DNA of 64,000 nt. It comes from Cyanobacteriota bacterium (GTDB lineage: Bacteria > Cyanobacteriota > Cyanobacteriia > Thermostichales > Thermostichaceae). The stretch's first letter is position 1. Each line of letters begins with the position of its first letter. Under the pieces are notes generated by a model. It was given only the letters and a program-made list of their open reading frames with translations. It made no database searches and was not told where the DNA came from. Below, piece by piece: positions 1 through 64,000 of the stretch. The translations under genes and the position numbers were made by a program. The stretch is from NCBI GenBank assembly GCA_033764955.1, contig JANRIL010000011.1:64001-128000 (forward strand), written 5' to 3'.

Positions 1-180
1 GCTCCCTCAGGATCTGAGTGTTCAGGACAGCTTGGCCATTGCGGATGAGTTGATCCTGAGTTTCGTTTACGGTCTGGCGTTTTTTAGGATCAATGCTGTC
101 ATAAGCATCAATAAGGATATTGGTATCGAACTGCTTCGCAACGCTGACGCGAACAAAACCTTAGTGCTGGTGTCGGTCAT
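1..180 (-). pseudogene. vapC: PIN-domain (VapC-like) toxin, frameshifted by a 23-nt mini-repeat insertion; runs off the window edge
   Basis: ATG at 180 overlaps the antitoxin 3' end and reads MTDTSTKVL. Removing 131-153 restores the in-frame FDTNILIDAYD...VLNTQILRE, a PIN N-terminal motif. Confidence 0.7.
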
Positions 181-394
181 AGAGATCTTCTCGTTTCCAG
201 TCACGACCTGAGGTTGTGCGACGGTTCAAGCTTTGGATAAACGCTTTCTGCTTTTCCCACACCTCGATCCTGGTTCGCTGATCAATGGGTTCAACCAGGG
301 TGAGTTCCACCGTTTGCCCCTCAAGGCTAGGATCTAGCTTTTCCGAAAGGATCAGGTTGCCGTCACGATAGGTTGCGGTCAGAATCTGACTCAT
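161..394 (-). CDS. Putative antitoxin (DUF104/AF2212-like)
   Basis: 77 aa with N-terminal ATYRDGNL..L and C-terminal WKREDLYDR, directly upstream of a PIN gene. Confidence 0.7.
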   Translation of the reverse strand: MSQILTATYRDGNLILSEKLDPSLEGQTVELTLVEPIDQRTRIEVWEKQKAFIQSLNRRTTSGRDWKREDLYDRHQH

Positions 395-424
395 GGTTTC
401 TCCTCGGCAGATTTTCTGTTGATC

Positions 425-1597
425 CTAGTCTAAGCCAGGGATCCCAGGGGTCTCGGCCTGCTTGGATTTACGAGAGGATCCTTTGGGCTTGGCTTGGGAT
501 CCCCCGATGATCTCCTCTTGATAGCGTTGCTGGTTGAGTTTGAGCAGGCGAGCAAGGACTTCATCGTGGACTTCTTCGGGCCAGCGATAGCGCCAGGGTT
601 TCTTGCGTTTGCTGGTTCCTTCGTCGTCTTCGTCTTCGTAGTCGAGCAGGAATTCGCAGTCGGTGGGGATGTCGTGCCAACCGTAGGCATCGAGGACGGC
701 ACGATCCATTTGGGCATGGAGTTCGCGTTGTTTGAGGATATCGGGGTTGGTTTCGTCGGGGTCGTGGAAGCGGTTGTAGGTGGCGGTGAGTCCCTCGTTG
801 TGGCGGATCATGAGATCGGCGCGGAATTCGTAGTAGGTTTTGCCTGCGGCTTCGAGGATGGGGTTAGTTTCCCAATCAAAAGGGAAGGGGAAGGTTTCAA
901 AGCAGTCAGAAGGCGTGTAGCGGAGGTCATCTTTCATAGATGAACCCAAGAATCGCGCCCAAATTTCATGAATACGAGATTGAAGAATACAGAAAGTAGA
1001 GTAAGTTCCAAGTGAGACAACAATAAGTTGTTCAGAATAAACCATCCCGCTTGGTAGAAATGTAAATGCTCCAGTTTGACTAACACGAGGAATAACTAAC
1101 ACCCGATCGCACTGGGCGATCGCTTTTTGAAGGTCTAGAGCAGGGCGAGCAAACATCCACCATCTTGCAGGATTTACAATTGAGCCTTGTGTTAACCTTT
1201 TAGGCTTAACCTTCTCTTCCACGATTGCCATCAAGTCCGGATACTTCTGCATCTCATCTTCCTTCATGTCACCAAAATTAATCACATAGCGATGATGAGC
1301 ATGAGTGGGGCTACTATTCACTTCCTCACCGCCAATGTAAGGAAAAATCCGTTCTGCATTGCGCGGATCTTTTTCGATTAAGCGGTGCATTTCTGCAATA
1401 GGGGTCGCATCGGAATTAGAGTCATCAAACGTAAACCCCATCCCTAACACATAGCTACCTACGAAACTCTTGTTAGCATTTGCCAATAACACAGCAGGGT
1501 CATCATTTCCACCTTTTGCAAACAAAAACGCCGTAATTTTTTCAACAGGTTTGCCATCCAGTAAAATCGGAATATCAGGCGGAAAAGATTGCAGCAT
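425..1597 (-). CDS. C-terminal/target-recognition part of a type IIG-like (DrmMI/MmeI-like) methyltransferase, encoded separately
   Basis: LLDGKPVEKITAFLF, SFVGSYVLGMGFTF, LRYTPSDCFETFPFP, HAQMDRAVLDAYGW and EVLARLLKLN are typical of the C-terminal half of this family. Confidence 0.8.
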   Translation of the reverse strand: MLQSFPPDIPILLDGKPVEKITAFLFAKGGNDDPAVLLANANKSFVGSYVLGMGFTFDDSNSDATPIAEMHRLIEKDPRNAERIFPYIGGEEVNSSPTHAHHRYVINFGDMKEDEMQKYPDLMAIVEEKVKPKRLTQGSIVNPARWWMFARPALDLQKAIAQCDRVLVIPRVSQTGAFTFLPSGMVYSEQLIVVSLGTYSTFCILQSRIHEIWARFLGSSMKDDLRYTPSDCFETFPFPFDWETNPILEAAGKTYYEFRADLMIRHNEGLTATYNRFHDPDETNPDILKQRELHAQMDRAVLDAYGWHDIPTDCEFLLDYEDEDDEGTSKRKKPWRYRWPEEVHDEVLARLLKLNQQRYQEEIIGGSQAKPKGSSRKSKQAETPGIPGLD

Positions 1598-1632
1598 AAT
1601 CCATGCTTTAGAGTGACAAAGTTTTTAGTGCT

Positions 1633-2049
1633 CTACGGCAATAACAAGTTTTGAAATGGTTGATTGTTTTTCCAGCGATACGTGTTGAAGTCTCGCTGAT
1701 CGACTGAGAAAATGCGTCCGTGTCCTAAATGCTCAGCCAAAATCACTAGAGAAGCATCTGCCAAATCCATTGGTAAACTGGCATATTGCTTCATTAGTTT
1801 CGCAATTCTTGAACCAGATTCAGATGGTAAATCAAAAACATTAAAAAGTTTTTGGTGGTAATTGTTGATGAATGCGATTTGTGCCTGTACCCCTTTACGA
1901 GTAAGTAACAGATAACAAGTCTCAGTCATAACAGACCACGTTGTAATGAGAGATTCATCATAGGTTTGAAAAGCTTGATTGGCTGCTTCGTGATACCTAT
2001 CTTTTGCATCAGCGAGTGCCAACCAAAAACCCGTATCAACGATGATCAT
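1633..2049 (-). CDS. vapC: PIN-domain VapC toxin
   Basis: IVDTGFWLAL, E in TETCY, MDLADASL and FSVDQRDF form the PIN acidic tetrad. Confidence 0.9.
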   Translation of the reverse strand: MIIVDTGFWLALADAKDRYHEAANQAFQTYDESLITTWSVMTETCYLLLTRKGVQAQIAFINNYHQKLFNVFDLPSESGSRIAKLMKQYASLPMDLADASLVILAEHLGHGRIFSVDQRDFNTYRWKNNQPFQNLLLP

Positions 2050-2293
2050 ATTTTGTATTCCATCCCTCTGAAAGCACTTGTTTATAGTCTGTAGAAAGAT
2101 TTTCTTCTACAGAGACACAACCAATAAATCCGCTCTCTTTGAATTTCTGATAGGAACTGTCCTCAGCGTTTGCTTTCGATTGATCTACCTGCGGATATCG
2201 CTTTTTCAGGATTTCAATAAAATCCATCAGCAATAGTTGAGCCTCTTCAGGCAAGGCTTGAATATCTTGTTGCATCTGTTCCAGGCTAGACAT
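2036..2293 (-). CDS. Antitoxin (DUF2281-like)
   Basis: MSSLEQMQQDIQALPEEAQLLLMDFIEILKKRY, 85 aa. The ATG overlaps the MTase stop (TAATG) and the 3' end overlaps the PIN gene. Confidence 0.8.
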   Translation of the reverse strand: MSSLEQMQQDIQALPEEAQLLLMDFIEILKKRYPQVDQSKANAEDSSYQKFKESGFIGCVSVEENLSTDYKQVLSEGWNTKYDHR

Positions 2294-5094
2294 TATGCAG
2301 CACCTCCAACCATCGTTTTTTCGCGGGCAACTGTCCCGATCTTCATGATATGCACTAAACTCACCACCACTGCCGCTAATCCCGGCCATTTGTAACGGCG
2401 GGTGGCGTTGTAAATCATGCCGCCATTGTTGCAAATAAACCGGAGGCCGGTGCTGCGAGTGTCGCCCTGAGCGATGGTGTTGGTCGCAATTAAACCAACC
2501 GTGCCGCCCCAACGCAGCAATGTAAACGATCGCCTAAAGAAGTGCGCCACCAGATCCGCATTGCCGTGAGATTCGGGATGCACAATTTTCAACCACTCCA
2601 GATACCCCTCAGGATGGGCGTTAATCGTCGTATTTTTCCCCGCAAACGGTGGATTGCCCACGATCGCATCAAACCCCGAATTTTCCCGCTCAAACACTTC
2701 AGGAAACTCTAATTCCCAGTTAAACGGCTGTACTGCCTTGGTTCCCGTTGTTAGCTTGGCAACAACTGATTGAATTTCAGATTCATCCACCAATCCCTTC
2801 TCATAGCCAATCAATTTACCGCCAAATTCCTCACGATATTTCTGCCGTTGTTTGGCATTGTCACCCGCAAAGAAAGAGGCGACTGCGACTTTTGCTGTTA
2901 ATCGAGCCGGTTCTAAGGCGCGATCGACATCTTGCAATAACGCCTGTTTTGTCTCCGCATCCCCATCTGATCGCGTATCCGACGTTTGAATCTGCTGTCG
3001 ATACGCCAGTGCCTTCGTTGCCGACTGCTTCATTAACAACTTGTGGTCTTCAAAAAACGTTGGCTCATAAGCTGCACTTGCCCCAAAGCTACCAATCTCT
3101 GTTCTGGTCAGCCCCACCAGCGAATCACCGCACTTGAGCGCATGATCCAAAAACGTAAACGGCAAATCTTTTGCCAGCGTCACCAACCACAGCGACAATC
3201 GCGCCAGGTTCACCGCAAACGGGTTCTTATCCACCCCATACAAACACCGCTGCGCCACCAATCGCCGCGCCACCACCACATCCTCCACCGTCTCCGGCAG
3301 ATCCGCTGGCTTGCCGTGATAGTTCCAGGCTTCCACCAACTTGTCTGCCAACTGCCGACAGGCTTCCACCAAAAACGCCGCAGAACCCATCGCCAGATCG
3401 CACACCTTCAGATCCAACAACTGCTCTGGTGTAGGATGCTCGCCTAAATTCTTCAGCACAGGCTCCAGCGTCTTCTCCACGATCGGCTGCGTCAACTTCC
3501 GAGGCGTGTAGTGAGACCCCGATCGCCGCCGTTCCTCTCCCGGTTGCAAAAACAGACTGCCTGCCGCTAACAAATTAGGAGTTCTGGACGAAACCCGACG
3601 ACCAATGGCAGCAGCAATGTCTTCTGCCGTTTTTGCCTCCTTCAACTCCTTCAAGGCTGCCCCTTTCAGTTCACACTCTGCCGCTTTGAGAATGTTGACG
3701 CGATCGGCTGGCTTTGCCGCCAGGATCTTGTCTACATCCACCACCACATCTTTCGGACGAACGGCGATCGATCGTCCGTGGGCAATCTCCACCTCATAGC
3801 CCATGATCGCCTCATAAACCGAGCCAATCTGCTCAACATCAAGGGCACGATAGGATAATCGCTCTCCATCCAACATCAGCAGCTTATCCAGCATTCGGTA
3901 AACCACCCCATCTGAGACGCGAGGGGCTTCAATTCTGCCGAAGGTGGCAAAGTGAGAAGCGATCGGGCGACCTTCTAAAAACGGGTACTCATCTGGGTCA
4001 AACAACTGCCCATGCCGCGCGGGAAGGTACTCCTCCGTCGGGCCACCTCCGTCATACACCAGACGAAACAGACTCAACAGCGTTGCCCATGCCCCATACC
4101 GCTGATCCATCGTGTCTGGGTAGTTGCCTGCATCCTCTCGCAACTTCTCATACAGCCCCGACACCGCGTAGTTGCGCTGATAAACCTCATCATCCGGCAT
4201 CAGCCCTTCATCTTCGGCATAGAGCAGGAACACCAGCCGCATCAGCGTGGTGATCAGCCCCCCATAGATATGCTGCGGGTCAGTTTCAGCTAACTCTCTG
4301 AGGATCTTTCCATTTACTGTTGCATCCGCCGCCTGAAACCCTTTCAGTAATTCCCACAGGGCATCCAAAACCTGTTCCGCCAGTTTGGTGGAGACCTCGG
4401 CTTGATAGTGGCGGCTATCTTCCAGCAGTTGGGGCAACCGTTGCGCTTCTGGCACGTTAAAGAGTCGTTCGGATCCGAGTAGCAGATCCAAGGCCCCCAA
4501 AATCAGACGCCCCGACACCTCGGTCATGGCCTGCACTGGGAACGTCACATGACCGGATGATTCCCCATTGGGGGCAACCACCAAGCGGATCGCGGTGCCG
4601 TTAAACAGGATCCCTTGATAGACCTTGGTTTCTCGCAACAGCCGCTCAAACTTGGCTTGAGAACTGGCTTTCCATCCGTGAGCACTTGCAAAGGGATCCT
4701 CATCGTCAAAGGGTTGCCCTGTAGGCAGAGTTTGGATGAGCAGGATCCAGGTATCCGCTTGCCCATCCGTCCCTTTCACGGCATAGGTGGGACTGAGAAC
4801 CTCGCCATAATTGGGCAAAGCTACCGTTAATTCCTCAGGGGGATCCTTTAGGTCATCAGGCAGCCACCCCAGTACAGTTTGAGTGAAACCAGGAAAATCA
4901 GGGATCCAAGCACAGGGATCCCCTCGCAGCTCAGGCGTTGTGACCGCCAGGAGCTTTTCTTGGAGATCCACCAGTTTGCCTCGATCAATAATGGCCTGCG
5001 CTTTGATCAGAGCAGGGGGAGAGACCACCAGACCGACAGGTTGTAGTAGTCCTAGCCATTCTTTGTGGCGGTAGGTGTCGAGATCTGTGCTCAT
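2293..5094 (-). CDS. drmMI: N6-adenine DNA methyltransferase, DISARM DrmMI-like (N-terminal and catalytic part)
   Basis: SGSHYTP, CDLAMGSAAFL (motif I), LYGVDKN and GFDAIVGNPPF (motif IV); lies downstream of a DrmD-like helicase. Confidence 0.85.
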   Translation of the reverse strand: MSTDLDTYRHKEWLGLLQPVGLVVSPPALIKAQAIIDRGKLVDLQEKLLAVTTPELRGDPCAWIPDFPGFTQTVLGWLPDDLKDPPEELTVALPNYGEVLSPTYAVKGTDGQADTWILLIQTLPTGQPFDDEDPFASAHGWKASSQAKFERLLRETKVYQGILFNGTAIRLVVAPNGESSGHVTFPVQAMTEVSGRLILGALDLLLGSERLFNVPEAQRLPQLLEDSRHYQAEVSTKLAEQVLDALWELLKGFQAADATVNGKILRELAETDPQHIYGGLITTLMRLVFLLYAEDEGLMPDDEVYQRNYAVSGLYEKLREDAGNYPDTMDQRYGAWATLLSLFRLVYDGGGPTEEYLPARHGQLFDPDEYPFLEGRPIASHFATFGRIEAPRVSDGVVYRMLDKLLMLDGERLSYRALDVEQIGSVYEAIMGYEVEIAHGRSIAVRPKDVVVDVDKILAAKPADRVNILKAAECELKGAALKELKEAKTAEDIAAAIGRRVSSRTPNLLAAGSLFLQPGEERRRSGSHYTPRKLTQPIVEKTLEPVLKNLGEHPTPEQLLDLKVCDLAMGSAAFLVEACRQLADKLVEAWNYHGKPADLPETVEDVVVARRLVAQRCLYGVDKNPFAVNLARLSLWLVTLAKDLPFTFLDHALKCGDSLVGLTRTEIGSFGASAAYEPTFFEDHKLLMKQSATKALAYRQQIQTSDTRSDGDAETKQALLQDVDRALEPARLTAKVAVASFFAGDNAKQRQKYREEFGGKLIGYEKGLVDESEIQSVVAKLTTGTKAVQPFNWELEFPEVFERENSGFDAIVGNPPFAGKNTTINAHPEGYLEWLKIVHPESHGNADLVAHFFRRSFTLLRWGGTVGLIATNTIAQGDTRSTGLRFICNNGGMIYNATRRYKWPGLAAVVVSLVHIMKIGTVAREKTMVGGAA

Positions 5095-5106
5095 GACAGG
5101 GATCCT

Positions 5107-8100
5107 CTAAAGTTGACCCGCTAAAAGGACAGTGTAATGCCAACCCTGGGTTTTAATTTCAGGTGCTAGTTGTTTATAATATTTCTCTGGAGTTATTTCC
5201 ACACTTACGGGATAGCGATAGATATTACTAACTCGAATCTGTGATTGATCATTGCCATATAAATCTGCTTGCAAGTACCCGATTATTCGTTGTCCATGGA
5301 GTACTTGTCTTCTATTTTTGATGACCACAGAATCGTTAATTCTTACATGAGTTCTCAAATAATCTTGGAGTCCATCATTGTATTGCTCCTTAAAACCAGG
5401 CCAGGAAATAAAAACTTCATCAGGGGATCCTTCTAGCCTTAGTACTTGCTGATTTATCCCTTGGAATGCTTGTTTCTTTGACCATGCCTTTTCCCGTGGC
5501 CCCCAGTCAAAGTAAAGCTCATTTTTAGCACGAGTCACGGCAACATAATAAAGTCGAGCCTCTTCGGCTGCTGAGTCTAGAATATTATTTCCATGACCCT
5601 CAAAATTATCTCCATCATCCTTATCCATAAAGGGAAAAGTTGTGATCGAACTAGGAACGTAAACGACATCAAATTCTAGACCCTTGACTTTGTGAATGGT
5701 GGAAATGGTGATCCCAGGATCCCGATTCGATAGAGATTGAGATAGTCGGGTAAAATCACTAGTTTTTAAATCCTGAATCATCGCCAGATGTTGGCTTAAA
5801 GTGCTATAACTTTCATATTCGACGAACGTAAGTGACCTCAGTTGCTCAATAGACTCAATTCCGTAATTTACATCGGCAAGAACAAGCTGCCGGTATTGCT
5901 CAAGTAACTCATCCCAAATTGAAGATGTAAGTCCGGGATCAGGCTCTTGAGAAAGATAGGTTTGGCACAGATCTATCCATTCTCCAATCTCTCGTACTTG
6001 AGCTAGTTTAAGATTATTATTGCTTTGGATCCGAAGTGGTTTAACATTACTATTTTGCAATAAATTATAGAATTGAAAAACTTCGCTATTAGTCCTGCAT
6101 AATACAGCCATTGATTTAGGGTGCTCAATGTTCACACAATTATAGGCCATAACTTCTTGGGCCAAATTGACCAGTCGTGGACACTTAGGATCCACATCTT
6201 CAATTATCTGATGATCTATGATTCCATTTTCATCGCGATAGGCTTGAAGCGTGATATTGGCTTTAACTCGATTAGGAATTAGGTTGGTAGCAAGCACTTG
6301 GGATCGCTGAATAATATCGAAAGTGGAGCGATAATTTACCAGCAGGTTAATCACATCACTTTGATAGTCAATCCGGAAATCTTGTAAGTATTGATTAGCA
6401 TGAAGGCGGTCGCCGCGCTTGCGAGTCCAAAGCAAAATATCTTGGTCATCATCCCCAATAACAACAACACCTGCCCCGCTACCTTGGTAAAGAGCCAAGA
6501 TTACTTTATAGAAATCCTCGTTCATATCTTGGAACTCATCAACTAAGATGGCTTTATAATTCGCTGAGACCCTATTTCTAAGAGCTTCATCTGTCTGCAT
6601 TGCTAGAGCAAAATTATGAAGAGTTACTTTGAGATCATTATTCCTATCCCTTACATCACTCAAACTCTTGAGCGCAAAACTATGAAAGGTATAAACCTGC
6701 ATCCGGCGAACAAAGGATCCATAGCCTAGTTGTTTGAAGAGATCCCGTACTCGCTTTTTGATTTCGTACACAACAGCACGATTAAAAGCCAAGACTAGAA
6801 TTTCATGAGGCTGAAGTCCTTGACGGTAAATCAAGTCAGCACATCGCATCATCAGGACATGAGTTTTGCCTGCTCCAGGGCCTGCATTGACTAACAGATT
6901 TTGGTTATAGGGATGCTCACATACGTCCTTTTGTTGAGGATTAAGGCACTCTTTTGCCTGGTGAATAGCCTCTTCTCTCACTCTGCCTTGGATTTGTTTC
7001 AGTGCTGGATTGACTTCGAGAATATCATCATCGATTTCCCCAATAGTAGAATCAATCACTTTCTCTAGAGCAGTTAAAGAATCTGCTTCAAAATAGCGAT
7101 CTATATAACCTGCCCGCAAGGAATCCGGTAGATAAGCATAAAGTTCCATAGCTTGGGCTCGCCGCAAAGCCATATTGTTAAGATCGTCGATAGTCTTTAT
7201 CATTTTCTGATCTAACGGATGCATTTGCTCACGATCAGTTTCGATTTGATCTGGCTTGAGAATTTCTAGGATATAGCTAAAGGTTGTAATCTCATTTGAA
7301 GCAGAGTAGATTCCTAGATTACTTATAAGCTTGATTGCAGATTGCAAGGGTTTTATCTTGACAGCTTTAGGGCAACACTTTAATAATTCATCAAGAGTCA
7401 AGTCTATTTCGTTTTGATTGGCAGGTTCTTTGTTGAGTATGGTGAGTAAAGCTTGGCTAATTTCAAGAATTAGCTTCGCTTTCTCAATCCACTTTGGAGT
7501 AAGATGATATGAGTAAAAGATAGTTTGATTGTCACTAATATTCTCATCAAAGCGAATCAAGATATCTCGCAATAATTTAACGACACTCCTGACAACTCTT
7601 TTTTGTGCGTCCTTAATCTTCCTTTCAGACCAAGTTGCTGTCATAGATTCTTGTTGAAGATCTGCAGAAAGATCAGAAATTAGATCGTCCCAGTAAAGTC
7701 TTGGTTGCTTAGCTTTTTGATTAACAATATTCAGGATTTTCCTTAGCCACTTGAACTGCTGTTCTTGCATATCGTGATAGTGACCCTTTTTGAACTGGAT
7801 CTTGCGATTAATCTTTAGTGCCCCAACCTGACTTAGCTTCAAGATTCCTGTCCATACTTGATCCATTTGCCTCAACTGAGAGTGCCTCCACAAGTTATCA
7901 AGACTAAGATCTACCGTGGTCCACTTGTCGTTTGTGGTTCTTTCATCATTGGATTCAGTTCCTAGATCTATTGGTTCCCTTGAACTAGAAGTTATAGTTG
8001 TTTGTATTCCCGTTAGTTGGCTTATAGGCAAAGATGTAGATCGTTGATCAGCCAATGACTGCCCGAAAAAGAAGCCTAAAACTCCTTTGGCAACATTCAT

Positions 8101-11100
8101 GATTACTTGAGAGATGGAAGAGGCTAAAGATCTAGAGTCTTTCTGATTTTCTGATGGATCGATTTTTGTTAAAGCTGTGGAGAACTCTGGAATTGAAATA
8201 TCTGAATTGGCAAAATCAATCTCAGGTACAGGAACTCCACTGATAGTAAAACTGTTTGATTCAAACAAGCTTAGTAAAGCTCTTGCAACTGTAGCAGTCA
8301 GATCAGATCCCTGACTATATTGTTTCAAATTATCGGCTTTTAATTCTACTTTGAGTAATCCTGGCAAATAAGCACAAATTGTTAATCGCTCTGAATACTC
8401 TAACCAAAATAAATATCGCCTCAGAGCATCTTCTTTAAAACTTCCAAATTCATCTATAGGGATAATAGCAATAGGATTCTCACCTTGAATTAAGGGTCTG
8501 GCTTCTGCAACAATCTCTATCCAAAGTTCTCGCAACTGAGGCACGGTGATCCGGTTTAGTTGAATCAAGGATTGTGTAGTGTCAAAGTCACCAGGTGCAA
8601 ATAGTAGCTTTCCTTGAACATACTCTAAGCTAGCAGCTTCTCGACTTTCCTTGTTACGACCAATTCTACCGACTTCTTGCAAGTAATCTTCTAAATAATT
8701 TGGCGGTGACAAATGCAAGCACCAATGAATATGAGCGATATCCATACCCATGCCAAAGGCTTTAGTACAAACTAGTACTTTTATTTCGTGATCTAGAAAA
8801 CTATGATAGAGTTCGATCCGCAGATCGGCAGATAATCCGGCATGGAAATAATCTACTTGACAATCTATTTCTTCTCTTTCATTTATTAACTTAACTAGTT
8901 CTTCTGCATGCCGCCTACGCGTAACGAAAATAATGACACTGCTACGTGAGAGATCTGCAGATCGAATTATATTCTCGACGTAACCCAAACGAGGAGATAG
9001 GGATTCAGATTGAGCAGAAAAAGTGACTTCAACATTTTCAGCAGTTAGTTGAATGAAAGGCTGAATAGGATGTCGTATTTTCTCTGGGCGAAGGACGTAG
9101 GTATTTTGATTTGCATCGATCTCCTGCTCTAGATCCTTACGAACAATCTCTGTGATAGTTGCAGAAAATAGCAAGACCGGAATCAACTCTCCATTAGGTT
9201 GATGTCGATAAAAATGTCGAATCTCTCGCGTAGCGAATAAATAGTCAGGTCGAAATTCAAAACCCCACTGACTTACACAATGCGCCTCATCAATGACGAT
9301 GTATTCAAAACCTTGATCAAACTCAAATCGTCGCTGAATAGCCTCTCGAAAACGTGGGATTCGAAACCGTTCTGGAGCGACAAATAAAAGTTTGATGCGG
9401 TTATCAATAATCCCTTGATAAACTTCTGATGTCTGCCAGGGATCGCGATCTCCACTGAGATAATCAACTGATTGAATAAACCCTTTGCGCCACAAGGTAT
9501 TCACTTGATCCGCCATCAAAGCTCGTAACGGTGAGATTACTAGGGTGAGGCGTTGGGTAAACGCACCGCGTAGTAGAGCTGGAATATGAAACAGTACGGA
9601 CTTACCTTCACCCGTTGGGAGCCTGACTAGTACATCTTGGGTACGGGTAATGATTGCCTCGATGGCTGGCTTTTGGGTTCCTTCTCGAAAGTCCAGGTAG
9701 CCCCAATGAGCTTGCAAAAACTGTCGATAGCTTTCGTAATCTGTCGGGGGATCCCGTCGCTCAATATCGCCTAGTATATTTCGTAAAGTTTCTAACAGTC
9801 GCTCCGGTTGCTTGAGTTTTGCCAGAGGAATCTCCCGGATAAGAATTCTTTTTTCTTGCCCCAGGGAGAGGTGGCTGAGACGGCTATCCAAAATTATTGG
9901 CACACATGAGGGATCCTTAAACTGAAAACGAGTCCATAGCCAGGGGCCCAAGTGACGCTCAATCGCGATAGTCATTGCTGAAGCAGAAATCTGCACTGGT
10001 AAAAGGGTAGTTCTATCCCCTCCTCCCTGACGCTCACTCTGAAGTTCTTCATCCTCGTCTAGATTTGCCCCATCTCCCTCATATCCGTCTTCGGCTTCAT
10101 TCAGTATTAAATCCGGATCATTCTCTTGCTGAGCTTGGTCGAGTAGCCACCACTCCTCTAATGGCAACGCTTCAATCAGGGGTAACACCTTGCACCCTAA
10201 AGTGGCAGCCGCATCCAAAAACCGATCCACCTGGTCTATAGCCGATATCACTAACGGTTTGCTCCGCCGCCGTACTTTTTCAAAATGTCGTAGTATCGAC
10301 CCTCCCGATCGTTCAATTGTCAGTCCCAAAGTCGCTATTGCTTGTTCAATGGCTCTTGCTTCCCCCGCCTCATCCACCAGTAATAACAGCATCACATCGG
10401 GATCCGTCTGATAATGCACCGACAAAACCCGCAGCAGCAAATCATCCCAATAGCGAAGCCGATTACCAGAACCCGGTGATAGTCCTTCCCGAATTCCACC
10501 GGGATCCTTCCAGCGGGGCAATATCACCTCCCACTGACTGCTGTAGTTATGAGGTGTGACATCTTCAGACTGCTGGATCTTTTCAAATAAATCCGCCAGA
10601 TCGGCTCCCAGCAGCCGCAAAGCCCAGGGAAACTGCCGCTCTTGTCGACCCCGCAGTGGGTCATACTCTAGCCAACAGTGGAGTGGTTTCTTATCTACTC
10701 CCCACTGGAATAAATCAACTCCTTCTGGAATGTTGAACAGCATCCGCCCTGCCAAATCAGACGTTTGGGAAATCAGGGATCCTAGTCCCTGCCTAACTTT
10801 TTCCGTCGATAAGGGTTCTAGGTGTATCCTCTCAAAGATTCCTTCCTCTGGATACAGAGGGATAATGTCTTCTGGGATTGGCAGATTTATTGGCAAATCA
10901 TGATAGGCTATTGCCCCTATAACTCCATCTCCTGATTCTCCAGCAGTGATTGGATTGTCTATAGCTTCGTAGAGTAACGAATCTAGCCCTTCCCTTAACC
11001 ACATTGGAATCATCCGGAGCACCACTTGAACCTGTTGACGCTCTGCCTGACGCACCACTACTGCCACGGCTCGTAGATCCCGTCGCTCAGGATGAGCTTC

Positions 11101-12588
11101 CACCAACCGCCCCAATTTCACCGCGGATAAAGAGGGAGACCCTCGATGTACTACGCCAACGCGCCAAGCCCACTCTCGCCACTGCCGCCATTCCGGTATG
11201 ACGAAATCCCCAGTTCTACGATACTCATTTGGCATTGAGGGAAAAATCTGTTTCTCTAACACCTCTGGGTGCTCATAGAGATAGTCAATCGGATCCTGAG
11301 GTTGTTCCAACCAGTGACAATAGTCTCGATCTGATAGAGTTAAGCACTTTACTTGCTCTTGGAAAAGCTTTAGAGCTGCCACCGCATCTGCATCTGCCTG
11401 ATGTGCTCGTTCCGAAGTCAGCAAGGCATGGCGACTGTTCCAGGGAGTTAGGATCCAAGACATTAATAAGGTGTCCCAAACAGGGATCCCGCTGGCAAAA
11501 TCACTGTTTAACTGCTCCAAAATCGGCAGATCCCATGCTAGGATATTGTGTCCCACCAGCCAACCTGGGTTATCTGATGCTCCAACTTTATGCAATAGAG
11601 TGCGGATCTCGAGTAAATGGGATTGGATCTTAATTTCTACATCTGAATTATCTTGAGAGTTTGGCTGAAAATACTCTAAATGAGTCCCGGACTCAGTTGC
11701 CCAACCCAACTGAAAGATCCTTTGCCCATCACTTTCTAAATCCACCGAAACCGCTGATATCTCAAGCCGTTTCTGAAAACATTGCTTGATATCCAGATAC
11801 CCTTGTTTCATCAGCTTAATTAACTCTTGTGAGCTAGCTTGCTGAGCACAAAATGTTTCTATTCTCTTGAATGATTGATGTTCCCAAACTTCCTGTAGTT
11901 GATTATAAATCTGAAATAAATCAGAAAGTTTTAACCCTTCAAAAAACTGAATAGAGCGATTATTGAGTTGAGCGTAACTCTCTCTCAGTAACTGCTGCTT
12001 CTGATTTTCATTGATCGCAAAGAAAGGAGAATTAGCTTTAGCACCCAGATATCTGTGCCAATCAGTAAAACTGGTGAGTTTTGGCTCAAACTCTAATAGA
12101 AAATCACGTAACTGCGGATCCTCATCCAAACTCAGTCGTCGCTGCGGGGTTTGATAATGAGATTTTTTATCTTTTGTCCAAAGATGTATGTACCATTCAG
12201 CCTGTAAAATCTTTAGTACCTCTTTTAATGTCCATCTTTGCATGGCCTGCAATCGATTTTCAGAGTAATTCTCCAGAGAGCCTTGTATATCTTCTTCAAG
12301 GATCCAAGAGATTGCTGATTGACGTATTTTCCTATTCTGGTGATCATGTGGTGTCACTCCAATGACAAAAAGACAACGTTGCCCACTGAGATCCTGACCA
12401 CCTAAAATTCTCCGATCTTGTGATCCAGCATACGTAGTGATGTGTGTAAATAGGTCGTCGGTTAGATCTGGAGCAGAAATCACGCCGCAATCTTTCTTAT
12501 TCCACTTACTTAAGTGTCCCACCCGCCCATAGCGGTAATAGAGATTTTTTAGGGTGGATACGTTAGATGAGAATGATGGGTTAGTCAC
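5107..12588 (-). CDS. 2493-aa fusion: cold-shock-like domain, DEDDh 3'-5' exonuclease, RecQ SF2 helicase and UvrD SF1 helicase
   Basis: CSD-like GHLSKWNKKDCGVI..DLFTH. DEDDh: VDLE, GHNILAWD, WDT, HQADADA. RecQ: LPTGEGKS, DEAH, AFGMGMD, QEVGRIGR. UvrD: AGPGAGKT, DEFQD, GDDDQ, NYRS, TIHKVKGLEFD, VAVTRAK. Confidence 0.85.
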   Translation of the reverse strand: MTNPSFSSNVSTLKNLYYRYGRVGHLSKWNKKDCGVISAPDLTDDLFTHITTYAGSQDRRILGGQDLSGQRCLFVIGVTPHDHQNRKIRQSAISWILEEDIQGSLENYSENRLQAMQRWTLKEVLKILQAEWYIHLWTKDKKSHYQTPQRRLSLDEDPQLRDFLLEFEPKLTSFTDWHRYLGAKANSPFFAINENQKQQLLRESYAQLNNRSIQFFEGLKLSDLFQIYNQLQEVWEHQSFKRIETFCAQQASSQELIKLMKQGYLDIKQCFQKRLEISAVSVDLESDGQRIFQLGWATESGTHLEYFQPNSQDNSDVEIKIQSHLLEIRTLLHKVGASDNPGWLVGHNILAWDLPILEQLNSDFASGIPVWDTLLMSWILTPWNSRHALLTSERAHQADADAVAALKLFQEQVKCLTLSDRDYCHWLEQPQDPIDYLYEHPEVLEKQIFPSMPNEYRRTGDFVIPEWRQWREWAWRVGVVHRGSPSLSAVKLGRLVEAHPERRDLRAVAVVVRQAERQQVQVVLRMIPMWLREGLDSLLYEAIDNPITAGESGDGVIGAIAYHDLPINLPIPEDIIPLYPEEGIFERIHLEPLSTEKVRQGLGSLISQTSDLAGRMLFNIPEGVDLFQWGVDKKPLHCWLEYDPLRGRQERQFPWALRLLGADLADLFEKIQQSEDVTPHNYSSQWEVILPRWKDPGGIREGLSPGSGNRLRYWDDLLLRVLSVHYQTDPDVMLLLLVDEAGEARAIEQAIATLGLTIERSGGSILRHFEKVRRRSKPLVISAIDQVDRFLDAAATLGCKVLPLIEALPLEEWWLLDQAQQENDPDLILNEAEDGYEGDGANLDEDEELQSERQGGGDRTTLLPVQISASAMTIAIERHLGPWLWTRFQFKDPSCVPIILDSRLSHLSLGQEKRILIREIPLAKLKQPERLLETLRNILGDIERRDPPTDYESYRQFLQAHWGYLDFREGTQKPAIEAIITRTQDVLVRLPTGEGKSVLFHIPALLRGAFTQRLTLVISPLRALMADQVNTLWRKGFIQSVDYLSGDRDPWQTSEVYQGIIDNRIKLLFVAPERFRIPRFREAIQRRFEFDQGFEYIVIDEAHCVSQWGFEFRPDYLFATREIRHFYRHQPNGELIPVLLFSATITEIVRKDLEQEIDANQNTYVLRPEKIRHPIQPFIQLTAENVEVTFSAQSESLSPRLGYVENIIRSADLSRSSVIIFVTRRRHAEELVKLINEREEIDCQVDYFHAGLSADLRIELYHSFLDHEIKVLVCTKAFGMGMDIAHIHWCLHLSPPNYLEDYLQEVGRIGRNKESREAASLEYVQGKLLFAPGDFDTTQSLIQLNRITVPQLRELWIEIVAEARPLIQGENPIAIIPIDEFGSFKEDALRRYLFWLEYSERLTICAYLPGLLKVELKADNLKQYSQGSDLTATVARALLSLFESNSFTISGVPVPEIDFANSDISIPEFSTALTKIDPSENQKDSRSLASSISQVIMNVAKGVLGFFFGQSLADQRSTSLPISQLTGIQTTITSSSREPIDLGTESNDERTTNDKWTTVDLSLDNLWRHSQLRQMDQVWTGILKLSQVGALKINRKIQFKKGHYHDMQEQQFKWLRKILNIVNQKAKQPRLYWDDLISDLSADLQQESMTATWSERKIKDAQKRVVRSVVKLLRDILIRFDENISDNQTIFYSYHLTPKWIEKAKLILEISQALLTILNKEPANQNEIDLTLDELLKCCPKAVKIKPLQSAIKLISNLGIYSASNEITTFSYILEILKPDQIETDREQMHPLDQKMIKTIDDLNNMALRRAQAMELYAYLPDSLRAGYIDRYFEADSLTALEKVIDSTIGEIDDDILEVNPALKQIQGRVREEAIHQAKECLNPQQKDVCEHPYNQNLLVNAGPGAGKTHVLMMRCADLIYRQGLQPHEILVLAFNRAVVYEIKKRVRDLFKQLGYGSFVRRMQVYTFHSFALKSLSDVRDRNNDLKVTLHNFALAMQTDEALRNRVSANYKAILVDEFQDMNEDFYKVILALYQGSGAGVVVIGDDDQDILLWTRKRGDRLHANQYLQDFRIDYQSDVINLLVNYRSTFDIIQRSQVLATNLIPNRVKANITLQAYRDENGIIDHQIIEDVDPKCPRLVNLAQEVMAYNCVNIEHPKSMAVLCRTNSEVFQFYNLLQNSNVKPLRIQSNNNLKLAQVREIGEWIDLCQTYLSQEPDPGLTSSIWDELLEQYRQLVLADVNYGIESIEQLRSLTFVEYESYSTLSQHLAMIQDLKTSDFTRLSQSLSNRDPGITISTIHKVKGLEFDVVYVPSSITTFPFMDKDDGDNFEGHGNNILDSAAEEARLYYVAVTRAKNELYFDWGPREKAWSKKQAFQGINQQVLRLEGSPDEVFISWPGFKEQYNDGLQDYLRTHVRINDSVVIKNRRQVLHGQRIIGYLQADLYGNDQSQIRVSNIYRYPVSVEITPEKYYKQLAPEIKTQGWHYTVLLAGQL

Positions 12589-12646
12589 GACAGAAATATA
12601 CCAATGAGATCAAATGAGTGATTTTTACTTCAGCAAAATACATATG

Positions 12647-15600
12647 CTAATTAGAGATCGGCCAGAGATAAATTAACCCTACTGGTTCCACTCGTTCCGC
12701 CTTCACCCTATAAGTTTTCTGAATCCGATCTGGTTCTGTTTGGATCTCTTGCTCTAACTGGCTGAGGCGGATTTCCCAGTGACGGTGATCGGCGTTAATT
12801 TGTCGCAATTCATCCGCATTGAATAACCCCAGTTGGATCGTCTCAAATTTGCTCTTTTCTTTGAGGATCCGATCTCGTTGCTCTTGTAAAAGTTCTTTCA
12901 TTTCCTTGGCTTCAGACTCTCCTCGCTGGTTGAGTTTACGCTGAGCGCGTTCACTCAGTTCCTTGGCCCGCCGCTCCAAATGAGGGATCAGATCCTGGAC
13001 GTCTTGGGGGGCAACCCCTTTGAGCTTCTCCAGCACTGGGGGTGGCACTTCCCGTAGGCGAGGGCTGGCGAGGGAATCCTCTAAAATCTGCAAAACATCC
13101 TTCTTTTCGCCCTCAGTAACAGGTCTTAAACGGCCCCGACCTCTGGCCTCAGGATCCACCCATTCAGCGGCCACAGTGATGATTTCATCATGCAAACGAG
13201 CTGCCCGTTCCCCGTACAGCGATAACCGTCCCAAGATCACCACTCGAGGAATGGGATCCTCACTGCGACAGACACAGGCGCGGCTGAGTTCGTGGTGCAA
13301 AAATCCCTGGGAGAGGAACCGTCCCAATAGCCGTTGCACAATGCGGTGCTCTAAATGCAGATGCACCACCTCACCATCCAGGGATCCTGGATCTTTGAAG
13401 ACTACCGGACGAATGGGGGCTTCTTTCCGCCAGTCCCAGAGTTTCTGGGTCTTCTGGCGTGGTTGCCTTAGACTGTCAAGAGTCATCGCCCAGGTGGGAT
13501 CCGCACCGGCTTCTTGATCGAGAGCAGGCAACAGCCAACGGGAACGTTCATTGTCACCGATGGCTTCCTGGGCAGAGAGAGGCTTGAGGGGTTGGGATCC
13601 GAGTAGCTCCAATGAAACGGACAGAGCCTCTCGAAAATGGCGATCATCCAATCCTAACCATTGCTGCGAGTCACGAAGCATGGTTTCCAACTCCACCTGT
13701 TGCTGTCGGAGTTTGTCCTGGCGAAGGCGAATGGCTTCCAGTTCTTCCCGAATTGCGCCGCGCCGCTCATCATCGTTGTCTTTGTCGGCCTGGTTTATAG
13801 CGGAGCTGAGACTATCAACCTCGGTTACTCGGATCCCTCGCTCCAACAACTTGGTGACGTTCTTCTCCACCACCGGGGAGAGGCTACCCAATTCTTCCTG
13901 GATCCGTTGGGTCTTTTGCACCAGCACATCCATCACCCTGTCTTCAGGGCGCTGGGGTAAGACGAAGTAATAGCAACGGACTTCAGTCTGTCGCTGGAGT
14001 TTGCGGTCAATCCGCCCATTGCGCTGTTCCATGCGGCTGGGGTTCCAGGGCACATCAAAGTGAAACAGATCTGCACAGTGATTTTGTAGGTTTACCCCCT
14101 CACGGGCAGCGTCGGTGGCAATGAGAATCCGCAAGGGATGTTTGTGGGGATCCATGTTGAAGGCTTCTTTGATTAAGCGGCGATCCTCTTTACTCATCCC
14201 GCCATGAAATGTACCAATCCGGTCATAATCACGGTCGGATCCGGCAATCAAAGAGCTTAACTGTTGTTCCAAATAGCGCTTGGTATCAGCGTATTCGGTG
14301 AAAATTAGTACCCGTGTAGGCATCCATGCTGCTCCTGGGGATCCCATCTTGGGGCAGAGGTTTTGACGGATCCAGTCGCCTAATTTTTTGACTTTGCTAT
14401 CAGGTTGGTGGCGGCTTCGCTCAGCAATCTGGGTCATCTCTTCTAACAGTTCAAGTTCTTTTGAGGTGATGCCCTCGGTTCCGGAGCGGCTGGCCTTTTC
14501 CATCTGAGCCGTTTCTTCTGCAAAGACTTCCAGTTCATCAAGATCGGCTCGCTCGTCATCGGAGCCTGGAGATTCCCATAACAGGGGATAGGATTGCTGG
14601 GTTTCCGGGACTACTTTTTCTAACTGCTTTTGGATCCCGCGTCGGTGAACCCTCAAAGTGCAAGCAAACGCTTCGATAGAGGACATTAGCCGCTTTTGCA
14701 AAGAGGTGATCACCAACATGGACGTCGTTAGGGTGGAGCGGGGAGCTGATTTCAGCCGTTCCTCTCGGCAGGTTCTATACTCCTGCAGCAGTTGAGCCAG
14801 CGTTAACTCTGGGACATCATCCGGCAATCCATCAATCACTACGGGTACGACATGACGCAATGGAAAATCAGCGTTATTAATTTCTCGTAGATCCTGCTTA
14901 AGACGACGAACCATCACCGCATCCAGCAGTTTCTTGCTCCGTACAGGCACCCCTCGACAAAATCGCTGCGGATCCAAAATTTCTAAAAGCGCCGCAAAGC
15001 TATTGGAGTGTCCGTTGTGAGGGGTGGCAGACAAGAAGAGCCGATGTTCAAAGCGAGGAGCCAATTCCCGCACTGTGCGAGTGAGTTGGGAGTCAATGGC
15101 ATAGCGGGTTCCACTGGCGGGGGCAGCATTGTGAGCTTCGTCGAGGATGAGTAGGGATCCTGGGGCAAAGTCCTGCATCCAGTCTCGTAAGGGTGCAGCG
15201 TAGGTTTCATCCCGCAATAGTGCGTGGGAGATGATAAATCGATTGTGGGTTTTCCATGGGTTCATGCCGTAGCCCCTTTCTCGACGCTTGGCCGCCACAA
15301 AATCTCGGTCATAAACAATGAAGGTGAGCCCAAAGCGGCTCTCCATCTCATCTTTCCACTGATCCACCACTGAGGGTGGGCAAGAGATCACGACCCGCTT
15401 CACCTTCTGCCGCATCAGCATCTCTCGCAGGATCAGTCCAGCCTCTATGGTTTTGCCTAAGCCCACATCATCAGCGATGAACAGATTTACCCTTGGCATT
15501 TTCAAGGCTTTACGAAGGGGTTCTAGCTGGTAAGCTTTGACCTCAATCCCAGCTCGGTAAGGAGCTTGAAAAAGTTTGGGTTCAGTGGAAGTGACACAGT

Positions 15601-15868
15601 TCCACCTCAGAGCGTGCAGAAATGCAGAAAATTGGCGAGGTTGATCAAAGCCCCGTTGAGTGACCTGTTCCCAGGAAGAGGTGGCCAAGATCTGGGCATC
15701 AATTTCCCTTTGCCAGAATACATTTAGAGGCTCACCCTGAGCATCGTCTTCCAAACAAGCCAGCCTCACCTGGGTATCCCCTGTGGGGGATGGGATAACC
15801 TCCTCAACGAGATATTGACGGGAGCGGATTCTAACTATCTGACCCAGTTCTGGAGAGATTGAGTGCAC
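12647..15868 (-). CDS. drmD: SNF2-like helicase, DISARM DrmD
   Basis: PELGQIVRIRSRQYLV N-terminus, IADDVGLGKTIE, DEAH, LSATPHNG, TDAAREGVNLQ, MEQRNGRIDR, and C-terminal EPVGLIYLWP. Confidence 0.88.
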   Translation of the reverse strand: MHSISPELGQIVRIRSRQYLVEEVIPSPTGDTQVRLACLEDDAQGEPLNVFWQREIDAQILATSSWEQVTQRGFDQPRQFSAFLHALRWNCVTSTEPKLFQAPYRAGIEVKAYQLEPLRKALKMPRVNLFIADDVGLGKTIEAGLILREMLMRQKVKRVVISCPPSVVDQWKDEMESRFGLTFIVYDRDFVAAKRRERGYGMNPWKTHNRFIISHALLRDETYAAPLRDWMQDFAPGSLLILDEAHNAAPASGTRYAIDSQLTRTVRELAPRFEHRLFLSATPHNGHSNSFAALLEILDPQRFCRGVPVRSKKLLDAVMVRRLKQDLREINNADFPLRHVVPVVIDGLPDDVPELTLAQLLQEYRTCREERLKSAPRSTLTTSMLVITSLQKRLMSSIEAFACTLRVHRRGIQKQLEKVVPETQQSYPLLWESPGSDDERADLDELEVFAEETAQMEKASRSGTEGITSKELELLEEMTQIAERSRHQPDSKVKKLGDWIRQNLCPKMGSPGAAWMPTRVLIFTEYADTKRYLEQQLSSLIAGSDRDYDRIGTFHGGMSKEDRRLIKEAFNMDPHKHPLRILIATDAAREGVNLQNHCADLFHFDVPWNPSRMEQRNGRIDRKLQRQTEVRCYYFVLPQRPEDRVMDVLVQKTQRIQEELGSLSPVVEKNVTKLLERGIRVTEVDSLSSAINQADKDNDDERRGAIREELEAIRLRQDKLRQQQVELETMLRDSQQWLGLDDRHFREALSVSLELLGSQPLKPLSAQEAIGDNERSRWLLPALDQEAGADPTWAMTLDSLRQPRQKTQKLWDWRKEAPIRPVVFKDPGSLDGEVVHLHLEHRIVQRLLGRFLSQGFLHHELSRACVCRSEDPIPRVVILGRLSLYGERAARLHDEIITVAAEWVDPEARGRGRLRPVTEGEKKDVLQILEDSLASPRLREVPPPVLEKLKGVAPQDVQDLIPHLERRAKELSERAQRKLNQRGESEAKEMKELLQEQRDRILKEKSKFETIQLGLFNADELRQINADHRHWEIRLSQLEQEIQTEPDRIQKTYRVKAERVEPVGLIYLWPISN

Positions 15869-16114
15869 TGATTCTTCTCAGGTTTTGCTTACAACGGTAG
15901 CAAAAGCTTTACGGGCTCTGATCACGACATGCAAGCAAGAATGATGAATGATGAGGCATTAGGGAGAGAATTGACACACCGACTGCAATTACTCGGCCTT
16001 GCTTTGGATCTGTTCCTCGCACTCCGGAGCAATCCTATCCAGTCTTTATGGTTGTCAGGCTGAAAGTTCCACTGTCAATAGTTTGTTTGGGGTGAGTCGG
16101 CTTGGATCTTGCCT

Positions 16115-16318
16115 CTATTCATAAGCAGGTTTCAGTTCCCAGGAATCTTCGATGGTGGTGGTTTCCTTTCCCCGTCGCCACTTGACTTTGTAACGACCCG
16201 TGCGGGTAATGCCAATGACTTCCCCAATAGGGTAGATAGGCCAGCCACAAGGATCTTTGGGAAAGCGGCGGGTGAGGGTGTTGCGGTAACTTACACGGTC
16301 GCCAATCTGGAATTCCAT
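16115..16318 (-). CDS. Small hypothetical protein (KOW/SH3-like pattern)
   Basis: MEFQIGDRVSY...GEVIGITRTGRYKVKW, with a GGAG RBS inside the repeat leader. Confidence 0.65.
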   Translation of the reverse strand: MEFQIGDRVSYRNTLTRRFPKDPCGWPIYPIGEVIGITRTGRYKVKWRRGKETTTIEDSWELKPAYE

Positions 16319-16357
16319 ACTGAGATCTCCACTCAATTCACCCAAGCCGTAGGACAG

Positions 16358-16555
16358 TTATCGCCAGCCATATCCAGGCTTGGGACGAGTGTAATAGTCA
16401 GGGTGAACCGCACGGTCAGCCGCATCTTTTACGTCGTCATGGGCATAAGGGATCCCTCGTTGCAGGCATTCGTCCTTGAGGAGATCAATGAGTTCAGATA
16501 GGTCGATATCGGGGTTGGCTTTCTCAAGTTGACGGGCTAAGGTTCTAAGTTTCAT
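16358..16555 (-). CDS. Small hypothetical protein
   Basis: MKLRTLARQLEKANPDIDLSELIDLLK..., co-oriented in the array; start uncertain. Confidence 0.6.
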   Translation of the reverse strand: MKLRTLARQLEKANPDIDLSELIDLLKDECLQRGIPYAHDDVKDAADRAVHPDYYTRPKPGYGWR

Positions 16556-16654
16556 GGTGGGTGGGGTGTCGGGGTGGAGCCTGGTACACTCCTTCACCAG
16601 GCGGTAGGGCGACAAAGAATAGGGATCCCCATCGGTTAGGGATCCCTAATCAAT

Positions 16655-17182
16655 CTATGCAGGTAGTTCCAACGGCTGAGCTTCTGCATCTTTGAGATGC
16701 CGGACATCTGCTAGGCGGGAAGCATAGAGATCCTGCTCACTGGCGAAGGCTTGCAGTTCTGTCACACGTTTCTTGTTCGACTCTTTCCACTCAAACTCGA
16801 CGGCGTAGTAGACTCCCAGATCACCGGAGCGCTTGGACATCTTGGCGGTGGTCACCCCTTGCCCGACAGCTTTGCTCTGGGATGCCAGATCGAGCATGAA
16901 GTCGAGAAAGTTATCCAAGCTCTGAGTTTTGAACAGAATGTGGCTGACGACATTACGCGGATCCACAAACAGAACTTCCAGCCAAGTTTGATGCGGATAG
17001 TCGAAAAGCTGATCCTCGAAGGTACGCCAAGATAGGATTTCCATTGCCAATGTGGATCCGATAAACTTGGATTCGCCAATTTTGAACACACCGGACTTGC
17101 AATCAGCGCGATACTGACAGGGGCGGCCAGGAATGTAGGTGATTCCTTTCAGGTCAGGGGTAGCAAATGCGTTCGCAAACAT
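16655..17182 (-). CDS. Hypothetical protein (possible ssDNA-binding/OB-like)
   Basis: 175 aa, strong AAGGAG RBS, beta-rich and aromatic pattern with an acidic/Pro tail. The function is an inference. Confidence 0.7.
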   Translation of the reverse strand: MFANAFATPDLKGITYIPGRPCQYRADCKSGVFKIGESKFIGSTLAMEILSWRTFEDQLFDYPHQTWLEVLFVDPRNVVSHILFKTQSLDNFLDFMLDLASQSKAVGQGVTTAKMSKRSGDLGVYYAVEFEWKESNKKRVTELQAFASEQDLYASRLADVRHLKDAEAQPLELPA

Positions 17183-17233
17183 GATGATTTCTCCTTTTGA
17201 GAAACTAAGTTACACAATCACCAGAGGACTCAG

Positions 17234-17665
17234 TTAAGCTCCTATTTTTGACTGTTGTGCATTGATATATTCACGCAAATTCTGATATCCATTGGCAAAC
17301 AGAACAGCATAGCCATGTTTACAGCAAGCTTGCTTGAAAAATACCTTTTGATTCTGGTAGTCATCACAGGTGCAATGCAAGCTACTGCTTTGGAGTAAGA
17401 CTTGATGTTGATGCCCATTCTCTGGATTGAAAACGAGATAATGATTTTGAGAATTTAGCTTGATCTCCAACTCTGTAGCTAAAGACTTACGAGTTTCCAC
17501 AAAGTCTTGGTGGAAGGCTTTTCGAGACAGGAAGCGGGGACGGGATCCCTTGACTTGAGCGAGTATCACTCTAGGCCAGACTTGGATCTGGATGTGGTGA
17601 GGCATGACTCCCAGGATGCGGCTGGCAGCGGTGCGGGAATACAACATCTTCTCTTTCGTTATCAT
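17234..17665 (-). CDS. SWIM zinc-finger protein
   Basis: CTCDDY...CCKHGYAV matches the CxC-xn-CxH motif. Confidence 0.8.
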   Translation of the reverse strand: MITKEKMLYSRTAASRILGVMPHHIQIQVWPRVILAQVKGSRPRFLSRKAFHQDFVETRKSLATELEIKLNSQNHYLVFNPENGHQHQVLLQSSSLHCTCDDYQNQKVFFKQACCKHGYAVLFANGYQNLREYINAQQSKIGA

Positions 17666-17700
17666 TGTTTAGCCCTCTTAACGACACCCATTCCGTAGGA

Positions 17701-18030
17701 CTAATACTCGCTACTGTGCATTAATGTTAGAACCCGTCTCGTTTGAGTTAGATCCGCTGGATCTGGGGAGAGATATTTCAAGCTCTGGTCGTAGTAGTCT
17801 ATCTTCCAGAAATACTTTTCTCCATTATAGTCAATTGCCCCAAAGTCATGCTCTCCATAAGGATCATTGTCTTCATTAAAGACATTAAACTGTCTGACTA
17901 GCTGGAGTAGTTCTGAGATATGGGATCCCAGTAATTGAACAGTTGGAGTGATGACAATGTAAGCATTCCAGGATTTGCGGAATTCGTCATTCAGCTGAGC
18001 AATTCTTTGAGTTGTTTGTGTGATTGACAT
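17701..18030 (-). CDS. DUF3768-family protein
   Basis: IAQLNDEFR...FNEDNDPYGEHDFG...FWKIDYYD...RVLTLM..EY; start re-assigned to the ATG after GGAG. Confidence 0.85.
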   Translation of the reverse strand: MSITQTTQRIAQLNDEFRKSWNAYIVITPTVQLLGSHISELLQLVRQFNVFNEDNDPYGEHDFGAIDYNGEKYFWKIDYYDQSLKYLSPDPADLTQTRRVLTLMHSSEY

Positions 18031-18067
18031 GGGAAGGTCTCCTTGTTTCACAATTGCCGTAGGACTG

Positions 18068-18421
18068 TCAATACATGATGTGACTGGGTTTATTAAGGGA
18101 CTTGGCAAGTTGGATGCTATGGGCAGTGCCGGGGCTGAATCCGTCCCAAAAGGCGACAATTACATCCGCCGCTTGAATAATGTCGTGATTGCGTCGGATC
18201 CCTGCTAACTTGCCGTGTTGATGCCAGTCGGCGGGGTGGATTTGGACAGGGATCCCTCTGGCACGAGCTGCTTGTTCCGCCGTCTGGTCAACGCCTCTGG
18301 CTCCACCACTAATGACGATGCAACCCTCTGGTAATTGAGCAACAAAATCCCGCACGGCTTTGAGATTCCAGTAAGTCCTGGAGCCAATGACTGCTACACG
18401 ACAGGGATGAGTGGTGAGCAT
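18068..18421 (-). CDS. SLOG-family (YspA/DUF2493-like) protein
   Basis: VAVIGSR, ISGGARGVD, W..HGKLAGIRRN and AFWDG.SPGT. Confidence 0.85.
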   Translation of the reverse strand: MLTTHPCRVAVIGSRTYWNLKAVRDFVAQLPEGCIVISGGARGVDQTAEQAARARGIPVQIHPADWHQHGKLAGIRRNHDIIQAADVIVAFWDGFSPGTAHSIQLAKSLNKPSHIMY

Positions 18422-18454
18422 AAACTCTCCGTCAACTTCACCCCCGCCGTAGGA

Positions 18455-18628
18455 CTACAACTGGTCGGCTAGCGCAGTCAGGATCCGGTTCACATAGACC
18501 TCTTGTTCGCGCCAGCGGCCCCTTGGGGCATAGATCGGCACTTCTTCTGGTTGGCTATCAGGGAAATGTTCTGCAATCCAGACTAGGGCTTGTTCCATCA
18601 GGTAATCCAGGATTTGAGAATTGAGCAT
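18455..18628 (-). CDS. 57-aa hypothetical protein with an in-frame mini-repeat insertion (not in the ORF track)
   Basis: MLNSQILDYLMEQALVWIAEHFP...TALADQL, with a GGAG RBS and leader repeats on both sides. Confidence 0.65.
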   Translation of the reverse strand: MLNSQILDYLMEQALVWIAEHFPDSQPEEVPIYAPRGRWREQEVYVNRILTALADQL

Positions 18629-18666
18629 GAGTGTGTCTCCACATCGACACCCCCGCCGCAGGACTG

Positions 18667-18840
18667 TTAATCATCTCCCAGTAATCGAGTCATGAAATTG
18701 AACAGCTTCTCGCCGGAATCAGAATCCGAATCATCCAACGTAAACACCGCCATGCGCCTAGGGCACGCTAGCGCGAACACTACATTCACGTCTTCATCCA
18801 CATAGTAGATTTCTGGGGATCCGTTCTCTTGATCTGACAT
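18667..18840 (-). CDS. 57-aa acidic hypothetical protein with an in-frame mini-repeat insertion
   Basis: MSDQENGSPEIYYVDEDVNVV[FALACPRR]MAVFTLDD..., following the leader repeat at 18870. Confidence 0.6.
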   Translation of the reverse strand: MSDQENGSPEIYYVDEDVNVVFALACPRRMAVFTLDDSDSDSGEKLFNFMTRLLGDD

Positions 18841-18959
18841 TTCATCGACCTTCACTGACGTCACCCACTCCTTAGGACAGCCTAAACCTTTCTTTAGAGG
18901 GAGATGGGGTCTGGGGAACGCGCAGGGGAAGGGTGGGGTAAGTTCCCCAGTGGAGAGGT

Positions 18960-18984
18960 AAAAAAAGGGGATCTCGGGATCCCC
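18960..18984 (-). terminator. Rho-independent terminator
   Basis: The minus strand reads GGGGATC-CCGA-GATCCCC followed by a run of T, just after the 18993 stop. Confidence 0.75.
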
Positions 18985-18992
18985 AACTTGAT

Positions 18993-19166
18993 TTAGCGGC
19001 TGACGGCGACGTAGATGTTGCCCCACTTGGACTTGGCAACACGGGCACCGGGATAGTGAGTGGAGAATGCCAGAGCCGTGTTGATGTCCTTAAAGTGGGC
19101 GATGTAGGCATCAGGGGTCAGGACTGTACGGGTGGCACCCCAGAGACGGGCAAAGTTGAAGCACAT
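18993..19166 (-). CDS. 57-aa hypothetical protein (not in the ORF track)
   Basis: MCFNFARLWGATRTVLTPDAYIAHFKD...IYVAVSR, with an AGAGG RBS and a terminator after it. Confidence 0.6.
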   Translation of the reverse strand: MCFNFARLWGATRTVLTPDAYIAHFKDINTALAFSTHYPGARVAKSKWGNIYVAVSR

Positions 19167-19693
19167 AGGAAAAACCTCTTAACGATGCCAGCACAAAGAT
19201 CCCGCCCCTCTCCTGCAAGCAAGGCTCAGGCACCTTGGAATATCGCAGGGACGAGAATATGCCGAGAAAGGCATGGACGACTCTTGCAGTCCGGCTGTTC
19301 GCGCCAGTGTGCCCAAGGCGCAATCAGTTGGTGGTTTTGGGTGGGACACGGTGCCGTGGCAGTGGAGAGGGATCCGCTGTGCCGCTTGACTCCCGACCTG
19401 GTGCCTCCCTATTCCTGTTCGGTCTAGATGCCGTCAACATTTGGGACATCAACATCTCAGGCACATCAACTTCTGGTGTGGGAGGGGAACGGAGTGCTGG
19501 TGGGTGGGGCGAATTGAGGGATCCCTGGGGAGAACGGGGGTATGGGGGAATGCGGCGGGTGGGTGGGTCAAGTTCCCCCATTGTGAGGTGGACAAGCTCT
19601 GTTGGACACGTCACCTGAGCAAGAGTCCCGACGTGCGGCAGCGGGTCGGTTCCATAGCCGGGTTTAGGGATCCCTTGGCTTAAGGAATAAGAA

Positions 19694-19716
19694 CTGGGGA
19701 GAATAAATCCCCCCAG
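19694..19716 (-). terminator. Probable terminator hairpin
   Basis: Minus-strand CTGGGG...CCCCAG stem followed by TTCTTATT, after the 19728 stop. Confidence 0.55.
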
Positions 19717-19727
19717 CCTTGTCAGAC

Positions 19728-20150
19728 TTAGATAGCTCGATTGAACCGGGCAGCACTGCGTTCTGCATTCAACGCCAAGAGGCTTTCGAGGTCATGCTGG
19801 TAGTGCTTGTGGGCAAATTCCACCAATTCTTCCAGACTGGCTTTGATGAATCCTCGGTCGAATTCGTCTTTGAACTGTTCCCAGGCTTCTGCATAGAGCT
19901 GTTTGATGGCTGCCGGGTCATATTCCGGGCGGCTGTAGGATCCATCTTTTAGGCGGACAGGAGGGGCAATGGGATCCAAGGTGCCATCATCTACTGCATC
20001 TTTGAAAATGCGTCCTTTGGACTCTTCCCAGACTAGGGACCGCAGGGTGTAGAAGACGGCTTGCTGTTTGCGAAAGGTTGATTGTTCGTCACGTTCACGG
20101 GTGGTGAGAGGGCGGAACTTGCTAGAGAGGGCTGACTTTTCAATGGACAT
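19728..20150 (-). CDS. Hypothetical protein
   Basis: MSIEKSALSSKFRPL..., 140 aa, GGAG RBS. The upstream extension in the ORF track crosses repeat DNA. Confidence 0.75.
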   Translation of the reverse strand: MSIEKSALSSKFRPLTTRERDEQSTFRKQQAVFYTLRSLVWEESKGRIFKDAVDDGTLDPIAPPVRLKDGSYSRPEYDPAAIKQLYAEAWEQFKDEFDRGFIKASLEELVEFAHKHYQHDLESLLALNAERSAARFNRAI

Positions 20151-20584
20151 AGGACAAACTCCAAAATCGATAACCCCGTGCCAGGGAGCAAGGCCAGAAG
20201 ACGGAAAGGGGCGACGGCAACCGTAGGGCTTGTTCGCGCCAGCGTGCCCAAGGCGCAAGTTTTTCCGACCTGCCTTTTTAGGAAAAAGTTTTGACGGCGT
20301 ACATTTCACCCCTTGGAGTCTGAGTCGCCGCAGATCCTACGCTCAGGGGTCGATTTCTGGGGTGTCTGTTTGTCCACGAAGTTTGCCATAAGCAGGGGTT
20401 CGCTTTACTGCTGAACTGGATGAACGGATTTTCATTGGGGAGTGGAATGGCGGCGCGGTGGTGGGTGGGTCAAGCCGCTTCATCATTAGGGATCCCTAAA
20501 AGTCAATAGGTTCTAGGGATCCCCTAAAACAAAGGGATCCCTCAAAACAACGAGATAGTGCTACGCACACACAAGGTCAGTTCC

Positions 20585-20746
20585 TCAAAATGGCCAGTCA
20601 AAAGGTAGGGATCCCCATTCTTCCATCTCCCATAATTCCCGCTCTGCTTCACGGAGTTTTTCTCGCTGGTCAATTTCTAAATCGAGGGATCCCCATTCGG
20701 CTTGAGCCACGAGGAAATCAACCATTGGGTCGCCACTTCTGTACAT
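20585..20746 (-). CDS. 53-aa acidic hypothetical protein (not in the ORF track)
   Basis: MYRSGDPMVDFLVAQAEWGSLDLEIDQREKLREAERELWEMEEWGSLPFDWPF, following the leader repeat at 20774. Confidence 0.55.
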   Translation of the reverse strand: MYRSGDPMVDFLVAQAEWGSLDLEIDQREKLREAERELWEMEEWGSLPFDWPF

Positions 20747-20762
20747 AATCAACACTCATCAA

Positions 20763-21095
20763 CTACACCCGCTCCGTAGGACTGTTGACACTTGCCAAGA
20801 TTTGCTCTTGTTGCCGTTGAATAACTTTTAGGGAGGAGACTCTATGGCAGATTGCAGTTTTTATATCTTCCATTTGGTCAAGTAAGTAGCCGTATGCTTC
20901 ACCAGCACCATTTTCAGGTAGAGCATCAAAGGCAGCGCGTAATGAGAAGTAGACCTTGAGTTTGTTTTTCAGCCATTGCGCTTGAGATTCTAGTTCTGCT
21001 AGTTGGATAGAATCGGGATTTCTGGCGTTCATTAACTCCAGGATTCGTTGCTCTAATTCGGTCAAATCAGAACTTAATTTCTGTAAGGCGGTCAT
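20763..21095 (-). CDS. Coiled-coil hypothetical protein
   Basis: 110 aa with a heptad pattern; GGAG RBS in the leader repeat at 21124. Confidence 0.7.
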   Translation of the reverse strand: MTALQKLSSDLTELEQRILELMNARNPDSIQLAELESQAQWLKNKLKVYFSLRAAFDALPENGAGEAYGYLLDQMEDIKTAICHRVSSLKVIQRQQEQILASVNSPTERV

Positions 21096-21200
21096 CGTTA
21101 AGTCTCCACATTTTCACTCCTTTCCGTAGGACTATTTGGTTTGGGTTTATTTGTTGCGTGGGATAGGGATCCCTTGACTCTGTGACGGTGGACAGGGAAC

Positions 21201-21244
21201 TGATATGGATTTGATATGGATTTAATACGGAACTAATACGGATT
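21201..21244. repeat. Four tandem 11-bp repeats (operator/iteron-like)
   Basis: TGATATGGATT TGATATGGATT TAATACGGAAC TAATACGGATT in the divergent intergenic region. Confidence 0.75.
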
Positions 21245-21346
21245 ATCGATTATGCCTTTGGCACGCTTGCGCGAACACTTGCCTAGTCATGTGCCCAGGT
21301 CTTCAAAGGACTCTGTGATACGGTCGGAATAGGGGGGATGTGAAGT

Positions 21347-21520
21347 ATGGACAAAGGCAAGATCAAGCAACTGCGCCTCTCTCTGGGGATGACTCAGGAA
21401 CAATTTGCGGCGGCTTTGGGGTGTACTACATCCACCGTTGTGCGCTGGGAAAGTGGCAAATCTTCTCCCTCCCCGTTGGCGCAACAATCCATGTTCAAAC
21501 TGGCTCCTGCGTTTGCCTAG
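21347..21520 (+). CDS. XRE-family HTH regulator (not in the ORF track)
   Basis: MDKGKIKQLRLSLGMTQEQFAAALGCTTSTVVRWESGKSSPS is a classic XRE pattern; 57 aa. Confidence 0.9.
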   Translation: MDKGKIKQLRLSLGMTQEQFAAALGCTTSTVVRWESGKSSPSPLAQQSMFKLAPAFA

Positions 21521-21586
21521 TCATCTGCTCTGGAGAACTGAATTCACCCTGAATATCGTGGTCATAAATGGACTTAGGGATCCGAT

Positions 21587-22297
21587 ATGGCACGAAATAA
21601 AGGGATTATTCAACTGCAAGGAACGGTAGGGGGTTTGACCTTCAAACGGGATGGCACGATTAGTCAGGCGGTGGGATCCCGTCCGGTGACGGCGGAACGA
21701 ACGAAGGAAAATAACACTGAATTTGCCATTGCTGCCAAGCAAGCCAAGGTGATCCGGGATGCCTTGCGGGGCTTAGATGTAGGCGACCGCTTTCTGGCAG
21801 GGCGGATGGTGAAGGTGGTGCGCTCTGGGGTGGCGTTGGATCCCGATAATGAGCGGGGTAAACGGATCTTGTCGAATAACGAGGCGCGGCAGGTGTTGCC
21901 TAAGTTTGAGTTGAACGGCAATGCCAATCTGACTTCGGTGGCTCCGCTGGCGTGGGTAGTGGCAGGAGATGCGCTGACGATTACCAAGATGGGGGGCGGG
22001 GTGCTGACTCCTCGGGATATTTATGCTCCAGCGGGGACTACGGATATCTCGGTGATGGCGTTGGTGGCGACTGTGAATTTGGATCCTGATGTGTTGAGCG
22101 TGGTGGAGGCGGGAATGACGGCGTTTCCGGTGGTGGGAAATCCGGGTGCGGCTGAGTGGAGTGTGCCGTTGCCGGAAGATCCAAACTTGCTGACTTTGGG
22201 GGCAGTGGGGGTGAAGTTCTTTCAGCGTGTCAACGGCGAGTTGTATTCGCTGCGGAATGGATCCTATGACGTGGCTCAGATTGTGGTGGTGCGGTAA
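21587..22297 (+). CDS. Hypothetical protein, possible virion structural protein
   Basis: 236 aa with a basic helical N-half and a beta-rich C-half, heading an operon with membrane proteins and a lysin. The function is an inference. Confidence 0.75.
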   Translation: MARNKGIIQLQGTVGGLTFKRDGTISQAVGSRPVTAERTKENNTEFAIAAKQAKVIRDALRGLDVGDRFLAGRMVKVVRSGVALDPDNERGKRILSNNEARQVLPKFELNGNANLTSVAPLAWVVAGDALTITKMGGGVLTPRDIYAPAGTTDISVMALVATVNLDPDVLSVVEAGMTAFPVVGNPGAAEWSVPLPEDPNLLTLGAVGVKFFQRVNGELYSLRNGSYDVAQIVVVR

Positions 22298-22309
22298 GCC
22301 GGGGGTCAC

Positions 22310-22579
22310 ATGGAGAGTGCATTTCAAACGGTGAAGGGTTGGCTGACGGATGGCAAGGTGTTCCAGGGTCTCATGGTGGCGGGGCTTATTAAGCTGGTCA
22401 GCTTGGGCTTTGGTTTGCAGGAACAGGCTTTGCAAACGCAGCATCAGTTGACGGTTATTTCCGATGATCTGGTGGTGTTGAAAGGGGATGTGGATCAACT
22501 GAACCGGGTTTCAGCGGCTAATCAGGTTCACACCCAGTATTTTCTGGCACGGCTGGACAAGTTGGAGAAAAAGCAGTGA
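22310..22579 (+). CDS. Small membrane protein with a coiled coil
   Basis: One hydrophobic segment followed by heptads; overlaps the next gene (GTGA). Confidence 0.7.
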   Translation: MESAFQTVKGWLTDGKVFQGLMVAGLIKLVSLGFGLQEQALQTQHQLTVISDDLVVLKGDVDQLNRVSAANQVHTQYFLARLDKLEKKQ

Positions 22580-22764
22580 ATCATGGGGTGCTTTGTCTAA
22601 TTGTGATCATCTTTGCGGCGGGATCCCTGGGTTTGGCGGCGGTGGATCCCGAGTATCGTCCTCGGTTTGCGGATTTGGCGCAGATGGGGCTGAGTGGGTT
22701 CTTGGGGTATTTGGTGCCGTCGCCACTGGCTAAGAAAAAGGATGAGAAAGGAGTGGGGGAATGA
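22576..22764 (+). CDS. Holin-like small membrane protein
   Basis: 62 aa with two hydrophobic segments and a charged tail (KKKDEK), immediately upstream of a peptidase. Confidence 0.55.
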   Translation: MNHGVLCLIVIIFAAGSLGLAAVDPEYRPRFADLAQMGLSGFLGYLVPSPLAKKKDEKGVGE

Positions 22765-23210
22765 ATAGTGTGCAGGTCAGCGTGGCGGAGCCAGATTGGA
22801 ATAATCCGGCGGCTCGATTATCGACGTATTTCCGGGTGGGGGAGATGACTTTGGGGGATCCCAGACGGATTCCACTGGATCCGGTGGTGAAGGCACGGAT
22901 CGTGAGGTTTGCCCAGGAGTTGAATAAGGTACGAGCGGCGTGGGGGAGTGGGTTGGGGGTGACGAGTTGGTATCGCCCTTACTTGGTGAATCTGGCGGTG
23001 GGGGGTGTCCCTAACAGTCAGCATGTGTTGGGCTGGGCGGCGGATGTCTATCCGGTCAATGGCAAGATCTCAGAGTTTCAGACCTGGATTGACCTGCGAT
23101 GGTCGGGGGGGTTGGGCTATGGGGCGCAGAAGGGTTTTGTGCATCTGGATGCGCGGGATGGGTTTCCCTGTTTTGGGGATAGGAAGAGGGGTGTACGTTG
23201 GATTTATTGA
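22761..23210 (+). CDS. Peptidase M15A family (D-Ala-D-Ala carboxypeptidase/endolysin-like)
   Basis: VTSWYR..N..VGG..NSQH..G.AAD...FVHLD is the M15 Zn motif. Confidence 0.88.
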   Translation: MNSVQVSVAEPDWNNPAARLSTYFRVGEMTLGDPRRIPLDPVVKARIVRFAQELNKVRAAWGSGLGVTSWYRPYLVNLAVGGVPNSQHVLGWAADVYPVNGKISEFQTWIDLRWSGGLGYGAQKGFVHLDARDGFPCFGDRKRGVRWIY

Positions 23211-23335
23211 TGGGGTAGAGGGATCCCTGACCTGCTCTTACCTCTAAATCCAGATAACGCCGCGCTCTGCGGCAAATTTGGAGTGCAGCGGAAAAATTGT
23301 CCGGCAGCAGCGCTTTGTTAAGCATGCCAAGCTCA

Positions 23336-24286
23336 CTAGTAACTTTTAATTTTCGGTGTTGCAAAGTTCGAAAATCCTGAGAAATCCGGGTAGATCGTTG
23401 AATGCCTGTAACCAAAGAGCTTATCTAGTCTTCGGCGAATATCCTCTTTTGCTTGCGCTTTAATTCTGAACGTATACAGGGCACCAGATCCAGCGCTTTT
23501 TCCCTTAACTGGTTAAAACACATGAGGTCTTGCTGCTATGCAGCACGCTTTTCTCCCTTCTTCAATCGTCCACCAACCGTCTTTATAGTTGGGAGACTTC
23601 GGAAATTGGAATTTCTTATTATCGGGCTTATTTGACGCAGGCACACCACCAAATAAGAAGCCCCCATTTTGGGCTGCGATTCGTGCGTCTAAATTGGAGG
23701 GTTTCCAAGCAAAAACCGACGTAGTCCATGCCTTCTTATCTATTCCATCTTCTCCGCCAGACTTCCATGGTTTGCTAAAATCGTCTTCCCATAAACGAAA
23801 AATATCATTCTCGTTAATTAGCCGATCGGTCACGTCAAATGCGAATAGTCTTGCGTCCTTATCTTCGTGAACTCGAACTCCGTTGTTCCATTTTTCTTCA
23901 ACCGCAAACCATACACCCACCCAAGCATTGAAAGTGATATCTATTAAGCGTGTAGGCGCACCATAATGTTGAAGCATTGCAAGCTGATTTAGTATAGAAA
24001 GCCGTCCCGTCTGGGAGGATGAGTGCAGCCCCCATCGGTGCAACTCAGCGAGAATATCTTTCTCTTCTTTCGCAATGTCATCTTCAGTAAGAACCTTACC
24101 TTTTGTAAGATTCATCCTTCGATACAAAGAACTATGAAGCGCCCAACTTGCGTCAATCTGACCTCGCCAAGCAAACTTAATATTCTTGCTTACGGCCTTT
24201 TCCATAACTTGGTTGATGACTGTAAGCAATCCATTAAAGTCGGCAATCTCTTTTTCAAAGGGCTTCCAGAAATCTTCAGCACTCAA
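23336..24286 (-). pseudogene. FRG-domain protein with an in-frame premature stop at 23513-23515
   Basis: WRGQ, LHSSLYR, LQHYGAPTRLID and RIAAQNGGF. After TAA the frame continues PVKGK...LDKLFGYRHSTIYPDFSG to a TAG at 23336. Confidence 0.8.
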
Positions 24287-24609
24287 AATATGCTTCCTTT
24301 TCGCTTAATCCGTGATTAAACTGCAGTGGGAGGTCTCCATGCGGATCTATCACTCAAATTGTAATGATAAACGGCATAAAAACCCAAGTTCTATTTGAAT
24401 GCTAGAATTGTATCTGAAAAGGACTATCAGGTCAAATTATATTAAGTTCCAAGAAGCTCACAGAGGGCTATGGATAATATGCGTATTGTTTGGATAATCG
24501 GCATAATCCATGAGCAACTTCCCAGCGGTGAACCCCAGGTTCGACAAAGTAAAGTACCCTTCCCACCACACCAAAATCCTGCGAGGGGATCATCCCGTAA
24601 ATTAGCGGA

Positions 24610-24708
24610 AAGGGTTTGTTCATCTGGATGCGTGTGCTGGGATCCCGTGTTTTAGGGAATAGGTAGTGCGGAACCCGGGGGATTTGTTGAGGGGGATAGA
24701 GGGATCCC
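24610..24708 (+). repeat. Degenerate direct copy of 23130-23227 (3' end of the M15 peptidase gene)
   Basis: AAGGGTTTG..CATCTGGATGCG...TGTTTT.GG..ATAGG...GGATTT.TTGA.GGGG.TAGAGGGATCCC is shared by both sites. Confidence 0.75.
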
Positions 24709-24844
24709 ATGTGGTCATTGGCTCCAGGCTTTTGCTTAAGATATCTCAGAGATTGAAGCCGATTTATCCCCAACACCTATTCACATAAATTTTGCTTCTT
24801 AGTATCTAGTAACTTGGTGTAAGTAGTTTCCTCAAATTTACTAT

Positions 24845-25285
24845 CTATACTAGATTCTTTACAGAAGCATTAGAGATCATGCACAACTCATTTGCCACCT
24901 GGACTCTATGACAGCGGCTTGGATCCAATTCGGCGCAAAGTAAAACTACATTATCAGTTTCGACAATTTTTGAGATTTCCCTCAGGATTAAATCTGCATT
25001 TTTAAGATCAGGTGGAACCCATTTATTGGTTTTAGTAGTATTTCCTAAAGCAGTTGCTGAAATATACTTTACACCAATTGATTTGCAAAAATTTTCTACT
25101 TCATCTCGATACCATATTCTGCTCCAAGCTTTGGGAGAAAGTCTCACATCAATTAGGTATTTAAGATCATATTGCAAGAAATAGCTTCCTAATTGAGAAT
25201 AGGAAGTTCGGTTGCCGTAACCGAAAGTAAAAATTACTTTTTGACTTAGTAGATCATCATCCATCTTTTTTCCTAATTGACTCAC
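24845..25285 (-). CDS. DUF488-family protein
   Basis: IFTFGYG, LIDVRLSP and LLCAE.DP..CHR. Confidence 0.85.
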   Translation of the reverse strand: MSQLGKKMDDDLLSQKVIFTFGYGNRTSYSQLGSYFLQYDLKYLIDVRLSPKAWSRIWYRDEVENFCKSIGVKYISATALGNTTKTNKWVPPDLKNADLILREISKIVETDNVVLLCAELDPSRCHRVQVANELCMISNASVKNLV

Positions 25286-26055
25286 CCTAAAGGTGGGTAG
25301 AACAGTCCAATAATCATAAAAGTGTTTTTATGATTCTTAAGATTCCCTACTATAAAGTGTAACTCCTTTTTGTACATAAACTCATTCTCTAGTTTTAGTC
25401 GGACTTTCTCGAGAGCTTCAGATTCCTTTCCAAGGATATCTTTAGCTTGTGATTTCAAACGACAATTTCTATACAATTGCATAATCTCCCAATCGCTTAT
25501 TGTGAAATTGTGAAGCGTATTGTCTGTTTCGAGAAATCGATAGCCAAACTGATAAGGTATTTTCTCCAAATTCGAAGAAGGCTCAAACATATCCATTTGA
25601 TCAAGTATAGCTTCTTGCCTTGGACTCCACTCCCTGCTAGTTTCTTTGTGAAAGTATTTAAGAATTTGTTTTGGCTTTATCATCCCTAAAGATTTATTTA
25701 AGGACTTTATTTCACACAAAGTTTGAGATTCAAGAGGATATAACAGGGATTTTCTCTCTGCCCAACTATTTTTAGTGTCAATTTTTCTTATGACCCTTAT
25801 CGACTGATCGTCGATCCGATAACTTTCGACTCTGTAATCCTTGTCGTTCCGCTCGATGTCTGCTTCAATAATTGACCATCGTGGATATTGCTGATCAATA
25901 CTAAGGTCGCGGAATCGGATTGGATAAATGCGGATCCATTCTATTGGCTGATCGTTATTATCAAGGAGAACTCCAGCAGTGCAGACAGTCTCTTTATATT
26001 TTCTGCTTATAGATGGATAGGTTTTTGTTGCAATCAGTATTCTCTTCCTTTCCAT
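25282..26055 (-). CDS. Hypothetical protein of the type usually found next to DUF488
   Basis: KTYP..S.KY.ETVCTAG...WIRIYP.RFR...FMIIGLFYPP; AT-rich and overlapping DUF488. Confidence 0.8.
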   Translation of the reverse strand: MERKRILIATKTYPSISRKYKETVCTAGVLLDNNDQPIEWIRIYPIRFRDLSIDQQYPRWSIIEADIERNDKDYRVESYRIDDQSIRVIRKIDTKNSWAERKSLLYPLESQTLCEIKSLNKSLGMIKPKQILKYFHKETSREWSPRQEAILDQMDMFEPSSNLEKIPYQFGYRFLETDNTLHNFTISDWEIMQLYRNCRLKSQAKDILGKESEALEKVRLKLENEFMYKKELHFIVGNLKNHKNTFMIIGLFYPPLG

Positions 26056-26150
26056 GATTTCATTATTGCCCTATAGATTAACGTTGACTCTGTTTAAAGA
26101 ATTATCACCTCACATGGGAGTTTTGGCGAATTTGCTTAAAATTCGCTGCA

Positions 26151-26804
26151 TTAGTGCGCCCGAAACGACCACAGCACTCGCCCGACTACCGCAAAATCCT
26201 CGGGTGGGTTCCGTAAATCAATCTGAAATGGTTCATAGGCAGGATTATCACTCATCACCCGCAATTGCCGCCCTGGCAGTAGATGCAACCGCTTCACCAA
26301 CAGCGTCTCATCCAACCGCAGCACACTAATCCCTTCCACCACCTCACGCGGCTTCGTATCCACCAAAATCAGATCCCCAGAACGCAACGTCGGTTCCATC
26401 GATTCCCCCCGCACCGAGATCAGATTCAACCCCTCAGGACTGGTGTGGCAGTGCAACCGGATCCACCCCTCACTAAAGGCAATCACCTCTTCCGGATCAA
26501 CCTCTTCCACAAACGTGCCCAACCCTGCCCCGGCACTGATGTCATAAATCGGGATCCGTACCAACCGATCTTCTGACGGTGGCTGAGGCATCTTGCGAAA
26601 CATCGGACCCTCACCACTCACCAACCAATCCACACTCACCCCCGAACAGCGGGAAATCAACGCCAACCGATCCGCCGTCGGCTGGGATCCCGACATATAT
26701 TTGCGGAGCGTACTATCCGGCAAGCCACAGCGATTGGCGAAATGAAAGACCGTTTCTTCACCCAACAGCAAGCGCAGACGGTCTTGGATGGTTTGTTTGG
26801 ACAT
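26151..26804 (-). CDS. CI/LexA-like repressor (HTH plus S24 peptidase)
   Basis: HTH FANRCGLPDSTLRKY; AGAG cleavage region; VRGESMEP (Ser) and LVKRL (Lys). Confidence 0.92.
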   Translation of the reverse strand: MSKQTIQDRLRLLLGEETVFHFANRCGLPDSTLRKYMSGSQPTADRLALISRCSGVSVDWLVSGEGPMFRKMPQPPSEDRLVRIPIYDISAGAGLGTFVEEVDPEEVIAFSEGWIRLHCHTSPEGLNLISVRGESMEPTLRSGDLILVDTKPREVVEGISVLRLDETLLVKRLHLLPGRQLRVMSDNPAYEPFQIDLRNPPEDFAVVGRVLWSFRAH

Positions 26805-26881
26805 GGCATAGCCCCAAGCACTATTGACACTGTATCAGAAGAGGGGAGTAAACTCTTATGATAGTGAGAGCAATATTACCA

Positions 26882-26897
26882 GTTTTACTAGTAAAAC
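26882..26897. promoter_or_regulatory. Perfect 16-bp palindromic operator GTTTTACTAGTAAAAC (second copy at 27194-27209)
   Basis: An identical palindrome lies between the repressor and Ner, and again upstream of the primase. Confidence 0.75.
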
Positions 26898-26959
26898 GCT
26901 AGATGTCAAGGTGTTCTCTCTGTAAAACTTACCTAATCTGATGACAAGGAGCGAAACCG

Positions 26960-27175
26960 TTGAATCGAGAGGATATCAAGGCTGTGTTGCGGAAGCAGGG
27001 ATATACCCTGTCCCATGCGGCAAGAGAGCTAGGAGTCAGTAAGCAGGCGTTGACTATGGTTCTGTCTGGCAAGCGTTCATCACGGATTGAGGCATGGATT
27101 GCCGAGCAGTTGGCGATGCGACCAGAAGAGGTGTGGCCGGAACGATACTCACAGGATGAAGCAGGTGAATCTTGA
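26960..27175 (+). CDS. Ner/Nlp-like (Cro-equivalent) HTH regulator
   Basis: EDIKAVLRKQG.TL...E..IAE.L...PEEVWPERY is the Ner signature; divergent from the repressor. Confidence 0.88.
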   Translation: MNREDIKAVLRKQGYTLSHAARELGVSKQALTMVLSGKRSSRIEAWIAEQLAMRPEEVWPERYSQDEAGES

Positions 27176-27218
27176 GAGCATTCACACTATCTGGTTTTAC
27201 TAGTAAAACGGAACGGCT

Positions 27219-29393
27219 ATGTTTGACATCCGAGAACGCATCGAGTTTGACCGCAATGGACGGGCGTTCTGTCCCAGTTGCGAGATTAAGAAGGGGCGCA
27301 GACCGAGGCAGAAATCGCTGGCGGTGGTGCCGGGATCTGGTGGTGCTTACATCTGTCATGCTGGATGCACGGTGGACGAGATCCGGGCGGCGGTGGGTCA
27401 GCCTAAGTCCTCATCCATGCCTTTCTCGCATCCACAACGACCACACGAGCAGGATCCACCTTTCTACACAGAATCTCAGGTGATGAAGAATGTCGGGATC
27501 CTGGTGAATGGTAAAACTCCTGATGCAGTGGCTGCTCGACAGTGGCTGGAAAAGCGCGGCTTCACCACGGACATGATCCTGCACAACAGGCTGGGTTTAT
27601 TGGGATCCCATCTGCAAATCCCCATCCCCACGGATGATTCCAATTCCCAATTTCACCTCAAGAGCCGCATCGCCCCTTGGACAGGGAATACGGCTTGGGC
27701 ACAGAAAGGGATCCCAGCGATGGTCTTCTTTACGCATAAACCAGAAGGCGCAACCCAAACCTGGCTATGTGAAGGGGAATGGGATGCCCTGCTCTTGGGT
27801 TGGAAAGTCAGAGAAGCTGGGATCCAAGATATCGCAGTGGCTACCTTTACCTGTGGCTGCAACGCTATCCCGATGCAACTGGAATTGGAGCGGTTGGTGG
27901 GAGAGGTGATTATTTTCTACGACCGTGACCAGCCGGGGCAAAACGGATCCGAGAAGTTAGCCAAAAAACTTGGATCCTGTGCCCGTATCGCCCAGGTGCC
28001 TGCACCGGATATTTTTCCTAAGGGCTGGGATGTTTCTGATGCGCTTAATGCTGGTTTCACTCTAAGAGATCTGCAACAAGCTGCTAACCAATCCACTCCC
28101 TATTTGGGGGATAAAAGTCCTGCCCAGGAAGTGTATGGAGATCTCCTTTCTCGACTGGAACGAGCCTATCAATTGGAGTCCGCTTCAGAGCGGATTTATC
28201 ATCTGGAATTGCTCAGCCGGGAAGTGCGGATCCCAACTCCCCGCCCGGCCTCGATGTGGATGAACCATATTGCGGAAAAGGACACCAAGGATCCGCTGGA
28301 AGTTCACCAGTTTGTGGATAAATCGCCCGAGCGTCGTCCCTTCTTGATTCCTGGTTTTCTCCCCACCGGAACGATTGTGGTGTTGGTGGCGGATGGCGGC
28401 ACCGGGAAAACCTTGTTAGCAAACAACCTCTGTTTGTCGATAGCCAAAGGCGGATCCTGGAATGGTAAGCCTGTGAAACAAGGACGGGTATTGATCATCC
28501 AATCGGATGAACCAGAACTGGAATGTGCGGCGCGTCTACGAGATGCCAATTTTCCAGACTTGGATCCTGGATGGGTTTATGTCAAAACTAACTGGCAGTT
28601 CTCGCAATTGCCATTGTTGAAGAAGTGGTTGCAGCAATACCAGCCTGCACTGGTGATGATTGACTCGCTGACGGCCACCAATCGCCACAGCGAAGCGGAA
28701 GAACGAGACACCGCTTATGGGCTGGTGCTTTATGAGCTACGGGATCTAGCCAATCAATATGGGACAACATTCTTGGTGCTGCACCATACCAACAAGCTAG
28801 GGATTGAACGAGGCACCACCGCGATCCGTGACAACGTGGGAGAAGTCTGGTTACTCAAGCACGGAGACAAAGGGGATCCGAGCAACTTAGAACGCAAGCT
28901 GGTCATCGACAAATCCCGCACCGGATGTAATGACACCCACACCCTGGAACTCAACGATGAGGATTTCTCTTGGATCCTCAAACCAAAGGATCCGAATCAA
29001 GAGGGCAAAACTCCTTTGGAAGATCGCTTGCTGGATTTTATGGAGCGGACTGCCGGGATCCCGCGTGAGATTGAGGAGATTGCCCATGAGTTTCATGTCA
29101 GTTGGAGCAGTGCCCGTCGTGCTCTCAAAAAGTTATGGCGACTGGGGTATGTCAATGAAGAGACTGTGCAATCTGGATCCGTGGGTAAACCGAAGAAGGT
29201 CTACACCCACCCCCTCGTGACTAATATTCCAAACCCAAGCCCAGAGCCGGATCCGAATATTATTCATCTTTCCCCTGATTCTGAATATTATTCCCAACCC
29301 AGTCCTGGAGAGGCTTCCGAATATTATTCAGGCTCCGCCTCGCTGACGCGAACACCAACTACTCCTGTGTATAACCCTGCTCGACCCTTCTGA
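27219..29393 (+). CDS. Primase-helicase (Zn finger, TOPRIM, AAA_25/RepA-like helicase, wHTH)
   Basis: CPSC..CHAGC; LCEGEWDA, YDRDQPG and GWDVSD (TOPRIM); ADGGTGKT, MIDSL and LHHTNK. Confidence 0.9.
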   Translation: MFDIRERIEFDRNGRAFCPSCEIKKGRRPRQKSLAVVPGSGGAYICHAGCTVDEIRAAVGQPKSSSMPFSHPQRPHEQDPPFYTESQVMKNVGILVNGKTPDAVAARQWLEKRGFTTDMILHNRLGLLGSHLQIPIPTDDSNSQFHLKSRIAPWTGNTAWAQKGIPAMVFFTHKPEGATQTWLCEGEWDALLLGWKVREAGIQDIAVATFTCGCNAIPMQLELERLVGEVIIFYDRDQPGQNGSEKLAKKLGSCARIAQVPAPDIFPKGWDVSDALNAGFTLRDLQQAANQSTPYLGDKSPAQEVYGDLLSRLERAYQLESASERIYHLELLSREVRIPTPRPASMWMNHIAEKDTKDPLEVHQFVDKSPERRPFLIPGFLPTGTIVVLVADGGTGKTLLANNLCLSIAKGGSWNGKPVKQGRVLIIQSDEPELECAARLRDANFPDLDPGWVYVKTNWQFSQLPLLKKWLQQYQPALVMIDSLTATNRHSEAEERDTAYGLVLYELRDLANQYGTTFLVLHHTNKLGIERGTTAIRDNVGEVWLLKHGDKGDPSNLERKLVIDKSRTGCNDTHTLELNDEDFSWILKPKDPNQEGKTPLEDRLLDFMERTAGIPREIEEIAHEFHVSWSSARRALKKLWRLGYVNEETVQSGSVGKPKKVYTHPLVTNIPNPSPEPDPNIIHLSPDSEYYSQPSPGEASEYYSGSASLTRTPTTPVYNPARPF

Positions 29394-29404
29394 GGATCCG
29401 CATC

Positions 29405-31531
29405 ATGGCAACAGCAACCAAGCTCAGAACCCCTAGAAACAAATCCGCCGAGGTGGAATGGAGCCATTACCAAGAAGCCATTTTTGATTGGGCAGCTCAC
29501 GGATCCGGTCATGCCCTGGTCAATGCCGTGGCGGGATCCGGCAAGACTCAAACCCTGCGCGGGCTGGTCAGTCGGATCCCTTCTGACAAGAAGGTGGCTG
29601 TCTTAGCTTTCAATAACCACATGGCGGCGGAGCTGGCAGCTAAACTACCCAAGCGGATTACCGTCAGCACGATCCACCGGATGGGAATGTTTATGCTGAC
29701 TCGCTACTTTCGGTCAACCTTCCAATGCAACGAGTCGAAGTATCACGATCTGGCGACGGCTGCGGTGGAGCAGTTACGACCCAACTTCGCCTCTCTGCCA
29801 TCCAAGGAGTTAAAAGCAGTTGAACGAGAATGTCGGGGATTCCTCAAAGAGATTATCCACTACCTGCAAATCACCCTGACAGATCCGACTGAGGAGAACA
29901 TCCACCAATTGATTGGACACTTTGGACTGGAGACACCAGATCCTGCATTACTGGAATTGCTCCTTCCTTTACCTGCCAAACTTCTCGACCAAGGCAAAGC
30001 GTTAGGGGTGGTTCGCGCCAGCGGCGACTTGTCGCATCAACAAAATATCGGGCTGGATGATCTGCTCTGGCTGCCGCATGTGTTAGACCTGCAACCTGTC
30101 CAGAAAGACTGGGTGCTTGTAGATGAAGCCCAAGACTTGAGCCGTGCCCAGTTGGAATTGGTGCTGAAACTCCCCTCTGAAACAGGACGGATGGTGTTTG
30201 TGGGGGATCCCCATCAAGCCATTTTCGGATTCGCGGGGTCGGACGATCAATCTTGGGAACGGATCCGTGAAGCAATCCAGCCCAAGGAATTTCCCCTTTC
30301 CATTACTTATCGCTGCCCCACATCCCATGTGGCACTGGCATCCCGCCTAGTTCCCCAAATCGAGGCTAGACCGAATGCCCCGGCGGGGACGATTTCCGTG
30401 ATCCATCCTGGCAGCATCAAGCACCAGGTCAAGGTGGGAGATTTGGTCATCTGCCGCTTCATGGCTCCCTTAATTGCCCTGTGCCTGAAACTGGTCATAA
30501 ACAGTGGGATCCCTGCCAAAGTGAGGGGACGAGATCTAGGTAAGATGCTCATTTCCTTGACCAAAGATGTGGCAGACCATTTCCCCCATAACTTCTTGTC
30601 TGAACTGCGAAATCACGTTGCTGCCAAGGTGGAAATCTACCAGCGGGATGGGAAGGAATCTGCCATTGAATCCATCCATGATCGATCCCTGGCATTGGAG
30701 TCTTGTTTTGAGGCATTCGGGCTGAAGTGTCGCACTGTCCAAGATTTCTGCCAACGGATTGAGGGATTATTTGATGATGATGCCCCGTTAGCCAACCATG
30801 TCATCCTAGCCACGATCCATCGGGCTAAAGGAGACGAAGCAGAACGAGTTTTTCTACTTAAATCCGACTCGATGCCTGCCACATACTTAACTATAACAAA
30901 CTGGCAAACCCAGCAAGAACTGCATCTGCTTTATGTAGCGCTGACTCGCTCGAAGGGATCCCTATTTCTGGTGCCCATGCCCAAGAAGGTGGATCTGATG
31001 GATGAGTTGTTGGTGGATCCGTTTGGTGGGATCCAGTTTCCTAAAAGTCCTCTCTCTATTCCAGAGCCAATTACTCCACCCGCTGTAGAGCAATCTGCTC
31101 TAGTCATTTCTGATTTTGACATTGAGGTGGATGCTCTGTACCAGGCCATGAGAAAGATGCTCTTGGAGTTTGTTGAGGTCGCTCAGGTTTGGCAAGCAGA
31201 TTTCCCAGAGCAAATGAAAGTCGTTTGGGTGCGGTTGGGATCCGAACTTAAAGGATCCAACTGGGGGATCCCCTTCCGTTTTCACCTGGAACAACCAGAA
31301 CCGAAATCCCGCTCACCAGCTAAATTTCTACCGTTTCTAAGGGTAGGGGATATCTGCCGTTACATTGGGCCAGATGGAGCGATGAGAGTAACCTGCCAGG
31401 GGCGGGATCTCAAGGTGCTTGAGGTGAAAGGATCCATAGCCACCGTCAAGGCCATAAAAGATTACTTTCACCACCACGAGTGGATCCGTCCTTATGACAT
31501 TGAGATCCAACATTTAAGAAAGAAATCTTGA
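29405..31531 (+). CDS. UvrD/Rep-like SF1 helicase
   Basis: AVAGSGKT, VDEAQD, VGDPHQAIFGF, TYRCP, TIHRAKGDE and YVALTRSK. Confidence 0.9.
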   Translation: MATATKLRTPRNKSAEVEWSHYQEAIFDWAAHGSGHALVNAVAGSGKTQTLRGLVSRIPSDKKVAVLAFNNHMAAELAAKLPKRITVSTIHRMGMFMLTRYFRSTFQCNESKYHDLATAAVEQLRPNFASLPSKELKAVERECRGFLKEIIHYLQITLTDPTEENIHQLIGHFGLETPDPALLELLLPLPAKLLDQGKALGVVRASGDLSHQQNIGLDDLLWLPHVLDLQPVQKDWVLVDEAQDLSRAQLELVLKLPSETGRMVFVGDPHQAIFGFAGSDDQSWERIREAIQPKEFPLSITYRCPTSHVALASRLVPQIEARPNAPAGTISVIHPGSIKHQVKVGDLVICRFMAPLIALCLKLVINSGIPAKVRGRDLGKMLISLTKDVADHFPHNFLSELRNHVAAKVEIYQRDGKESAIESIHDRSLALESCFEAFGLKCRTVQDFCQRIEGLFDDDAPLANHVILATIHRAKGDEAERVFLLKSDSMPATYLTITNWQTQQELHLLYVALTRSKGSLFLVPMPKKVDLMDELLVDPFGGIQFPKSPLSIPEPITPPAVEQSALVISDFDIEVDALYQAMRKMLLEFVEVAQVWQADFPEQMKVVWVRLGSELKGSNWGIPFRFHLEQPEPKSRSPAKFLPFLRVGDICRYIGPDGAMRVTCQGRDLKVLEVKGSIATVKAIKDYFHHHEWIRPYDIEIQHLRKKS
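30012..30035 (+). repeat. 24-nt mobile mini-repeat (SDR-like); family copies near 131, 18506, 18754, 19298, 20233, 21253, 29330, 30012 and 57176
   Basis: TTCGCGCCAGCG-GCGAC-TT-GTCGC is inserted at G^ATC and is absent from the paralogue near 37268. Confidence 0.85.
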
Positions 31532-31574
31532 GATCGTAGTTCTTCAATCAAACCCTTGGCTTTGAAAGAGGTAA

Positions 31575-31805
31575 GTGATGAAAAAGATCAGACCCAAATT
31601 AGACCAAAACTGGATCTCAACCCTACAACTGGCTAAAGCTTTAGGTGTTTGCACCAAAACTCTCTACCGACTCAAAAATAGTGGTGCCCTTAAACCTGGG
31701 AAGCACTACATCATTGTCAGCGTCTCATCGGCTATCAGACCTACTTTTCGTTGGCATCTCGAAAGGTGCGAGTTGGCAATGGGAATCACCTTAGAAAAAC
31801 GCTAA
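31575..31805 (+). CDS. Excisionase/AlpA-like HTH protein
   Basis: WISTLQLAKALGVCTKTLYRLK..G.LKPGKHY; convergent with the integrase. Confidence 0.8.
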   Translation: MMKKIRPKLDQNWISTLQLAKALGVCTKTLYRLKNSGALKPGKHYIIVSVSSAIRPTFRWHLERCELAMGITLEKR

Positions 31806-33095
31806 TCAGAAACCCAGATCGGGCACCGAAACTGTCTCAACCTTGCCTGCATAGTGACGATGAATCACTTCCGGTTTATTCCCAACCCATTCAGATACTT
31901 GTCTGTAAGTGGCATCCTTCCGCTCAATACAATGGCTAATAAAGGTATCCCGCATCGCATAGGGTTCACGATAATGGCTAACCTTGCCTTCTTCGACCAA
32001 CTTGGTCACAATCCCAGGAACAAGGGTTTTATGGCGATTGGTATATCCCTTCCATGCCCTTCTGAGAAAATTACTGTGATTGAGTTGCTGACCTTCTTTA
32101 CTTTTAAATACTGGATCCTCAGGCTGAAAGTCCCTAGGTTTGATTGATTCCAGCAATTGTCGTAATAAGTCATTAATTGGGAATATTCTAGACTGATGAT
32201 TTTTCGGTGCCTTGCGAATATTAAATCCCGTATTTACAGCCTCTTCAAACTTGATCACTCCTGTCTTCAAATTGATATGTTTCCATTGCAGACCCACTGC
32301 ATCTTCTGGACGAGCCCCTGTGAGAAAGAGAAACTTTACGTAGGGATAGTAATAGCCGTAGCGTTTGTGGATACGAAAGGCTTCTAGAATAGCCTGAGCT
32401 TCTTCTCGGGTAAACGGATCCGGTTTGGATTCAGAGCGCACCTTGAGTTGCTTAGCTAATCCGGAAAAGGGATTGTAGTCTACCAATCCACATTCCATTG
32501 CCCATTCATAACAGGCGTTGAGCTGTACCAGGTATTTACGAGCCGTTACAGGCTTGCAGCCATCCACAAAGCAGAAATCTCTAAACTCAATCGCCCCCAG
32601 TCGGTCAGAAATAGTGTGGCCAAATTTGACCAATTTGCAACGGGTGTTGCTATAGGTCGATCTGATAGTGGTGACCTCAACGCTGGGAGCCTTATAGCTT
32701 ACGTATCGATCCCACAGATCCAGTGTGGGAACAGTTGGCTTGTCTGACTCAGCATTCTCCAGTTCTGGCAGGTGGTACTTCTTTAGATAAGGCAGCCAGG
32801 AGAATTCCTTGTTCTCAATCAGGGATCCCACCTTTCGGGCTTCCTTTTCAGCAACACTGACCCCTGCTGGGTTGGCTCTGGCTCCAATAGCAATTTCTTG
32901 CTGATGGGGCTTGTCGTGAGGGGATCCAGGTTTAGGGGGCAACATGGCTCTCAGGTAGAGCTTCAGCCCGCGATGACGAATCACAACCCCCACATTGCCA
33001 GCTCTTAGCCTTCCATTGGCTTGAGCTAGCCGTTCTTGGGTCACTTTGTCCAGATTATCCACACCAGCGGGTTTTGAGGGGGTGAGAGTTTTCAT
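31806..33095 (-). CDS. Tyrosine recombinase/integrase
   Basis: N-terminal arm-binding region typical of cyanobacterial integrases; LTGARPED (R), PYAMRDTF and VGNKPEVIHRHY (Y). Confidence 0.92.
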   Translation of the reverse strand: MKTLTPSKPAGVDNLDKVTQERLAQANGRLRAGNVGVVIRHRGLKLYLRAMLPPKPGSPHDKPHQQEIAIGARANPAGVSVAEKEARKVGSLIENKEFSWLPYLKKYHLPELENAESDKPTVPTLDLWDRYVSYKAPSVEVTTIRSTYSNTRCKLVKFGHTISDRLGAIEFRDFCFVDGCKPVTARKYLVQLNACYEWAMECGLVDYNPFSGLAKQLKVRSESKPDPFTREEAQAILEAFRIHKRYGYYYPYVKFLFLTGARPEDAVGLQWKHINLKTGVIKFEEAVNTGFNIRKAPKNHQSRIFPINDLLRQLLESIKPRDFQPEDPVFKSKEGQQLNHSNFLRRAWKGYTNRHKTLVPGIVTKLVEEGKVSHYREPYAMRDTFISHCIERKDATYRQVSEWVGNKPEVIHRHYAGKVETVSVPDLGF

Positions 33096-33248
33096 GGCTA
33101 TTACTTGCCTTACCTACGGGCTTACCTAAAAGTGGTGTCCGATCCAGACCCTTTTAGTCCCTATCTGTCCACATTGGGTGGTGAACACAGAAAAAAGAAA
33201 ATGGCTCAGATCCTTGACCTGAGCCTATTATAGCCTATTTAGTTTGGA

Positions 33249-33295
33249 TGCCAGGAACCAGACTTGAACTGGTGACACGAGGATTTTCAGTCCTC
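33249..33295 (-). tRNA. trnF: 3' half of tRNA-Phe(GAA): an att-site fragment, not a full tRNA
   Basis: The minus strand reads GAGGA-CTGAAAA-TCCTC-GTGTC-ACCAG-TTCAAGT-CTGGT-TCCTGGCA, with no D arm or 5' acceptor strand upstream. Confidence 0.9.
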
Positions 33296-33379
33296 AAGTT
33301 AAACCTCTGAAAGTCTGACTCAGACTGGCTTTCCGCTCTCTAAAAATCAGTTAGACTACTTCTGAACTAAGGGTAGAAA

Positions 33380-34630
33380 ATGATCATGTTAGAGAGACTT
33401 CGTGATACATCCAGCGACATTCAGCTACGTCTAAATCAATCGAATGAACGCTTAAGGCTATCAAATGTTGGAGTAAAGATCGAGCAACGAGGAAGCCGTT
33501 TGGCCATTCGGGGAACGTTTCCCCCTAAACCAGGATCCGGACAGTCAAAACCCAGTCAACAAAGGGTTTATCTGGGGATCCACGCCAACCCATCTGGTTT
33601 GAAGGTAGCTGAAGCTAAAGCACGGGAGATTGGGGCGCAACTGGATCTGGGGACTTTTCGCTGGGAACCTTACATTGCGGAACAGGATGGGACGATCCCT
33701 GGCTTGACTCCCCTGGGGTTATGGGATCGATACGCTACTTACCGAAAACCCAGCATTGCTGAGACAACTCTACGGAGCACCTACGCCCGTACCCGCAAGA
33801 AGTTAGCCCGTTACAACAAATCCATTTCAACGCGGTTAGAGGCAATCGAGTTCCGAAATTGGTTGCTCCAAGAATGCCGTCCTATAACCGCCAAAAAATA
33901 TCTGACCCAAGTGAACGCTTGCTACAACTGGGCTATGAATTGTGGGTTGATCCAAAAGAATCCTTTTGTCGGCATGGCGAAAGAACTGAAAGCACATTCG
34001 GATCACAAACCGGATCCCTTTACTGCTAATGAAGTGATAGCGATTCTAGGAGCATTTCAAGCCGACAAACGCTACCACTACTACTTGCCTTATGTGAGCT
34101 TCCTCTTTCTGACTGGAGCTAGACCTGAAGATGCTGTGGGTCTGAAGTGGAAACATATCAACTTGCTTAGAGGGGAGATCGAATTTTGTGAGGCTGTGGA
34201 TACAGGATTTGGTATTCGCAAAGACACCAAAACACATAGCTCCCGATGCTTTCCTCTCAATGAAGAACTGAAGACGATGCTCCTACAACTTAAGCCTGAA
34301 AAATGGGATCCTGAAATGCCTGTATTCAAAAGCCGTGAAGGGTGCCAACTAAATCACGCTAATTTCACCCGCCGTGCATGGTATGGGTATAAGAACCGAC
34401 ACAAGACTTTTGTCCCTGGAATCGTAACTCGATTAGCAGAGACAGGAGAAATTGCCCACTACCGAGAGCCATACGCGATGCGTGATACTTTCATTTCCCA
34501 CTGTCTGGAAGAAGGGATTAACCCTGTCCAGGTAGCGCAATGGGTCGGAAATAGCCCTGAAGTGATTCATCGACACTATGCTGGACTGGTGCGCCGAGCA
34601 TCTGTGCCAGAATTAGGGTTTAGCGCCTAA
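33380..34630 (+). CDS. Tyrosine recombinase/integrase
   Basis: LTGARPED, PYAMRDTF and VGNSPEVIHRHY; paralogue of 31806-33095. Confidence 0.92.
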   Translation: MIMLERLRDTSSDIQLRLNQSNERLRLSNVGVKIEQRGSRLAIRGTFPPKPGSGQSKPSQQRVYLGIHANPSGLKVAEAKAREIGAQLDLGTFRWEPYIAEQDGTIPGLTPLGLWDRYATYRKPSIAETTLRSTYARTRKKLARYNKSISTRLEAIEFRNWLLQECRPITAKKYLTQVNACYNWAMNCGLIQKNPFVGMAKELKAHSDHKPDPFTANEVIAILGAFQADKRYHYYLPYVSFLFLTGARPEDAVGLKWKHINLLRGEIEFCEAVDTGFGIRKDTKTHSSRCFPLNEELKTMLLQLKPEKWDPEMPVFKSREGCQLNHANFTRRAWYGYKNRHKTFVPGIVTRLAETGEIAHYREPYAMRDTFISHCLEEGINPVQVAQWVGNSPEVIHRHYAGLVRRASVPELGFSA

Positions 34631-34743
34631 GCGTGCCCAGTAGCAGAATGCCTTACCCTGAGAGCAACCAAGGGGACAAGGCACCTCAGCGCATAGGCAG
34701 GCCAAAGGCCACGTTTTGCAAGTGGGTACTACGGAGAAAGAGC

Positions 34744-35019
34744 ATGGAAGCTGCGACTATACAATTAACCGTTCCCTATGATCTGTTGGTCGGTGCCGTC
34801 TCTAGTTTGGATGTTGAACATAAGATCCAACTTCATCAACTGCTGAGCAAACAAATAGCTCGTGAACAGGTTTTACCTCGACCGAAGCCGATTGAGGAAG
34901 GTAGGGCAGCCGTTGATGCTTTTGCCAAGGCTGTGGAGAGAGCACTCCAGGAAAGTGGCATGACTGAGGATGAGCTAGCAGAAGCTCTTGCTCCTCATAA
35001 ATCCTCACACCTCAAATGA
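34744..35019 (+). CDS. Putative antitoxin
   Basis: MEAATIQL..., 91 aa, with an ATGA overlap into the PIN gene. Confidence 0.65.
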   Translation: MEAATIQLTVPYDLLVGAVSSLDVEHKIQLHQLLSKQIAREQVLPRPKPIEEGRAAVDAFAKAVERALQESGMTEDELAEALAPHKSSHLK

Positions 35020-35462
35020 TTCTTGTTGTTGATGCCAATGTCTTAATTGGTGAATCCCTGCGACAACGGGGGCAGCAATTAATTAAACATGCCAGCCTCA
35101 CAATTCATGCTACTGAGAAGGTATTAGATGAGGCTGGATATGAACTGCCGCTTCGGATTCAACAAATGATTCTTAGAAATCGTATCACTCAAGAGACTGG
35201 CAACCTCATTTTGCAACGAGGTATAGCCTTGATCAATACCAATGTTTCAGCGTATTCAAATGACTCTTTGCTTAATCTGGAACTAGAAGCTAAAGAACGG
35301 ATCCCTAGAGATCCCGACGACTGGCAAACAGTTGCTCTTGCTATAGTACTGGGAGCAGCAATATGGACTCTGGATTCAGACTTCTTGGGATGTGGAATCC
35401 CCACCTGGACAACAGAAACATTGATCAGTCACTTAAACCGTTATACATCTACTGAGATTTAA
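35016..35462 (+). CDS. PIN-domain toxin
   Basis: LVVDANVL, DPDDW and IWTLDSDF. Confidence 0.88.
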   Translation: MILVVDANVLIGESLRQRGQQLIKHASLTIHATEKVLDEAGYELPLRIQQMILRNRITQETGNLILQRGIALINTNVSAYSNDSLLNLELEAKERIPRDPDDWQTVALAIVLGAAIWTLDSDFLGCGIPTWTTETLISHLNRYTSTEI

Positions 35463-35557
35463 TTAGGTTTTCTGCTTCAGAAAAACGACCTCAGTGAAAA
35501 ACTCGCACCAATGGTGCGAGAAATATTTTGATGTAGAGTTTTTGGCCTTCACGGTTG

Positions 35558-35782
35558 CTACCCTCTTCTTTCTAGGGGAACCTCAAAATAAGCAGAACAG
35601 TTGCCCAAGTGCCACCGATATTGCGGACGAATGGCTTGTGGTGAACTAATAATTCGATAATGTTTGCCAATCTTGAGCAAGCCTTCATCCCGACGACGGT
35701 AGAGAGTATGGCGGGAGATTGCTAGAGCATTGAGTAATTCTGGCGTAGTTACCCAATCTGATGGTGGAAGTATGCGAGTCAT
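35558..35782 (-). CDS. Excisionase/AlpA-like HTH protein
   Basis: WVTTPELLNALAISRHTLYRRR..G.LKIGKHY; paralogue of 31575. Confidence 0.8.
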   Translation of the reverse strand: MTRILPPSDWVTTPELLNALAISRHTLYRRRDEGLLKIGKHYRIISSPQAIRPQYRWHLGNCSAYFEVPLERRG

Positions 35783-37878
35783 GTCTTTCTCCTCAAATGT
35801 CGAATTTCAATGTCATAGGACTGGATCCACTCATGGTGGTGAAAGTAATCTTTCATGGCCTTGACGGTAGCAAGGGATCCTTTCACCTCAAGCACCTTGA
35901 GGGTCCGACCCTGGCAGGTTACTCTCATTGCTCCATCTGGCCCGATGTAACGGCAGGTATCTCCCACTCGTAGGAAAGGCAAGTATTTTCCTGGAGAGCG
36001 GGATTTAGGTTCCGGTTGTTCCAGGTGAAAGCGGAACGGGATCCCCCAGTTGGATCCCTTGATCTCATCACTGAGCTGGATCCAGACCACCTGCATCTGC
36101 TCAGGGAAATCGGCTTGCCAAACCTGAGCCACCTCAACAAACTCCAGCAGCATTTTTCTAGCAGCTTGATGTAGAGCATCCACCTCAATTTCAAAATCAT
36201 TTCTGAGTGTCGCCGTTTGCTCTAGCACATTGATCTCTGGCTGTGGGAGTGATAGTGGGCTTTTGGGAAACTGGATCCCACCAAACGGATCAGTCAGCAG
36301 TTCATCCATGAGATCTGCTTTCTTAGGCATGGGCACTAAAAATAGGGATCCCTTCGAGCGGGTCAGTGCGACATAAAGCAGATGCAGTTCTTGTTGGGTT
36401 TGCCACTCTGTCGTAGCTAAGAATGTGGCAGGCATCGAGTCGGATTTGAGTAGAAAAACTCGCTCTGCTTCATCTCCTTTAGCCCGATGGATCGTGGCTA
36501 ATACGACGTGGCTGGCAAGGGGTGCATCGTCGTCAAACAATCCCTCAATCCGGTGGCAGAAATCTTGGACAGTGCGACACTTCAGACCGAATGCCTCAAA
36601 ACAGGACTCTAGGGCGATAGAACGGTCATGAATGGACTCAATTGCAGACTCTCTACCATCTCGCTGGTAGATTTCCACTTTGGCAGCAACGTGATTTCGC
36701 AGTTCAGACAAGAAGTTATGGGGGAAATGGTCTGCCACATCTTTGGTCAAGGAAATCAGCATCTTACCCAGATCCCGACCCCGTACCTTGGCCGGGATCC
36801 CACTGTGAATGACCAATTTCAGGCATAAACCAATTAAGGGAGCCATGAAGCGGCAAATCACTAAATCTCCCACTTTGACCTGGTGCTTGATGCTGCCAGG
36901 ATGGATCACGGAGATCATTCCCGCCGGGGCATCCGGTCGAGCCTTGATTTGAGGAACCAAGCGGGATGCCAGTGCCACATGGGATGTGGGGCAACGATAA
37001 GTAATGGAAAGTGGGAATTCCTTGGGTTGGATCGTCTCACGGATCCGTTCCCAGGATTGGTCATCAGATCCCGCGAATCCGAATATGGCTTGATGGGGAT
37101 CCCCCACAAACACCATCCGCCCTGTTTCAGAGGGGAGTTTCAACACCAACTCCAACTGGGCACGGCTTAAGTCCTGAGCTTCATCCACCAAGACCCAATC
37201 TTTCTGCACGGGTTGCAGATTCAACACATGGGGTAACCACAGCAGATCATCCAGTCCGATATTTTGTTGATCCACCCCTAAAGCTTTGCCTTGATCAAGG
37301 AGTTTGGCAGGTAAGGGAAGGAGTAATTCCAACAACGAGGGATCCGGTGTCTCCAGTCCAAAGTGTCGAATCAACGAGAGGATATTCTCTTCAGACGGAT
37401 CCGTCAGGGTGATTTGCAGGTAGTGGATGATCTCTTTGAGAAATCCCCGACATTCCCGCTCGACTGATTTAAGTTCTTTGGGTGGGATGGATGAGAAATT
37501 GGGTCGTAACTGCTCCACCGCAGCCGTCGCCAGGTCGTGATACTTCGACTCGTTGCACTGAAAAGCTGACCGGAAATAGCGAGTCAGCATGAACATTCCC
37601 ATCCGGTGGATCGTGCTGACGGTGATCCGTTTGGGTAGTTTGGCTGCCAGCTCTGCCGCCATGTGATTGTTAAAGGCGAGCACAGCCACTTTTTTGTCGG
37701 AAGGGATCCGACTCACTAGCCCGCGCAAAGTTTGCGTTTTACCGGATCCCGCCACCGCATTGACCAGGGCATGACCGGATCCGTGGGCTGCCCAGTCGAA
37801 AATGGCCTGTTGATAGTGGCTCCACTCCACCTCTGCAGATTCGTTTCTGGGGGTTCTGGTTCTGGTTGCTGTTGCCAT
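35779..37878 (-). CDS. UvrD/Rep-like SF1 helicase (paralogue)
   Basis: Nearly identical to 29405-31531; start placed at MATAT by homology. Confidence 0.9.
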   Translation of the reverse strand: MATATRTRTPRNESAEVEWSHYQQAIFDWAAHGSGHALVNAVAGSGKTQTLRGLVSRIPSDKKVAVLAFNNHMAAELAAKLPKRITVSTIHRMGMFMLTRYFRSAFQCNESKYHDLATAAVEQLRPNFSSIPPKELKSVERECRGFLKEIIHYLQITLTDPSEENILSLIRHFGLETPDPSLLELLLPLPAKLLDQGKALGVDQQNIGLDDLLWLPHVLNLQPVQKDWVLVDEAQDLSRAQLELVLKLPSETGRMVFVGDPHQAIFGFAGSDDQSWERIRETIQPKEFPLSITYRCPTSHVALASRLVPQIKARPDAPAGMISVIHPGSIKHQVKVGDLVICRFMAPLIGLCLKLVIHSGIPAKVRGRDLGKMLISLTKDVADHFPHNFLSELRNHVAAKVEIYQRDGRESAIESIHDRSIALESCFEAFGLKCRTVQDFCHRIEGLFDDDAPLASHVVLATIHRAKGDEAERVFLLKSDSMPATFLATTEWQTQQELHLLYVALTRSKGSLFLVPMPKKADLMDELLTDPFGGIQFPKSPLSLPQPEINVLEQTATLRNDFEIEVDALHQAARKMLLEFVEVAQVWQADFPEQMQVVWIQLSDEIKGSNWGIPFRFHLEQPEPKSRSPGKYLPFLRVGDTCRYIGPDGAMRVTCQGRTLKVLEVKGSLATVKAMKDYFHHHEWIQSYDIEIRHLRRKT

Positions 37879-37889
37879 GATGTGGATCC

Positions 37890-40073
37890 TCAAAAAGGAC
37901 GAGCAGGGTTATATACAGGGGCTGCGGATGAATAGTGACCAGAAGTGTCTTCAGGCAAGGATCCTGGTCGCTCTTCAGAATTGAGGTCAAGTTGAATAGT
38001 GACAACACTTGGCTCCAGGCAAGGATCCTGGTCACTATTCAGCAAGCGTGGGTATGTGAAGACCTTCTTGGTGGTTTTGCCACCCCGACCGTTATGGTTG
38101 TCCACCGCCAGGGTTTCTTCGTTGACATAACCCAGTCGCCACAACTTTTTCAGGGCACGACGGGCACTGCTCCAACTGACATTGAACTCATGGGCAATCT
38201 CCTCAATCTCTCGCGGGATGTCAGGACTGCGCTCCATGAAATCGAGCAGCCGATCTTCCAGAGGGGTCTTGCCCTCTTGATTGGGATCCTTAGGTTTGAG
38301 GATCCAGGAGAAATCCTCATCATTCAGTTCCAGGGTGTGGGTGTCGTTGCAGCCAGTGCGCGACTTATCAATCACAAGCTTGCGTTCCAAGTTGCTCGGA
38401 TCCGTTTTATCCCCGTGCTTGAGCAACCAGACTTCCCCCACGTTGTCACGGATAGCGGTGGTGCCCCGCTCTATGCCCAGTTTGTTGGTGTGATGCAGCA
38501 CCAGAAAGGTCGTGCCGTATTGGTTCGCCAGATCCCGTAGCTCATAAAGCACCAGGCCATAAGCGGTATCTCGCTCTTCTGCTTCACTGTGGCGATTGGT
38601 CGCAGTTAGGGAGTCGATCATCACCAGTGCAGGCTGGTATTGCTGCAACCACTTCTTTAACAATGGCAATTGCGAGAACTGCCAGTTAGTTTTGACATAA
38701 ACCCACCCCGGATCCAAGTCAGGGAAGTTGGCATCTCTCAGTCGGGCAGCGCATTCTAGTTCGGGTTCATCGGATTGGATGATCAACACCCGCCCCTGTT
38801 TTACAGGCTTGCCATTCCAGGATCCGCCTTTGGCTATGGACAGACAGAGGTGATTTGCTAATAAGGTTTTTCCCGTGCCACCATCCGCCACCAACACTAC
38901 AATCGTTCCGGTGGGGAGAAAGCCAGGGATTAGGAAAGGACGACGCTCAGGCGATTTCTCTACAAACTGGTGAACTTCCAGCGGATCCTTGGTGTCTTTC
39001 TCCGCAACATGGTTCATCCACATCAAGGTGAGACGAGGCGTGGGGATCCGCACCTCACGGCTGATCAATTCCAGATGGTAGATCCGCTCTGAAGCTGACT
39101 CCAGTTGGTAAGCCCGTTCCAGTCGGGAGAGCAGATCTCCATAAACTTCCTGGGCAGGGGATTTATCGGCAATGAAGGGCATGGCTTGATTCGCGGCCTT
39201 TTGCAGATCTTCCAGGCTAAATCCACTATTGAGAGCATCGGAGATGTCCCAGCCCTTCGGGAAGATATCCGGTGCAGGCACCTGGGCGATGCGGGCACGG
39301 GATCCCAGCTTTTTGGCTAACTTCTCGGATCCGTTTTGCCCCGGCTGGTCACGGTCATAGAAGATCATCACCTCTCCCACCAACCGCTCCAATTCCAATT
39401 GCATCGGGATGGCATTGCAGCCACAGGTGAAGGTAGCGACTGCGATATCTTGGATCCCAACCTCTCTGACTTTCCAACCCAAGAGCATGGCATCCCACTC
39501 CCCCTCACATAGCCAAGTTTGGGTTGCGCCTTCTGGTTTGTAGGTAAAGAAGACCATCGCTGGGATCCCTTTCTGTGCCCAGGCTGTGTTCCCTGTCCAG
39601 GGTGCAATGCGGCTCTTGAGGTGATAGCTGGATCCCGCATCATCTGTGGGTATGGGAATTTGCAGATGGGATCCAAACAAACTCAGCTTGTAGTGGAGCA
39701 TCATGTCAGTGGTAAAGCCGCGCTTTCCTAGCCACTCTCTGGCGGCCACGGCATCAGGTGTTTTGCCATTCACCAGGATCCCGACATATTTCATCACCTG
39801 TATTTCGGTGTAGGCAGGCGGATCCTTCGCTTCGGATGGTGATGCCAGACTAGGCTTACGTAGAACAGAATCTACAGCTTTGGGTTTGGGCTGACCTACT
39901 GCCTCACGGATCTCTTCCACCGAACACCCCGCATGGCAAAGATAGGCACCGTCGGATCCCGGCACGATAGCCAAGGATCGTTGCCTGGGTCTACGACCTT
40001 TCTTGATCTCGCAACTGGGACAGTAAGCGCGTCCATTGCGGTCAAACTCAATATGTTCACGAATGTCAAACAT
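37890..40073 (-). CDS. Primase-helicase (paralogue)
   Basis: Nearly identical to 27219-29393 apart from the linker and C-terminal tail. Confidence 0.9.
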   Translation of the reverse strand: MFDIREHIEFDRNGRAYCPSCEIKKGRRPRQRSLAIVPGSDGAYLCHAGCSVEEIREAVGQPKPKAVDSVLRKPSLASPSEAKDPPAYTEIQVMKYVGILVNGKTPDAVAAREWLGKRGFTTDMMLHYKLSLFGSHLQIPIPTDDAGSSYHLKSRIAPWTGNTAWAQKGIPAMVFFTYKPEGATQTWLCEGEWDAMLLGWKVREVGIQDIAVATFTCGCNAIPMQLELERLVGEVMIFYDRDQPGQNGSEKLAKKLGSRARIAQVPAPDIFPKGWDISDALNSGFSLEDLQKAANQAMPFIADKSPAQEVYGDLLSRLERAYQLESASERIYHLELISREVRIPTPRLTLMWMNHVAEKDTKDPLEVHQFVEKSPERRPFLIPGFLPTGTIVVLVADGGTGKTLLANHLCLSIAKGGSWNGKPVKQGRVLIIQSDEPELECAARLRDANFPDLDPGWVYVKTNWQFSQLPLLKKWLQQYQPALVMIDSLTATNRHSEAEERDTAYGLVLYELRDLANQYGTTFLVLHHTNKLGIERGTTAIRDNVGEVWLLKHGDKTDPSNLERKLVIDKSRTGCNDTHTLELNDEDFSWILKPKDPNQEGKTPLEDRLLDFMERSPDIPREIEEIAHEFNVSWSSARRALKKLWRLGYVNEETLAVDNHNGRGGKTTKKVFTYPRLLNSDQDPCLEPSVVTIQLDLNSEERPGSLPEDTSGHYSSAAPVYNPARPF

Positions 40074-40084
40074 AGATCACCCCC

Positions 40085-40372
40085 TCAAAACAGCGGGATT
40101 TGCTTGTCAGGTGGCGGATATCGTTCCGGCCAGACTTCTTGCACAGACTTTCCCAGCAGCGCCGCAATCCCTTCTTCCACCCGCCGCGAGCGTTTGCCGT
40201 GCAGCACCCGCGAAACAGTTTGCTTGCACACTCCCAGATGCTCTGCCACTTTCACCACCGACCAGCCCAGCATTCGCAGCTCAGACTTAATCCGCTCAAC
40301 ACGGAGATAGGAGTCCGCTACAGGAACCGATCCAGTCAATGGCATCTTTGAGCCAAAGTAGCTATCCGTCAT
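40085..40372 (-). CDS. Ner/Nlp-like regulator
   Basis: IKSELRMLGWSV..VAEHLGV...IAALLGK...EVWPERY; start uncertain. Confidence 0.85.
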   Translation of the reverse strand: MTDSYFGSKMPLTGSVPVADSYLRVERIKSELRMLGWSVVKVAEHLGVCKQTVSRVLHGKRSRRVEEGIAALLGKSVQEVWPERYPPPDKQIPLF

Positions 40373-40413
40373 ATCTGACGAACCTATTTAGAAATAGGGT
40401 TAGCGAACGAGTG

Positions 40414-40467
40414 GTCAGACAAGTCTGACTGAGTTTTAACTTTTCTCGCTGGTCAGACTTGTCTGAC
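40414..40467. promoter_or_regulatory. Two 16-bp palindromic operators GTCAGAC-WW-GTCTGAC
   Basis: GTCAGACAAGTCTGAC at 40414 and GTCAGACTTGTCTGAC at 40452, between Ner and the repressor. Confidence 0.75.
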
Positions 40468-40567
40468 TCGTATCTATGAGTTATGCTATTCATCAAAAGA
40501 TGGAATAATGCTGGATGGCTAGACTATATCTCAGTCTTTTGCTCATCCTCAAGGGGTATCTCTGCTT

Positions 40568-41266
40568 ATGTCACGAACTTCGGTGAATCACCGCCTGGAA
40601 AATCTTCCCCCTGGAACCCTCCGCTACCGTCTGCGCCAGATCATGGGAGAAGGAACGATTCTGCATTTCGCTCAACGAGCTGGGATCCCAGACAGCTCCC
40701 TACGAAAGTATTTGGATGGAGCGCAACCTACCGCAGATCGGTTGGTGGCTCTCTCAGAACAAACTGGGGTGAATTTGCATTGGCTGTTGACGGGTGAGGG
40801 ATCCCAGTATCTGGAAACAGAGCCAGTCCCAGAACCGGAATCCGATGTGGTCTCTATCCCCCTGCATGATGTGGAAGCCAGTGCCGGATCCGGTGCGTTG
40901 CTGGATGCACCTGTGGAAGAGTTGGAGCGGATCGATTTTCAGCGCAGTTGGTTACAGCGGCAATTCCATACCAGTCCGGTAGGGTTGGTGTTGATCTATG
41001 TGCGGGGGGAATCGATGGAACCCACCCTACGCTCAGGGGACATTATTCTGGTAGATCGGAAAGTAACGGAGCCACGGGAAGGGATCTTTGTAGTGAGGTT
41101 GGATGGATCCCTGTTGGTGAAGCGGTTGCAGGTTTACCCTGGACGGCGGATTGAGGTGTGTAGTGATAATCCGGCTTACAAGCCGTTTGAGTTGAATGTG
41201 AGGCAGCCGCCAGATGATTTTGCTGTGATTGGGCGGGTGTTGGGATCCATTCGCAGTCATATTTAA
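40568..41266 (+). CDS. CI/LexA-like repressor (HTH plus S24)
   Basis: FAQRAGIPDSSLRKY, ASAGSG, VRGESMEP and LVKRL. Confidence 0.92.
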   Translation: MSRTSVNHRLENLPPGTLRYRLRQIMGEGTILHFAQRAGIPDSSLRKYLDGAQPTADRLVALSEQTGVNLHWLLTGEGSQYLETEPVPEPESDVVSIPLHDVEASAGSGALLDAPVEELERIDFQRSWLQRQFHTSPVGLVLIYVRGESMEPTLRSGDIILVDRKVTEPREGIFVVRLDGSLLVKRLQVYPGRRIEVCSDNPAYKPFELNVRQPPDDFAVIGRVLGSIRSHI

Positions 41267-41268
41267 TC

Positions 41269-41398
41269 ACTGGTTCTCCCCGAGCGCAGCGAGGGGAGAA
41301 TGCGGCGCTGAGCGGCTCGTACCTGGTTTCTCCTCGCTCCGCTTCGGGAGAACCAGGCACTCGAACAGATGCCCTACGGGTACCGCTTAGCGCCGCAT
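41269..41398. repeat. Nested GC-rich inverted-repeat cluster (REP/MITE-like)
   Basis: Two mutually inverted TGGTTCTCCC..AGCG.AGCGAGG.GA hairpins, plus a TGCGGCGCT.AGCGG...CCGCTTAGCGCCGCA stem. Confidence 0.65.
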
Positions 41399-41458
41399 CA
41401 TGCCGCTAATCTTTGGTGGAGGAAGTGTCCTGAAGATCACTTATTGGAAGAGCGACGG

Positions 41459-42265
41459 TTATTGATACCACTGCTGATACCATTGCTGCATTTGGTTGAT
41501 TTCAGCCGTTTGAGTATCGATCATCGTTTGCGCTAATTTCTGAATTTCTGGACGATCGCTATTAGCCAACACCATTTGTGCCATCATGACACCCATCTGA
41601 TGATGGGGAACCATCTCCTCAATAAAAGCACGATCAAAATCTGAGGCATTTTGTAGGGCTACCGTATTACCCAGCATAATTCTCATGCCCATACAACCCA
41701 TACCAGTTTGCCACCCAGATTGAGCCATTCGTTGTCTAGGCTGCCCCCAGTTGTGGTGCATTCCCACATCAGGCATCCGTTTACTCGGTTGCAATGACCA
41801 ATTTTGATCCCACTGTGACCAGTCTCTATTCCACCCCCCCATTCCCATTCCAGAAGTCCACTGTGGCACATCAGCACCGTACCACTGTCGATACCAACTC
41901 TGCATTTGCTCAATTTCTTGGGTTTGAGTCTTTTTGATGGATTCTGCCAAGGCACGAACTTCAGGACGTTGCGATCGCTCTAGGGCTAAATCTGCCATTG
42001 CGATCGCCCCTTGGTGGTGGGGAATCATCATGACAATAAAGTGCTGCTCTGGGTAGTTCATCATCCCTGGCATCATGGGAAACGCAGTGCCGGGAGGTGA
42101 GTTTTGCGGAGAAGAAGTCTGAGCTTGGGCTGCTGATATTGTGTCAGGGGAAAAGATAACTTTCAGGCTGGTATTAGATGCAGACACCATGACTAAAGCT
42201 GTAGCCACGCTACCCGCGAAAAGACCAGTCAGACTGTAAGCCAGCAATTTTCGGTAGTGCATCAC
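41459..42265 (-). CDS. DUF305 (CopM-like) exported Met-rich metal-binding protein; 5' end interrupted by IS1
   Basis: Two F...M.PHHQ.A/G..MA...I..TQ..EI.QM..W repeats. The native start MDRKL lies at 43047, beyond the IS. Confidence 0.88.
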   Translation of the reverse strand: MMHYRKLLAYSLTGLFAGSVATALVMVSASNTSLKVIFSPDTISAAQAQTSSPQNSPPGTAFPMMPGMMNYPEQHFIVMMIPHHQGAIAMADLALERSQRPEVRALAESIKKTQTQEIEQMQSWYRQWYGADVPQWTSGMGMGGWNRDWSQWDQNWSLQPSKRMPDVGMHHNWGQPRQRMAQSGWQTGMGCMGMRIMLGNTVALQNASDFDRAFIEEMVPHHQMGVMMAQMVLANSDRPEIQKLAQTMIDTQTAEINQMQQWYQQWYQ

Positions 42266-43032
42266 AAAGTAATGATATCATGAAGCAGATTTTATACCAT
42301 TAGATGAAATGAGCCTAATTACCTGTCCTGATTGCCAGTCATCAGAAGTTGTTAAATACGGAAAAATTCACTCAGGCAAACAAAGATATCGATGCCATTC
42401 TTGTCATCGTCAATTTGTGCTTAAACCAAATAGGATAAAAGTCTCAAGTCAAGTAAAAGCTTTCATAGATAAATTACTCCTTGAGAGACTTTCTCTGGCT
42501 GCAATAGCGAGGGTGATTGGCGTCTCTCTCACATGGCTGCAAAAATATGTCAATCGTAAGGCTCTCTTCACTTCGGAAATCATGGATATTCCTCCCACAA
42601 AACCCACTAACTTAACCCTGCAATGTGATGAGATGTGGTCATTTGTTGGGTCTAAAGCTAATCAAAAATGGGTGTGGCTAGCAATTGATGCAGATACTGG
42701 ATATGTTCTTGCTGGCTACATCGGTGACAGAACGAGAAACAGTGCTCTTTGTTTGTGGAATAGGATCCCTGTTTCTCATAGGAAACACGCTCAAGTCTAT
42801 ACTGATTTTTGGGATGCATATCAAGGCGTTATCCCCAAAAATCAACATCATCCCGTAGGCAAAGAAACTGGAAAAACGAATCGTATAGAGCGCTTCAACA
42901 ATACCTTAAGGCAGCGTATTGGTAGGCTGGTTCGTAAGGCCCTTTCCTTCTCCAAGAAGACGGAAAATCACATTTCAGCAATCTTCGGTTTTCTTCATCA
43001 CCATAATGAGTCATTACTTGTGTAGGACTACC
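42253..43032 (+). mobile_element. IS1-family element, 780 bp, with 8-bp target duplication CAATTTTC
   Basis: Ends are GGTAGTGCATCACAAAGTAATGA and TCATTACTTGTGTAGGACTACC; CAATTTTC occurs at 42245-42252 and 43033-43040. Confidence 0.92.
42309..43025 (+). CDS. IS1 transposase (InsAB in one frame)
   Basis: CPDC...GKQRYRCHSC, CDEMWSFV, YTDFW and IERFNNTLRQR. Confidence 0.92.
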   Translation: MSLITCPDCQSSEVVKYGKIHSGKQRYRCHSCHRQFVLKPNRIKVSSQVKAFIDKLLLERLSLAAIARVIGVSLTWLQKYVNRKALFTSEIMDIPPTKPTNLTLQCDEMWSFVGSKANQKWVWLAIDADTGYVLAGYIGDRTRNSALCLWNRIPVSHRKHAQVYTDFWDAYQGVIPKNQHHPVGKETGKTNRIERFNNTLRQRIGRLVRKALSFSKKTENHISAIFGFLHHHNESLLV

Positions 43033-43167
43033 CAATTTTCTGTCCATAGTGGCTTATCAAGGCTACATGATCACCTTATCAGCATCTAGTGAAATGATGA
43101 TAAGTCAGAAAGATATCTTTACCGTATTCTGATGCTCCTTAATACTCAAGCTCAATCCACTAGTCTG

Positions 43168-43962
43168 GGTAGTGCTAGCCGGATAAGGATGCATTGTAAT
43201 GATGCAAAAAATTAAAGATCGCTCCTATATGGTTCTCTAACTTTTTGGAAAAGGACAGTCCGCGTCTCACCAATCTCGATATTCTTTGTCTAAGCGTGTT
43301 ATTGAAGTGCTCAATCATATTCGTTTTTCCAGTGGTTTTGTCAACTTGCCTTAACTGTTTTTTAGACATCACTCCTCTATAACTTTTCCAGTGATCCGTG
43401 TAAAAAATTGATTGTTTACGATAAGATTTTGGTAATAGTTTCCATAAGGTCTTCGCTGACTTCTTAGAACGATCACCAACAAATACCGCCACAACTTTAC
43501 GAGTTGAAGTATCCATTGCTAGCCAGATCCACTGCTCATTTTTTTATTCCCAACAATGCTCCACATCTCATCACACTGCAGGATTGATAGGCTGACAGAT
43601 CCAGGATTTTCCGGTTCTTTCTCGAGGATCCAAGCAGTCCACATATACTTGTGATTGACATAATTTTGTAGCCACTTGCTAGAGATGCGCAAAGCTCGAC
43701 TTATTCCTGCTAAAGAGAGTCGTTCTAATAAGAGTCGATCCACAATCTCAATAGTTATAGGAGAAACAGTCTGAGGTTAAGGATTTTCAATAAACTGGCG
43801 AAGGGATGCGCAACACTTATGATTTTATTTGCCGTTATGAGTTTTACCATTCTTAACTACATTAGAAGATCCACATTGAAGGCAGGTAAGCATAGGATAT
43901 AATCCAATCTTCAAGAACAGAATAATCTGTCATTTTACTATCCTAATCCCGACATGGCTACC
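43168..43962 (-). mobile_element. Degenerate IS1-family element (transposase pseudogene)
   Basis: Fragments CDEMWS, YTDHW and IEHFNNTLRQR lie in different frames. IRs are GGTAGCCATGTCGGGATTAGGAT and GGTAGTGCTAGCCGGATAAGGAT; no TSD seen. Confidence 0.85.
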
Positions 43963-44035
43963 CATACCAACGGATCCCGTTATTCTCAGAAAATTGCCAA
44001 ATAAATTTACCTGGCGACGAAAGATCAATCCCAAA

Positions 44036-45583
44036 CTAATCCAAGCCATAAGTTCTCCTGTTGGTCAGAGCAATAAATCCCAAACACAAAGTGATCAGTC
44101 CTGTCACTCGAATCAAATAGTCTCCCCAGATTTGATACACGGTGATCTCTTCTCGCACAAAGATCTTTCCAACAACCACACCTTGTTGAAAGATTTCGCC
44201 CTGCTGTTGGATCCGTCCACTGGGATCCACAATTAGGTTGCCGCCTGTGTTGTTGACAAAGACAAAACTTCGCCGATTTTCGATAGCACGAAATACTGAG
44301 AGGATCCCGTGCAAGTGAGGCCAGTTGCTATTGCCAAACCAAATGTCATCGGAGATAGCAATGAGTAACTGAGCACCCGCATCAACCAAGTTTCTACTCG
44401 CATTAGGCAGCACGCTTTCTAAGCAGATCATCAAGCCTAACTGCCCAAACCTGTCACCCTTGAGGGGACGATAGCTATCTGGAGGGGGGATGTAACGTTG
44501 AGTCTCGAAGTAGGGAAAAAGCCACTGCTTACCGTAGCGATCTTGAAATTGACCTGTTGCATCGTAGAGCAAAGCCGAGTTGTTGAATTTCTTGGACTGA
44601 TCAGGAGCATGGACATCACGAGGATCCGGTTCGGCGGCTCCGGTGATCCAGGCTCCAGTTGGGGGCAAGATCTGCTTGAGCCCCGCCAGTAGATAGGGTT
44701 CTAGGGGTGTGTTTTGCAGTCGCCCTCGCAATGCCCCTTCCGGCCAGATGATCAGTTCGGCTCCTTGTTCAACACCTTTTTGCGAGAGTGCCAGCAACTC
44801 TTGATATCGCTGGGTTCGATACTCTTGAGTGTAGGGAGATGCGGCATCGAACCAAGCAACGGGCTGCACCGCCGCAACCATGAAGAAGGGATCCGTCAGG
44901 TGAGAATACATATCCAGCCGGATCAGACCATACCCCAGCACGAGGCTCCATACCCCCAATCCGACTCCCCCTGTCATGGCGATCTGAGCGCGCCAAACAC
45001 GGGGATCCCTGAACCCATTTCTCCGTTGCCGCATCAGAGTCGCCAGAGCAGCTAATGTGGCATTCATCAGCACCGCCACAAAAGTCACTCCCCAGATCCC
45101 TGTCAGGTCAGCGATTTGGATCCCTAAAGGCCAGTCGTAGAGCAAAGATCCCCAATGAAAGGGAATCGGAAACCAGACTAAACCCAGGATCCCGTCTAGC
45201 CCAGTCCAAACAGTGGCAATAGCCAATGGACGAATCCACAAGGGGACAACCCTCGTCAATGCCAGACTGAGAACAGTAGCTGTCACATAAAATAAAGGCA
45301 CGATGGGGGCAATAGCGATCCCACCCAAGATTTCCCAGGCTTCCAGCACTTTCACCGAAAAGAGATCCGGCAAAAAGACGAAGGCACAGAAGATAAACCA
45401 GACCCCAAAGCTCCAGCGCACCTGACTCCAAAAAGGGAGATTCCAAGAGAGCAATAAAAGGGGCGAAATGCCAATCAAGGCAGCCGGATAGAGATGTAAC
45501 CAACGATTGGGGGATCCCAACACCAGCAGCACAACCGCCAACCCTGCCAACGCTAGGGATCCTTTGGGATGGGGGATCCTCAT
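44036..45583 (-). CDS. lnt: Apolipoprotein N-acyltransferase
   Basis: Multi-TM N-half (Q.ADLTGIWGVTF) and a nitrilase triad: IWPEGA, YGKQWL, ICLES; also RAIENRR. Confidence 0.88.
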   Translation of the reverse strand: MRIPHPKGSLALAGLAVVLLVLGSPNRWLHLYPAALIGISPLLLLSWNLPFWSQVRWSFGVWFIFCAFVFLPDLFSVKVLEAWEILGGIAIAPIVPLFYVTATVLSLALTRVVPLWIRPLAIATVWTGLDGILGLVWFPIPFHWGSLLYDWPLGIQIADLTGIWGVTFVAVLMNATLAALATLMRQRRNGFRDPRVWRAQIAMTGGVGLGVWSLVLGYGLIRLDMYSHLTDPFFMVAAVQPVAWFDAASPYTQEYRTQRYQELLALSQKGVEQGAELIIWPEGALRGRLQNTPLEPYLLAGLKQILPPTGAWITGAAEPDPRDVHAPDQSKKFNNSALLYDATGQFQDRYGKQWLFPYFETQRYIPPPDSYRPLKGDRFGQLGLMICLESVLPNASRNLVDAGAQLLIAISDDIWFGNSNWPHLHGILSVFRAIENRRSFVFVNNTGGNLIVDPSGRIQQQGEIFQQGVVVGKIFVREEITVYQIWGDYLIRVTGLITLCLGFIALTNRRTYGLD

Positions 45584-45852
45584 GGCTGTCCTTTCAGATA
45601 GCGGTGATCGTCAAAGTTTGGAGAAGGGAGAATGGGTGGAGAGAGATCCTGCTGGCGGCTGATCCAGATCAAACAACTGGTGAGAAAAATGCCTGTGAGC
45701 AGAGTCAGCAGAAATCGCGGGTTTGGCGGATCCGGCTTGATTTTTGTCTCGATTCGGTTATCGAGGTATGGGATCAAAGATTGGAACTGAATTAAACGCA
45801 CTTCATCACCCAAAAACACAACAAAAGAGTGCAGCAGCCAATTAACCCGCAC
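45580..45852 (-). CDS. Small membrane hypothetical protein
   Basis: One TM segment, overlapping the lnt start; start uncertain. Confidence 0.4.
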   Translation of the reverse strand: MRVNWLLHSFVVFLGDEVRLIQFQSLIPYLDNRIETKIKPDPPNPRFLLTLLTGIFLTSCLIWISRQQDLSPPILPSPNFDDHRYLKGQP

Positions 45853-45867
45853 AGCAAGAGATGACTG

Positions 45868-46080
45868 TCAGAATTCTTGGTCAAGATGAAGGATCTGATC
45901 GTTGAGACTGGCTTCTACAAATTGCTCCAGAATTTTGAGATCAGTGTCGTCAAACAGCCCTTGCTCCAACAAACGCCAGAGATGTCTTTCTTGCCCAACA
46001 GAGAGGAGTCCTGTTCGCAAAGCCTCTTCACAAATGTCCTGGATGCTCCAGTTTTCCATGCAGTCCAGCACCATCCGCAT
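45868..46080 (-). CDS. Small cyanobacterial hypothetical protein
   Basis: IQDICEEALRTGLLSVGQERHL..LL is a pattern seen in small cyanobacterial proteins. Confidence 0.6.
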   Translation of the reverse strand: MRMVLDCMENWSIQDICEEALRTGLLSVGQERHLWRLLEQGLFDDTDLKILEQFVEASLNDQILHLDQEF

Positions 46081-46131
46081 CGATCCGCTACGACAGGGAT
46101 CAGCGTAGCCGTCAACGGTGGCAAAGTCGGG

Positions 46132-47466
46132 TCAGGATCGAGCAGCATTCTTGACCACTGGACTGGAAGCAAGCGGTATCCGCACGCGGAAACTACTGCC
46201 CACTCCCACTTGACTACGAACCGAGATCTCACCCCCATGCTGCTGGGCAATCGCTTGAGCAATCGCCAGCCCCAAGCCTAGTCCCCCATTCTGAAGCGAG
46301 CGAGCTTTATTCGTTCGCCAGAAGCGATCAAAAATGTGCGGGAGATCGCTGGCAGCAATGCCAACTCCGGTATCGGTGATAATTATCCAAACATTGCGCC
46401 CCAGGTAGGCATGACTTTCTAGCTTCAGGCTCAATGAGACGGATCCGCCTTTGGGTGTGTATTTCAGGGCATTTTCCAGCAGATTACTAAACAGACGCAC
46501 AAGCTGACTGGCATCCCCCATGACAACCACGGGAACGAGAGGTGAAGCGATCAAGGTGATCTCTTTGGCTTGAGCCTGTAACTCTAAAGTTTCACCCAAC
46601 TCACTCAGCAGTTCATGCAAAGGGATCCGTGTGGTTTCTTGTAGCCTTGGATGAATATCAGTCCGAGCCAGCAGCAGCAAATCTTCCACCAAACGGGTGA
46701 TGCGGGCAGTGGCTCTAGTGACAGCTATTAATTTCTTGCTGTCTTGGGGGTGAACCCGTTCTGGATGCTTGAGGATGACCCCAACCGAAGTTTTGATCAC
46801 CGTCAACGGACTGCGCAATTCGTGAGAAGCATCCGCCGTAAATTGTTGTAGTCGTTGGTAGCTATGAGCCAAGGGTTCAGTAGCTTTACGAGCCAGCCAC
46901 AATCCCCCCATTCCACTTACCCCCAGCGCCACCGTCCCACCCAAGGCAAGACCCCAACGGAGTTGGCTGAGGATCTCTTCCACGGCTTGATCGGAAACGC
47001 TGGCACGGATATACCCCAGTAATTGCCTACTATTTTGAGGGCTGTAAACAGGGATGACGGTAACATGAAGGTTTTGCACAGAATCCGGCAAGGATTGTCG
47101 AGTCTGCCGTTGCAACTGGGATCCCGTAGGGAAAGGCAACTGGGTAAAAAGGGATCCTTCGCGGGCGAGTAGGATCCCTTCGGCATCAAACCATTCCAAA
47201 CTCTGGCGGCGATGGCTGAGGTTGCGCCAAGGGGTATTTTCGGGTAGTCCCTGGAGTCCTCGTTGAGCAATGGTTTCTAGGGCTGGAGCGGCAGTTTCTG
47301 CCAGAGTGATCAACTCATCTTTAACCTGTAGGTGCATACTGCGGCTGAAGAACCCATACATGGCGGTCGCCGAGGATCCCACAACAATGCCCACAACCAC
47401 CAGATACCCAGAGAGTAGCTGCCAGTGCCAATAGCGATCCTGTCGGTGAGAATAACGCATAGACAC
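46132..47466 (-). CDS. Sensor histidine kinase
   Basis: Two TMs, FTADASHELRSPL, NLLENALKY, DTGVGI and GLGLGLAI. Confidence 0.95.
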   Translation of the reverse strand: MSMRYSHRQDRYWHWQLLSGYLVVVGIVVGSSATAMYGFFSRSMHLQVKDELITLAETAAPALETIAQRGLQGLPENTPWRNLSHRRQSLEWFDAEGILLAREGSLFTQLPFPTGSQLQRQTRQSLPDSVQNLHVTVIPVYSPQNSRQLLGYIRASVSDQAVEEILSQLRWGLALGGTVALGVSGMGGLWLARKATEPLAHSYQRLQQFTADASHELRSPLTVIKTSVGVILKHPERVHPQDSKKLIAVTRATARITRLVEDLLLLARTDIHPRLQETTRIPLHELLSELGETLELQAQAKEITLIASPLVPVVVMGDASQLVRLFSNLLENALKYTPKGGSVSLSLKLESHAYLGRNVWIIITDTGVGIAASDLPHIFDRFWRTNKARSLQNGGLGLGLAIAQAIAQQHGGEISVRSQVGVGSSFRVRIPLASSPVVKNAARS

Positions 47467-47474
47467 AGGTGAGA

Positions 47475-48152
47475 TTAAGAGAGGGGCTTGAGCCGATACC
47501 CTAGACCATACACGGTCTCAATCAGATCAGCTGGGGATCCGGCTAAGCTCAGCTTCTGACGCAACCGCTTGATGTGAGACTTGACCGCTTCGGCTTCTGG
47601 TGGATCCTCGGACGACCAGAGGTGATCGAGAATGGCGTTACGGCTCAGCACTTGGCGACTATGGCGCAAGAATAGTTCCAGCAAATGATATTCCTTAACG
47701 GTGAGCTGCAGAGGATGACCTGCATAAGTGACACTACAACGACTGGGATCCAGGTGTAGCTCTCCCCACTGCAATATGGGAGGAAGTGGGGATCCCCCGC
47801 GCCTCAGCAAGGCTCGCACACGAGCAGCCAATTCCTGAAGTTCAAAAGGTTTCACTATATAATCATCGGCTCCGGCATCCAAACCTAAAACTTTATCGGT
47901 GAGAGAATCACGGGCAGTCAACATCAAAACAGGCGTGTGATAACCGTGGGCGCGCAGTTGCTGACACAAACGGATCCCGTCTAGCTTGGGCAGCATCACA
48001 TCCAGCAAGATAAGGTCATACTCAAAGGCTTGGATCAGTTGCCAGCCCTGCCAGCCATCGCTAGCGATCTCCACGATGAAACGCTGCTCACTCAGATCTT
48101 CGGCAAGAGCCTCAGCCACTTCTTCTTCGTCTTCTACCAAGAGAATTTTCAC
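47475..48152 (-). CDS. OmpR-family response regulator
   Basis: LLVEDE, LLDVMLP, GADDYIVKPF and IETVYGLGY. Confidence 0.95.
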   Translation of the reverse strand: MKILLVEDEEEVAEALAEDLSEQRFIVEIASDGWQGWQLIQAFEYDLILLDVMLPKLDGIRLCQQLRAHGYHTPVLMLTARDSLTDKVLGLDAGADDYIVKPFELQELAARVRALLRRGGSPLPPILQWGELHLDPSRCSVTYAGHPLQLTVKEYHLLELFLRHSRQVLSRNAILDHLWSSEDPPEAEAVKSHIKRLRQKLSLAGSPADLIETVYGLGYRLKPLS

Positions 48153-48207
48153 AGTGTTCGCCAGCCCTAAAGCCCTTTGCTAGTATTGCTGATGATGGCA
48201 AGAAGTT

Positions 48208-48224
48208 ATGAAAACCAGATGAAA
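48208..48224 (-). promoter_or_regulatory. TTTCAT-N5-TTTCAT direct repeat (CopR-type box); further copies at 55837-55853 and 59129-59145
   Basis: TTTCATCTGGTTTTCAT lies upstream of the response regulator. Confidence 0.7.
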
Positions 48225-48313
48225 TGAGTGCTAGCTACACTTGTTAAGTCAAACCGCATCTATCCGTGCTAAGGTGAGCGACTGGCAGATCCACAAATTA
48301 GGGAGCTAGTGCC

Positions 48314-48787
48314 GTGTTAAGCTGCTTCGATATTGCTAACTACTTTATCTGGCTTGCTAACGAGACTGGCTCGTTTGTCTCTAATCTCAAGCTGCAAAAA
48401 TTAGTGTATTACACTCAGGCTTGGCATTTGGGGATCAACGGCACTCCTTTGTTTGATCAAGATTTTGAAGCTTGGATCCATGGCCCTGTCATCCCTGCTC
48501 TTTATGATCGCTACAAAAGCTTTGGTTGGAAGCCGATTGTTCAAGAGATTCCTAAACCACAGTTCTCTGAAGATCTCCATCAGTTTTTGCAGTCAGTGAC
48601 TGATGTTTATTTTGCTTGTGATGCTTACGAACTGGAGCGGATGACATATGTAGAGGATCCCTGGCGGCTGGCACGAGGCAATCTGCCGATGGATGCTCCA
48701 TCCCATGCCATTATCTCCAAAGAGTCTATGCGAAAGTTTTTTGCCGCCCGTGCCGAAGAAACCGAAGAAAACCTCACTGCCGCTTAA
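48314..48787 (+). CDS. Panacea-domain antitoxin (DUF4065/SocA/GepA)
   Basis: SNLKLQKLVYY.Q, FEAWIHGPVIP.LY and L...T...PW. Confidence 0.9.
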   Translation: MLSCFDIANYFIWLANETGSFVSNLKLQKLVYYTQAWHLGINGTPLFDQDFEAWIHGPVIPALYDRYKSFGWKPIVQEIPKPQFSEDLHQFLQSVTDVYFACDAYELERMTYVEDPWRLARGNLPMDAPSHAIISKESMRKFFAARAEETEENLTAA

Positions 48788-49178
48788 GGCAGCCCCGATT
48801 AAGGCAACTGCACCGCCATCTTTCCAAGGTGTCAGTTTCTCTTTTCGGTATTTGGATAGTCATCACCCCAAATTCTCTGTTAACCACAAAGACATCCACT
48901 ATCTGATTGCTTTACTTGAGAGATGGAGATCTCTTTGTAGTCAAACCGCCCTTGAGTTAAAGCAGAGTCGCAGCCCTGCCCTCAGATGCCATCCGATTGA
49001 TTGGGACGATCCTAAAGTCTCTGAATCTAGCTTTGGCATACCCAATCAGGAACAACTGGTAGATATTCCCTATCAAATTGCTATTTCTGCTAATGAACAC
49101 GGCAGACTGCATGGATTCTTTATTAAAGAGGTCTTTTATGTAGTCTGGATGGATCCAGATCACAATCTTTATCCCTAA
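48750..49178 (+). CDS. Putative toxin partner of the Panacea antitoxin
   Basis: Overlaps the antitoxin. FSFRYLD...GRLHGF....FYVVW.DP.H.LYP gives a RelE-like C-terminal pattern; start uncertain. Confidence 0.65.
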   Translation: MPKKPKKTSLPLKAAPIKATAPPSFQGVSFSFRYLDSHHPKFSVNHKDIHYLIALLERWRSLCSQTALELKQSRSPALRCHPIDWDDPKVSESSFGIPNQEQLVDIPYQIAISANEHGRLHGFFIKEVFYVVWMDPDHNLYP

Positions 49179-49277
49179 CATTGAAAGTTGGATTGGGACA
49201 AAGCTGAGTCTCGGCGGTGATGCTTTGACCCGACTTCGCCACTTTTACTGACTACTCTGTATCCCTGACTGTCGAGC

Positions 49278-51095
49278 TTGCTTGCGTTGACACGGGATCC
49301 AGCCTTGCCCATGCGCTTAATTCTCCCTACTCATCCTTCAGAATCTTCAACAGCTCAGAGAACAGAGGCGGCTTTCTACCGGATGGGGCGAACGGTTATT
49401 TTGATCGCCATCACCTCTTTGTTATTAGGGATCCTGGGGATCCGGCTATTTTTTCTCCAAATCATCGAGGGCAGTAACTATCAACAACTGGCTGATCAAA
49501 ATCGCATTCGTCTGATCAGAGTGCAGCCAGAACGGGGCAAAATTTTGGATCGGCAAGGCAGAGTCTTGGCAAGCAGCCGTCTGTCTCACTCCCTCTTCAT
49601 CTGGCCCCTGGCTCAGAAATTTGATCAATGGTCAAAGATACTGCCACAGCTATCCCAGTGGGTCGGGATCCCTGTGGCTGATATGCAGGAGCGGCTGGAA
49701 AGAGCTGGACATGGATCCCCTTATCTGGTAAGACTTGCCCGTGATTTGGATCCCCAACAGGTGACCACCCTGATGGAGCGGGCTGAAGGGATTCCTGGGG
49801 TGCAGGTGCAAGCAGAACCGATCCGTGCCTACCCCTATGGAGATTTATGGGCACATGTGCTGGGATATGTGGGCGAGATCAATGACGTGGAGCTAGAGCG
49901 ACTCCAAGATCAGGGCTACCGCTTGGGAGACATTGTTGGCAAAGCAGGCATGGAATCGGTTTTAGACCCTCAACTGCAAGGACAACTGGGGGGACAACAA
50001 GTTGAAGTGGATGCCACAGGTCAAGTGGTCAAAACGTTGGGAGAGATCCCACCGCAGCAGGGTCAAGATGTTCGGCTGACTCTTGATCTGGATCTGCAAC
50101 GAGCGGCTCAAGCTGCCTTAGACAACCATAACGGAGCCATCGTCGCTCTGGATCCGCGCAATGGAGAGGTGCTAGCCATGGTCAGCAATCCAGGCTTTGA
50201 TCCCAATTTATTCACCAAGCCGATCACCCCTGAAGCATGGCGCACACTCCAGTCTAGAACCTATCCTTTTCTGAATCGAGCACTCCAAGGCTATCCCCCT
50301 GCTAGCACCTTCAAAGTGATCACCACCACCGCCGCTCTAGAGTCAGGTCTGTTCCAACCGGATGAAATACTACCCACAACCGCTTACATTCAAGTGGGCG
50401 GGATCCGCTTCTGGGATTGGAACCGCGCCGGATTTGGCTCACTGGGATTTGTGCGGGCGATGGGGCTGAGTAGTGATACCTTCTTTTATCAAGTAGCGAT
50501 GAAAATAGGCGAGCAACCCATCATTCAATGGTCGCGCCAATATGGGTTGGGTCAAAAAACAGGGATCGAGCTAGAGCGGGAAGAAGCCCCAGGACTGATA
50601 CCGGATCCGATCTGGAAACAAAACCAGTTGCAAGAACCCTGGTATATCGGCGACACGATCAATATGTCAATTGGGCAGGGCTTCTGGCAGGCAACACCTC
50701 TGCAATTAGCCGTGATGTTGGCGGTACCCGCCAATGGGGGTTATCGAGTGCGGCCTCATTTGATCCTCAATGCGGGTGAATTGCCCCAGCGGATCTCACT
50801 CAAACTTCAGCCAGAAACCTTGAGGATCCTGCAACAAAGTCTGAGAGATGTGGTGGTGGAAGGAACAGGAACCGTCTTGAATGTGGCGGATATTCCCCCT
50901 GTAGCGGGTAAAAGTGGCACGGCTGAGGATTTTTCTCGCCCTTCCCATGCCTGGTTTGGAGCCTATGCGCCTGCCGAGCAACCGGAGATCGTGGTGGTGG
51001 CCTTCGCTGAAAACTCTGGCGGCGGGGGTGGCAGCATAGCTGCGCCGATGGTCTTGGATGTGCTTCGGGCTAAGGTGTGCTGGGGACAATGTTAG
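49278..51095 (+). CDS. mrdA: Penicillin-binding protein 2
   Basis: N-terminal TM, RGKILDR, PASTFK (SxxK), SSD and GKSGTAE. Confidence 0.9.
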   Translation: MLALTRDPALPMRLILPTHPSESSTAQRTEAAFYRMGRTVILIAITSLLLGILGIRLFFLQIIEGSNYQQLADQNRIRLIRVQPERGKILDRQGRVLASSRLSHSLFIWPLAQKFDQWSKILPQLSQWVGIPVADMQERLERAGHGSPYLVRLARDLDPQQVTTLMERAEGIPGVQVQAEPIRAYPYGDLWAHVLGYVGEINDVELERLQDQGYRLGDIVGKAGMESVLDPQLQGQLGGQQVEVDATGQVVKTLGEIPPQQGQDVRLTLDLDLQRAAQAALDNHNGAIVALDPRNGEVLAMVSNPGFDPNLFTKPITPEAWRTLQSRTYPFLNRALQGYPPASTFKVITTTAALESGLFQPDEILPTTAYIQVGGIRFWDWNRAGFGSLGFVRAMGLSSDTFFYQVAMKIGEQPIIQWSRQYGLGQKTGIELEREEAPGLIPDPIWKQNQLQEPWYIGDTINMSIGQGFWQATPLQLAVMLAVPANGGYRVRPHLILNAGELPQRISLKLQPETLRILQQSLRDVVVEGTGTVLNVADIPPVAGKSGTAEDFSRPSHAWFGAYAPAEQPEIVVVAFAENSGGGGGSIAAPMVLDVLRAKVCWGQC

Positions 51096-51163
51096 AATAT
51101 GGTTCCAATGGGATCCGCAGGATGATGGGGTCTGACATGGATCGATCAATTGTCCAACTCCTC

Positions 51164-51195
51164 TTGACTCTCAAGTGGACTAGAGGGTTTATCCT
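51164..51195 (+). promoter_or_regulatory. MerR/ZntR-type promoter with a 20-bp spacer and dyad operator
   Basis: TTGACT-N20-TATCCT containing ACTCTCAAGT-GG-ACTAGAGGGT. Confidence 0.85.
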
Positions 51196-51253
51196 ACCTA
51201 TAGTTTCCTCAAGAAACGCTTCTGTCCTTTCCTTTAGAGGCTAAAAACCCATC

Positions 51254-51394
51254 ATGAAAACAACTTTGATCCAACGGCTTTCTCTCCTAGCTGCTTCGAC
51301 CGTACTCCTCACATTTGCTGTAGGTGGATCCGTTTGGGCTTTCTCTTGTCCACCTGCGGACTGTAATGACTGTCCACCTGCGGATTGCGACTAA
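51254..51394 (+). CDS. 46-aa secreted Cys-rich peptide (not in the ORF track)
   Basis: MKTTLIQRLSLLAASTVLLTFAVGGSVWA-FSCPPADCNDCPPADCD, with a GAGG RBS, downstream of the MerR-type promoter. Confidence 0.75.
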   Translation: MKTTLIQRLSLLAASTVLLTFAVGGSVWAFSCPPADCNDCPPADCD

Positions 51395-51421
51395 TCATAG
51401 CCAGAGACCAGTCATTTAGTG

Positions 51422-51470
51422 AACCCAATGAGCTTAAACCTTGATGGGGAATAGCTTGTTGGGTTTTTAT
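51422..51470 (+). terminator. Stem-loop/terminator between the peptide gene and merR
   Basis: AACCCAATGAGCT...AGCTTGTTGGGTT followed by TTTATT. Confidence 0.5.
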
Positions 51471-51481
51471 TTGGAGATTTC

Positions 51482-51943
51482 ATGGATCATTGTGCCAAGT
51501 CTGCCCTTAAAAGTCTAAAAATCGGGGATCTGTCCAAACAAACGGGGGTAGCGGTAGCAACCATCCGTTACTACGAATCATTAGGGTTGCTGGATCCTGC
51601 TGAAAAGGCTGAAAACGGCTATCGTTACTACACTAAGCAGGCCATTAAACAATTGCGGTTTATCAAACAAGCTCAAGCACTGCGATTTTCTCTGGCTGAA
51701 ATTCAACAGGTGATGAGTATTCGGTCTCAAGGCAACCCCACTTGTCCTTTAGTAAAAGACCTAGTAGATCGCAAAATCGCTGAGTTAGAGCAAGGGATCC
51801 AGCAGGCTCTGCTCCTCAAAACGGAACTGGAAACCTATCGTTCTAGTTGGGCCAATCAACCTTTGGATGATCCTGGCCAAGAACAAATTTGTAGCCTCAT
51901 TGAGGGAGTCACGGTTAGATCAACTTTGCACTTGCAGCAATAA
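51482..51943 (+). CDS. MerR-family heavy-metal-responsive regulator
   Basis: KIGDLSKQTGV...TIRYYE..GLL, NGYRYY, FSLAEI, PTC and ICSLI. Confidence 0.92.
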   Translation: MDHCAKSALKSLKIGDLSKQTGVAVATIRYYESLGLLDPAEKAENGYRYYTKQAIKQLRFIKQAQALRFSLAEIQQVMSIRSQGNPTCPLVKDLVDRKIAELEQGIQQALLLKTELETYRSSWANQPLDDPGQEQICSLIEGVTVRSTLHLQQ

Positions 51944-51958
51944 CACCATACGGTCGAT

Positions 51959-53056
51959 TCAGTTGGCTGATCTTAAAAGTGCTCGCCGGATCCAAAACCC
52001 CGCCCCCATGCCCAAAGTCAGGATCCCCAGCAAATAGCTCATCACGATCAGGCGAATGGACAAGGGGGGAGCTATGCCCTCAACCTCAATGATCTGACTC
52101 ACCTGCAAAGGAGAAGACGGGATCCGGGCTGCGATGCGATGGGGCGCACCATCAAAAAAGTGCTGCTGCCAGGTGAGATCTGCAGATCCCTGGTAAGCAA
52201 AAGCTGTCCATCCATGCTCCAATTGGGTGGAACGAATCTCTAGATCTTGATCAGGAAGGGACTGGCCCGTCTGAAGATCTCGGACTTTGACTGTCAGGGC
52301 GAGCGGTTGCCCTACCACGGCACTGGGATCCCCCTCTAGGCTCAGTTCCCGCCCCTCAGCCTGCATCACTGGAGCCTGCTTGGTTGGGGAAATCGGCATC
52401 TCGGCAGGGTGAGTTTCAGCCCATCCTGCTTTGAAGTTGATCACAAGCAATACCACAATCGCCACCCCCGCCGCTCCACTCAGCAACAGCCGCACAGACT
52501 CGGATAGCCCATCCCCTGCTGCAGGATCCCCAATGATCCATGCCCCCAGGATCCCCACGCCGAACAGCACTATAACCAGGATCCCTAAAAACACATATTT
52601 AATGGGAGCTTCTGTCACAAAGAAATCAAGATTTTCTTGAAAAGATTCAGCGGGACTTTTGACCGTGATCTGCAAACGATAGGATCCCCGAATGGGCAAC
52701 ATTTGCTCAAACTGCACGGGATTAAGAGCTTCCAATTCCAACAATTGGGATCCTTCTGCCCAAGGGAAATCGGTCGGCAACCAGATATTGCGCTCAGGCG
52801 TTTGTAACACTAGATGGATCCTTGCCAGTTGCAAAAGATCCCCCTGCTGATCCAAAGCTTGCAGCACAAATTTCACAGGGTACTGCTCAGAAGTCGCCTC
52901 CGCCTCAAAAGGTCGGATCTGTTGTAGCGGCGGATCCGTGAGCAACTGAATCCTAGGGTTAGCCGCTAGAGTCGGGATCCTCTCGCTAGGGATCCCGAAG
53001 ATAACCAACACTCCCATCAGCAGACTGAGGAGCGCGATGAATTGGATCGGGCGCAT
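51959..53056 (-). CDS. Membrane protein of unknown function in the cobalamin-riboswitch operon
   Basis: Signal/TM, soluble domain, two TMs, soluble domain, C-terminal TM; starts 1 nt after the cbtB stop. Confidence 0.8.
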   Translation of the reverse strand: MRPIQFIALLSLLMGVLVIFGIPSERIPTLAANPRIQLLTDPPLQQIRPFEAEATSEQYPVKFVLQALDQQGDLLQLARIHLVLQTPERNIWLPTDFPWAEGSQLLELEALNPVQFEQMLPIRGSYRLQITVKSPAESFQENLDFFVTEAPIKYVFLGILVIVLFGVGILGAWIIGDPAAGDGLSESVRLLLSGAAGVAIVVLLVINFKAGWAETHPAEMPISPTKQAPVMQAEGRELSLEGDPSAVVGQPLALTVKVRDLQTGQSLPDQDLEIRSTQLEHGWTAFAYQGSADLTWQQHFFDGAPHRIAARIPSSPLQVSQIIEVEGIAPPLSIRLIVMSYLLGILTLGMGAGFWIRRALLRSAN

Positions 53057-53057
53057 A

Positions 53058-53246
53058 TCAGTGACAGCCGATCAATAAAGTGTGATGGCGCAACGAGTGA
53101 GCCGCATCATGCACCGCCGGATAGGTGCTGAAATAGATCGTCCAGAGGGTTAGACCACAGAGCGATAGATAAAGACCCGCCTGAACCGGAACCGAAAGCG
53201 TCAAGCCAATCGCTCGCCGCTCCAAACCTTGACTATGAGCTTTCAT
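53058..53246 (-). CDS. cbtB: CbtB-like cobalt transporter small subunit
   Basis: One TM followed by VHDAAHSLRHH...GCH. Confidence 0.8.
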   Translation of the reverse strand: MKAHSQGLERRAIGLTLSVPVQAGLYLSLCGLTLWTIYFSTYPAVHDAAHSLRHHTLLIGCH

Positions 53247-53282
53247 CTTGTGCCTCGCAGATGAGAACAACGGGATCCTGGT

Positions 53283-53425
53283 TGGCGGGCATCCTGACTT
53301 AGAGGCATCTTCCTCATCACAGTTGCGGGACAGCGATGGATTTACACCACACTTTCCCCCTTTTCGGGGATCCTTAGAGATCCATCCAAAAAGTCCAGCG
53401 ACTGCTCCTCGCTAGAACCAGCAGG
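53283..53425 (-). ncRNA. Cobalamin riboswitch
   Basis: The minus strand reads GGTTC...GGGAAAGTGTGGTGTAAATCCATCGCTGTCCCGCAACTGTGA...AAGTCAGGATGCCCGCC (B12 box). Confidence 0.9.
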
Positions 53426-53621
53426 TGACATCACCCTACCATCGGATCCCAATTTTTGCGAGTCAACAGGATCCAAATCTTGACGCTACAGGTCATGGCT
53501 TATGAACACCCACCCCAGACGGATCCGGCTTGTGTGTATCATGGCACAGCCGTATAGTTCAGGGACTGCGTGAAAAATTCATTCTTTAACTGTGTCAAGA
53601 CCACCAGCATGAACCTGAGTT

Positions 53622-54770
53622 TCAAACCAACAAAGCGGTGGCATACATGATCCCCAAACCCAAGCTGAATCCGGCCAGACCAGGGATCGTTAGCCAGGAT
53701 CCCCTTGGCTCGTTCAGCCGTCTGACATAGGATCCCACCTCCACCATCACCTGCAAAATGGCACCCGATCCAATGCCCAGAAACAACGCTGCCCACTGAG
53801 GGGAATAGGCAAATGCCCCCAGCCAGGATCCCAGTACCGCAGGTAATCCCGCCAACGCCGCCAAACTGACAAAAACCCATAGACGCGGTTGCAGCCGGAT
53901 CAGAGGTGCAGCAATGCCGATTCCTTCGGTCAGGTTGTGCAGCGTGAAGCCTACCACTAACAAAGATCCCAGTCCCGCCTCACCCACAGCAAAGGCGGAT
54001 CCAATCGCCAGCCCTTCGCCTAAATTGTGCAAGCCGATTCCTAAAGCTAAGTAAGTGGCCAATGCCATTCCTTCCGGCACGTTGCCACCCCGACGACTGA
54101 TCATCAGCAACGTCAAGAAAGCCGTGGCAGCACTCAACCACACCAAAGATCCCCCTTGAAACACACTGGCTGCCTCGGTTGCCAACTTTACTCCTTCTTG
54201 CAACGAATCCACCAGCAAAAAAGCCAGCAATCCCAGCGTTAAGGTCAAAATGAACTGGATCCCTTGATTACCTAACGTTTTCAGATAGGGGAAAAACAAC
54301 ATCCCCAAACCGACAGGCACCACCCCCACAAAGATCCCCAGCCCGCCATAGTGAAGCAGTCGCGCCGGATCCGCATCGGGGGTGGGTAGGGCTACATCAA
54401 TGCTGTAATCAAAGGTCAAGCCTGTGGCCGTGAGAACTTTGATGTGATGGGTTTCCCCTTCCATCCAGGGGTAGGGAATCTCTATCTGTACCGATTTCAG
54501 ACGGGAGATCTCTCCAGGTGGATCCTGCTGAAATTGCCAGTACGCCCCATCCACTTGCACCTGGGCGATCTGAACCGGATCTGTGCCATTGCCTCTGATC
54601 AATAACCGGATTGGCTCATCCGATTTGAGTACGGCCCGCTCGATCTGAATTGACTCGACGGGGGGAGCGGATCCCACCAACACTTGTAAGGGATTCAAGC
54701 GCAGAAATACAGCAATCAGGATCCCTAAGATCGTCAGGGGCAAAACCGCCCAGAGCCAAGATCGCTTCAT
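53622..54770 (-). CDS. ZIP-family metal transporter with an N-terminal soluble domain
   Basis: GIGLHNLGEGLAIG and TLHNLTEGIGI. Confidence 0.9.
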   Translation of the reverse strand: MKRSWLWAVLPLTILGILIAVFLRLNPLQVLVGSAPPVESIQIERAVLKSDEPIRLLIRGNGTDPVQIAQVQVDGAYWQFQQDPPGEISRLKSVQIEIPYPWMEGETHHIKVLTATGLTFDYSIDVALPTPDADPARLLHYGGLGIFVGVVPVGLGMLFFPYLKTLGNQGIQFILTLTLGLLAFLLVDSLQEGVKLATEAASVFQGGSLVWLSAATAFLTLLMISRRGGNVPEGMALATYLALGIGLHNLGEGLAIGSAFAVGEAGLGSLLVVGFTLHNLTEGIGIAAPLIRLQPRLWVFVSLAALAGLPAVLGSWLGAFAYSPQWAALFLGIGSGAILQVMVEVGSYVRRLNEPRGSWLTIPGLAGFSLGLGIMYATALLV

Positions 54771-55816
54771 GCCACCACCTCAAAAGCACTCATCCAACCC
54801 AATTCCACAAACTCCGATTGATGAGCATGAAACATATACAAGCCAGGTTCATGTTCGGCAAAACTCAACTCCAGGATCCCTCTCTGAGCTTGACAAAGCA
54901 TGACGGTATCTACAGTTTTGTGGGTAGGGGTAAGCGTAGTGCCATGATCAAAATAATCAAAAAAGTTAGCGTGCAGATGGAAGGAATTGATGGGATCAAA
55001 CTCCGTCACATTCACCAGATAGATCCGCACCGGACGATCTCGCTGGATCCGAATCGGTCGTTTCATCAACTCATGGGCAATGGTGTTGACCGCGTAAAAC
55101 TCGTTTTCCTCATCAAAGTTGGTATCGAAGGCATTCATCACCATCAACAATTCTTGCCAACGAGCATTTTCACGGGATCCCAAGACTCTGGATCTCGCCA
55201 CAGCTTCTTGCTCAGGATGACGTTTGGGATTTGGATCGACCACAAACACCCCATATAAACCCTTGTGTAAATGCCGTTTGAAGGGAGCCGAATGGCAATG
55301 ATAGAGATGACAGCCAAAGGGTTTAGCCTCAAACTCATAGACCACTTCCTGACCAGGCATTGCTTCCAAGGTTCCAGGCACGCCATCCACCCGCGCCTGA
55401 TGGATCCCGTGAAAGTGCAGGGTGTGGGCGTGGGTGCTGCGATTGCTGAATCGAATCCGGACTCGATCTCCTTCGGTCACCCGAATCGTGGGGCCAGGGA
55501 TCCGTCCGTTATAGGTCCAAGCTGGATACATCACCCCAGGGGCAATCTCAACCAGGCGATCTGCAGCATCGATGTCATACTCTCTCAGGGTTTGCCCATT
55601 GGATAACTGGGAGACTTGGCCTGGATCCCAATCGGTCAAGAGGGCGTAGGGATCAAAACCATTGCGGGCATGATCTACCTCTCCCACTGAAGTCAGCCCG
55701 CCGTGGATTCGCAGCGAGTGAGTCATAGTCTGTTCAGATGCCATCGCCGGACGGGAAAGCAGGGATCCCAGCCCCCCTAATCCCAAAAGAGAGCGGCGCG
55801 ATAGGCTGAATTTCAT
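54767..55816 (-). CDS. Tat-exported two-domain multicopper oxidase
   Basis: SRRSLL, HTLHFHG, YHCH, FHLHA and MFHAH...GWM. Confidence 0.9.
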   Translation of the reverse strand: MKFSLSRRSLLGLGGLGSLLSRPAMASEQTMTHSLRIHGGLTSVGEVDHARNGFDPYALLTDWDPGQVSQLSNGQTLREYDIDAADRLVEIAPGVMYPAWTYNGRIPGPTIRVTEGDRVRIRFSNRSTHAHTLHFHGIHQARVDGVPGTLEAMPGQEVVYEFEAKPFGCHLYHCHSAPFKRHLHKGLYGVFVVDPNPKRHPEQEAVARSRVLGSRENARWQELLMVMNAFDTNFDEENEFYAVNTIAHELMKRPIRIQRDRPVRIYLVNVTEFDPINSFHLHANFFDYFDHGTTLTPTHKTVDTVMLCQAQRGILELSFAEHEPGLYMFHAHQSEFVELGWMSAFEVVA

Positions 55817-56031
55817 GGTTAGATCTCGAACTTGGCTTTCATAATTATTTCATATTCTTGTCTCGAACCTATCAGGTAATAGAGGGTGCGTCAATTGTGA
55901 TCGACTGCCGGATAACTTCTGGTTTGTGGAATAGCTACTCTGCCGGGGGATCTCCGGTTGCTTGGGTTGACAAGTCTCTGTCCTCTGATTTGGGATAGGA
56001 GTAAACTCAGTTAACCCGTCTGTGCAAACTA

Positions 56032-56358
56032 ATGCAAACATTTTTGTATTTCTTACTAGCTGCTCTAGGAGAACTTTCTGGATGCTATGCTTTCTGGGCG
56101 TGGTTAAAACTTGGTAAAAGCATACTCTGGATCATTCCAGGTATTCTAAGCTTGATTGTTTTTGCTTATGCGCTAACCCGAATAGATACCTCAAATGCTG
56201 GAAGAACCTATGCTGCCTATGGGGGTATCTACATTCTTGCGTCACTCACTTGGCTATGGTTAGTTGAAGGAGTCAAGCCAGGTACATGGGATTTAGTAGG
56301 CATTGGCATCTCACTTTTAGGAACAACTATCATTATGTTCGGATCACACCGACCCTAA
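56032..56358 (+). CDS. ynfA: YnfA/UPF0060 family SMR-like membrane protein
   Basis: [18 protein letters not shown] and W.W.VEG..P..WD. Confidence 0.9.
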
Positions 56359-56433
56359 CAACTTAAAAACTCGCTCCATTTTCACTTTTGTCGATTTTAG
56401 AGTTCGATCTACTCAACCGAGTCCTTTTTCTCT

Positions 56434-56820
56434 TTAAGATTCCCGGTCAGACAATTGATCAGCGACTTCCCGATAAAGGATACTCACCCGATTGTCAGCC
56501 AAGCGGTAGTAAACCATCCGACCTCGCTTTTCGTAGCTGACTAGCCGCATCGACCTTAGCACCCGCAATTGATGTGATACCGCCGACTCTCCCATCTTCA
56601 CCACCGCCGCCAGATCGCAGACACATAATTCCTGGTTTGCCAGTGCCGACAGGATCCGCAACCGATTGGGATCCGCTAGCAACCCAAACAACTCGGCCAT
56701 CTGCTGTGCTTTTTCTATGGGCAAGACTTCCGGCTGCACTTGGCGGACATGCTCTAGATCCACGAGATGCTGATCACACACAGGGGCATCTGCAGAGTCA
56801 GAGCGAGCAAGACTAGACAT
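56434..56820 (-). CDS. ArsR/SmtB-family metalloregulator
   Basis: LADPNRLRIL, ELCVCDLA and SAVSHQLRVLR; divergent from the P1B ATPase. Confidence 0.93.
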   Translation of the reverse strand: MSSLARSDSADAPVCDQHLVDLEHVRQVQPEVLPIEKAQQMAELFGLLADPNRLRILSALANQELCVCDLAAVVKMGESAVSHQLRVLRSMRLVSYEKRGRMVYYRLADNRVSILYREVADQLSDRES

Positions 56821-56882
56821 GAAAGGGTTCAGAAGGGATCGTCTAGCCCAGTATAAATCCTGGAATGAGAATCATTATAAGT

Positions 56883-56898
56883 CTGAATATCTATTCAG
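56883..56898. promoter_or_regulatory. SmtB/ArsR operator palindrome
   Basis: CTGAATA-TC-TATTCAG upstream of the ATPase. Confidence 0.8.
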
Positions 56899-56940
56899 GT
56901 GTTGTGATATTCTGGCGAAGACTTACAGGCAGGGATCCCT

Positions 56941-59124
56941 ATGCTCTCCTCTCAGAGAAAGACCCAGCGATTTCAGATCAGCGGCATGGATTGCGGCAGT
57001 TGCGCAGCAAAGATCGAAGATGCCATCCAGAAACTGGCTGGGGTGAGTCAGGTGTCGGTGAGTTTTGCCACTGAGCGAATGCAGGTGGGTTATGACCCGA
57101 CGCAGGTGAGCGAAGCAGCCATCCAAGAGCGGATCCAGTCACTGGGGTATCGAGTCACAGATCCAGAAGATCTTGTTCGCGCCAGCGTGCCACAGCATTC
57201 CCACGATCATCAGAGTCACGATCACAATGATGAGGATCATGGGCATAGCCGCGGCGATCCGGAAGCCTTTAGCCTCAAACAAGAGATCGCGGTGGTTGTT
57301 GGGGTGGTGGTGCTGTTTCTGGTGGGCTTTATTTTTGAGGATCCCCTGCACAACACGCCCTACTCGATAGCGGAATACTTGGTGTTTATCCCGGCCTATT
57401 TACTGAGTGGTTGGGGAGTGCTCTACAGTGCTATTCGTAATCTCTATCGCGGCAGAGTTTTTGATGAAAACTTTTTGATGTCAATTGCTACCTTAGGCGG
57501 GATCGCTGTCCATAAACTGCCGGAAGCAGTGGCGGTGATGTTGTTCTACCGAATTGGCGAATTGTTTCAAGAAGCTGCTGTTAATCGGTCACGCCGTTCG
57601 ATCAAAGCGTTGCTGGAAGTGCGTCCTGACTATGCCAATTTACAAACCGCCACTGGGATCCAAAAAGTAGCTCCAGACACAGTGCAAGTAGGGCAGATCA
57701 TCAGCGTCAATCCTGGGGAAAAGATCCCGCTCGATGGGGACGTGATCTCTGGACATTCGTTTTTGGATACTTCAGCTTTGACGGGCGAATCTGTACCGCG
57801 TGAGGTGCAGCCTGGTGAAACCGTTTCAGCTGGGATGATCAACCAATCAGGGGTGATCACGATCAAGGTTTCCAAACTATTTGGCGAGTCATCGATCTCC
57901 AAAATCCTCAGCCTGGTTGAGAATGCCACCACCCGTAAGGCAGAAACCGAGAAGTTTATCAGTCAGTTTGCCAGGATCTACACTCCAATTGTGGTAACTC
58001 TGGCAGTGGCAGTGGCGATTGTGCCGACGTTGCTGATCCCTGGGGCGATATTTTCGGAGTGGGTGTATCGTGCCTTGATCTTGCTGGTAATCTCCTGTCC
58101 TTGTGGATTGGTGATTAGCATTCCGTTGGGGTATTTCGGGGGAATTGGAGCCGCTGCTAAGCGTGGGATCCTGGTCAAAGGATCTACTTTTTTGGATGTG
58201 CTGACTCAAGTCAAAACGGTAGTGTTTGATAAGACGGGAACACTCACGAAAGGAAACTTTATTGTTACTCAGATCATTCCTTATCAAGGGTTTGATAGAG
58301 ATAAATTGCTTCGGATCGCGGCTCAAGCAGAAGCCAGTTCTAATCATCCAGTAGCGAAATCGATTCGGGCAGCTTATGGTCAGCCTGTCGATCCCTCACT
58401 CAATGGGAGCTATCAAGAGATTCCTGGACACGGGATCCGCACCTGGATCGATGGCTTGGTGGTGTTGGCAGGTAATGATCGCTTGCTTCATCGAGAAGGG
58501 ATCCCTCATGACACTTGCAAAAGGGAAGGTACAGTGGTTCATATTGCAATTGGTGCTCAGTATGCAGGCTATATCCTGATTGCCGATGAACTCAAATCTG
58601 ATGCGGCCCAAGCGATTCGAGATCTGAAAGCAGTGGGTGTTGAGAAAACAGTGATGCTCACTGGAGATAACCAACTCACCGCCAAGCAAGTGGCAGCCAC
58701 GTTGGGGTTGGATGAGGTTAGAGCCGATCTTTTGCCCGAAGGAAAGGTAGCGGCATTAGAAGAAATTCTCAAGGCCGCAGACCCAAATTCTAAAACTGTT
58801 TTCGTGGGGGATGGCATTAACGACGCGCCCGTGATCGCTCGTGCCGATGTGGGCATAGCCATGGGGGGGTTAGGATCCGATGCAGCGATTGAAACGGCAG
58901 ATGTGGTGATCATGACGGATGCGCCATCCAAAGTGGCAGAAGCGATCCGAGTCAGCCGCAAAACTCGTCACATTGTGGTGCAAAACATTGTGCTGGCAAT
59001 GACGGTGAAGGGGCTATTTATCCTACTGGGATCCTTTGGATTAGCTTCGTTATGGGAAGCGATTTTTGCCGACGTAGGGGTGGCGTTGCTAGCTATCTTG
59101 AATGCCGCTCGTGTGATGAAGTAG
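56941..59124 (+). CDS. cadA: Zn/Cd/Pb-translocating P1B-type ATPase
   Basis: GMDCGSC HMA domain, His-rich linker, TGES, SCPC, DKTGT and GDGINDAP. Confidence 0.95.
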   Translation: MLSSQRKTQRFQISGMDCGSCAAKIEDAIQKLAGVSQVSVSFATERMQVGYDPTQVSEAAIQERIQSLGYRVTDPEDLVRASVPQHSHDHQSHDHNDEDHGHSRGDPEAFSLKQEIAVVVGVVVLFLVGFIFEDPLHNTPYSIAEYLVFIPAYLLSGWGVLYSAIRNLYRGRVFDENFLMSIATLGGIAVHKLPEAVAVMLFYRIGELFQEAAVNRSRRSIKALLEVRPDYANLQTATGIQKVAPDTVQVGQIISVNPGEKIPLDGDVISGHSFLDTSALTGESVPREVQPGETVSAGMINQSGVITIKVSKLFGESSISKILSLVENATTRKAETEKFISQFARIYTPIVVTLAVAVAIVPTLLIPGAIFSEWVYRALILLVISCPCGLVISIPLGYFGGIGAAAKRGILVKGSTFLDVLTQVKTVVFDKTGTLTKGNFIVTQIIPYQGFDRDKLLRIAAQAEASSNHPVAKSIRAAYGQPVDPSLNGSYQEIPGHGIRTWIDGLVVLAGNDRLLHREGIPHDTCKREGTVVHIAIGAQYAGYILIADELKSDAAQAIRDLKAVGVEKTVMLTGDNQLTAKQVAATLGLDEVRADLLPEGKVAALEEILKAADPNSKTVFVGDGINDAPVIARADVGIAMGGLGSDAAIETADVVIMTDAPSKVAEAIRVSRKTRHIVVQNIVLAMTVKGLFILLGSFGLASLWEAIFADVGVALLAILNAARVMK

Positions 59125-59190
59125 TCAATTTCATCTGGATTTCATCAGCGAATTGTCTAATTTAAGCTTTGAAGAAGTTGAGGAACTGAG

Positions 59191-60030
59191 ATGACCTATT
59201 CCTATTTGAATGAACCGGATCCCTGGCTATATTCATACACTCGCCGGATTGTAGCGGTGTTATCGGCTCTGGGTGGATTGCTCACAGCCTATCTGACCTT
59301 GAGCAAGCTGACCGAACAGAAGGTAGCTTTTTGCACCAACAATGCCGGATGCGATCTGGTGCTGTCGAGCAAATGGGCTTGGTTTCTGGGAATGCCCACA
59401 GCCGCTCTGGGATTTTTGGGATTTACGGCGGTGTTTTTGCTAGCGGTGTTGCCCGATGGGATCCCGTTTCTGAAGCGATGGCGTTGGCCAGGGTTGTTTG
59501 CGACTACTACCTCGATGGCGGCTTTTGAAGTGTATATGCTCTACCTGATGGTGGGGGTGCTGAAGCAGTTTTGTATGTATTGCACGGCAGCTATCCTTCT
59601 GGTGGCAGGATTGTGGTTGGTGACACTGCTGGGTCGGCGCTGGATTGATTGGGGGCAATTGGCATTCAGTGGAACGATCATAGCGCTAGCAACATTAGTT
59701 TTTACCGTGGGGGTTTATGCCACCCAAACTCCACCCCCCAGCCCATTGGCAAAAGGCTTAGCACTCCACCTGCAACAGACAGGCGGCACGATGTATGGAG
59801 CCTATTGGTGTCCCCACTGTGCGGAGCAAAAAGAGCTATTCGGATCCGCGTTTAAGGATGTGCCTTATGTAGAATGCTCTCCCAACGGCCCTGGCACTCC
59901 CCAAGCTCAGGAATGTATCGATAAAGGAGTGGAAAGCTATCCCACTTGGTTCATCGGCGACAAGGTTTATCGAGGCGTGCAATCGTTAGAAAAACTTTCA
60001 GCCGCGTCCGGGTTTCAGGGAGCACCCTAG
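59191..60030 (+). CDS. VKOR-thioredoxin fusion
   Basis: C-x5-C..VLSS, FCMYC, then WCPHC and YVEC...C..YPTW. Confidence 0.9.
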   Translation: MTYSYLNEPDPWLYSYTRRIVAVLSALGGLLTAYLTLSKLTEQKVAFCTNNAGCDLVLSSKWAWFLGMPTAALGFLGFTAVFLLAVLPDGIPFLKRWRWPGLFATTTSMAAFEVYMLYLMVGVLKQFCMYCTAAILLVAGLWLVTLLGRRWIDWGQLAFSGTIIALATLVFTVGVYATQTPPPSPLAKGLALHLQQTGGTMYGAYWCPHCAEQKELFGSAFKDVPYVECSPNGPGTPQAQECIDKGVESYPTWFIGDKVYRGVQSLEKLSAASGFQGAP

Positions 60031-60043
60031 CGGGAAAGCCATC

Positions 60044-60522
60044 ATGAAAAATCAGGGATTTTGGTTGGCAGCAGGGATTGGTATCTTGTTGGATGTTGCG
60101 ACTAAAGAGTGGGCGATTCGGGGGTTGAAAACTGGCTCAGAGATTGTACTTTGGCCTGGGGTTTTTCACCTAACCTATGCTGAAAATCGTGGGGCAGCTT
60201 GGAGTTTATTTCGCGAGTCAGGGGGATTTCTGAAATGGATCTCACTCTTAGTATCCCTAGGGCTAATCAGTCTGGCACTCTGGGGAAGACCCTTGGGACG
60301 CTGGCAACAGATCGGCTATGGCCTGATTTTAGCGGGGGCAGTTTTGGCAATGGATTAGATCGTTTCTTGAAAGGGTATGTGGTCGATTGGCTGAATTTTA
60401 CCCTGATCAACTTTCCTGTTTTTAATCTGGCAGATGTTGTCATTAATATAGGAGTGATTTGTTTACTCATCGGCCTCAGAAGCAAGCAATTGATAACTCA
60501 ATCTCAGGAGATTCAATCATGA
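60044..60522 (+). pseudogene. lspA: Signal peptidase II, frameshifted at about 60341-60345
   Basis: D.ATK and NRGAAWS in one frame; GNGLDR, VVDW and PVFNLAD in another. Confidence 0.85.
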
Positions 60523-61292
60523 AAAACTTGACCCTATTCTCATGGATCCTCATGCTAGGTACGCCTGTTGTATTGATGGGGTGTAACACTTTGGCTCAAC
60601 AAAAACCAGTCCTGGATCCTGATCTAGAGTCGAAGGTTTTGCAGATCATCAAGAACAATCCCCAAGTGATCTTCGACTCCCTACAAGCCTATCAAAAAGA
60701 ACAGCAAGACAAGCTCAAACAAGCTCAACAAAAAATCTTGCAGCAGATGCAAACCAATCCCCAATCGCTGATCGGCGACTCACCCACCAAGGGATCCATT
60801 GATCAAAAGATCATCCTGTTTGAATTTGCTGATTTTCAATGCCCTTTTTGTCAGAAAGTTAGCCCCACTGTCAAAGAGTTCTTGGCGAAAAATCCTGAGG
60901 TGGCCCTGGTTTATAAACACTTGCCTTTGGTTCAGATCCATGAACAGGCCATCCCTGCTGCACTAGCATCCTGGGCTGCTCAACAACAAGGTAAATTCTG
61001 GGAGTATCACGACGCACTTTATCAAAATCAGAAAGATCTGGGCGAAGCCACTTATCTCAAAATCGCTCAAGATCTTAAGCTTGATCTGGATAAATTCAAT
61101 AAAGATCGAGCCAGCAGTGTAGCAAAAACAGCTATCCAGAACGATACCGAACTAGCTGAGAAGATCGGGTTACAGGGAACTCCCGCCTTTTTTCTAAATG
61201 GGGTTTCTCTAACAGGAGCACAACCTCTGGCTGCATTTGAAGCTGCCCTAGCTCAAGCTAAACAACTCAAGCCTGCTGCCAAAAAGCCCTAG
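60519..61292 (+). CDS. dsbA: DsbA-family lipoprotein
   Basis: LMGC lipobox, FADFQCPFC and GTPAF; start re-assigned to MKNL. Confidence 0.85.
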   Translation: MKNLTLFSWILMLGTPVVLMGCNTLAQQKPVLDPDLESKVLQIIKNNPQVIFDSLQAYQKEQQDKLKQAQQKILQQMQTNPQSLIGDSPTKGSIDQKIILFEFADFQCPFCQKVSPTVKEFLAKNPEVALVYKHLPLVQIHEQAIPAALASWAAQQQGKFWEYHDALYQNQKDLGEATYLKIAQDLKLDLDKFNKDRASSVAKTAIQNDTELAEKIGLQGTPAFFLNGVSLTGAQPLAAFEAALAQAKQLKPAAKKP

Positions 61293-61298
61293 ATCAGC

Positions 61299-62603
61299 AT
61301 GACAAAATTTTCTGATCCTCAACCTCATAGGATCTCACGTCTGCGTGGGGCAGGGTGCTGGCAGTGGGGATTGTCAGTATTAGCAGTTCTAGCAGGGGGA
61401 ACAGTCCCCTGGATCGGATCTTGGCTATCTCAAGCGATCTTGTTCCGAATGAGTAGGCTACGAGTTTGGTTGATTGGGATCCTTTGTTTAGCCATTCTAT
61501 TTGTCTCACCCATTGGATCCGTTTTTGGGCAAACTGTAGATTCTCTAAAACAACAGCAAGAGCAAATTCGTCAACAGATGGATACTGTCAAAAATCGGTC
61601 TGAGGCTTTGCAGCAAAAAGAGACCCAAGCCCAACAAAAATTAGGGGCAATTCAGCAGGGAATTGATGTCACTGATACTCGGATCCAAGATAATCTATTT
61701 CGCCTCAAGAAAGCAGAGGAAGCCTTGGATCAACTAGGAAGAAAACTTCAAGAATCTGAAGCTAATCTTGCTCGACAAATAGCAGGCACAGAAGCTCGCC
61801 TACGCTACTTACAAAGACAGGGATCCGAAAAATGGTGGGCTTTATTATTAACTAGTAAAGATCTGAATCAGTTTTTTGATCGGCGCTATCAGATGAAGCT
61901 TTTGCTCGAAGCAGATCGGAGATTGATTACTCAGTTGCAAGAACAATCTCAGGACGTTACTGAGCAACGCATTAAAGTACAGGAACAAAGAAATGAGATT
62001 GCTTTACTCAACCAAGAATTAGAGATCCAACAAAATCAATTGGAGCAGCAAGCAACCACCCAACAGCAATTGATTAGTCGCCTAAAATCTGAGCGAACCG
62101 CCTATGAAGCCGCTCAACGGCGTTTAGAAGCAGACTCTGGACGGATTGAGCAAATGATCAACCAATTAATTCAACAGATGGCTGCTCAGCCATCTCAACA
62201 GGGGATCCCCGTGCGAGGCACCGGACAATTTCAGTTTCCTATCGCCGCGAGAGTGACCAGTCCTTTTGGAATGCGGATTCACCCAATTTATGGGATTCCT
62301 AAAATGCACAACGGTATCGATTTTGGCGCAGGATCCGGTGTACCTATCAAAGCCGCAGATCGAGCAACAGTTCTCTACGCAGGTTGGTATGGCGGCTATG
62401 GCAATACGGTGATCCTGAATCATGGCAATGGGTTGACAACATTGTATGCCCACAACAGTTCCCTGGCTGTCAGCACAGGACAAGTAGTACAAAAAGGCCA
62501 GATGATTGCCAGAGTTGGATCTAGTGGCCTCTCGACAGGGCCACACGCTCATTTTGAAGTGCGGCAACGGGGGCGACCTGTCAATCCATTGTCGTATCTG
62601 TAG
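61299..62603 (+). CDS. Coiled-coil M23 peptidase (EnvC-like)
   Basis: Long coiled coil, HNGIDF, LYAH and TGPHAHFEV. Confidence 0.9.
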   Translation: MTKFSDPQPHRISRLRGAGCWQWGLSVLAVLAGGTVPWIGSWLSQAILFRMSRLRVWLIGILCLAILFVSPIGSVFGQTVDSLKQQQEQIRQQMDTVKNRSEALQQKETQAQQKLGAIQQGIDVTDTRIQDNLFRLKKAEEALDQLGRKLQESEANLARQIAGTEARLRYLQRQGSEKWWALLLTSKDLNQFFDRRYQMKLLLEADRRLITQLQEQSQDVTEQRIKVQEQRNEIALLNQELEIQQNQLEQQATTQQQLISRLKSERTAYEAAQRRLEADSGRIEQMINQLIQQMAAQPSQQGIPVRGTGQFQFPIAARVTSPFGMRIHPIYGIPKMHNGIDFGAGSGVPIKAADRATVLYAGWYGGYGNTVILNHGNGLTTLYAHNSSLAVSTGQVVQKGQMIARVGSSGLSTGPHAHFEVRQRGRPVNPLSYL

Positions 62604-62659
62604 TAGTCCCACTTGTAGTATTTGTAGTGTTTGTTAACGTTGCGTGTGAGGAAAGAGTA

Positions 62660-64000
62660 TTGACTCGAAACCTATTGATCCGACCAGACAAGGATCTGAT
62701 CCAAGAATCTGCTGAAGCTAAATTCCCACCACCCCAGCCTTTGCCATCCTTAAAATTTCAGATGATCGCTTTGATCTGCTTGTTTCAGATGGCAAGACCC
62801 ATGTCACAGCAGGATCTGACGGCAGTACTGGAGCCTGAGGATAGCGCTTCAGATCAACACTCATCAGATTCATCCCCTCATCGACCATCAGTTTTGATTA
62901 CAGCCATCGCTGCCGCGCTTGGCCTCTCTGGGGGAGTGGTATTGATACCTGATACTCCCACCGAAATGATTTCTCCATCTTCCGAAACCTTGACAGCAGT
63001 TCTACAACAAAATTATCAAACCAAGCAGATCCAGGCAGAAGCCTTTCTAGAGTCGGGATCCCTGACACCGCTACCAGGGATCCGCCAACACACCCTTCAA
63101 GCAGGCGAAACTCTCTGGGCGCTAACTCAGATCTATCAAGTCGATGCCGCCGCCATTGCGGTTGCCAACAACATCACCGCTCAAACCTCTTTAGAACCTG
63201 GACAGATCCTTGCTATTCCGACCCAACCAGGCATCATTTATACGGTCAAGGCTAGAGATACCTTAGAAACAATTGCTCAGCGATTTAAGGTGGCTCAAAC
63301 AGACATCATTCAAGCCACACCTCTAACCACGCCCAATTTCTTGCAGATTGGACAACAACTGCTAATTCCTGGTGATGTCAAACAACTCCTCACGCTGCAA
63401 CGTGAACCTCAACCCATGGCCACCCAGCCCCAGCCCATTCAAAAATCCCCTTTTACGCATACTGTTCAGGCAGGAGAAACAGTAGAGCGGATTGCCTCGC
63501 TCTATGGTGTGACCCAGCAGGCGATCATCCAGGTCAATCAGTTAGCCAATCCAGGCTGGTTGTCGCTAGGACAAAAACTGACGATTCCTGATCCAGTCAC
63601 CCAAATTCCCCCTTTTGCCCAGGCTAATTCAGGATTTACCTGGCCTGTAGCGGGTCAAATGACCTCTCGATATGGTTGGCGGTGGGGGCGAATGCACACC
63701 GGAGTAGACATTGCAGGAGCAGTGGGATCTCCTGTAGCCGCAGTCATGGCAGGAACCATAATTTTCGCAGGGGATCAAGGAGATGGATATGGTCAACGAG
63801 TCGATATTCAACATGCCAACGGGTTGATCACTCGCTATGCCCACGGCAATCAGATCTATGTATCACTTGGGCAGCACGTGCAACAAGGTCAACCCGTGAT
63901 GAGTCGCGGCACATCCGGCTTTGTCACAGGCCCTAACCTGCATTTTGAGGTGCGCTCCGCTGCCAATGTGGCGCTTAATCCCAGCGAGTACCTCAACCGA
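62660..64000 (+). CDS. LysM x3 plus M23 peptidase (stop beyond the window; start uncertain)
   Basis: Open frame to the window end with HTLQAGETLW, YTVKARDTLE, HTVQAGETVE, MHTGVDIAG, RYAHG and TGPNLHFEV. Confidence 0.88.
   Translation, partial: MTRNLLIRPDKDLIQESAEAKFPPPQPLPSLKFQMIALICLFQMARPMSQQDLTAVLEPEDSASDQHSSDSSPHRPSVLITAIAAALGLSGGVVLIPDTPTEMISPSSETLTAVLQQNYQTKQIQAEAFLESGSLTPLPGIRQHTLQAGETLWALTQIYQVDAAAIAVANNITAQTSLEPGQILAIPTQPGIIYTVKARDTLETIAQRFKVAQTDIIQATPLTTPNFLQIGQQLLIPGDVKQLLTLQREPQPMATQPQPIQKSPFTHTVQAGETVERIASLYGVTQQAIIQVNQLANPGWLSLGQKLTIPDPVTQIPPFAQANSGFTWPVAGQMTSRYGWRWGRMHTGVDIAGAVGSPVAAVMAGTIIFAGDQGDGYGQRVDIQHANGLITRYAHGNQIYVSLGQHVQQGQPVMSRGTSGFVTGPNLHFEVRSAANVALNPSEYLNR

Follow-up and report, generated by a model that had tools for sequence, protein, structure and literature searches.

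The nearest analogues of the repeat described here are the start-associated sequences and the stoperators of mycobacteriophages. In Cluster K mycobacteriophages, start-associated sequences (SAS/ESAS) are described as short asymmetric repeats that occur in a single orientation, belong to non-structural genes only, stand just before the starts of genes of different families, are nearly absent from the host genome and precede genes that are mostly ATG-started, and our motif is like them in all these respects (PMC3203893). The same account leaves their function unproven and proposes that a factor binds them (PMC3203893), and a 2025 text still calls the function unverified (PMC12699233). Nevertheless, the SAS is 13 bp long, includes an AGGAG Shine-Dalgarno (SD) sequence and stands 3-7 bp before the start codon, whereas our motif precedes a separate GGAG and is 34-39 nt away from the start codon; the ESAS are 17-bp inverted repeats, whereas our motif lacks symmetry; and SAS/ESAS belong to another host phylum and share no sequence similarity with it. 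Cluster A mycobacteriophages have stoperators (L5 gp71-type) that, as described, are likewise asymmetric, oriented with transcription, placed in short intergenic spaces and present in many copies (PMC9283540). However, stoperators occur throughout the phage genome, serve also as promoter operators and keep no fixed distance from the start codon, unlike our motif, whose copies lie in one 5-kb module and for which no two-domain repressor was identified.

Three other systems bear a looser likeness. The PeSL elements of T4-type phages are, by the published description, repeated regulatory sequences between small non-essential genes of hyperplastic regions, and exchanges between their copies shuffle genes (PMC2839356). 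A PeSL combines a strong sigma-70 promoter with a terminator stem-loop, and our motif has neither. Integron cassettes (attC/IntI) resemble the array in joining small unrelated genes to a repeated boundary element. Each integron cassette ends 3' in an attC site that folds as an imperfect hairpin, and it depends on a neighbouring IntI and attI; by contrast, the repeat here is unstructured, tied to gene starts and without an adjacent integrase. In T4, RegA is a single trans-acting protein that represses many early mRNAs through an unstructured sequence of the initiation region. A trans factor and an unstructured initiation-region site would be common to both cases, although the AU-rich, loosely conserved RegA sites extend over the start codon, whereas our motif is GC-rich, sharply conserved and upstream of the SD.

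The small-gene array and its leaders

Nine copies of the pattern A-GTCCT-n-C-GG-nnn-kk-GTG were found on the minus strand within 16339-21133 of the window (the whole 64,000-nt stretch of DNA analysed), each before an ATG gene and where the first-pass annotation had placed it; the first G of GTCCT falls at 21132, 20782, 18878, 18664, 18455, 18065, 17701, 17229 and 16355. The motif is bipartite, non-palindromic and unstructured, comprises A-GTCCT-n-C-GG, three free bases and k-k-GTG-w-a-r-TT (about 20 bases), and makes up the conserved 5' half of the leader in nine of the 12 genes of the block. It is always on the coding strand, with a GGAG SD 7-11 nt downstream and the ATG at about 36 nt.

All 12 genes are on the minus strand. 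The first, g1 (20763..21095; 110 aa), has an N-terminal part homologous to a 174-aa Gp157/Mu-Gam-like gene of array B; its motif (21115..21133, TAGTCCTACGG-AAAG-GAGTG) has a 4-nt spacer, and the first G stands 37 nt from the ATG. The motif of g2 (20585..20746; 53 aa, pI 4.1, no family) lies at 20766..20783 (CAGTCCTACGG-AGC-GGGTG), within the 3' end of the g1 reading frame. No motif precedes the next two genes, a 140-aa gene (19728..20150; 193 aa from an upstream GTG) with a homologue in G162, a cyanobacterium of another family, and a 57-aa basic gene (18993..19166) unique to the window array; each is followed by a terminator-like hairpin (19692-19718 and 18967-18984, respectively). MSDQ (18667..18840; 57 aa, pI 4.1), the first gene past the latter hairpin, has its motif at 18862..18879 (CTGTCCTAAGG-AGT-GGGTG), and MLNSQ (18455..18628; 57 aa, pI 4.4) at 18648..18665 (CAGTCCTGCGG-CGG-GGGTG); both carry a 24-nt in-frame insert relative to 49-aa forms, which for MSDQ are those of C10 and G013. 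The SLOG gene (18068..18421; YAcAr, PF10686, with weak DprA-like matches) has its motif at 18439..18456 (TAGTCCTACGG-CGG-GGGTG), the DUF3768 gene (17701..18030; PF12599, E 5.9e-35) at 18049..18066 (CAGTCCTACGG-CAA-TTGTG) and the SWIM-like gene (17234..17665; 143 aa) at 17685..17702 (TAGTCCTACGG-AAT-GGGTG). MFANAF (16655..17182; 175 aa, modelled with an OB-fold-like core) is the most conserved protein of the array, with 93-95% amino acid identity between copies; its motif (17213..17230, GAGTCCTCTGG-TGA-TTGTG) is degenerate, with the ATG at an outlying 47 nt, and a terminator-like hairpin (16620-16648) follows the gene. Last come a 65-aa gene (16358..16555) without the motif and a 67-aa basic gene (16115..16318) with it (16339..16356, CTGTCCTACGG-CTT-GGGTG), both unique to the window array. 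Terminator-like hairpins and C-rich elements split the block into about five units. Upstream of g1, a divergent control region (21134..21346) holds 9-nt iterons (TCCGTATTA / TCCATATCA) and shares a conserved TTCACAGAGTCARGGGATCCCTATCC block with copy D, and it is presumed to be the promoter/operator region of the first unit; beyond it a 57-aa XRE-type HTH protein is encoded on the plus strand (21347..21520), divergently from the array.

Much of what the first-pass annotation said of these genes holds. They are indeed unrelated to each other, with no paralogy among the 12 array proteins (blastp E<=0.01), and three of the small peptides are acidic. Pfam agrees with the SLOG, DUF3768 and XRE calls, while SWIM (PF04434) is matched in the G162 homologue only and not in the window protein. 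Six junctions bring stop codon and motif together as claimed: two share a TAG that is both stop and motif (MLNSQ to SLOG, DUF3768 to SWIM), and in four (MSDQ to MLNSQ, SLOG to DUF3768, SWIM to MFANAF, and the 65-aa/67-aa pair) 1-3 nt separate the stop from the A/T before GTCC. Two phage-type tyrosine integrases (31806-33095 and 33380-34630) do lie 11-13 kb from the array, and the small genes form one module of a prophage-like island in which lysis genes are found as well. The suggestion of anti-defence cargo was not borne out, because the recognisable genes (Gp157/Mu-Gam-like, DprA-like SLOG, DUF3768, SWIM and the OB-fold protein, besides several small ORFans), to which the G162 array adds UvrD and a PD-(D/E)XK nuclease, look like a phage recombination/early module.

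Occurrence, spacing and conservation of the motif

Allowing up to one mismatch, GTCCTACGG matched the window 11 times against 7.13 expected, which is not significant (at least 11 matches in 11 of 100 shuffles); nine of the 11 were on the minus strand, all within 16347-21132. The extended pattern GTCCTNNGGNNNKKGTG gave nine matches (eight exact, all in the array) against 1.17 expected, a number reached in none of 100 shuffles; the copy at 21132, with its 4-nt spacer, was picked up solely by the one-mismatch GTCCTACGG search. In the 3.8-Mb genome (G000) the motif is nearly confined to five diverged paralogous arrays, which hold 16 of 25 exact GTCCTACGG matches and 22 of 26 extended-pattern matches. 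A weight matrix trained solely on 15 copies from other genomes placed its 13 best matches in G000, and 20 of the 23 at >=20.4 bits, in the arrays.

Besides the five copies in G000, the module occurs in two other cyanobacteria. The same array is present in the sister genome G013, and A/G-variant patterns run over 41 relatives and 401 genomes of the class found arrays only in G000 and G013. The T-variant array of G162, the only one among the 10 members of its family, was found through a protein search; there a GTCCTTCGG variant precedes partly different genes, shared proteins are 27-53% identical, and AGTCCTTCGG-nnn-TTGTGA is kept before x1, x2, DUF3768, UvrD, SWIM, x4, x5, MFANAF and Gp157. Homologous SWIM, MFANAF, Gp157 and DUF3768 genes are carried by motif-less relatives, indicating that the motif is not needed for such genes per se. 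Among these three lineages only, no gene was common to all motif-bearing arrays and missing from motif-less relatives, with the possible exception of SLOG.

Among 40 curated leaders, the distance from the first G to the ATG is 34-39 nt in 37 (mode 36). ATG association was selected for in this set, since a match had to precede an ATG frame of >=40 codons. Curation of the 45 regex matches dropped four weak two-mismatch matches not before a recognised array gene and the degenerate copy that precedes the array B 67-aa gene, and the reading-frame filter removed C10:1372, G013:920 and G162:6405. All three spacing outliers are MFANAF leaders, and in two of them about 10 extra nt are tolerated between motif and ATG, which counts against a strict geometric requirement. 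The tight spacing could in part be caused by compaction. The motif also precedes unit-first genes that have no gene upstream (g1, MSDQ and the G162 copies at 11102 and 12820) and does not follow unit-last genes, and is thus tied to the start and not the stop.

Across five orthologous leader sets, variable columns numbered 0 of 25 in GTCCT, 0 of 10 in GG and 3 of 25 in kkGTG, compared with 5 of 10 at positions 6-7, 9 of 15 in the 3-nt spacer and 25 of 95 in the spacer plus SD, and the logo over 40 copies agrees with this pattern. To judge from these columns, selection is purifying and base-specific, with GTCCT, GG and GTG fixed or nearly so and the interleaved bases free. Searches of the leaders found no RNA hairpin, no anti-SD pairing and no 16S complementarity, and the motif has no inverted repeat or symmetry and no Rfam match; the statement that the repeat is not CRISPR, attC or REP is correct. 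It precedes unrelated gene families, including genes unique to a single array copy, and is a genuine boundary and leader element under selection. To this extent the first-pass reading stands; its recombination or capture option is not supported.

Alternative roles of the motif

A cassette recombination site is unlikely, and the scenario in which the motif bounds mobile gene cassettes moved by site-specific or short-homology (PeSL-like) recombination is the least probable considered here. It would fit the homology of array A with arrays B and E, which sets in at the 5' boundary of motif copy 1 (window 21133 and 21137), the single-copy genes that still bear a motif (the 67-aa gene in A and, with a degenerate copy, that in B), the number of genes between SWIM and MFANAF (none in G000 and G013, one in metagenome contigs, two in G162), the shift of Gp157 from first in G000 to last in G162, and the PeSL precedent of regulatory repeats mediating shuffling (PMC2839356). 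However, the repeat forms no attC-type inverted repeat or hairpin, the distant integrases are of phage type, and arrays B, D and E are surrounded by host genes with no recombinase nearby. Four copies at ~80% nucleotide identity are colinear, and only the outermost boundary lies at a motif; the other breakpoints fall at a C-rich element (18953), past the MFANAF terminator (16548-16551), at the g2 stop or within genes. A sliding identity profile is without sharp switches at motif columns, the extra gene of the metagenome contigs lacks the GTCCT block, the interleaved free positions speak for selection on particular bases rather than homogenisation, and the tight spacing to the ATG is left without explanation. 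Cutting of a polycistronic RNA at each leader by a sequence-specific endoribonuclease, giving monocistronic mRNAs with defined 5' ends, is very improbable. There is one unstructured site per cistron, on the transcribed strand and directly past the preceding stop, and intercistronic processing has precedent in phage early operons, as at the RNase III sites of the T7 early operon. Yet unit-first genes have no upstream cistron to remove, no nuclease co-occurs with the arrays, and cutting would not require a conserved distance to the ATG.

Quite improbable, too, is that each gene has a compact promoter of its own for a non-canonical polymerase or sigma factor, with transcription starting just past the GTG block and short leaders beginning near the SD. 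The contiguous motif of ~20 nt with a G-rich downstream block loosely resembles the promoters of single-subunit polymerases, the GTG block stands 7-11 nt before GGAG, a typical -10-to-start distance, and motif-less relatives have a TATAAT-like hexamer before SWIM at about the same place. Against this, sigma-70-like matches are absent from the array strand (two, both on the opposite strand, against 5.1 expected), the three bases directly before the putative start vary freely, and the block is already divided into units. Nor did Pfam find a phage-type RNA polymerase among the ORFs of window 425-43025 and of the array B/D/E and G162 loci, a scan that extended to 43 kb in the window and to a limited part of the G162 contig. 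Somewhat better placed, though still doubtful, is a DNA roadblock, in which a monomeric two-domain repressor of island or host would bind the asymmetric bipartite site and block initiation or elongation, keeping the module silent. Coding-strand orientation and intergenic position also fit such a site: like L5-type stoperators as described (PMC9283540), the motif is asymmetric, has one orientation relative to transcription and occupies very short intergenic spaces, often touching a stop codon. Its two conserved blocks, with centres ~13 bp apart, could accommodate two DNA-binding domains in adjacent major grooves, the leaders showed no RNA structure, and CI-like and XRE regulators are encoded nearby. 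However, the motif occurs only in the small-gene array and neither in the rest of the island nor in the CI/primase control regions, no copy overlaps a recognisable promoter, no repressor gene is common to arrays B, D and E, and a roadblock would not be expected to keep a distance of 34-39 nt from the ATG. The regulators nearby are the 57-aa XRE protein and an S24-type CI, and XRE and S24-type CI proteins bind palindromes as dimers. The XRE protein, named in the first-pass annotation for a binding test, gained no support as the binder: the motif-like AGTCCTTTG near the beginning of its gene in copy A has no conserved counterpart in copy D.

A proposed start-associated site for co-regulation

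We tentatively favour a start-associated linear recognition site that would co-regulate every cistron, most likely on the mRNA, through a putative factor. This corresponds to the protein-bound or RNA-level control of expression that was one of the three options of the first-pass annotation. We infer both the existence of a binding factor and its action on RNA rather than DNA. The leader spans about -37 to -14 relative to the ATG; the 30S initiation complex, reportedly found by Huttenhofer and Noller in 1994 to protect about -35 to +19, would presumably cover it. A trans-acting factor would recognise the motif as linear sequence and most likely act on the mRNA, in the upstream portion of the region that binds the ribosome, so that the translation (or mRNA fate) of all cistrons would switch together. 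Exchange through short homology at the leaders may be a by-product, but would not be the reason for the motif's retention.

Anatomy and conservation of the leader motif

By direct reading of the minus strand of 15800–21600, we identified nine copies of the pattern Y-A-GTCCT-n-C-GG, followed by three (in one case four) free bases and k-k-GTG, with the first G of GTCCT at 21132, 20782, 18878, 18664, 18455, 18065, 17701, 17229 and 16355. In these copies, which make up array A, a GGAG-type Shine–Dalgarno (SD) sequence lies 7–11 nt after the motif and is followed by ATG. The first-pass annotation had described nine minus-strand copies, six of them abutting the preceding stop codon, and both the copies and the six adjacencies were recovered at the same places. 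Its description of the genes held as well: there is no paralogy among the 12 array proteins, the small acidic proteins have pI values of 4.1, 4.1 and 4.4, and the SLOG, DUF3768 and XRE assignments were confirmed by Pfam. With one mismatch allowed, the bare 9-mer was not significantly enriched in the window (11 matches vs 7.13 expected). The full pattern gave nine matches where 1.17 were expected, eight being exact and located in the array, and none of 100 shuffles reached nine; outside 16339–21133 the 64-kb window has only weak one-mismatch matches, at 34726, 41371 and 58097.

The curated set comprised 40 copies: nine, eight, four, two and two from the five diverged paralogous arrays A to E of this genome (G000), four from the sister genome G013, nine from G162, a cyanobacterium of another family, and two from metagenome contigs. 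Excluded were four weak two-mismatch matches to the regular expression, none of which headed a recognised array gene, and the degenerate copy in front of array B's 67-aa gene; three true copies had failed the reading-frame filter, the downstream gene being broken, starting with TTG or overlapped by another ORF call. Each of the 40 copies is on the coding strand and is followed by the ATG reading frame that inclusion required. The distance from the first G to the ATG is 34–39 nt in 37 of them, with a mode of 36, and the three outliers (43, 47 and 47 nt) are leaders of MFANAF, a 175-aa array protein. The motif ends 17–22 nt before the ATG, with a separate GGAG in between, and its logo, which has no symmetry, resolves into the blocks A-GTCCT-n-C-GG and k-k-GTG-w-a-r-TT, with about 13 nt from centre to centre.

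In five orthologous leader sets, none of the 25 GTCCT columns and none of the 10 GG columns varied, while variation was found in 3 of 25 kkGTG columns, 5 of 10 columns at motif positions 6–7, 9 of 15 columns of the 3-nt spacer and 25 of 95 columns of the spacer plus SD. In these alignments the pattern is one of selection on particular bases and not of homogenisation of the tract. The motif precedes both the first genes of units and internal genes and is absent after the last genes of units; it is thus tied to the start of the gene that follows, and it touches the preceding stop codon because the genes are tightly packed. Judged from sequence comparison, the motif is a real, selected and lineage-restricted leader element. 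It can guide annotation, since it shows where small genes that ORF callers overlook or start wrongly truly begin, as at the G162 array (locus L251), where a motif at 6405 is followed by a gene whose ATG is at 6442.

Distribution of the arrays

The window lies in contig C14 of the G000 assembly, which is 3.8 Mb in 48 contigs and 89% complete; two arrays are cut by contig ends. Across the whole assembly, 16 of the 25 exact matches to GTCCTACGG and 22 of the 26 matches to the extended pattern fall in the five arrays: A, on the minus strand in the window; B, on the plus strand at 133.5–138.1 kb of C14; C, plus, at the start of C10; D, with two genes only, at 17.2 kb of C11; and E, plus, at the end of C25. 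A weight matrix trained solely on the 15 copies from other genomes was used to scan both strands of G000, and its 13 best matches were all in arrays, as were 20 of the 23 matches scoring at least 20.4 bits. The pattern and weight-matrix scans of G000 thus did not find the motif to be common genome-wide regardless of gene starts. Nor is the motif a dispersed palindrome of the REP or MITE type, being non-palindromic and largely array-confined, which agrees with the first-pass view that it is not a REP.

Among 41 relatives, only G000 (19 matches) and G013 (four) stood out. With the A/G-variant pattern, which does not cover the T variant, the same two genomes (17 and two matches) stood out among 401 genomes of the class, all others having one match at most. 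When the most conserved array protein was used as the query, homologues were found in 15 of the 401 genomes, G162 among them. G162 carries about eleven copies of the variant AGTCCTTCGG-nnn-TTGTGAT, all on a single strand and within a 9.3-kb stretch of a contig of 61 kb; none of the nine other members of its family that were searched has an array. The GTCCTGCGG form is present on two short metagenome contigs. Scans of viral contigs gave single matches only and no further array, a relaxed regular expression run over 356 loci gave no additional array, and a scan of a genome contig collection gave single chance matches among the matches listed. Over the collections covered, the arrays are rare outside G000, and three independent lineages are known. 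Since relatives with the same genes have ordinary leaders, the motif is, by this comparison, a property of one island lineage and not of the genes.

In the motif-less relatives we also looked for another start-associated motif; the AACGCAAATC repeats in one of them (locus L255) are clustered iterons, not leaders. Unrelated repeat clusters occur near MFANAF homologues, at 300–570 and 6070–6300 of locus L264 (G236:C4), at 7939–8110 of L261 (G155:C5) and in L263 (G317:C1). The repeats in this group include TATCGTCAC iterons in both orientations, GGAAACACTT tandem repeats by a masked stretch and a CTCGGACG-type tandem array of 10–12 nt, together with what appears to be a CRISPR array, with 12 overlapping 8-mers each counted 60–63 times.

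Genes, units and surroundings of array A

On the array strand, a terminator-like hairpin stands after each of three genes: the 140-aa gene, the 57-aa basic gene and MFANAF. By this prediction array A is not one operon, the putative hairpins splitting the block into about five units, three of which open with an array-specific C-rich element (GGGGAACTTGACCCACCC...) in place of the motif. The C-rich element, GGGGAACTT(G)ACCCACCCACC, lies on the minus strand at about 20455–20480, 19560–19585, 18935–18955 and 16560–16580; it heads long gaps and units without the GTCCT motif, occurs only in arrays A, B and E, and coincides with two homology boundaries between array copies. Together, the C-rich element and the terminator-like hairpins give moron-like units. 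A highly iterated palindrome, GGGATCCC, with 58 copies in the window against 1.81 expected, forms part of the terminator-like hairpins; since it also occurs inside the array, the islands carry the host's own repeat signature. Another element, of about 27 nt (TGCGCC..GGCGCGAACA, with GCGCC/GGCGC arms), has five copies in the genome, only in these arrays: at about 18753–18780 and 18510–18535, inside the genes MSDQ and MLNSQ, and at about 20230–20260, 19295–19322 and 21250–21280. In array A it lies in frame within coding sequence, so that MSDQ and MLNSQ gain eight residues (57 aa vs 49 aa in C10 and G013), and it is also found in the N-terminal extension of the 140/193-aa gene.

The recognisable array genes include one for a YAcAr SLOG protein with weak DprA-like matches, DUF3768 and a SWIM protein. 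A Gp157/Mu-Gam-like call was made from the full-length form that arrays B and G162 carry, the first gene (g1) of array A being a shorter variant, and the G162 array additionally has a UvrD helicase and a PD-(D/E)XK nuclease. The structural model of MFANAF (pLDDT 77.7) has an OB-fold-like core with middling matches to a chain of a phiC31 integrase–RDF synapse entry (Z 7.1) and to T4 gp32 (Z 5.4), and many SSB/RPA OB folds match at Z of about 4; this modelled likeness is a lead and not an assignment. The block looks like a phage recombination or early module interspersed with ORFans, and the label of anti-defence cargo given at first pass is not supported by the computed evidence. Every G000 copy adjoins lysis genes, which encode a holin-like protein and an endolysin of the M15 or GH108 type. 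Host genes surround arrays B, D and E, which are short remnants; B, of about 6.5 kb, lies beside tRNA-Phe, and D ends after a truncated second gene (g2), followed by a WYL regulator and type I-E cas3, cse1, cse2 and cas7 (locus L218, C11, 8855–16321).

Directly downstream of array A, at 425–15868 on the minus strand, are DISARM-like defence genes. These comprise the SNF2 helicase DrmD (12647–15868, minus; NCBIfam NF038317, 1165.8 bits against a cut-off of 610), a 2493-aa RecQ-like plus UvrD-like helicase (5107–12588, minus) and a split DrmMI (2293–5094 and 425–1597, minus) with a PIN-domain gene (1633–2049) between its parts; because array B has none, they are cargo specific to copy A. On the other side, the divergent XRE–g1 control region (21134–21346) contains five 9-nt iterons (TCCGTATTA twice, TCCATATCA twice and TCCCTGTCC) and a block, TTCACAGAGTCARGGGATCCCTATCC, that is also conserved in copy D. 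The stretch from the lysis genes to the CI repressor (23513–26055, minus strand) encodes an FRG-domain protein that matches the PADLOC candidate PDC-S15, and a DUF488 protein and a 257-aa protein that match the candidate PDC-M19A/B. Two small integrative modules follow back to back as mirror images (26151–33095 and 33380–41266), each with an S24 CI-like repressor, a small HTH protein, a Toprim/AAA_25 primase-helicase, a UvrD-like helicase and a tyrosine integrase. On at least six other contigs there are pieces related to these modules.

Possible action of the motif and comparable systems

Minimum-free-energy folds of 45 leaders revealed no common structure, and Rfam gave no match at E ≤ 1 in 15500–22000. 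A hairpin between the GTG block and the bases before the ATG is strong in MLNSQ leaders only and is not general, true pairs having −3.36 kcal/mol (n = 40) and mismatched pairs −3.10 (n = 1448; p = 0.47). Sequestration of the SD by the UCCU of the first block was also rejected: in 36 leaders, SD accessibility was 0.57 with native and 0.56 with shuffled first blocks (p = 0.16), and the pairing probability of the SD with the first block was 0.10 and 0.11, respectively. A UNCG tetraloop does not fit, as C(UNCG)G has no complementary bases on its flanks and the C of the loop is not constant, varying in 7 of 40 copies. When 19 leaders were compared with 16S rRNA, for which the G013 gene was used because G000 has no 16S gene, local alignments for similarity or complementarity were no better than those of shuffles (p 0.12–0.99), and the likeness of AGTCCTACGG to the 16S ACTCCTACGG region was therefore treated as chance. 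An island-encoded antisense sRNA was rejected because the array strand has no anti-motif site over 34 kb of island A. Also rejected was an origin from a tRNA 3′ half, with generic T-arm likeness only among 39 tRNAs. Elemental pause, ops-like, sigma-54, extended −10 and upstream-GTG-ORF elements, compared by eye with their consensus sequences, were in the wrong register or not universal.

Because the site is apparently unstructured, asymmetric and conserved in particular bases, and because each cistron has one copy whose position in the upstream part of the ribosome-binding region is fixed, it would serve as a linear recognition site for a trans-acting factor, and such a factor could exert joint control over all array genes. 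We tentatively favour the possibility that the motif works on the mRNA, through translation initiation or the fate of the transcript. A DNA-level site for a stoperator-like repressor is rather unlikely. In their description (PMC9283540), stoperators resemble the motif as asymmetric sites oriented with transcription in short intergenic spaces; however, they are spread across the element including the early promoter operator, whereas in the window the motif, weak matches aside, is confined to 16339–21133, and their known cognate repressor is monomeric, with an HTH and a second DNA-binding domain. The repressors recognised near the array are only a 57-aa XRE protein and S24-type CI repressors. 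It is distinctly unlikely that the motif is itself a non-canonical promoter. A sigma-70 scan found no promoter-like match on the array strand, and PeSLs, in which each repeat combines a sigma-70 promoter with a terminator stem-loop downstream of it (PMC2839356), differ in that the motif has no promoter and the terminator-like hairpins lie elsewhere. An RNA processing site, one of the first-pass proposals, seems improbable.

A recombination site, the remaining first-pass proposal, has only a very small chance of being correct. The first pass had named a conserved gene order in related loci as counting against it, and for close relatives this holds: A, B, C and the G013 array are colinear, with nucleotide identity of about 80–83%. 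Differences in content do exist. The 67-aa, 65-aa and 57-aa basic genes are unique to array A and a 67-aa gene with a degenerate motif to array B; there are no genes between SWIM and MFANAF in G000 and G013, one in the metagenome contigs and two in G162; and Gp157 comes first in G000 and last in G162. Homology between A and B/E begins where the first motif does, at its 5′ edge (21133, 21137). Of the remaining boundaries, some coincide with the C-rich element (18953) or the g2 stop, and others follow the MFANAF terminator (16548–16551) or fall inside genes; the sliding identity profile has no sharp switches at motif columns. Taking these content differences, boundaries and the profile together, exchange at leaders may happen occasionally, by analogy with PeSLs, and the units bounded by the C-rich element and a terminator look more like mobile modules than motif-headed genes do. 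The nearest integrases, with phage SAM-like and arm-binding domains, are 10.7–13.5 kb from array A, and none was found in the scanned flanks of arrays B, D and E, which contain host, lysis or cas genes. In integrons, attC sites are imperfect inverted repeats that fold as a hairpin at the cassette boundary, and the array adjoins IntI, attI and a common promoter. An integron-like capture site is not supported here, as there are neither hairpin-forming inverted repeats nor an adjacent integrase; the first-pass statement that the motif is not attC is borne out by the lack of a common fold and of symmetry in the logo.

No gene could be named as a candidate for the binder: apart possibly from SLOG, and judged from three lineages only, none is confined to motif-bearing arrays. 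The XRE protein was rejected as the binder, since AGTCCTTTG beside its start in array A is not conserved in D. A more speculative reading, which we regard as decidedly doubtful, is an island-specific expression adaptor: a dedicated factor would read AGUCCUnCGG...GUG on every cistron, forming a private post-transcriptional regulon, and the same 20-nt identity would let the recombination genes of the island add new motif-headed genes to the array. Candidates for this factor would be a host protein or one of the module's own single-strand binders, such as the OB-fold protein MFANAF or the DprA-like SLOG protein. If true, this would be integron-like gene recruitment without attC or IntI.

In the literature searched we found no description of the motif, its strings appearing only as unrelated oligonucleotides, and no paper on ‘DUF3768’. 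The closest analogue by genomic logic is, on the published description, the start-associated sequence (SAS) of Cluster K mycobacteriophages, a 13-bp consensus that includes the AGGAG ribosome-binding site and lies 3–7 bp from the start codon (PMC3203893). Like the SAS, the motif is asymmetric, has one orientation, stands just upstream of the starts of unrelated families, is confined to non-structural genes and is rare in the host genome. Unlike the SAS, which includes the SD, it ends 17–22 nt upstream of the ATG and is followed by a GGAG of its own. Because position, length and sequence all differ, the motif is not a member of the SAS family as described there; it is a start-associated sequence in kind, in a new phylum. 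Since it is short, sharply defined and unstructured, it provides an easy bait for the factor that reads it and a handle for reporter tests. Start-tied repeats are known from one mycobacteriophage group, where their mechanism is still at the stage of proposals after 15 years. That cyanobacterial prophage-like islands of two host families carry a motif unrelated to the SAS yet built on the same logic suggests a more general strategy of mobile elements, in which many unrelated small genes are placed under one switch.
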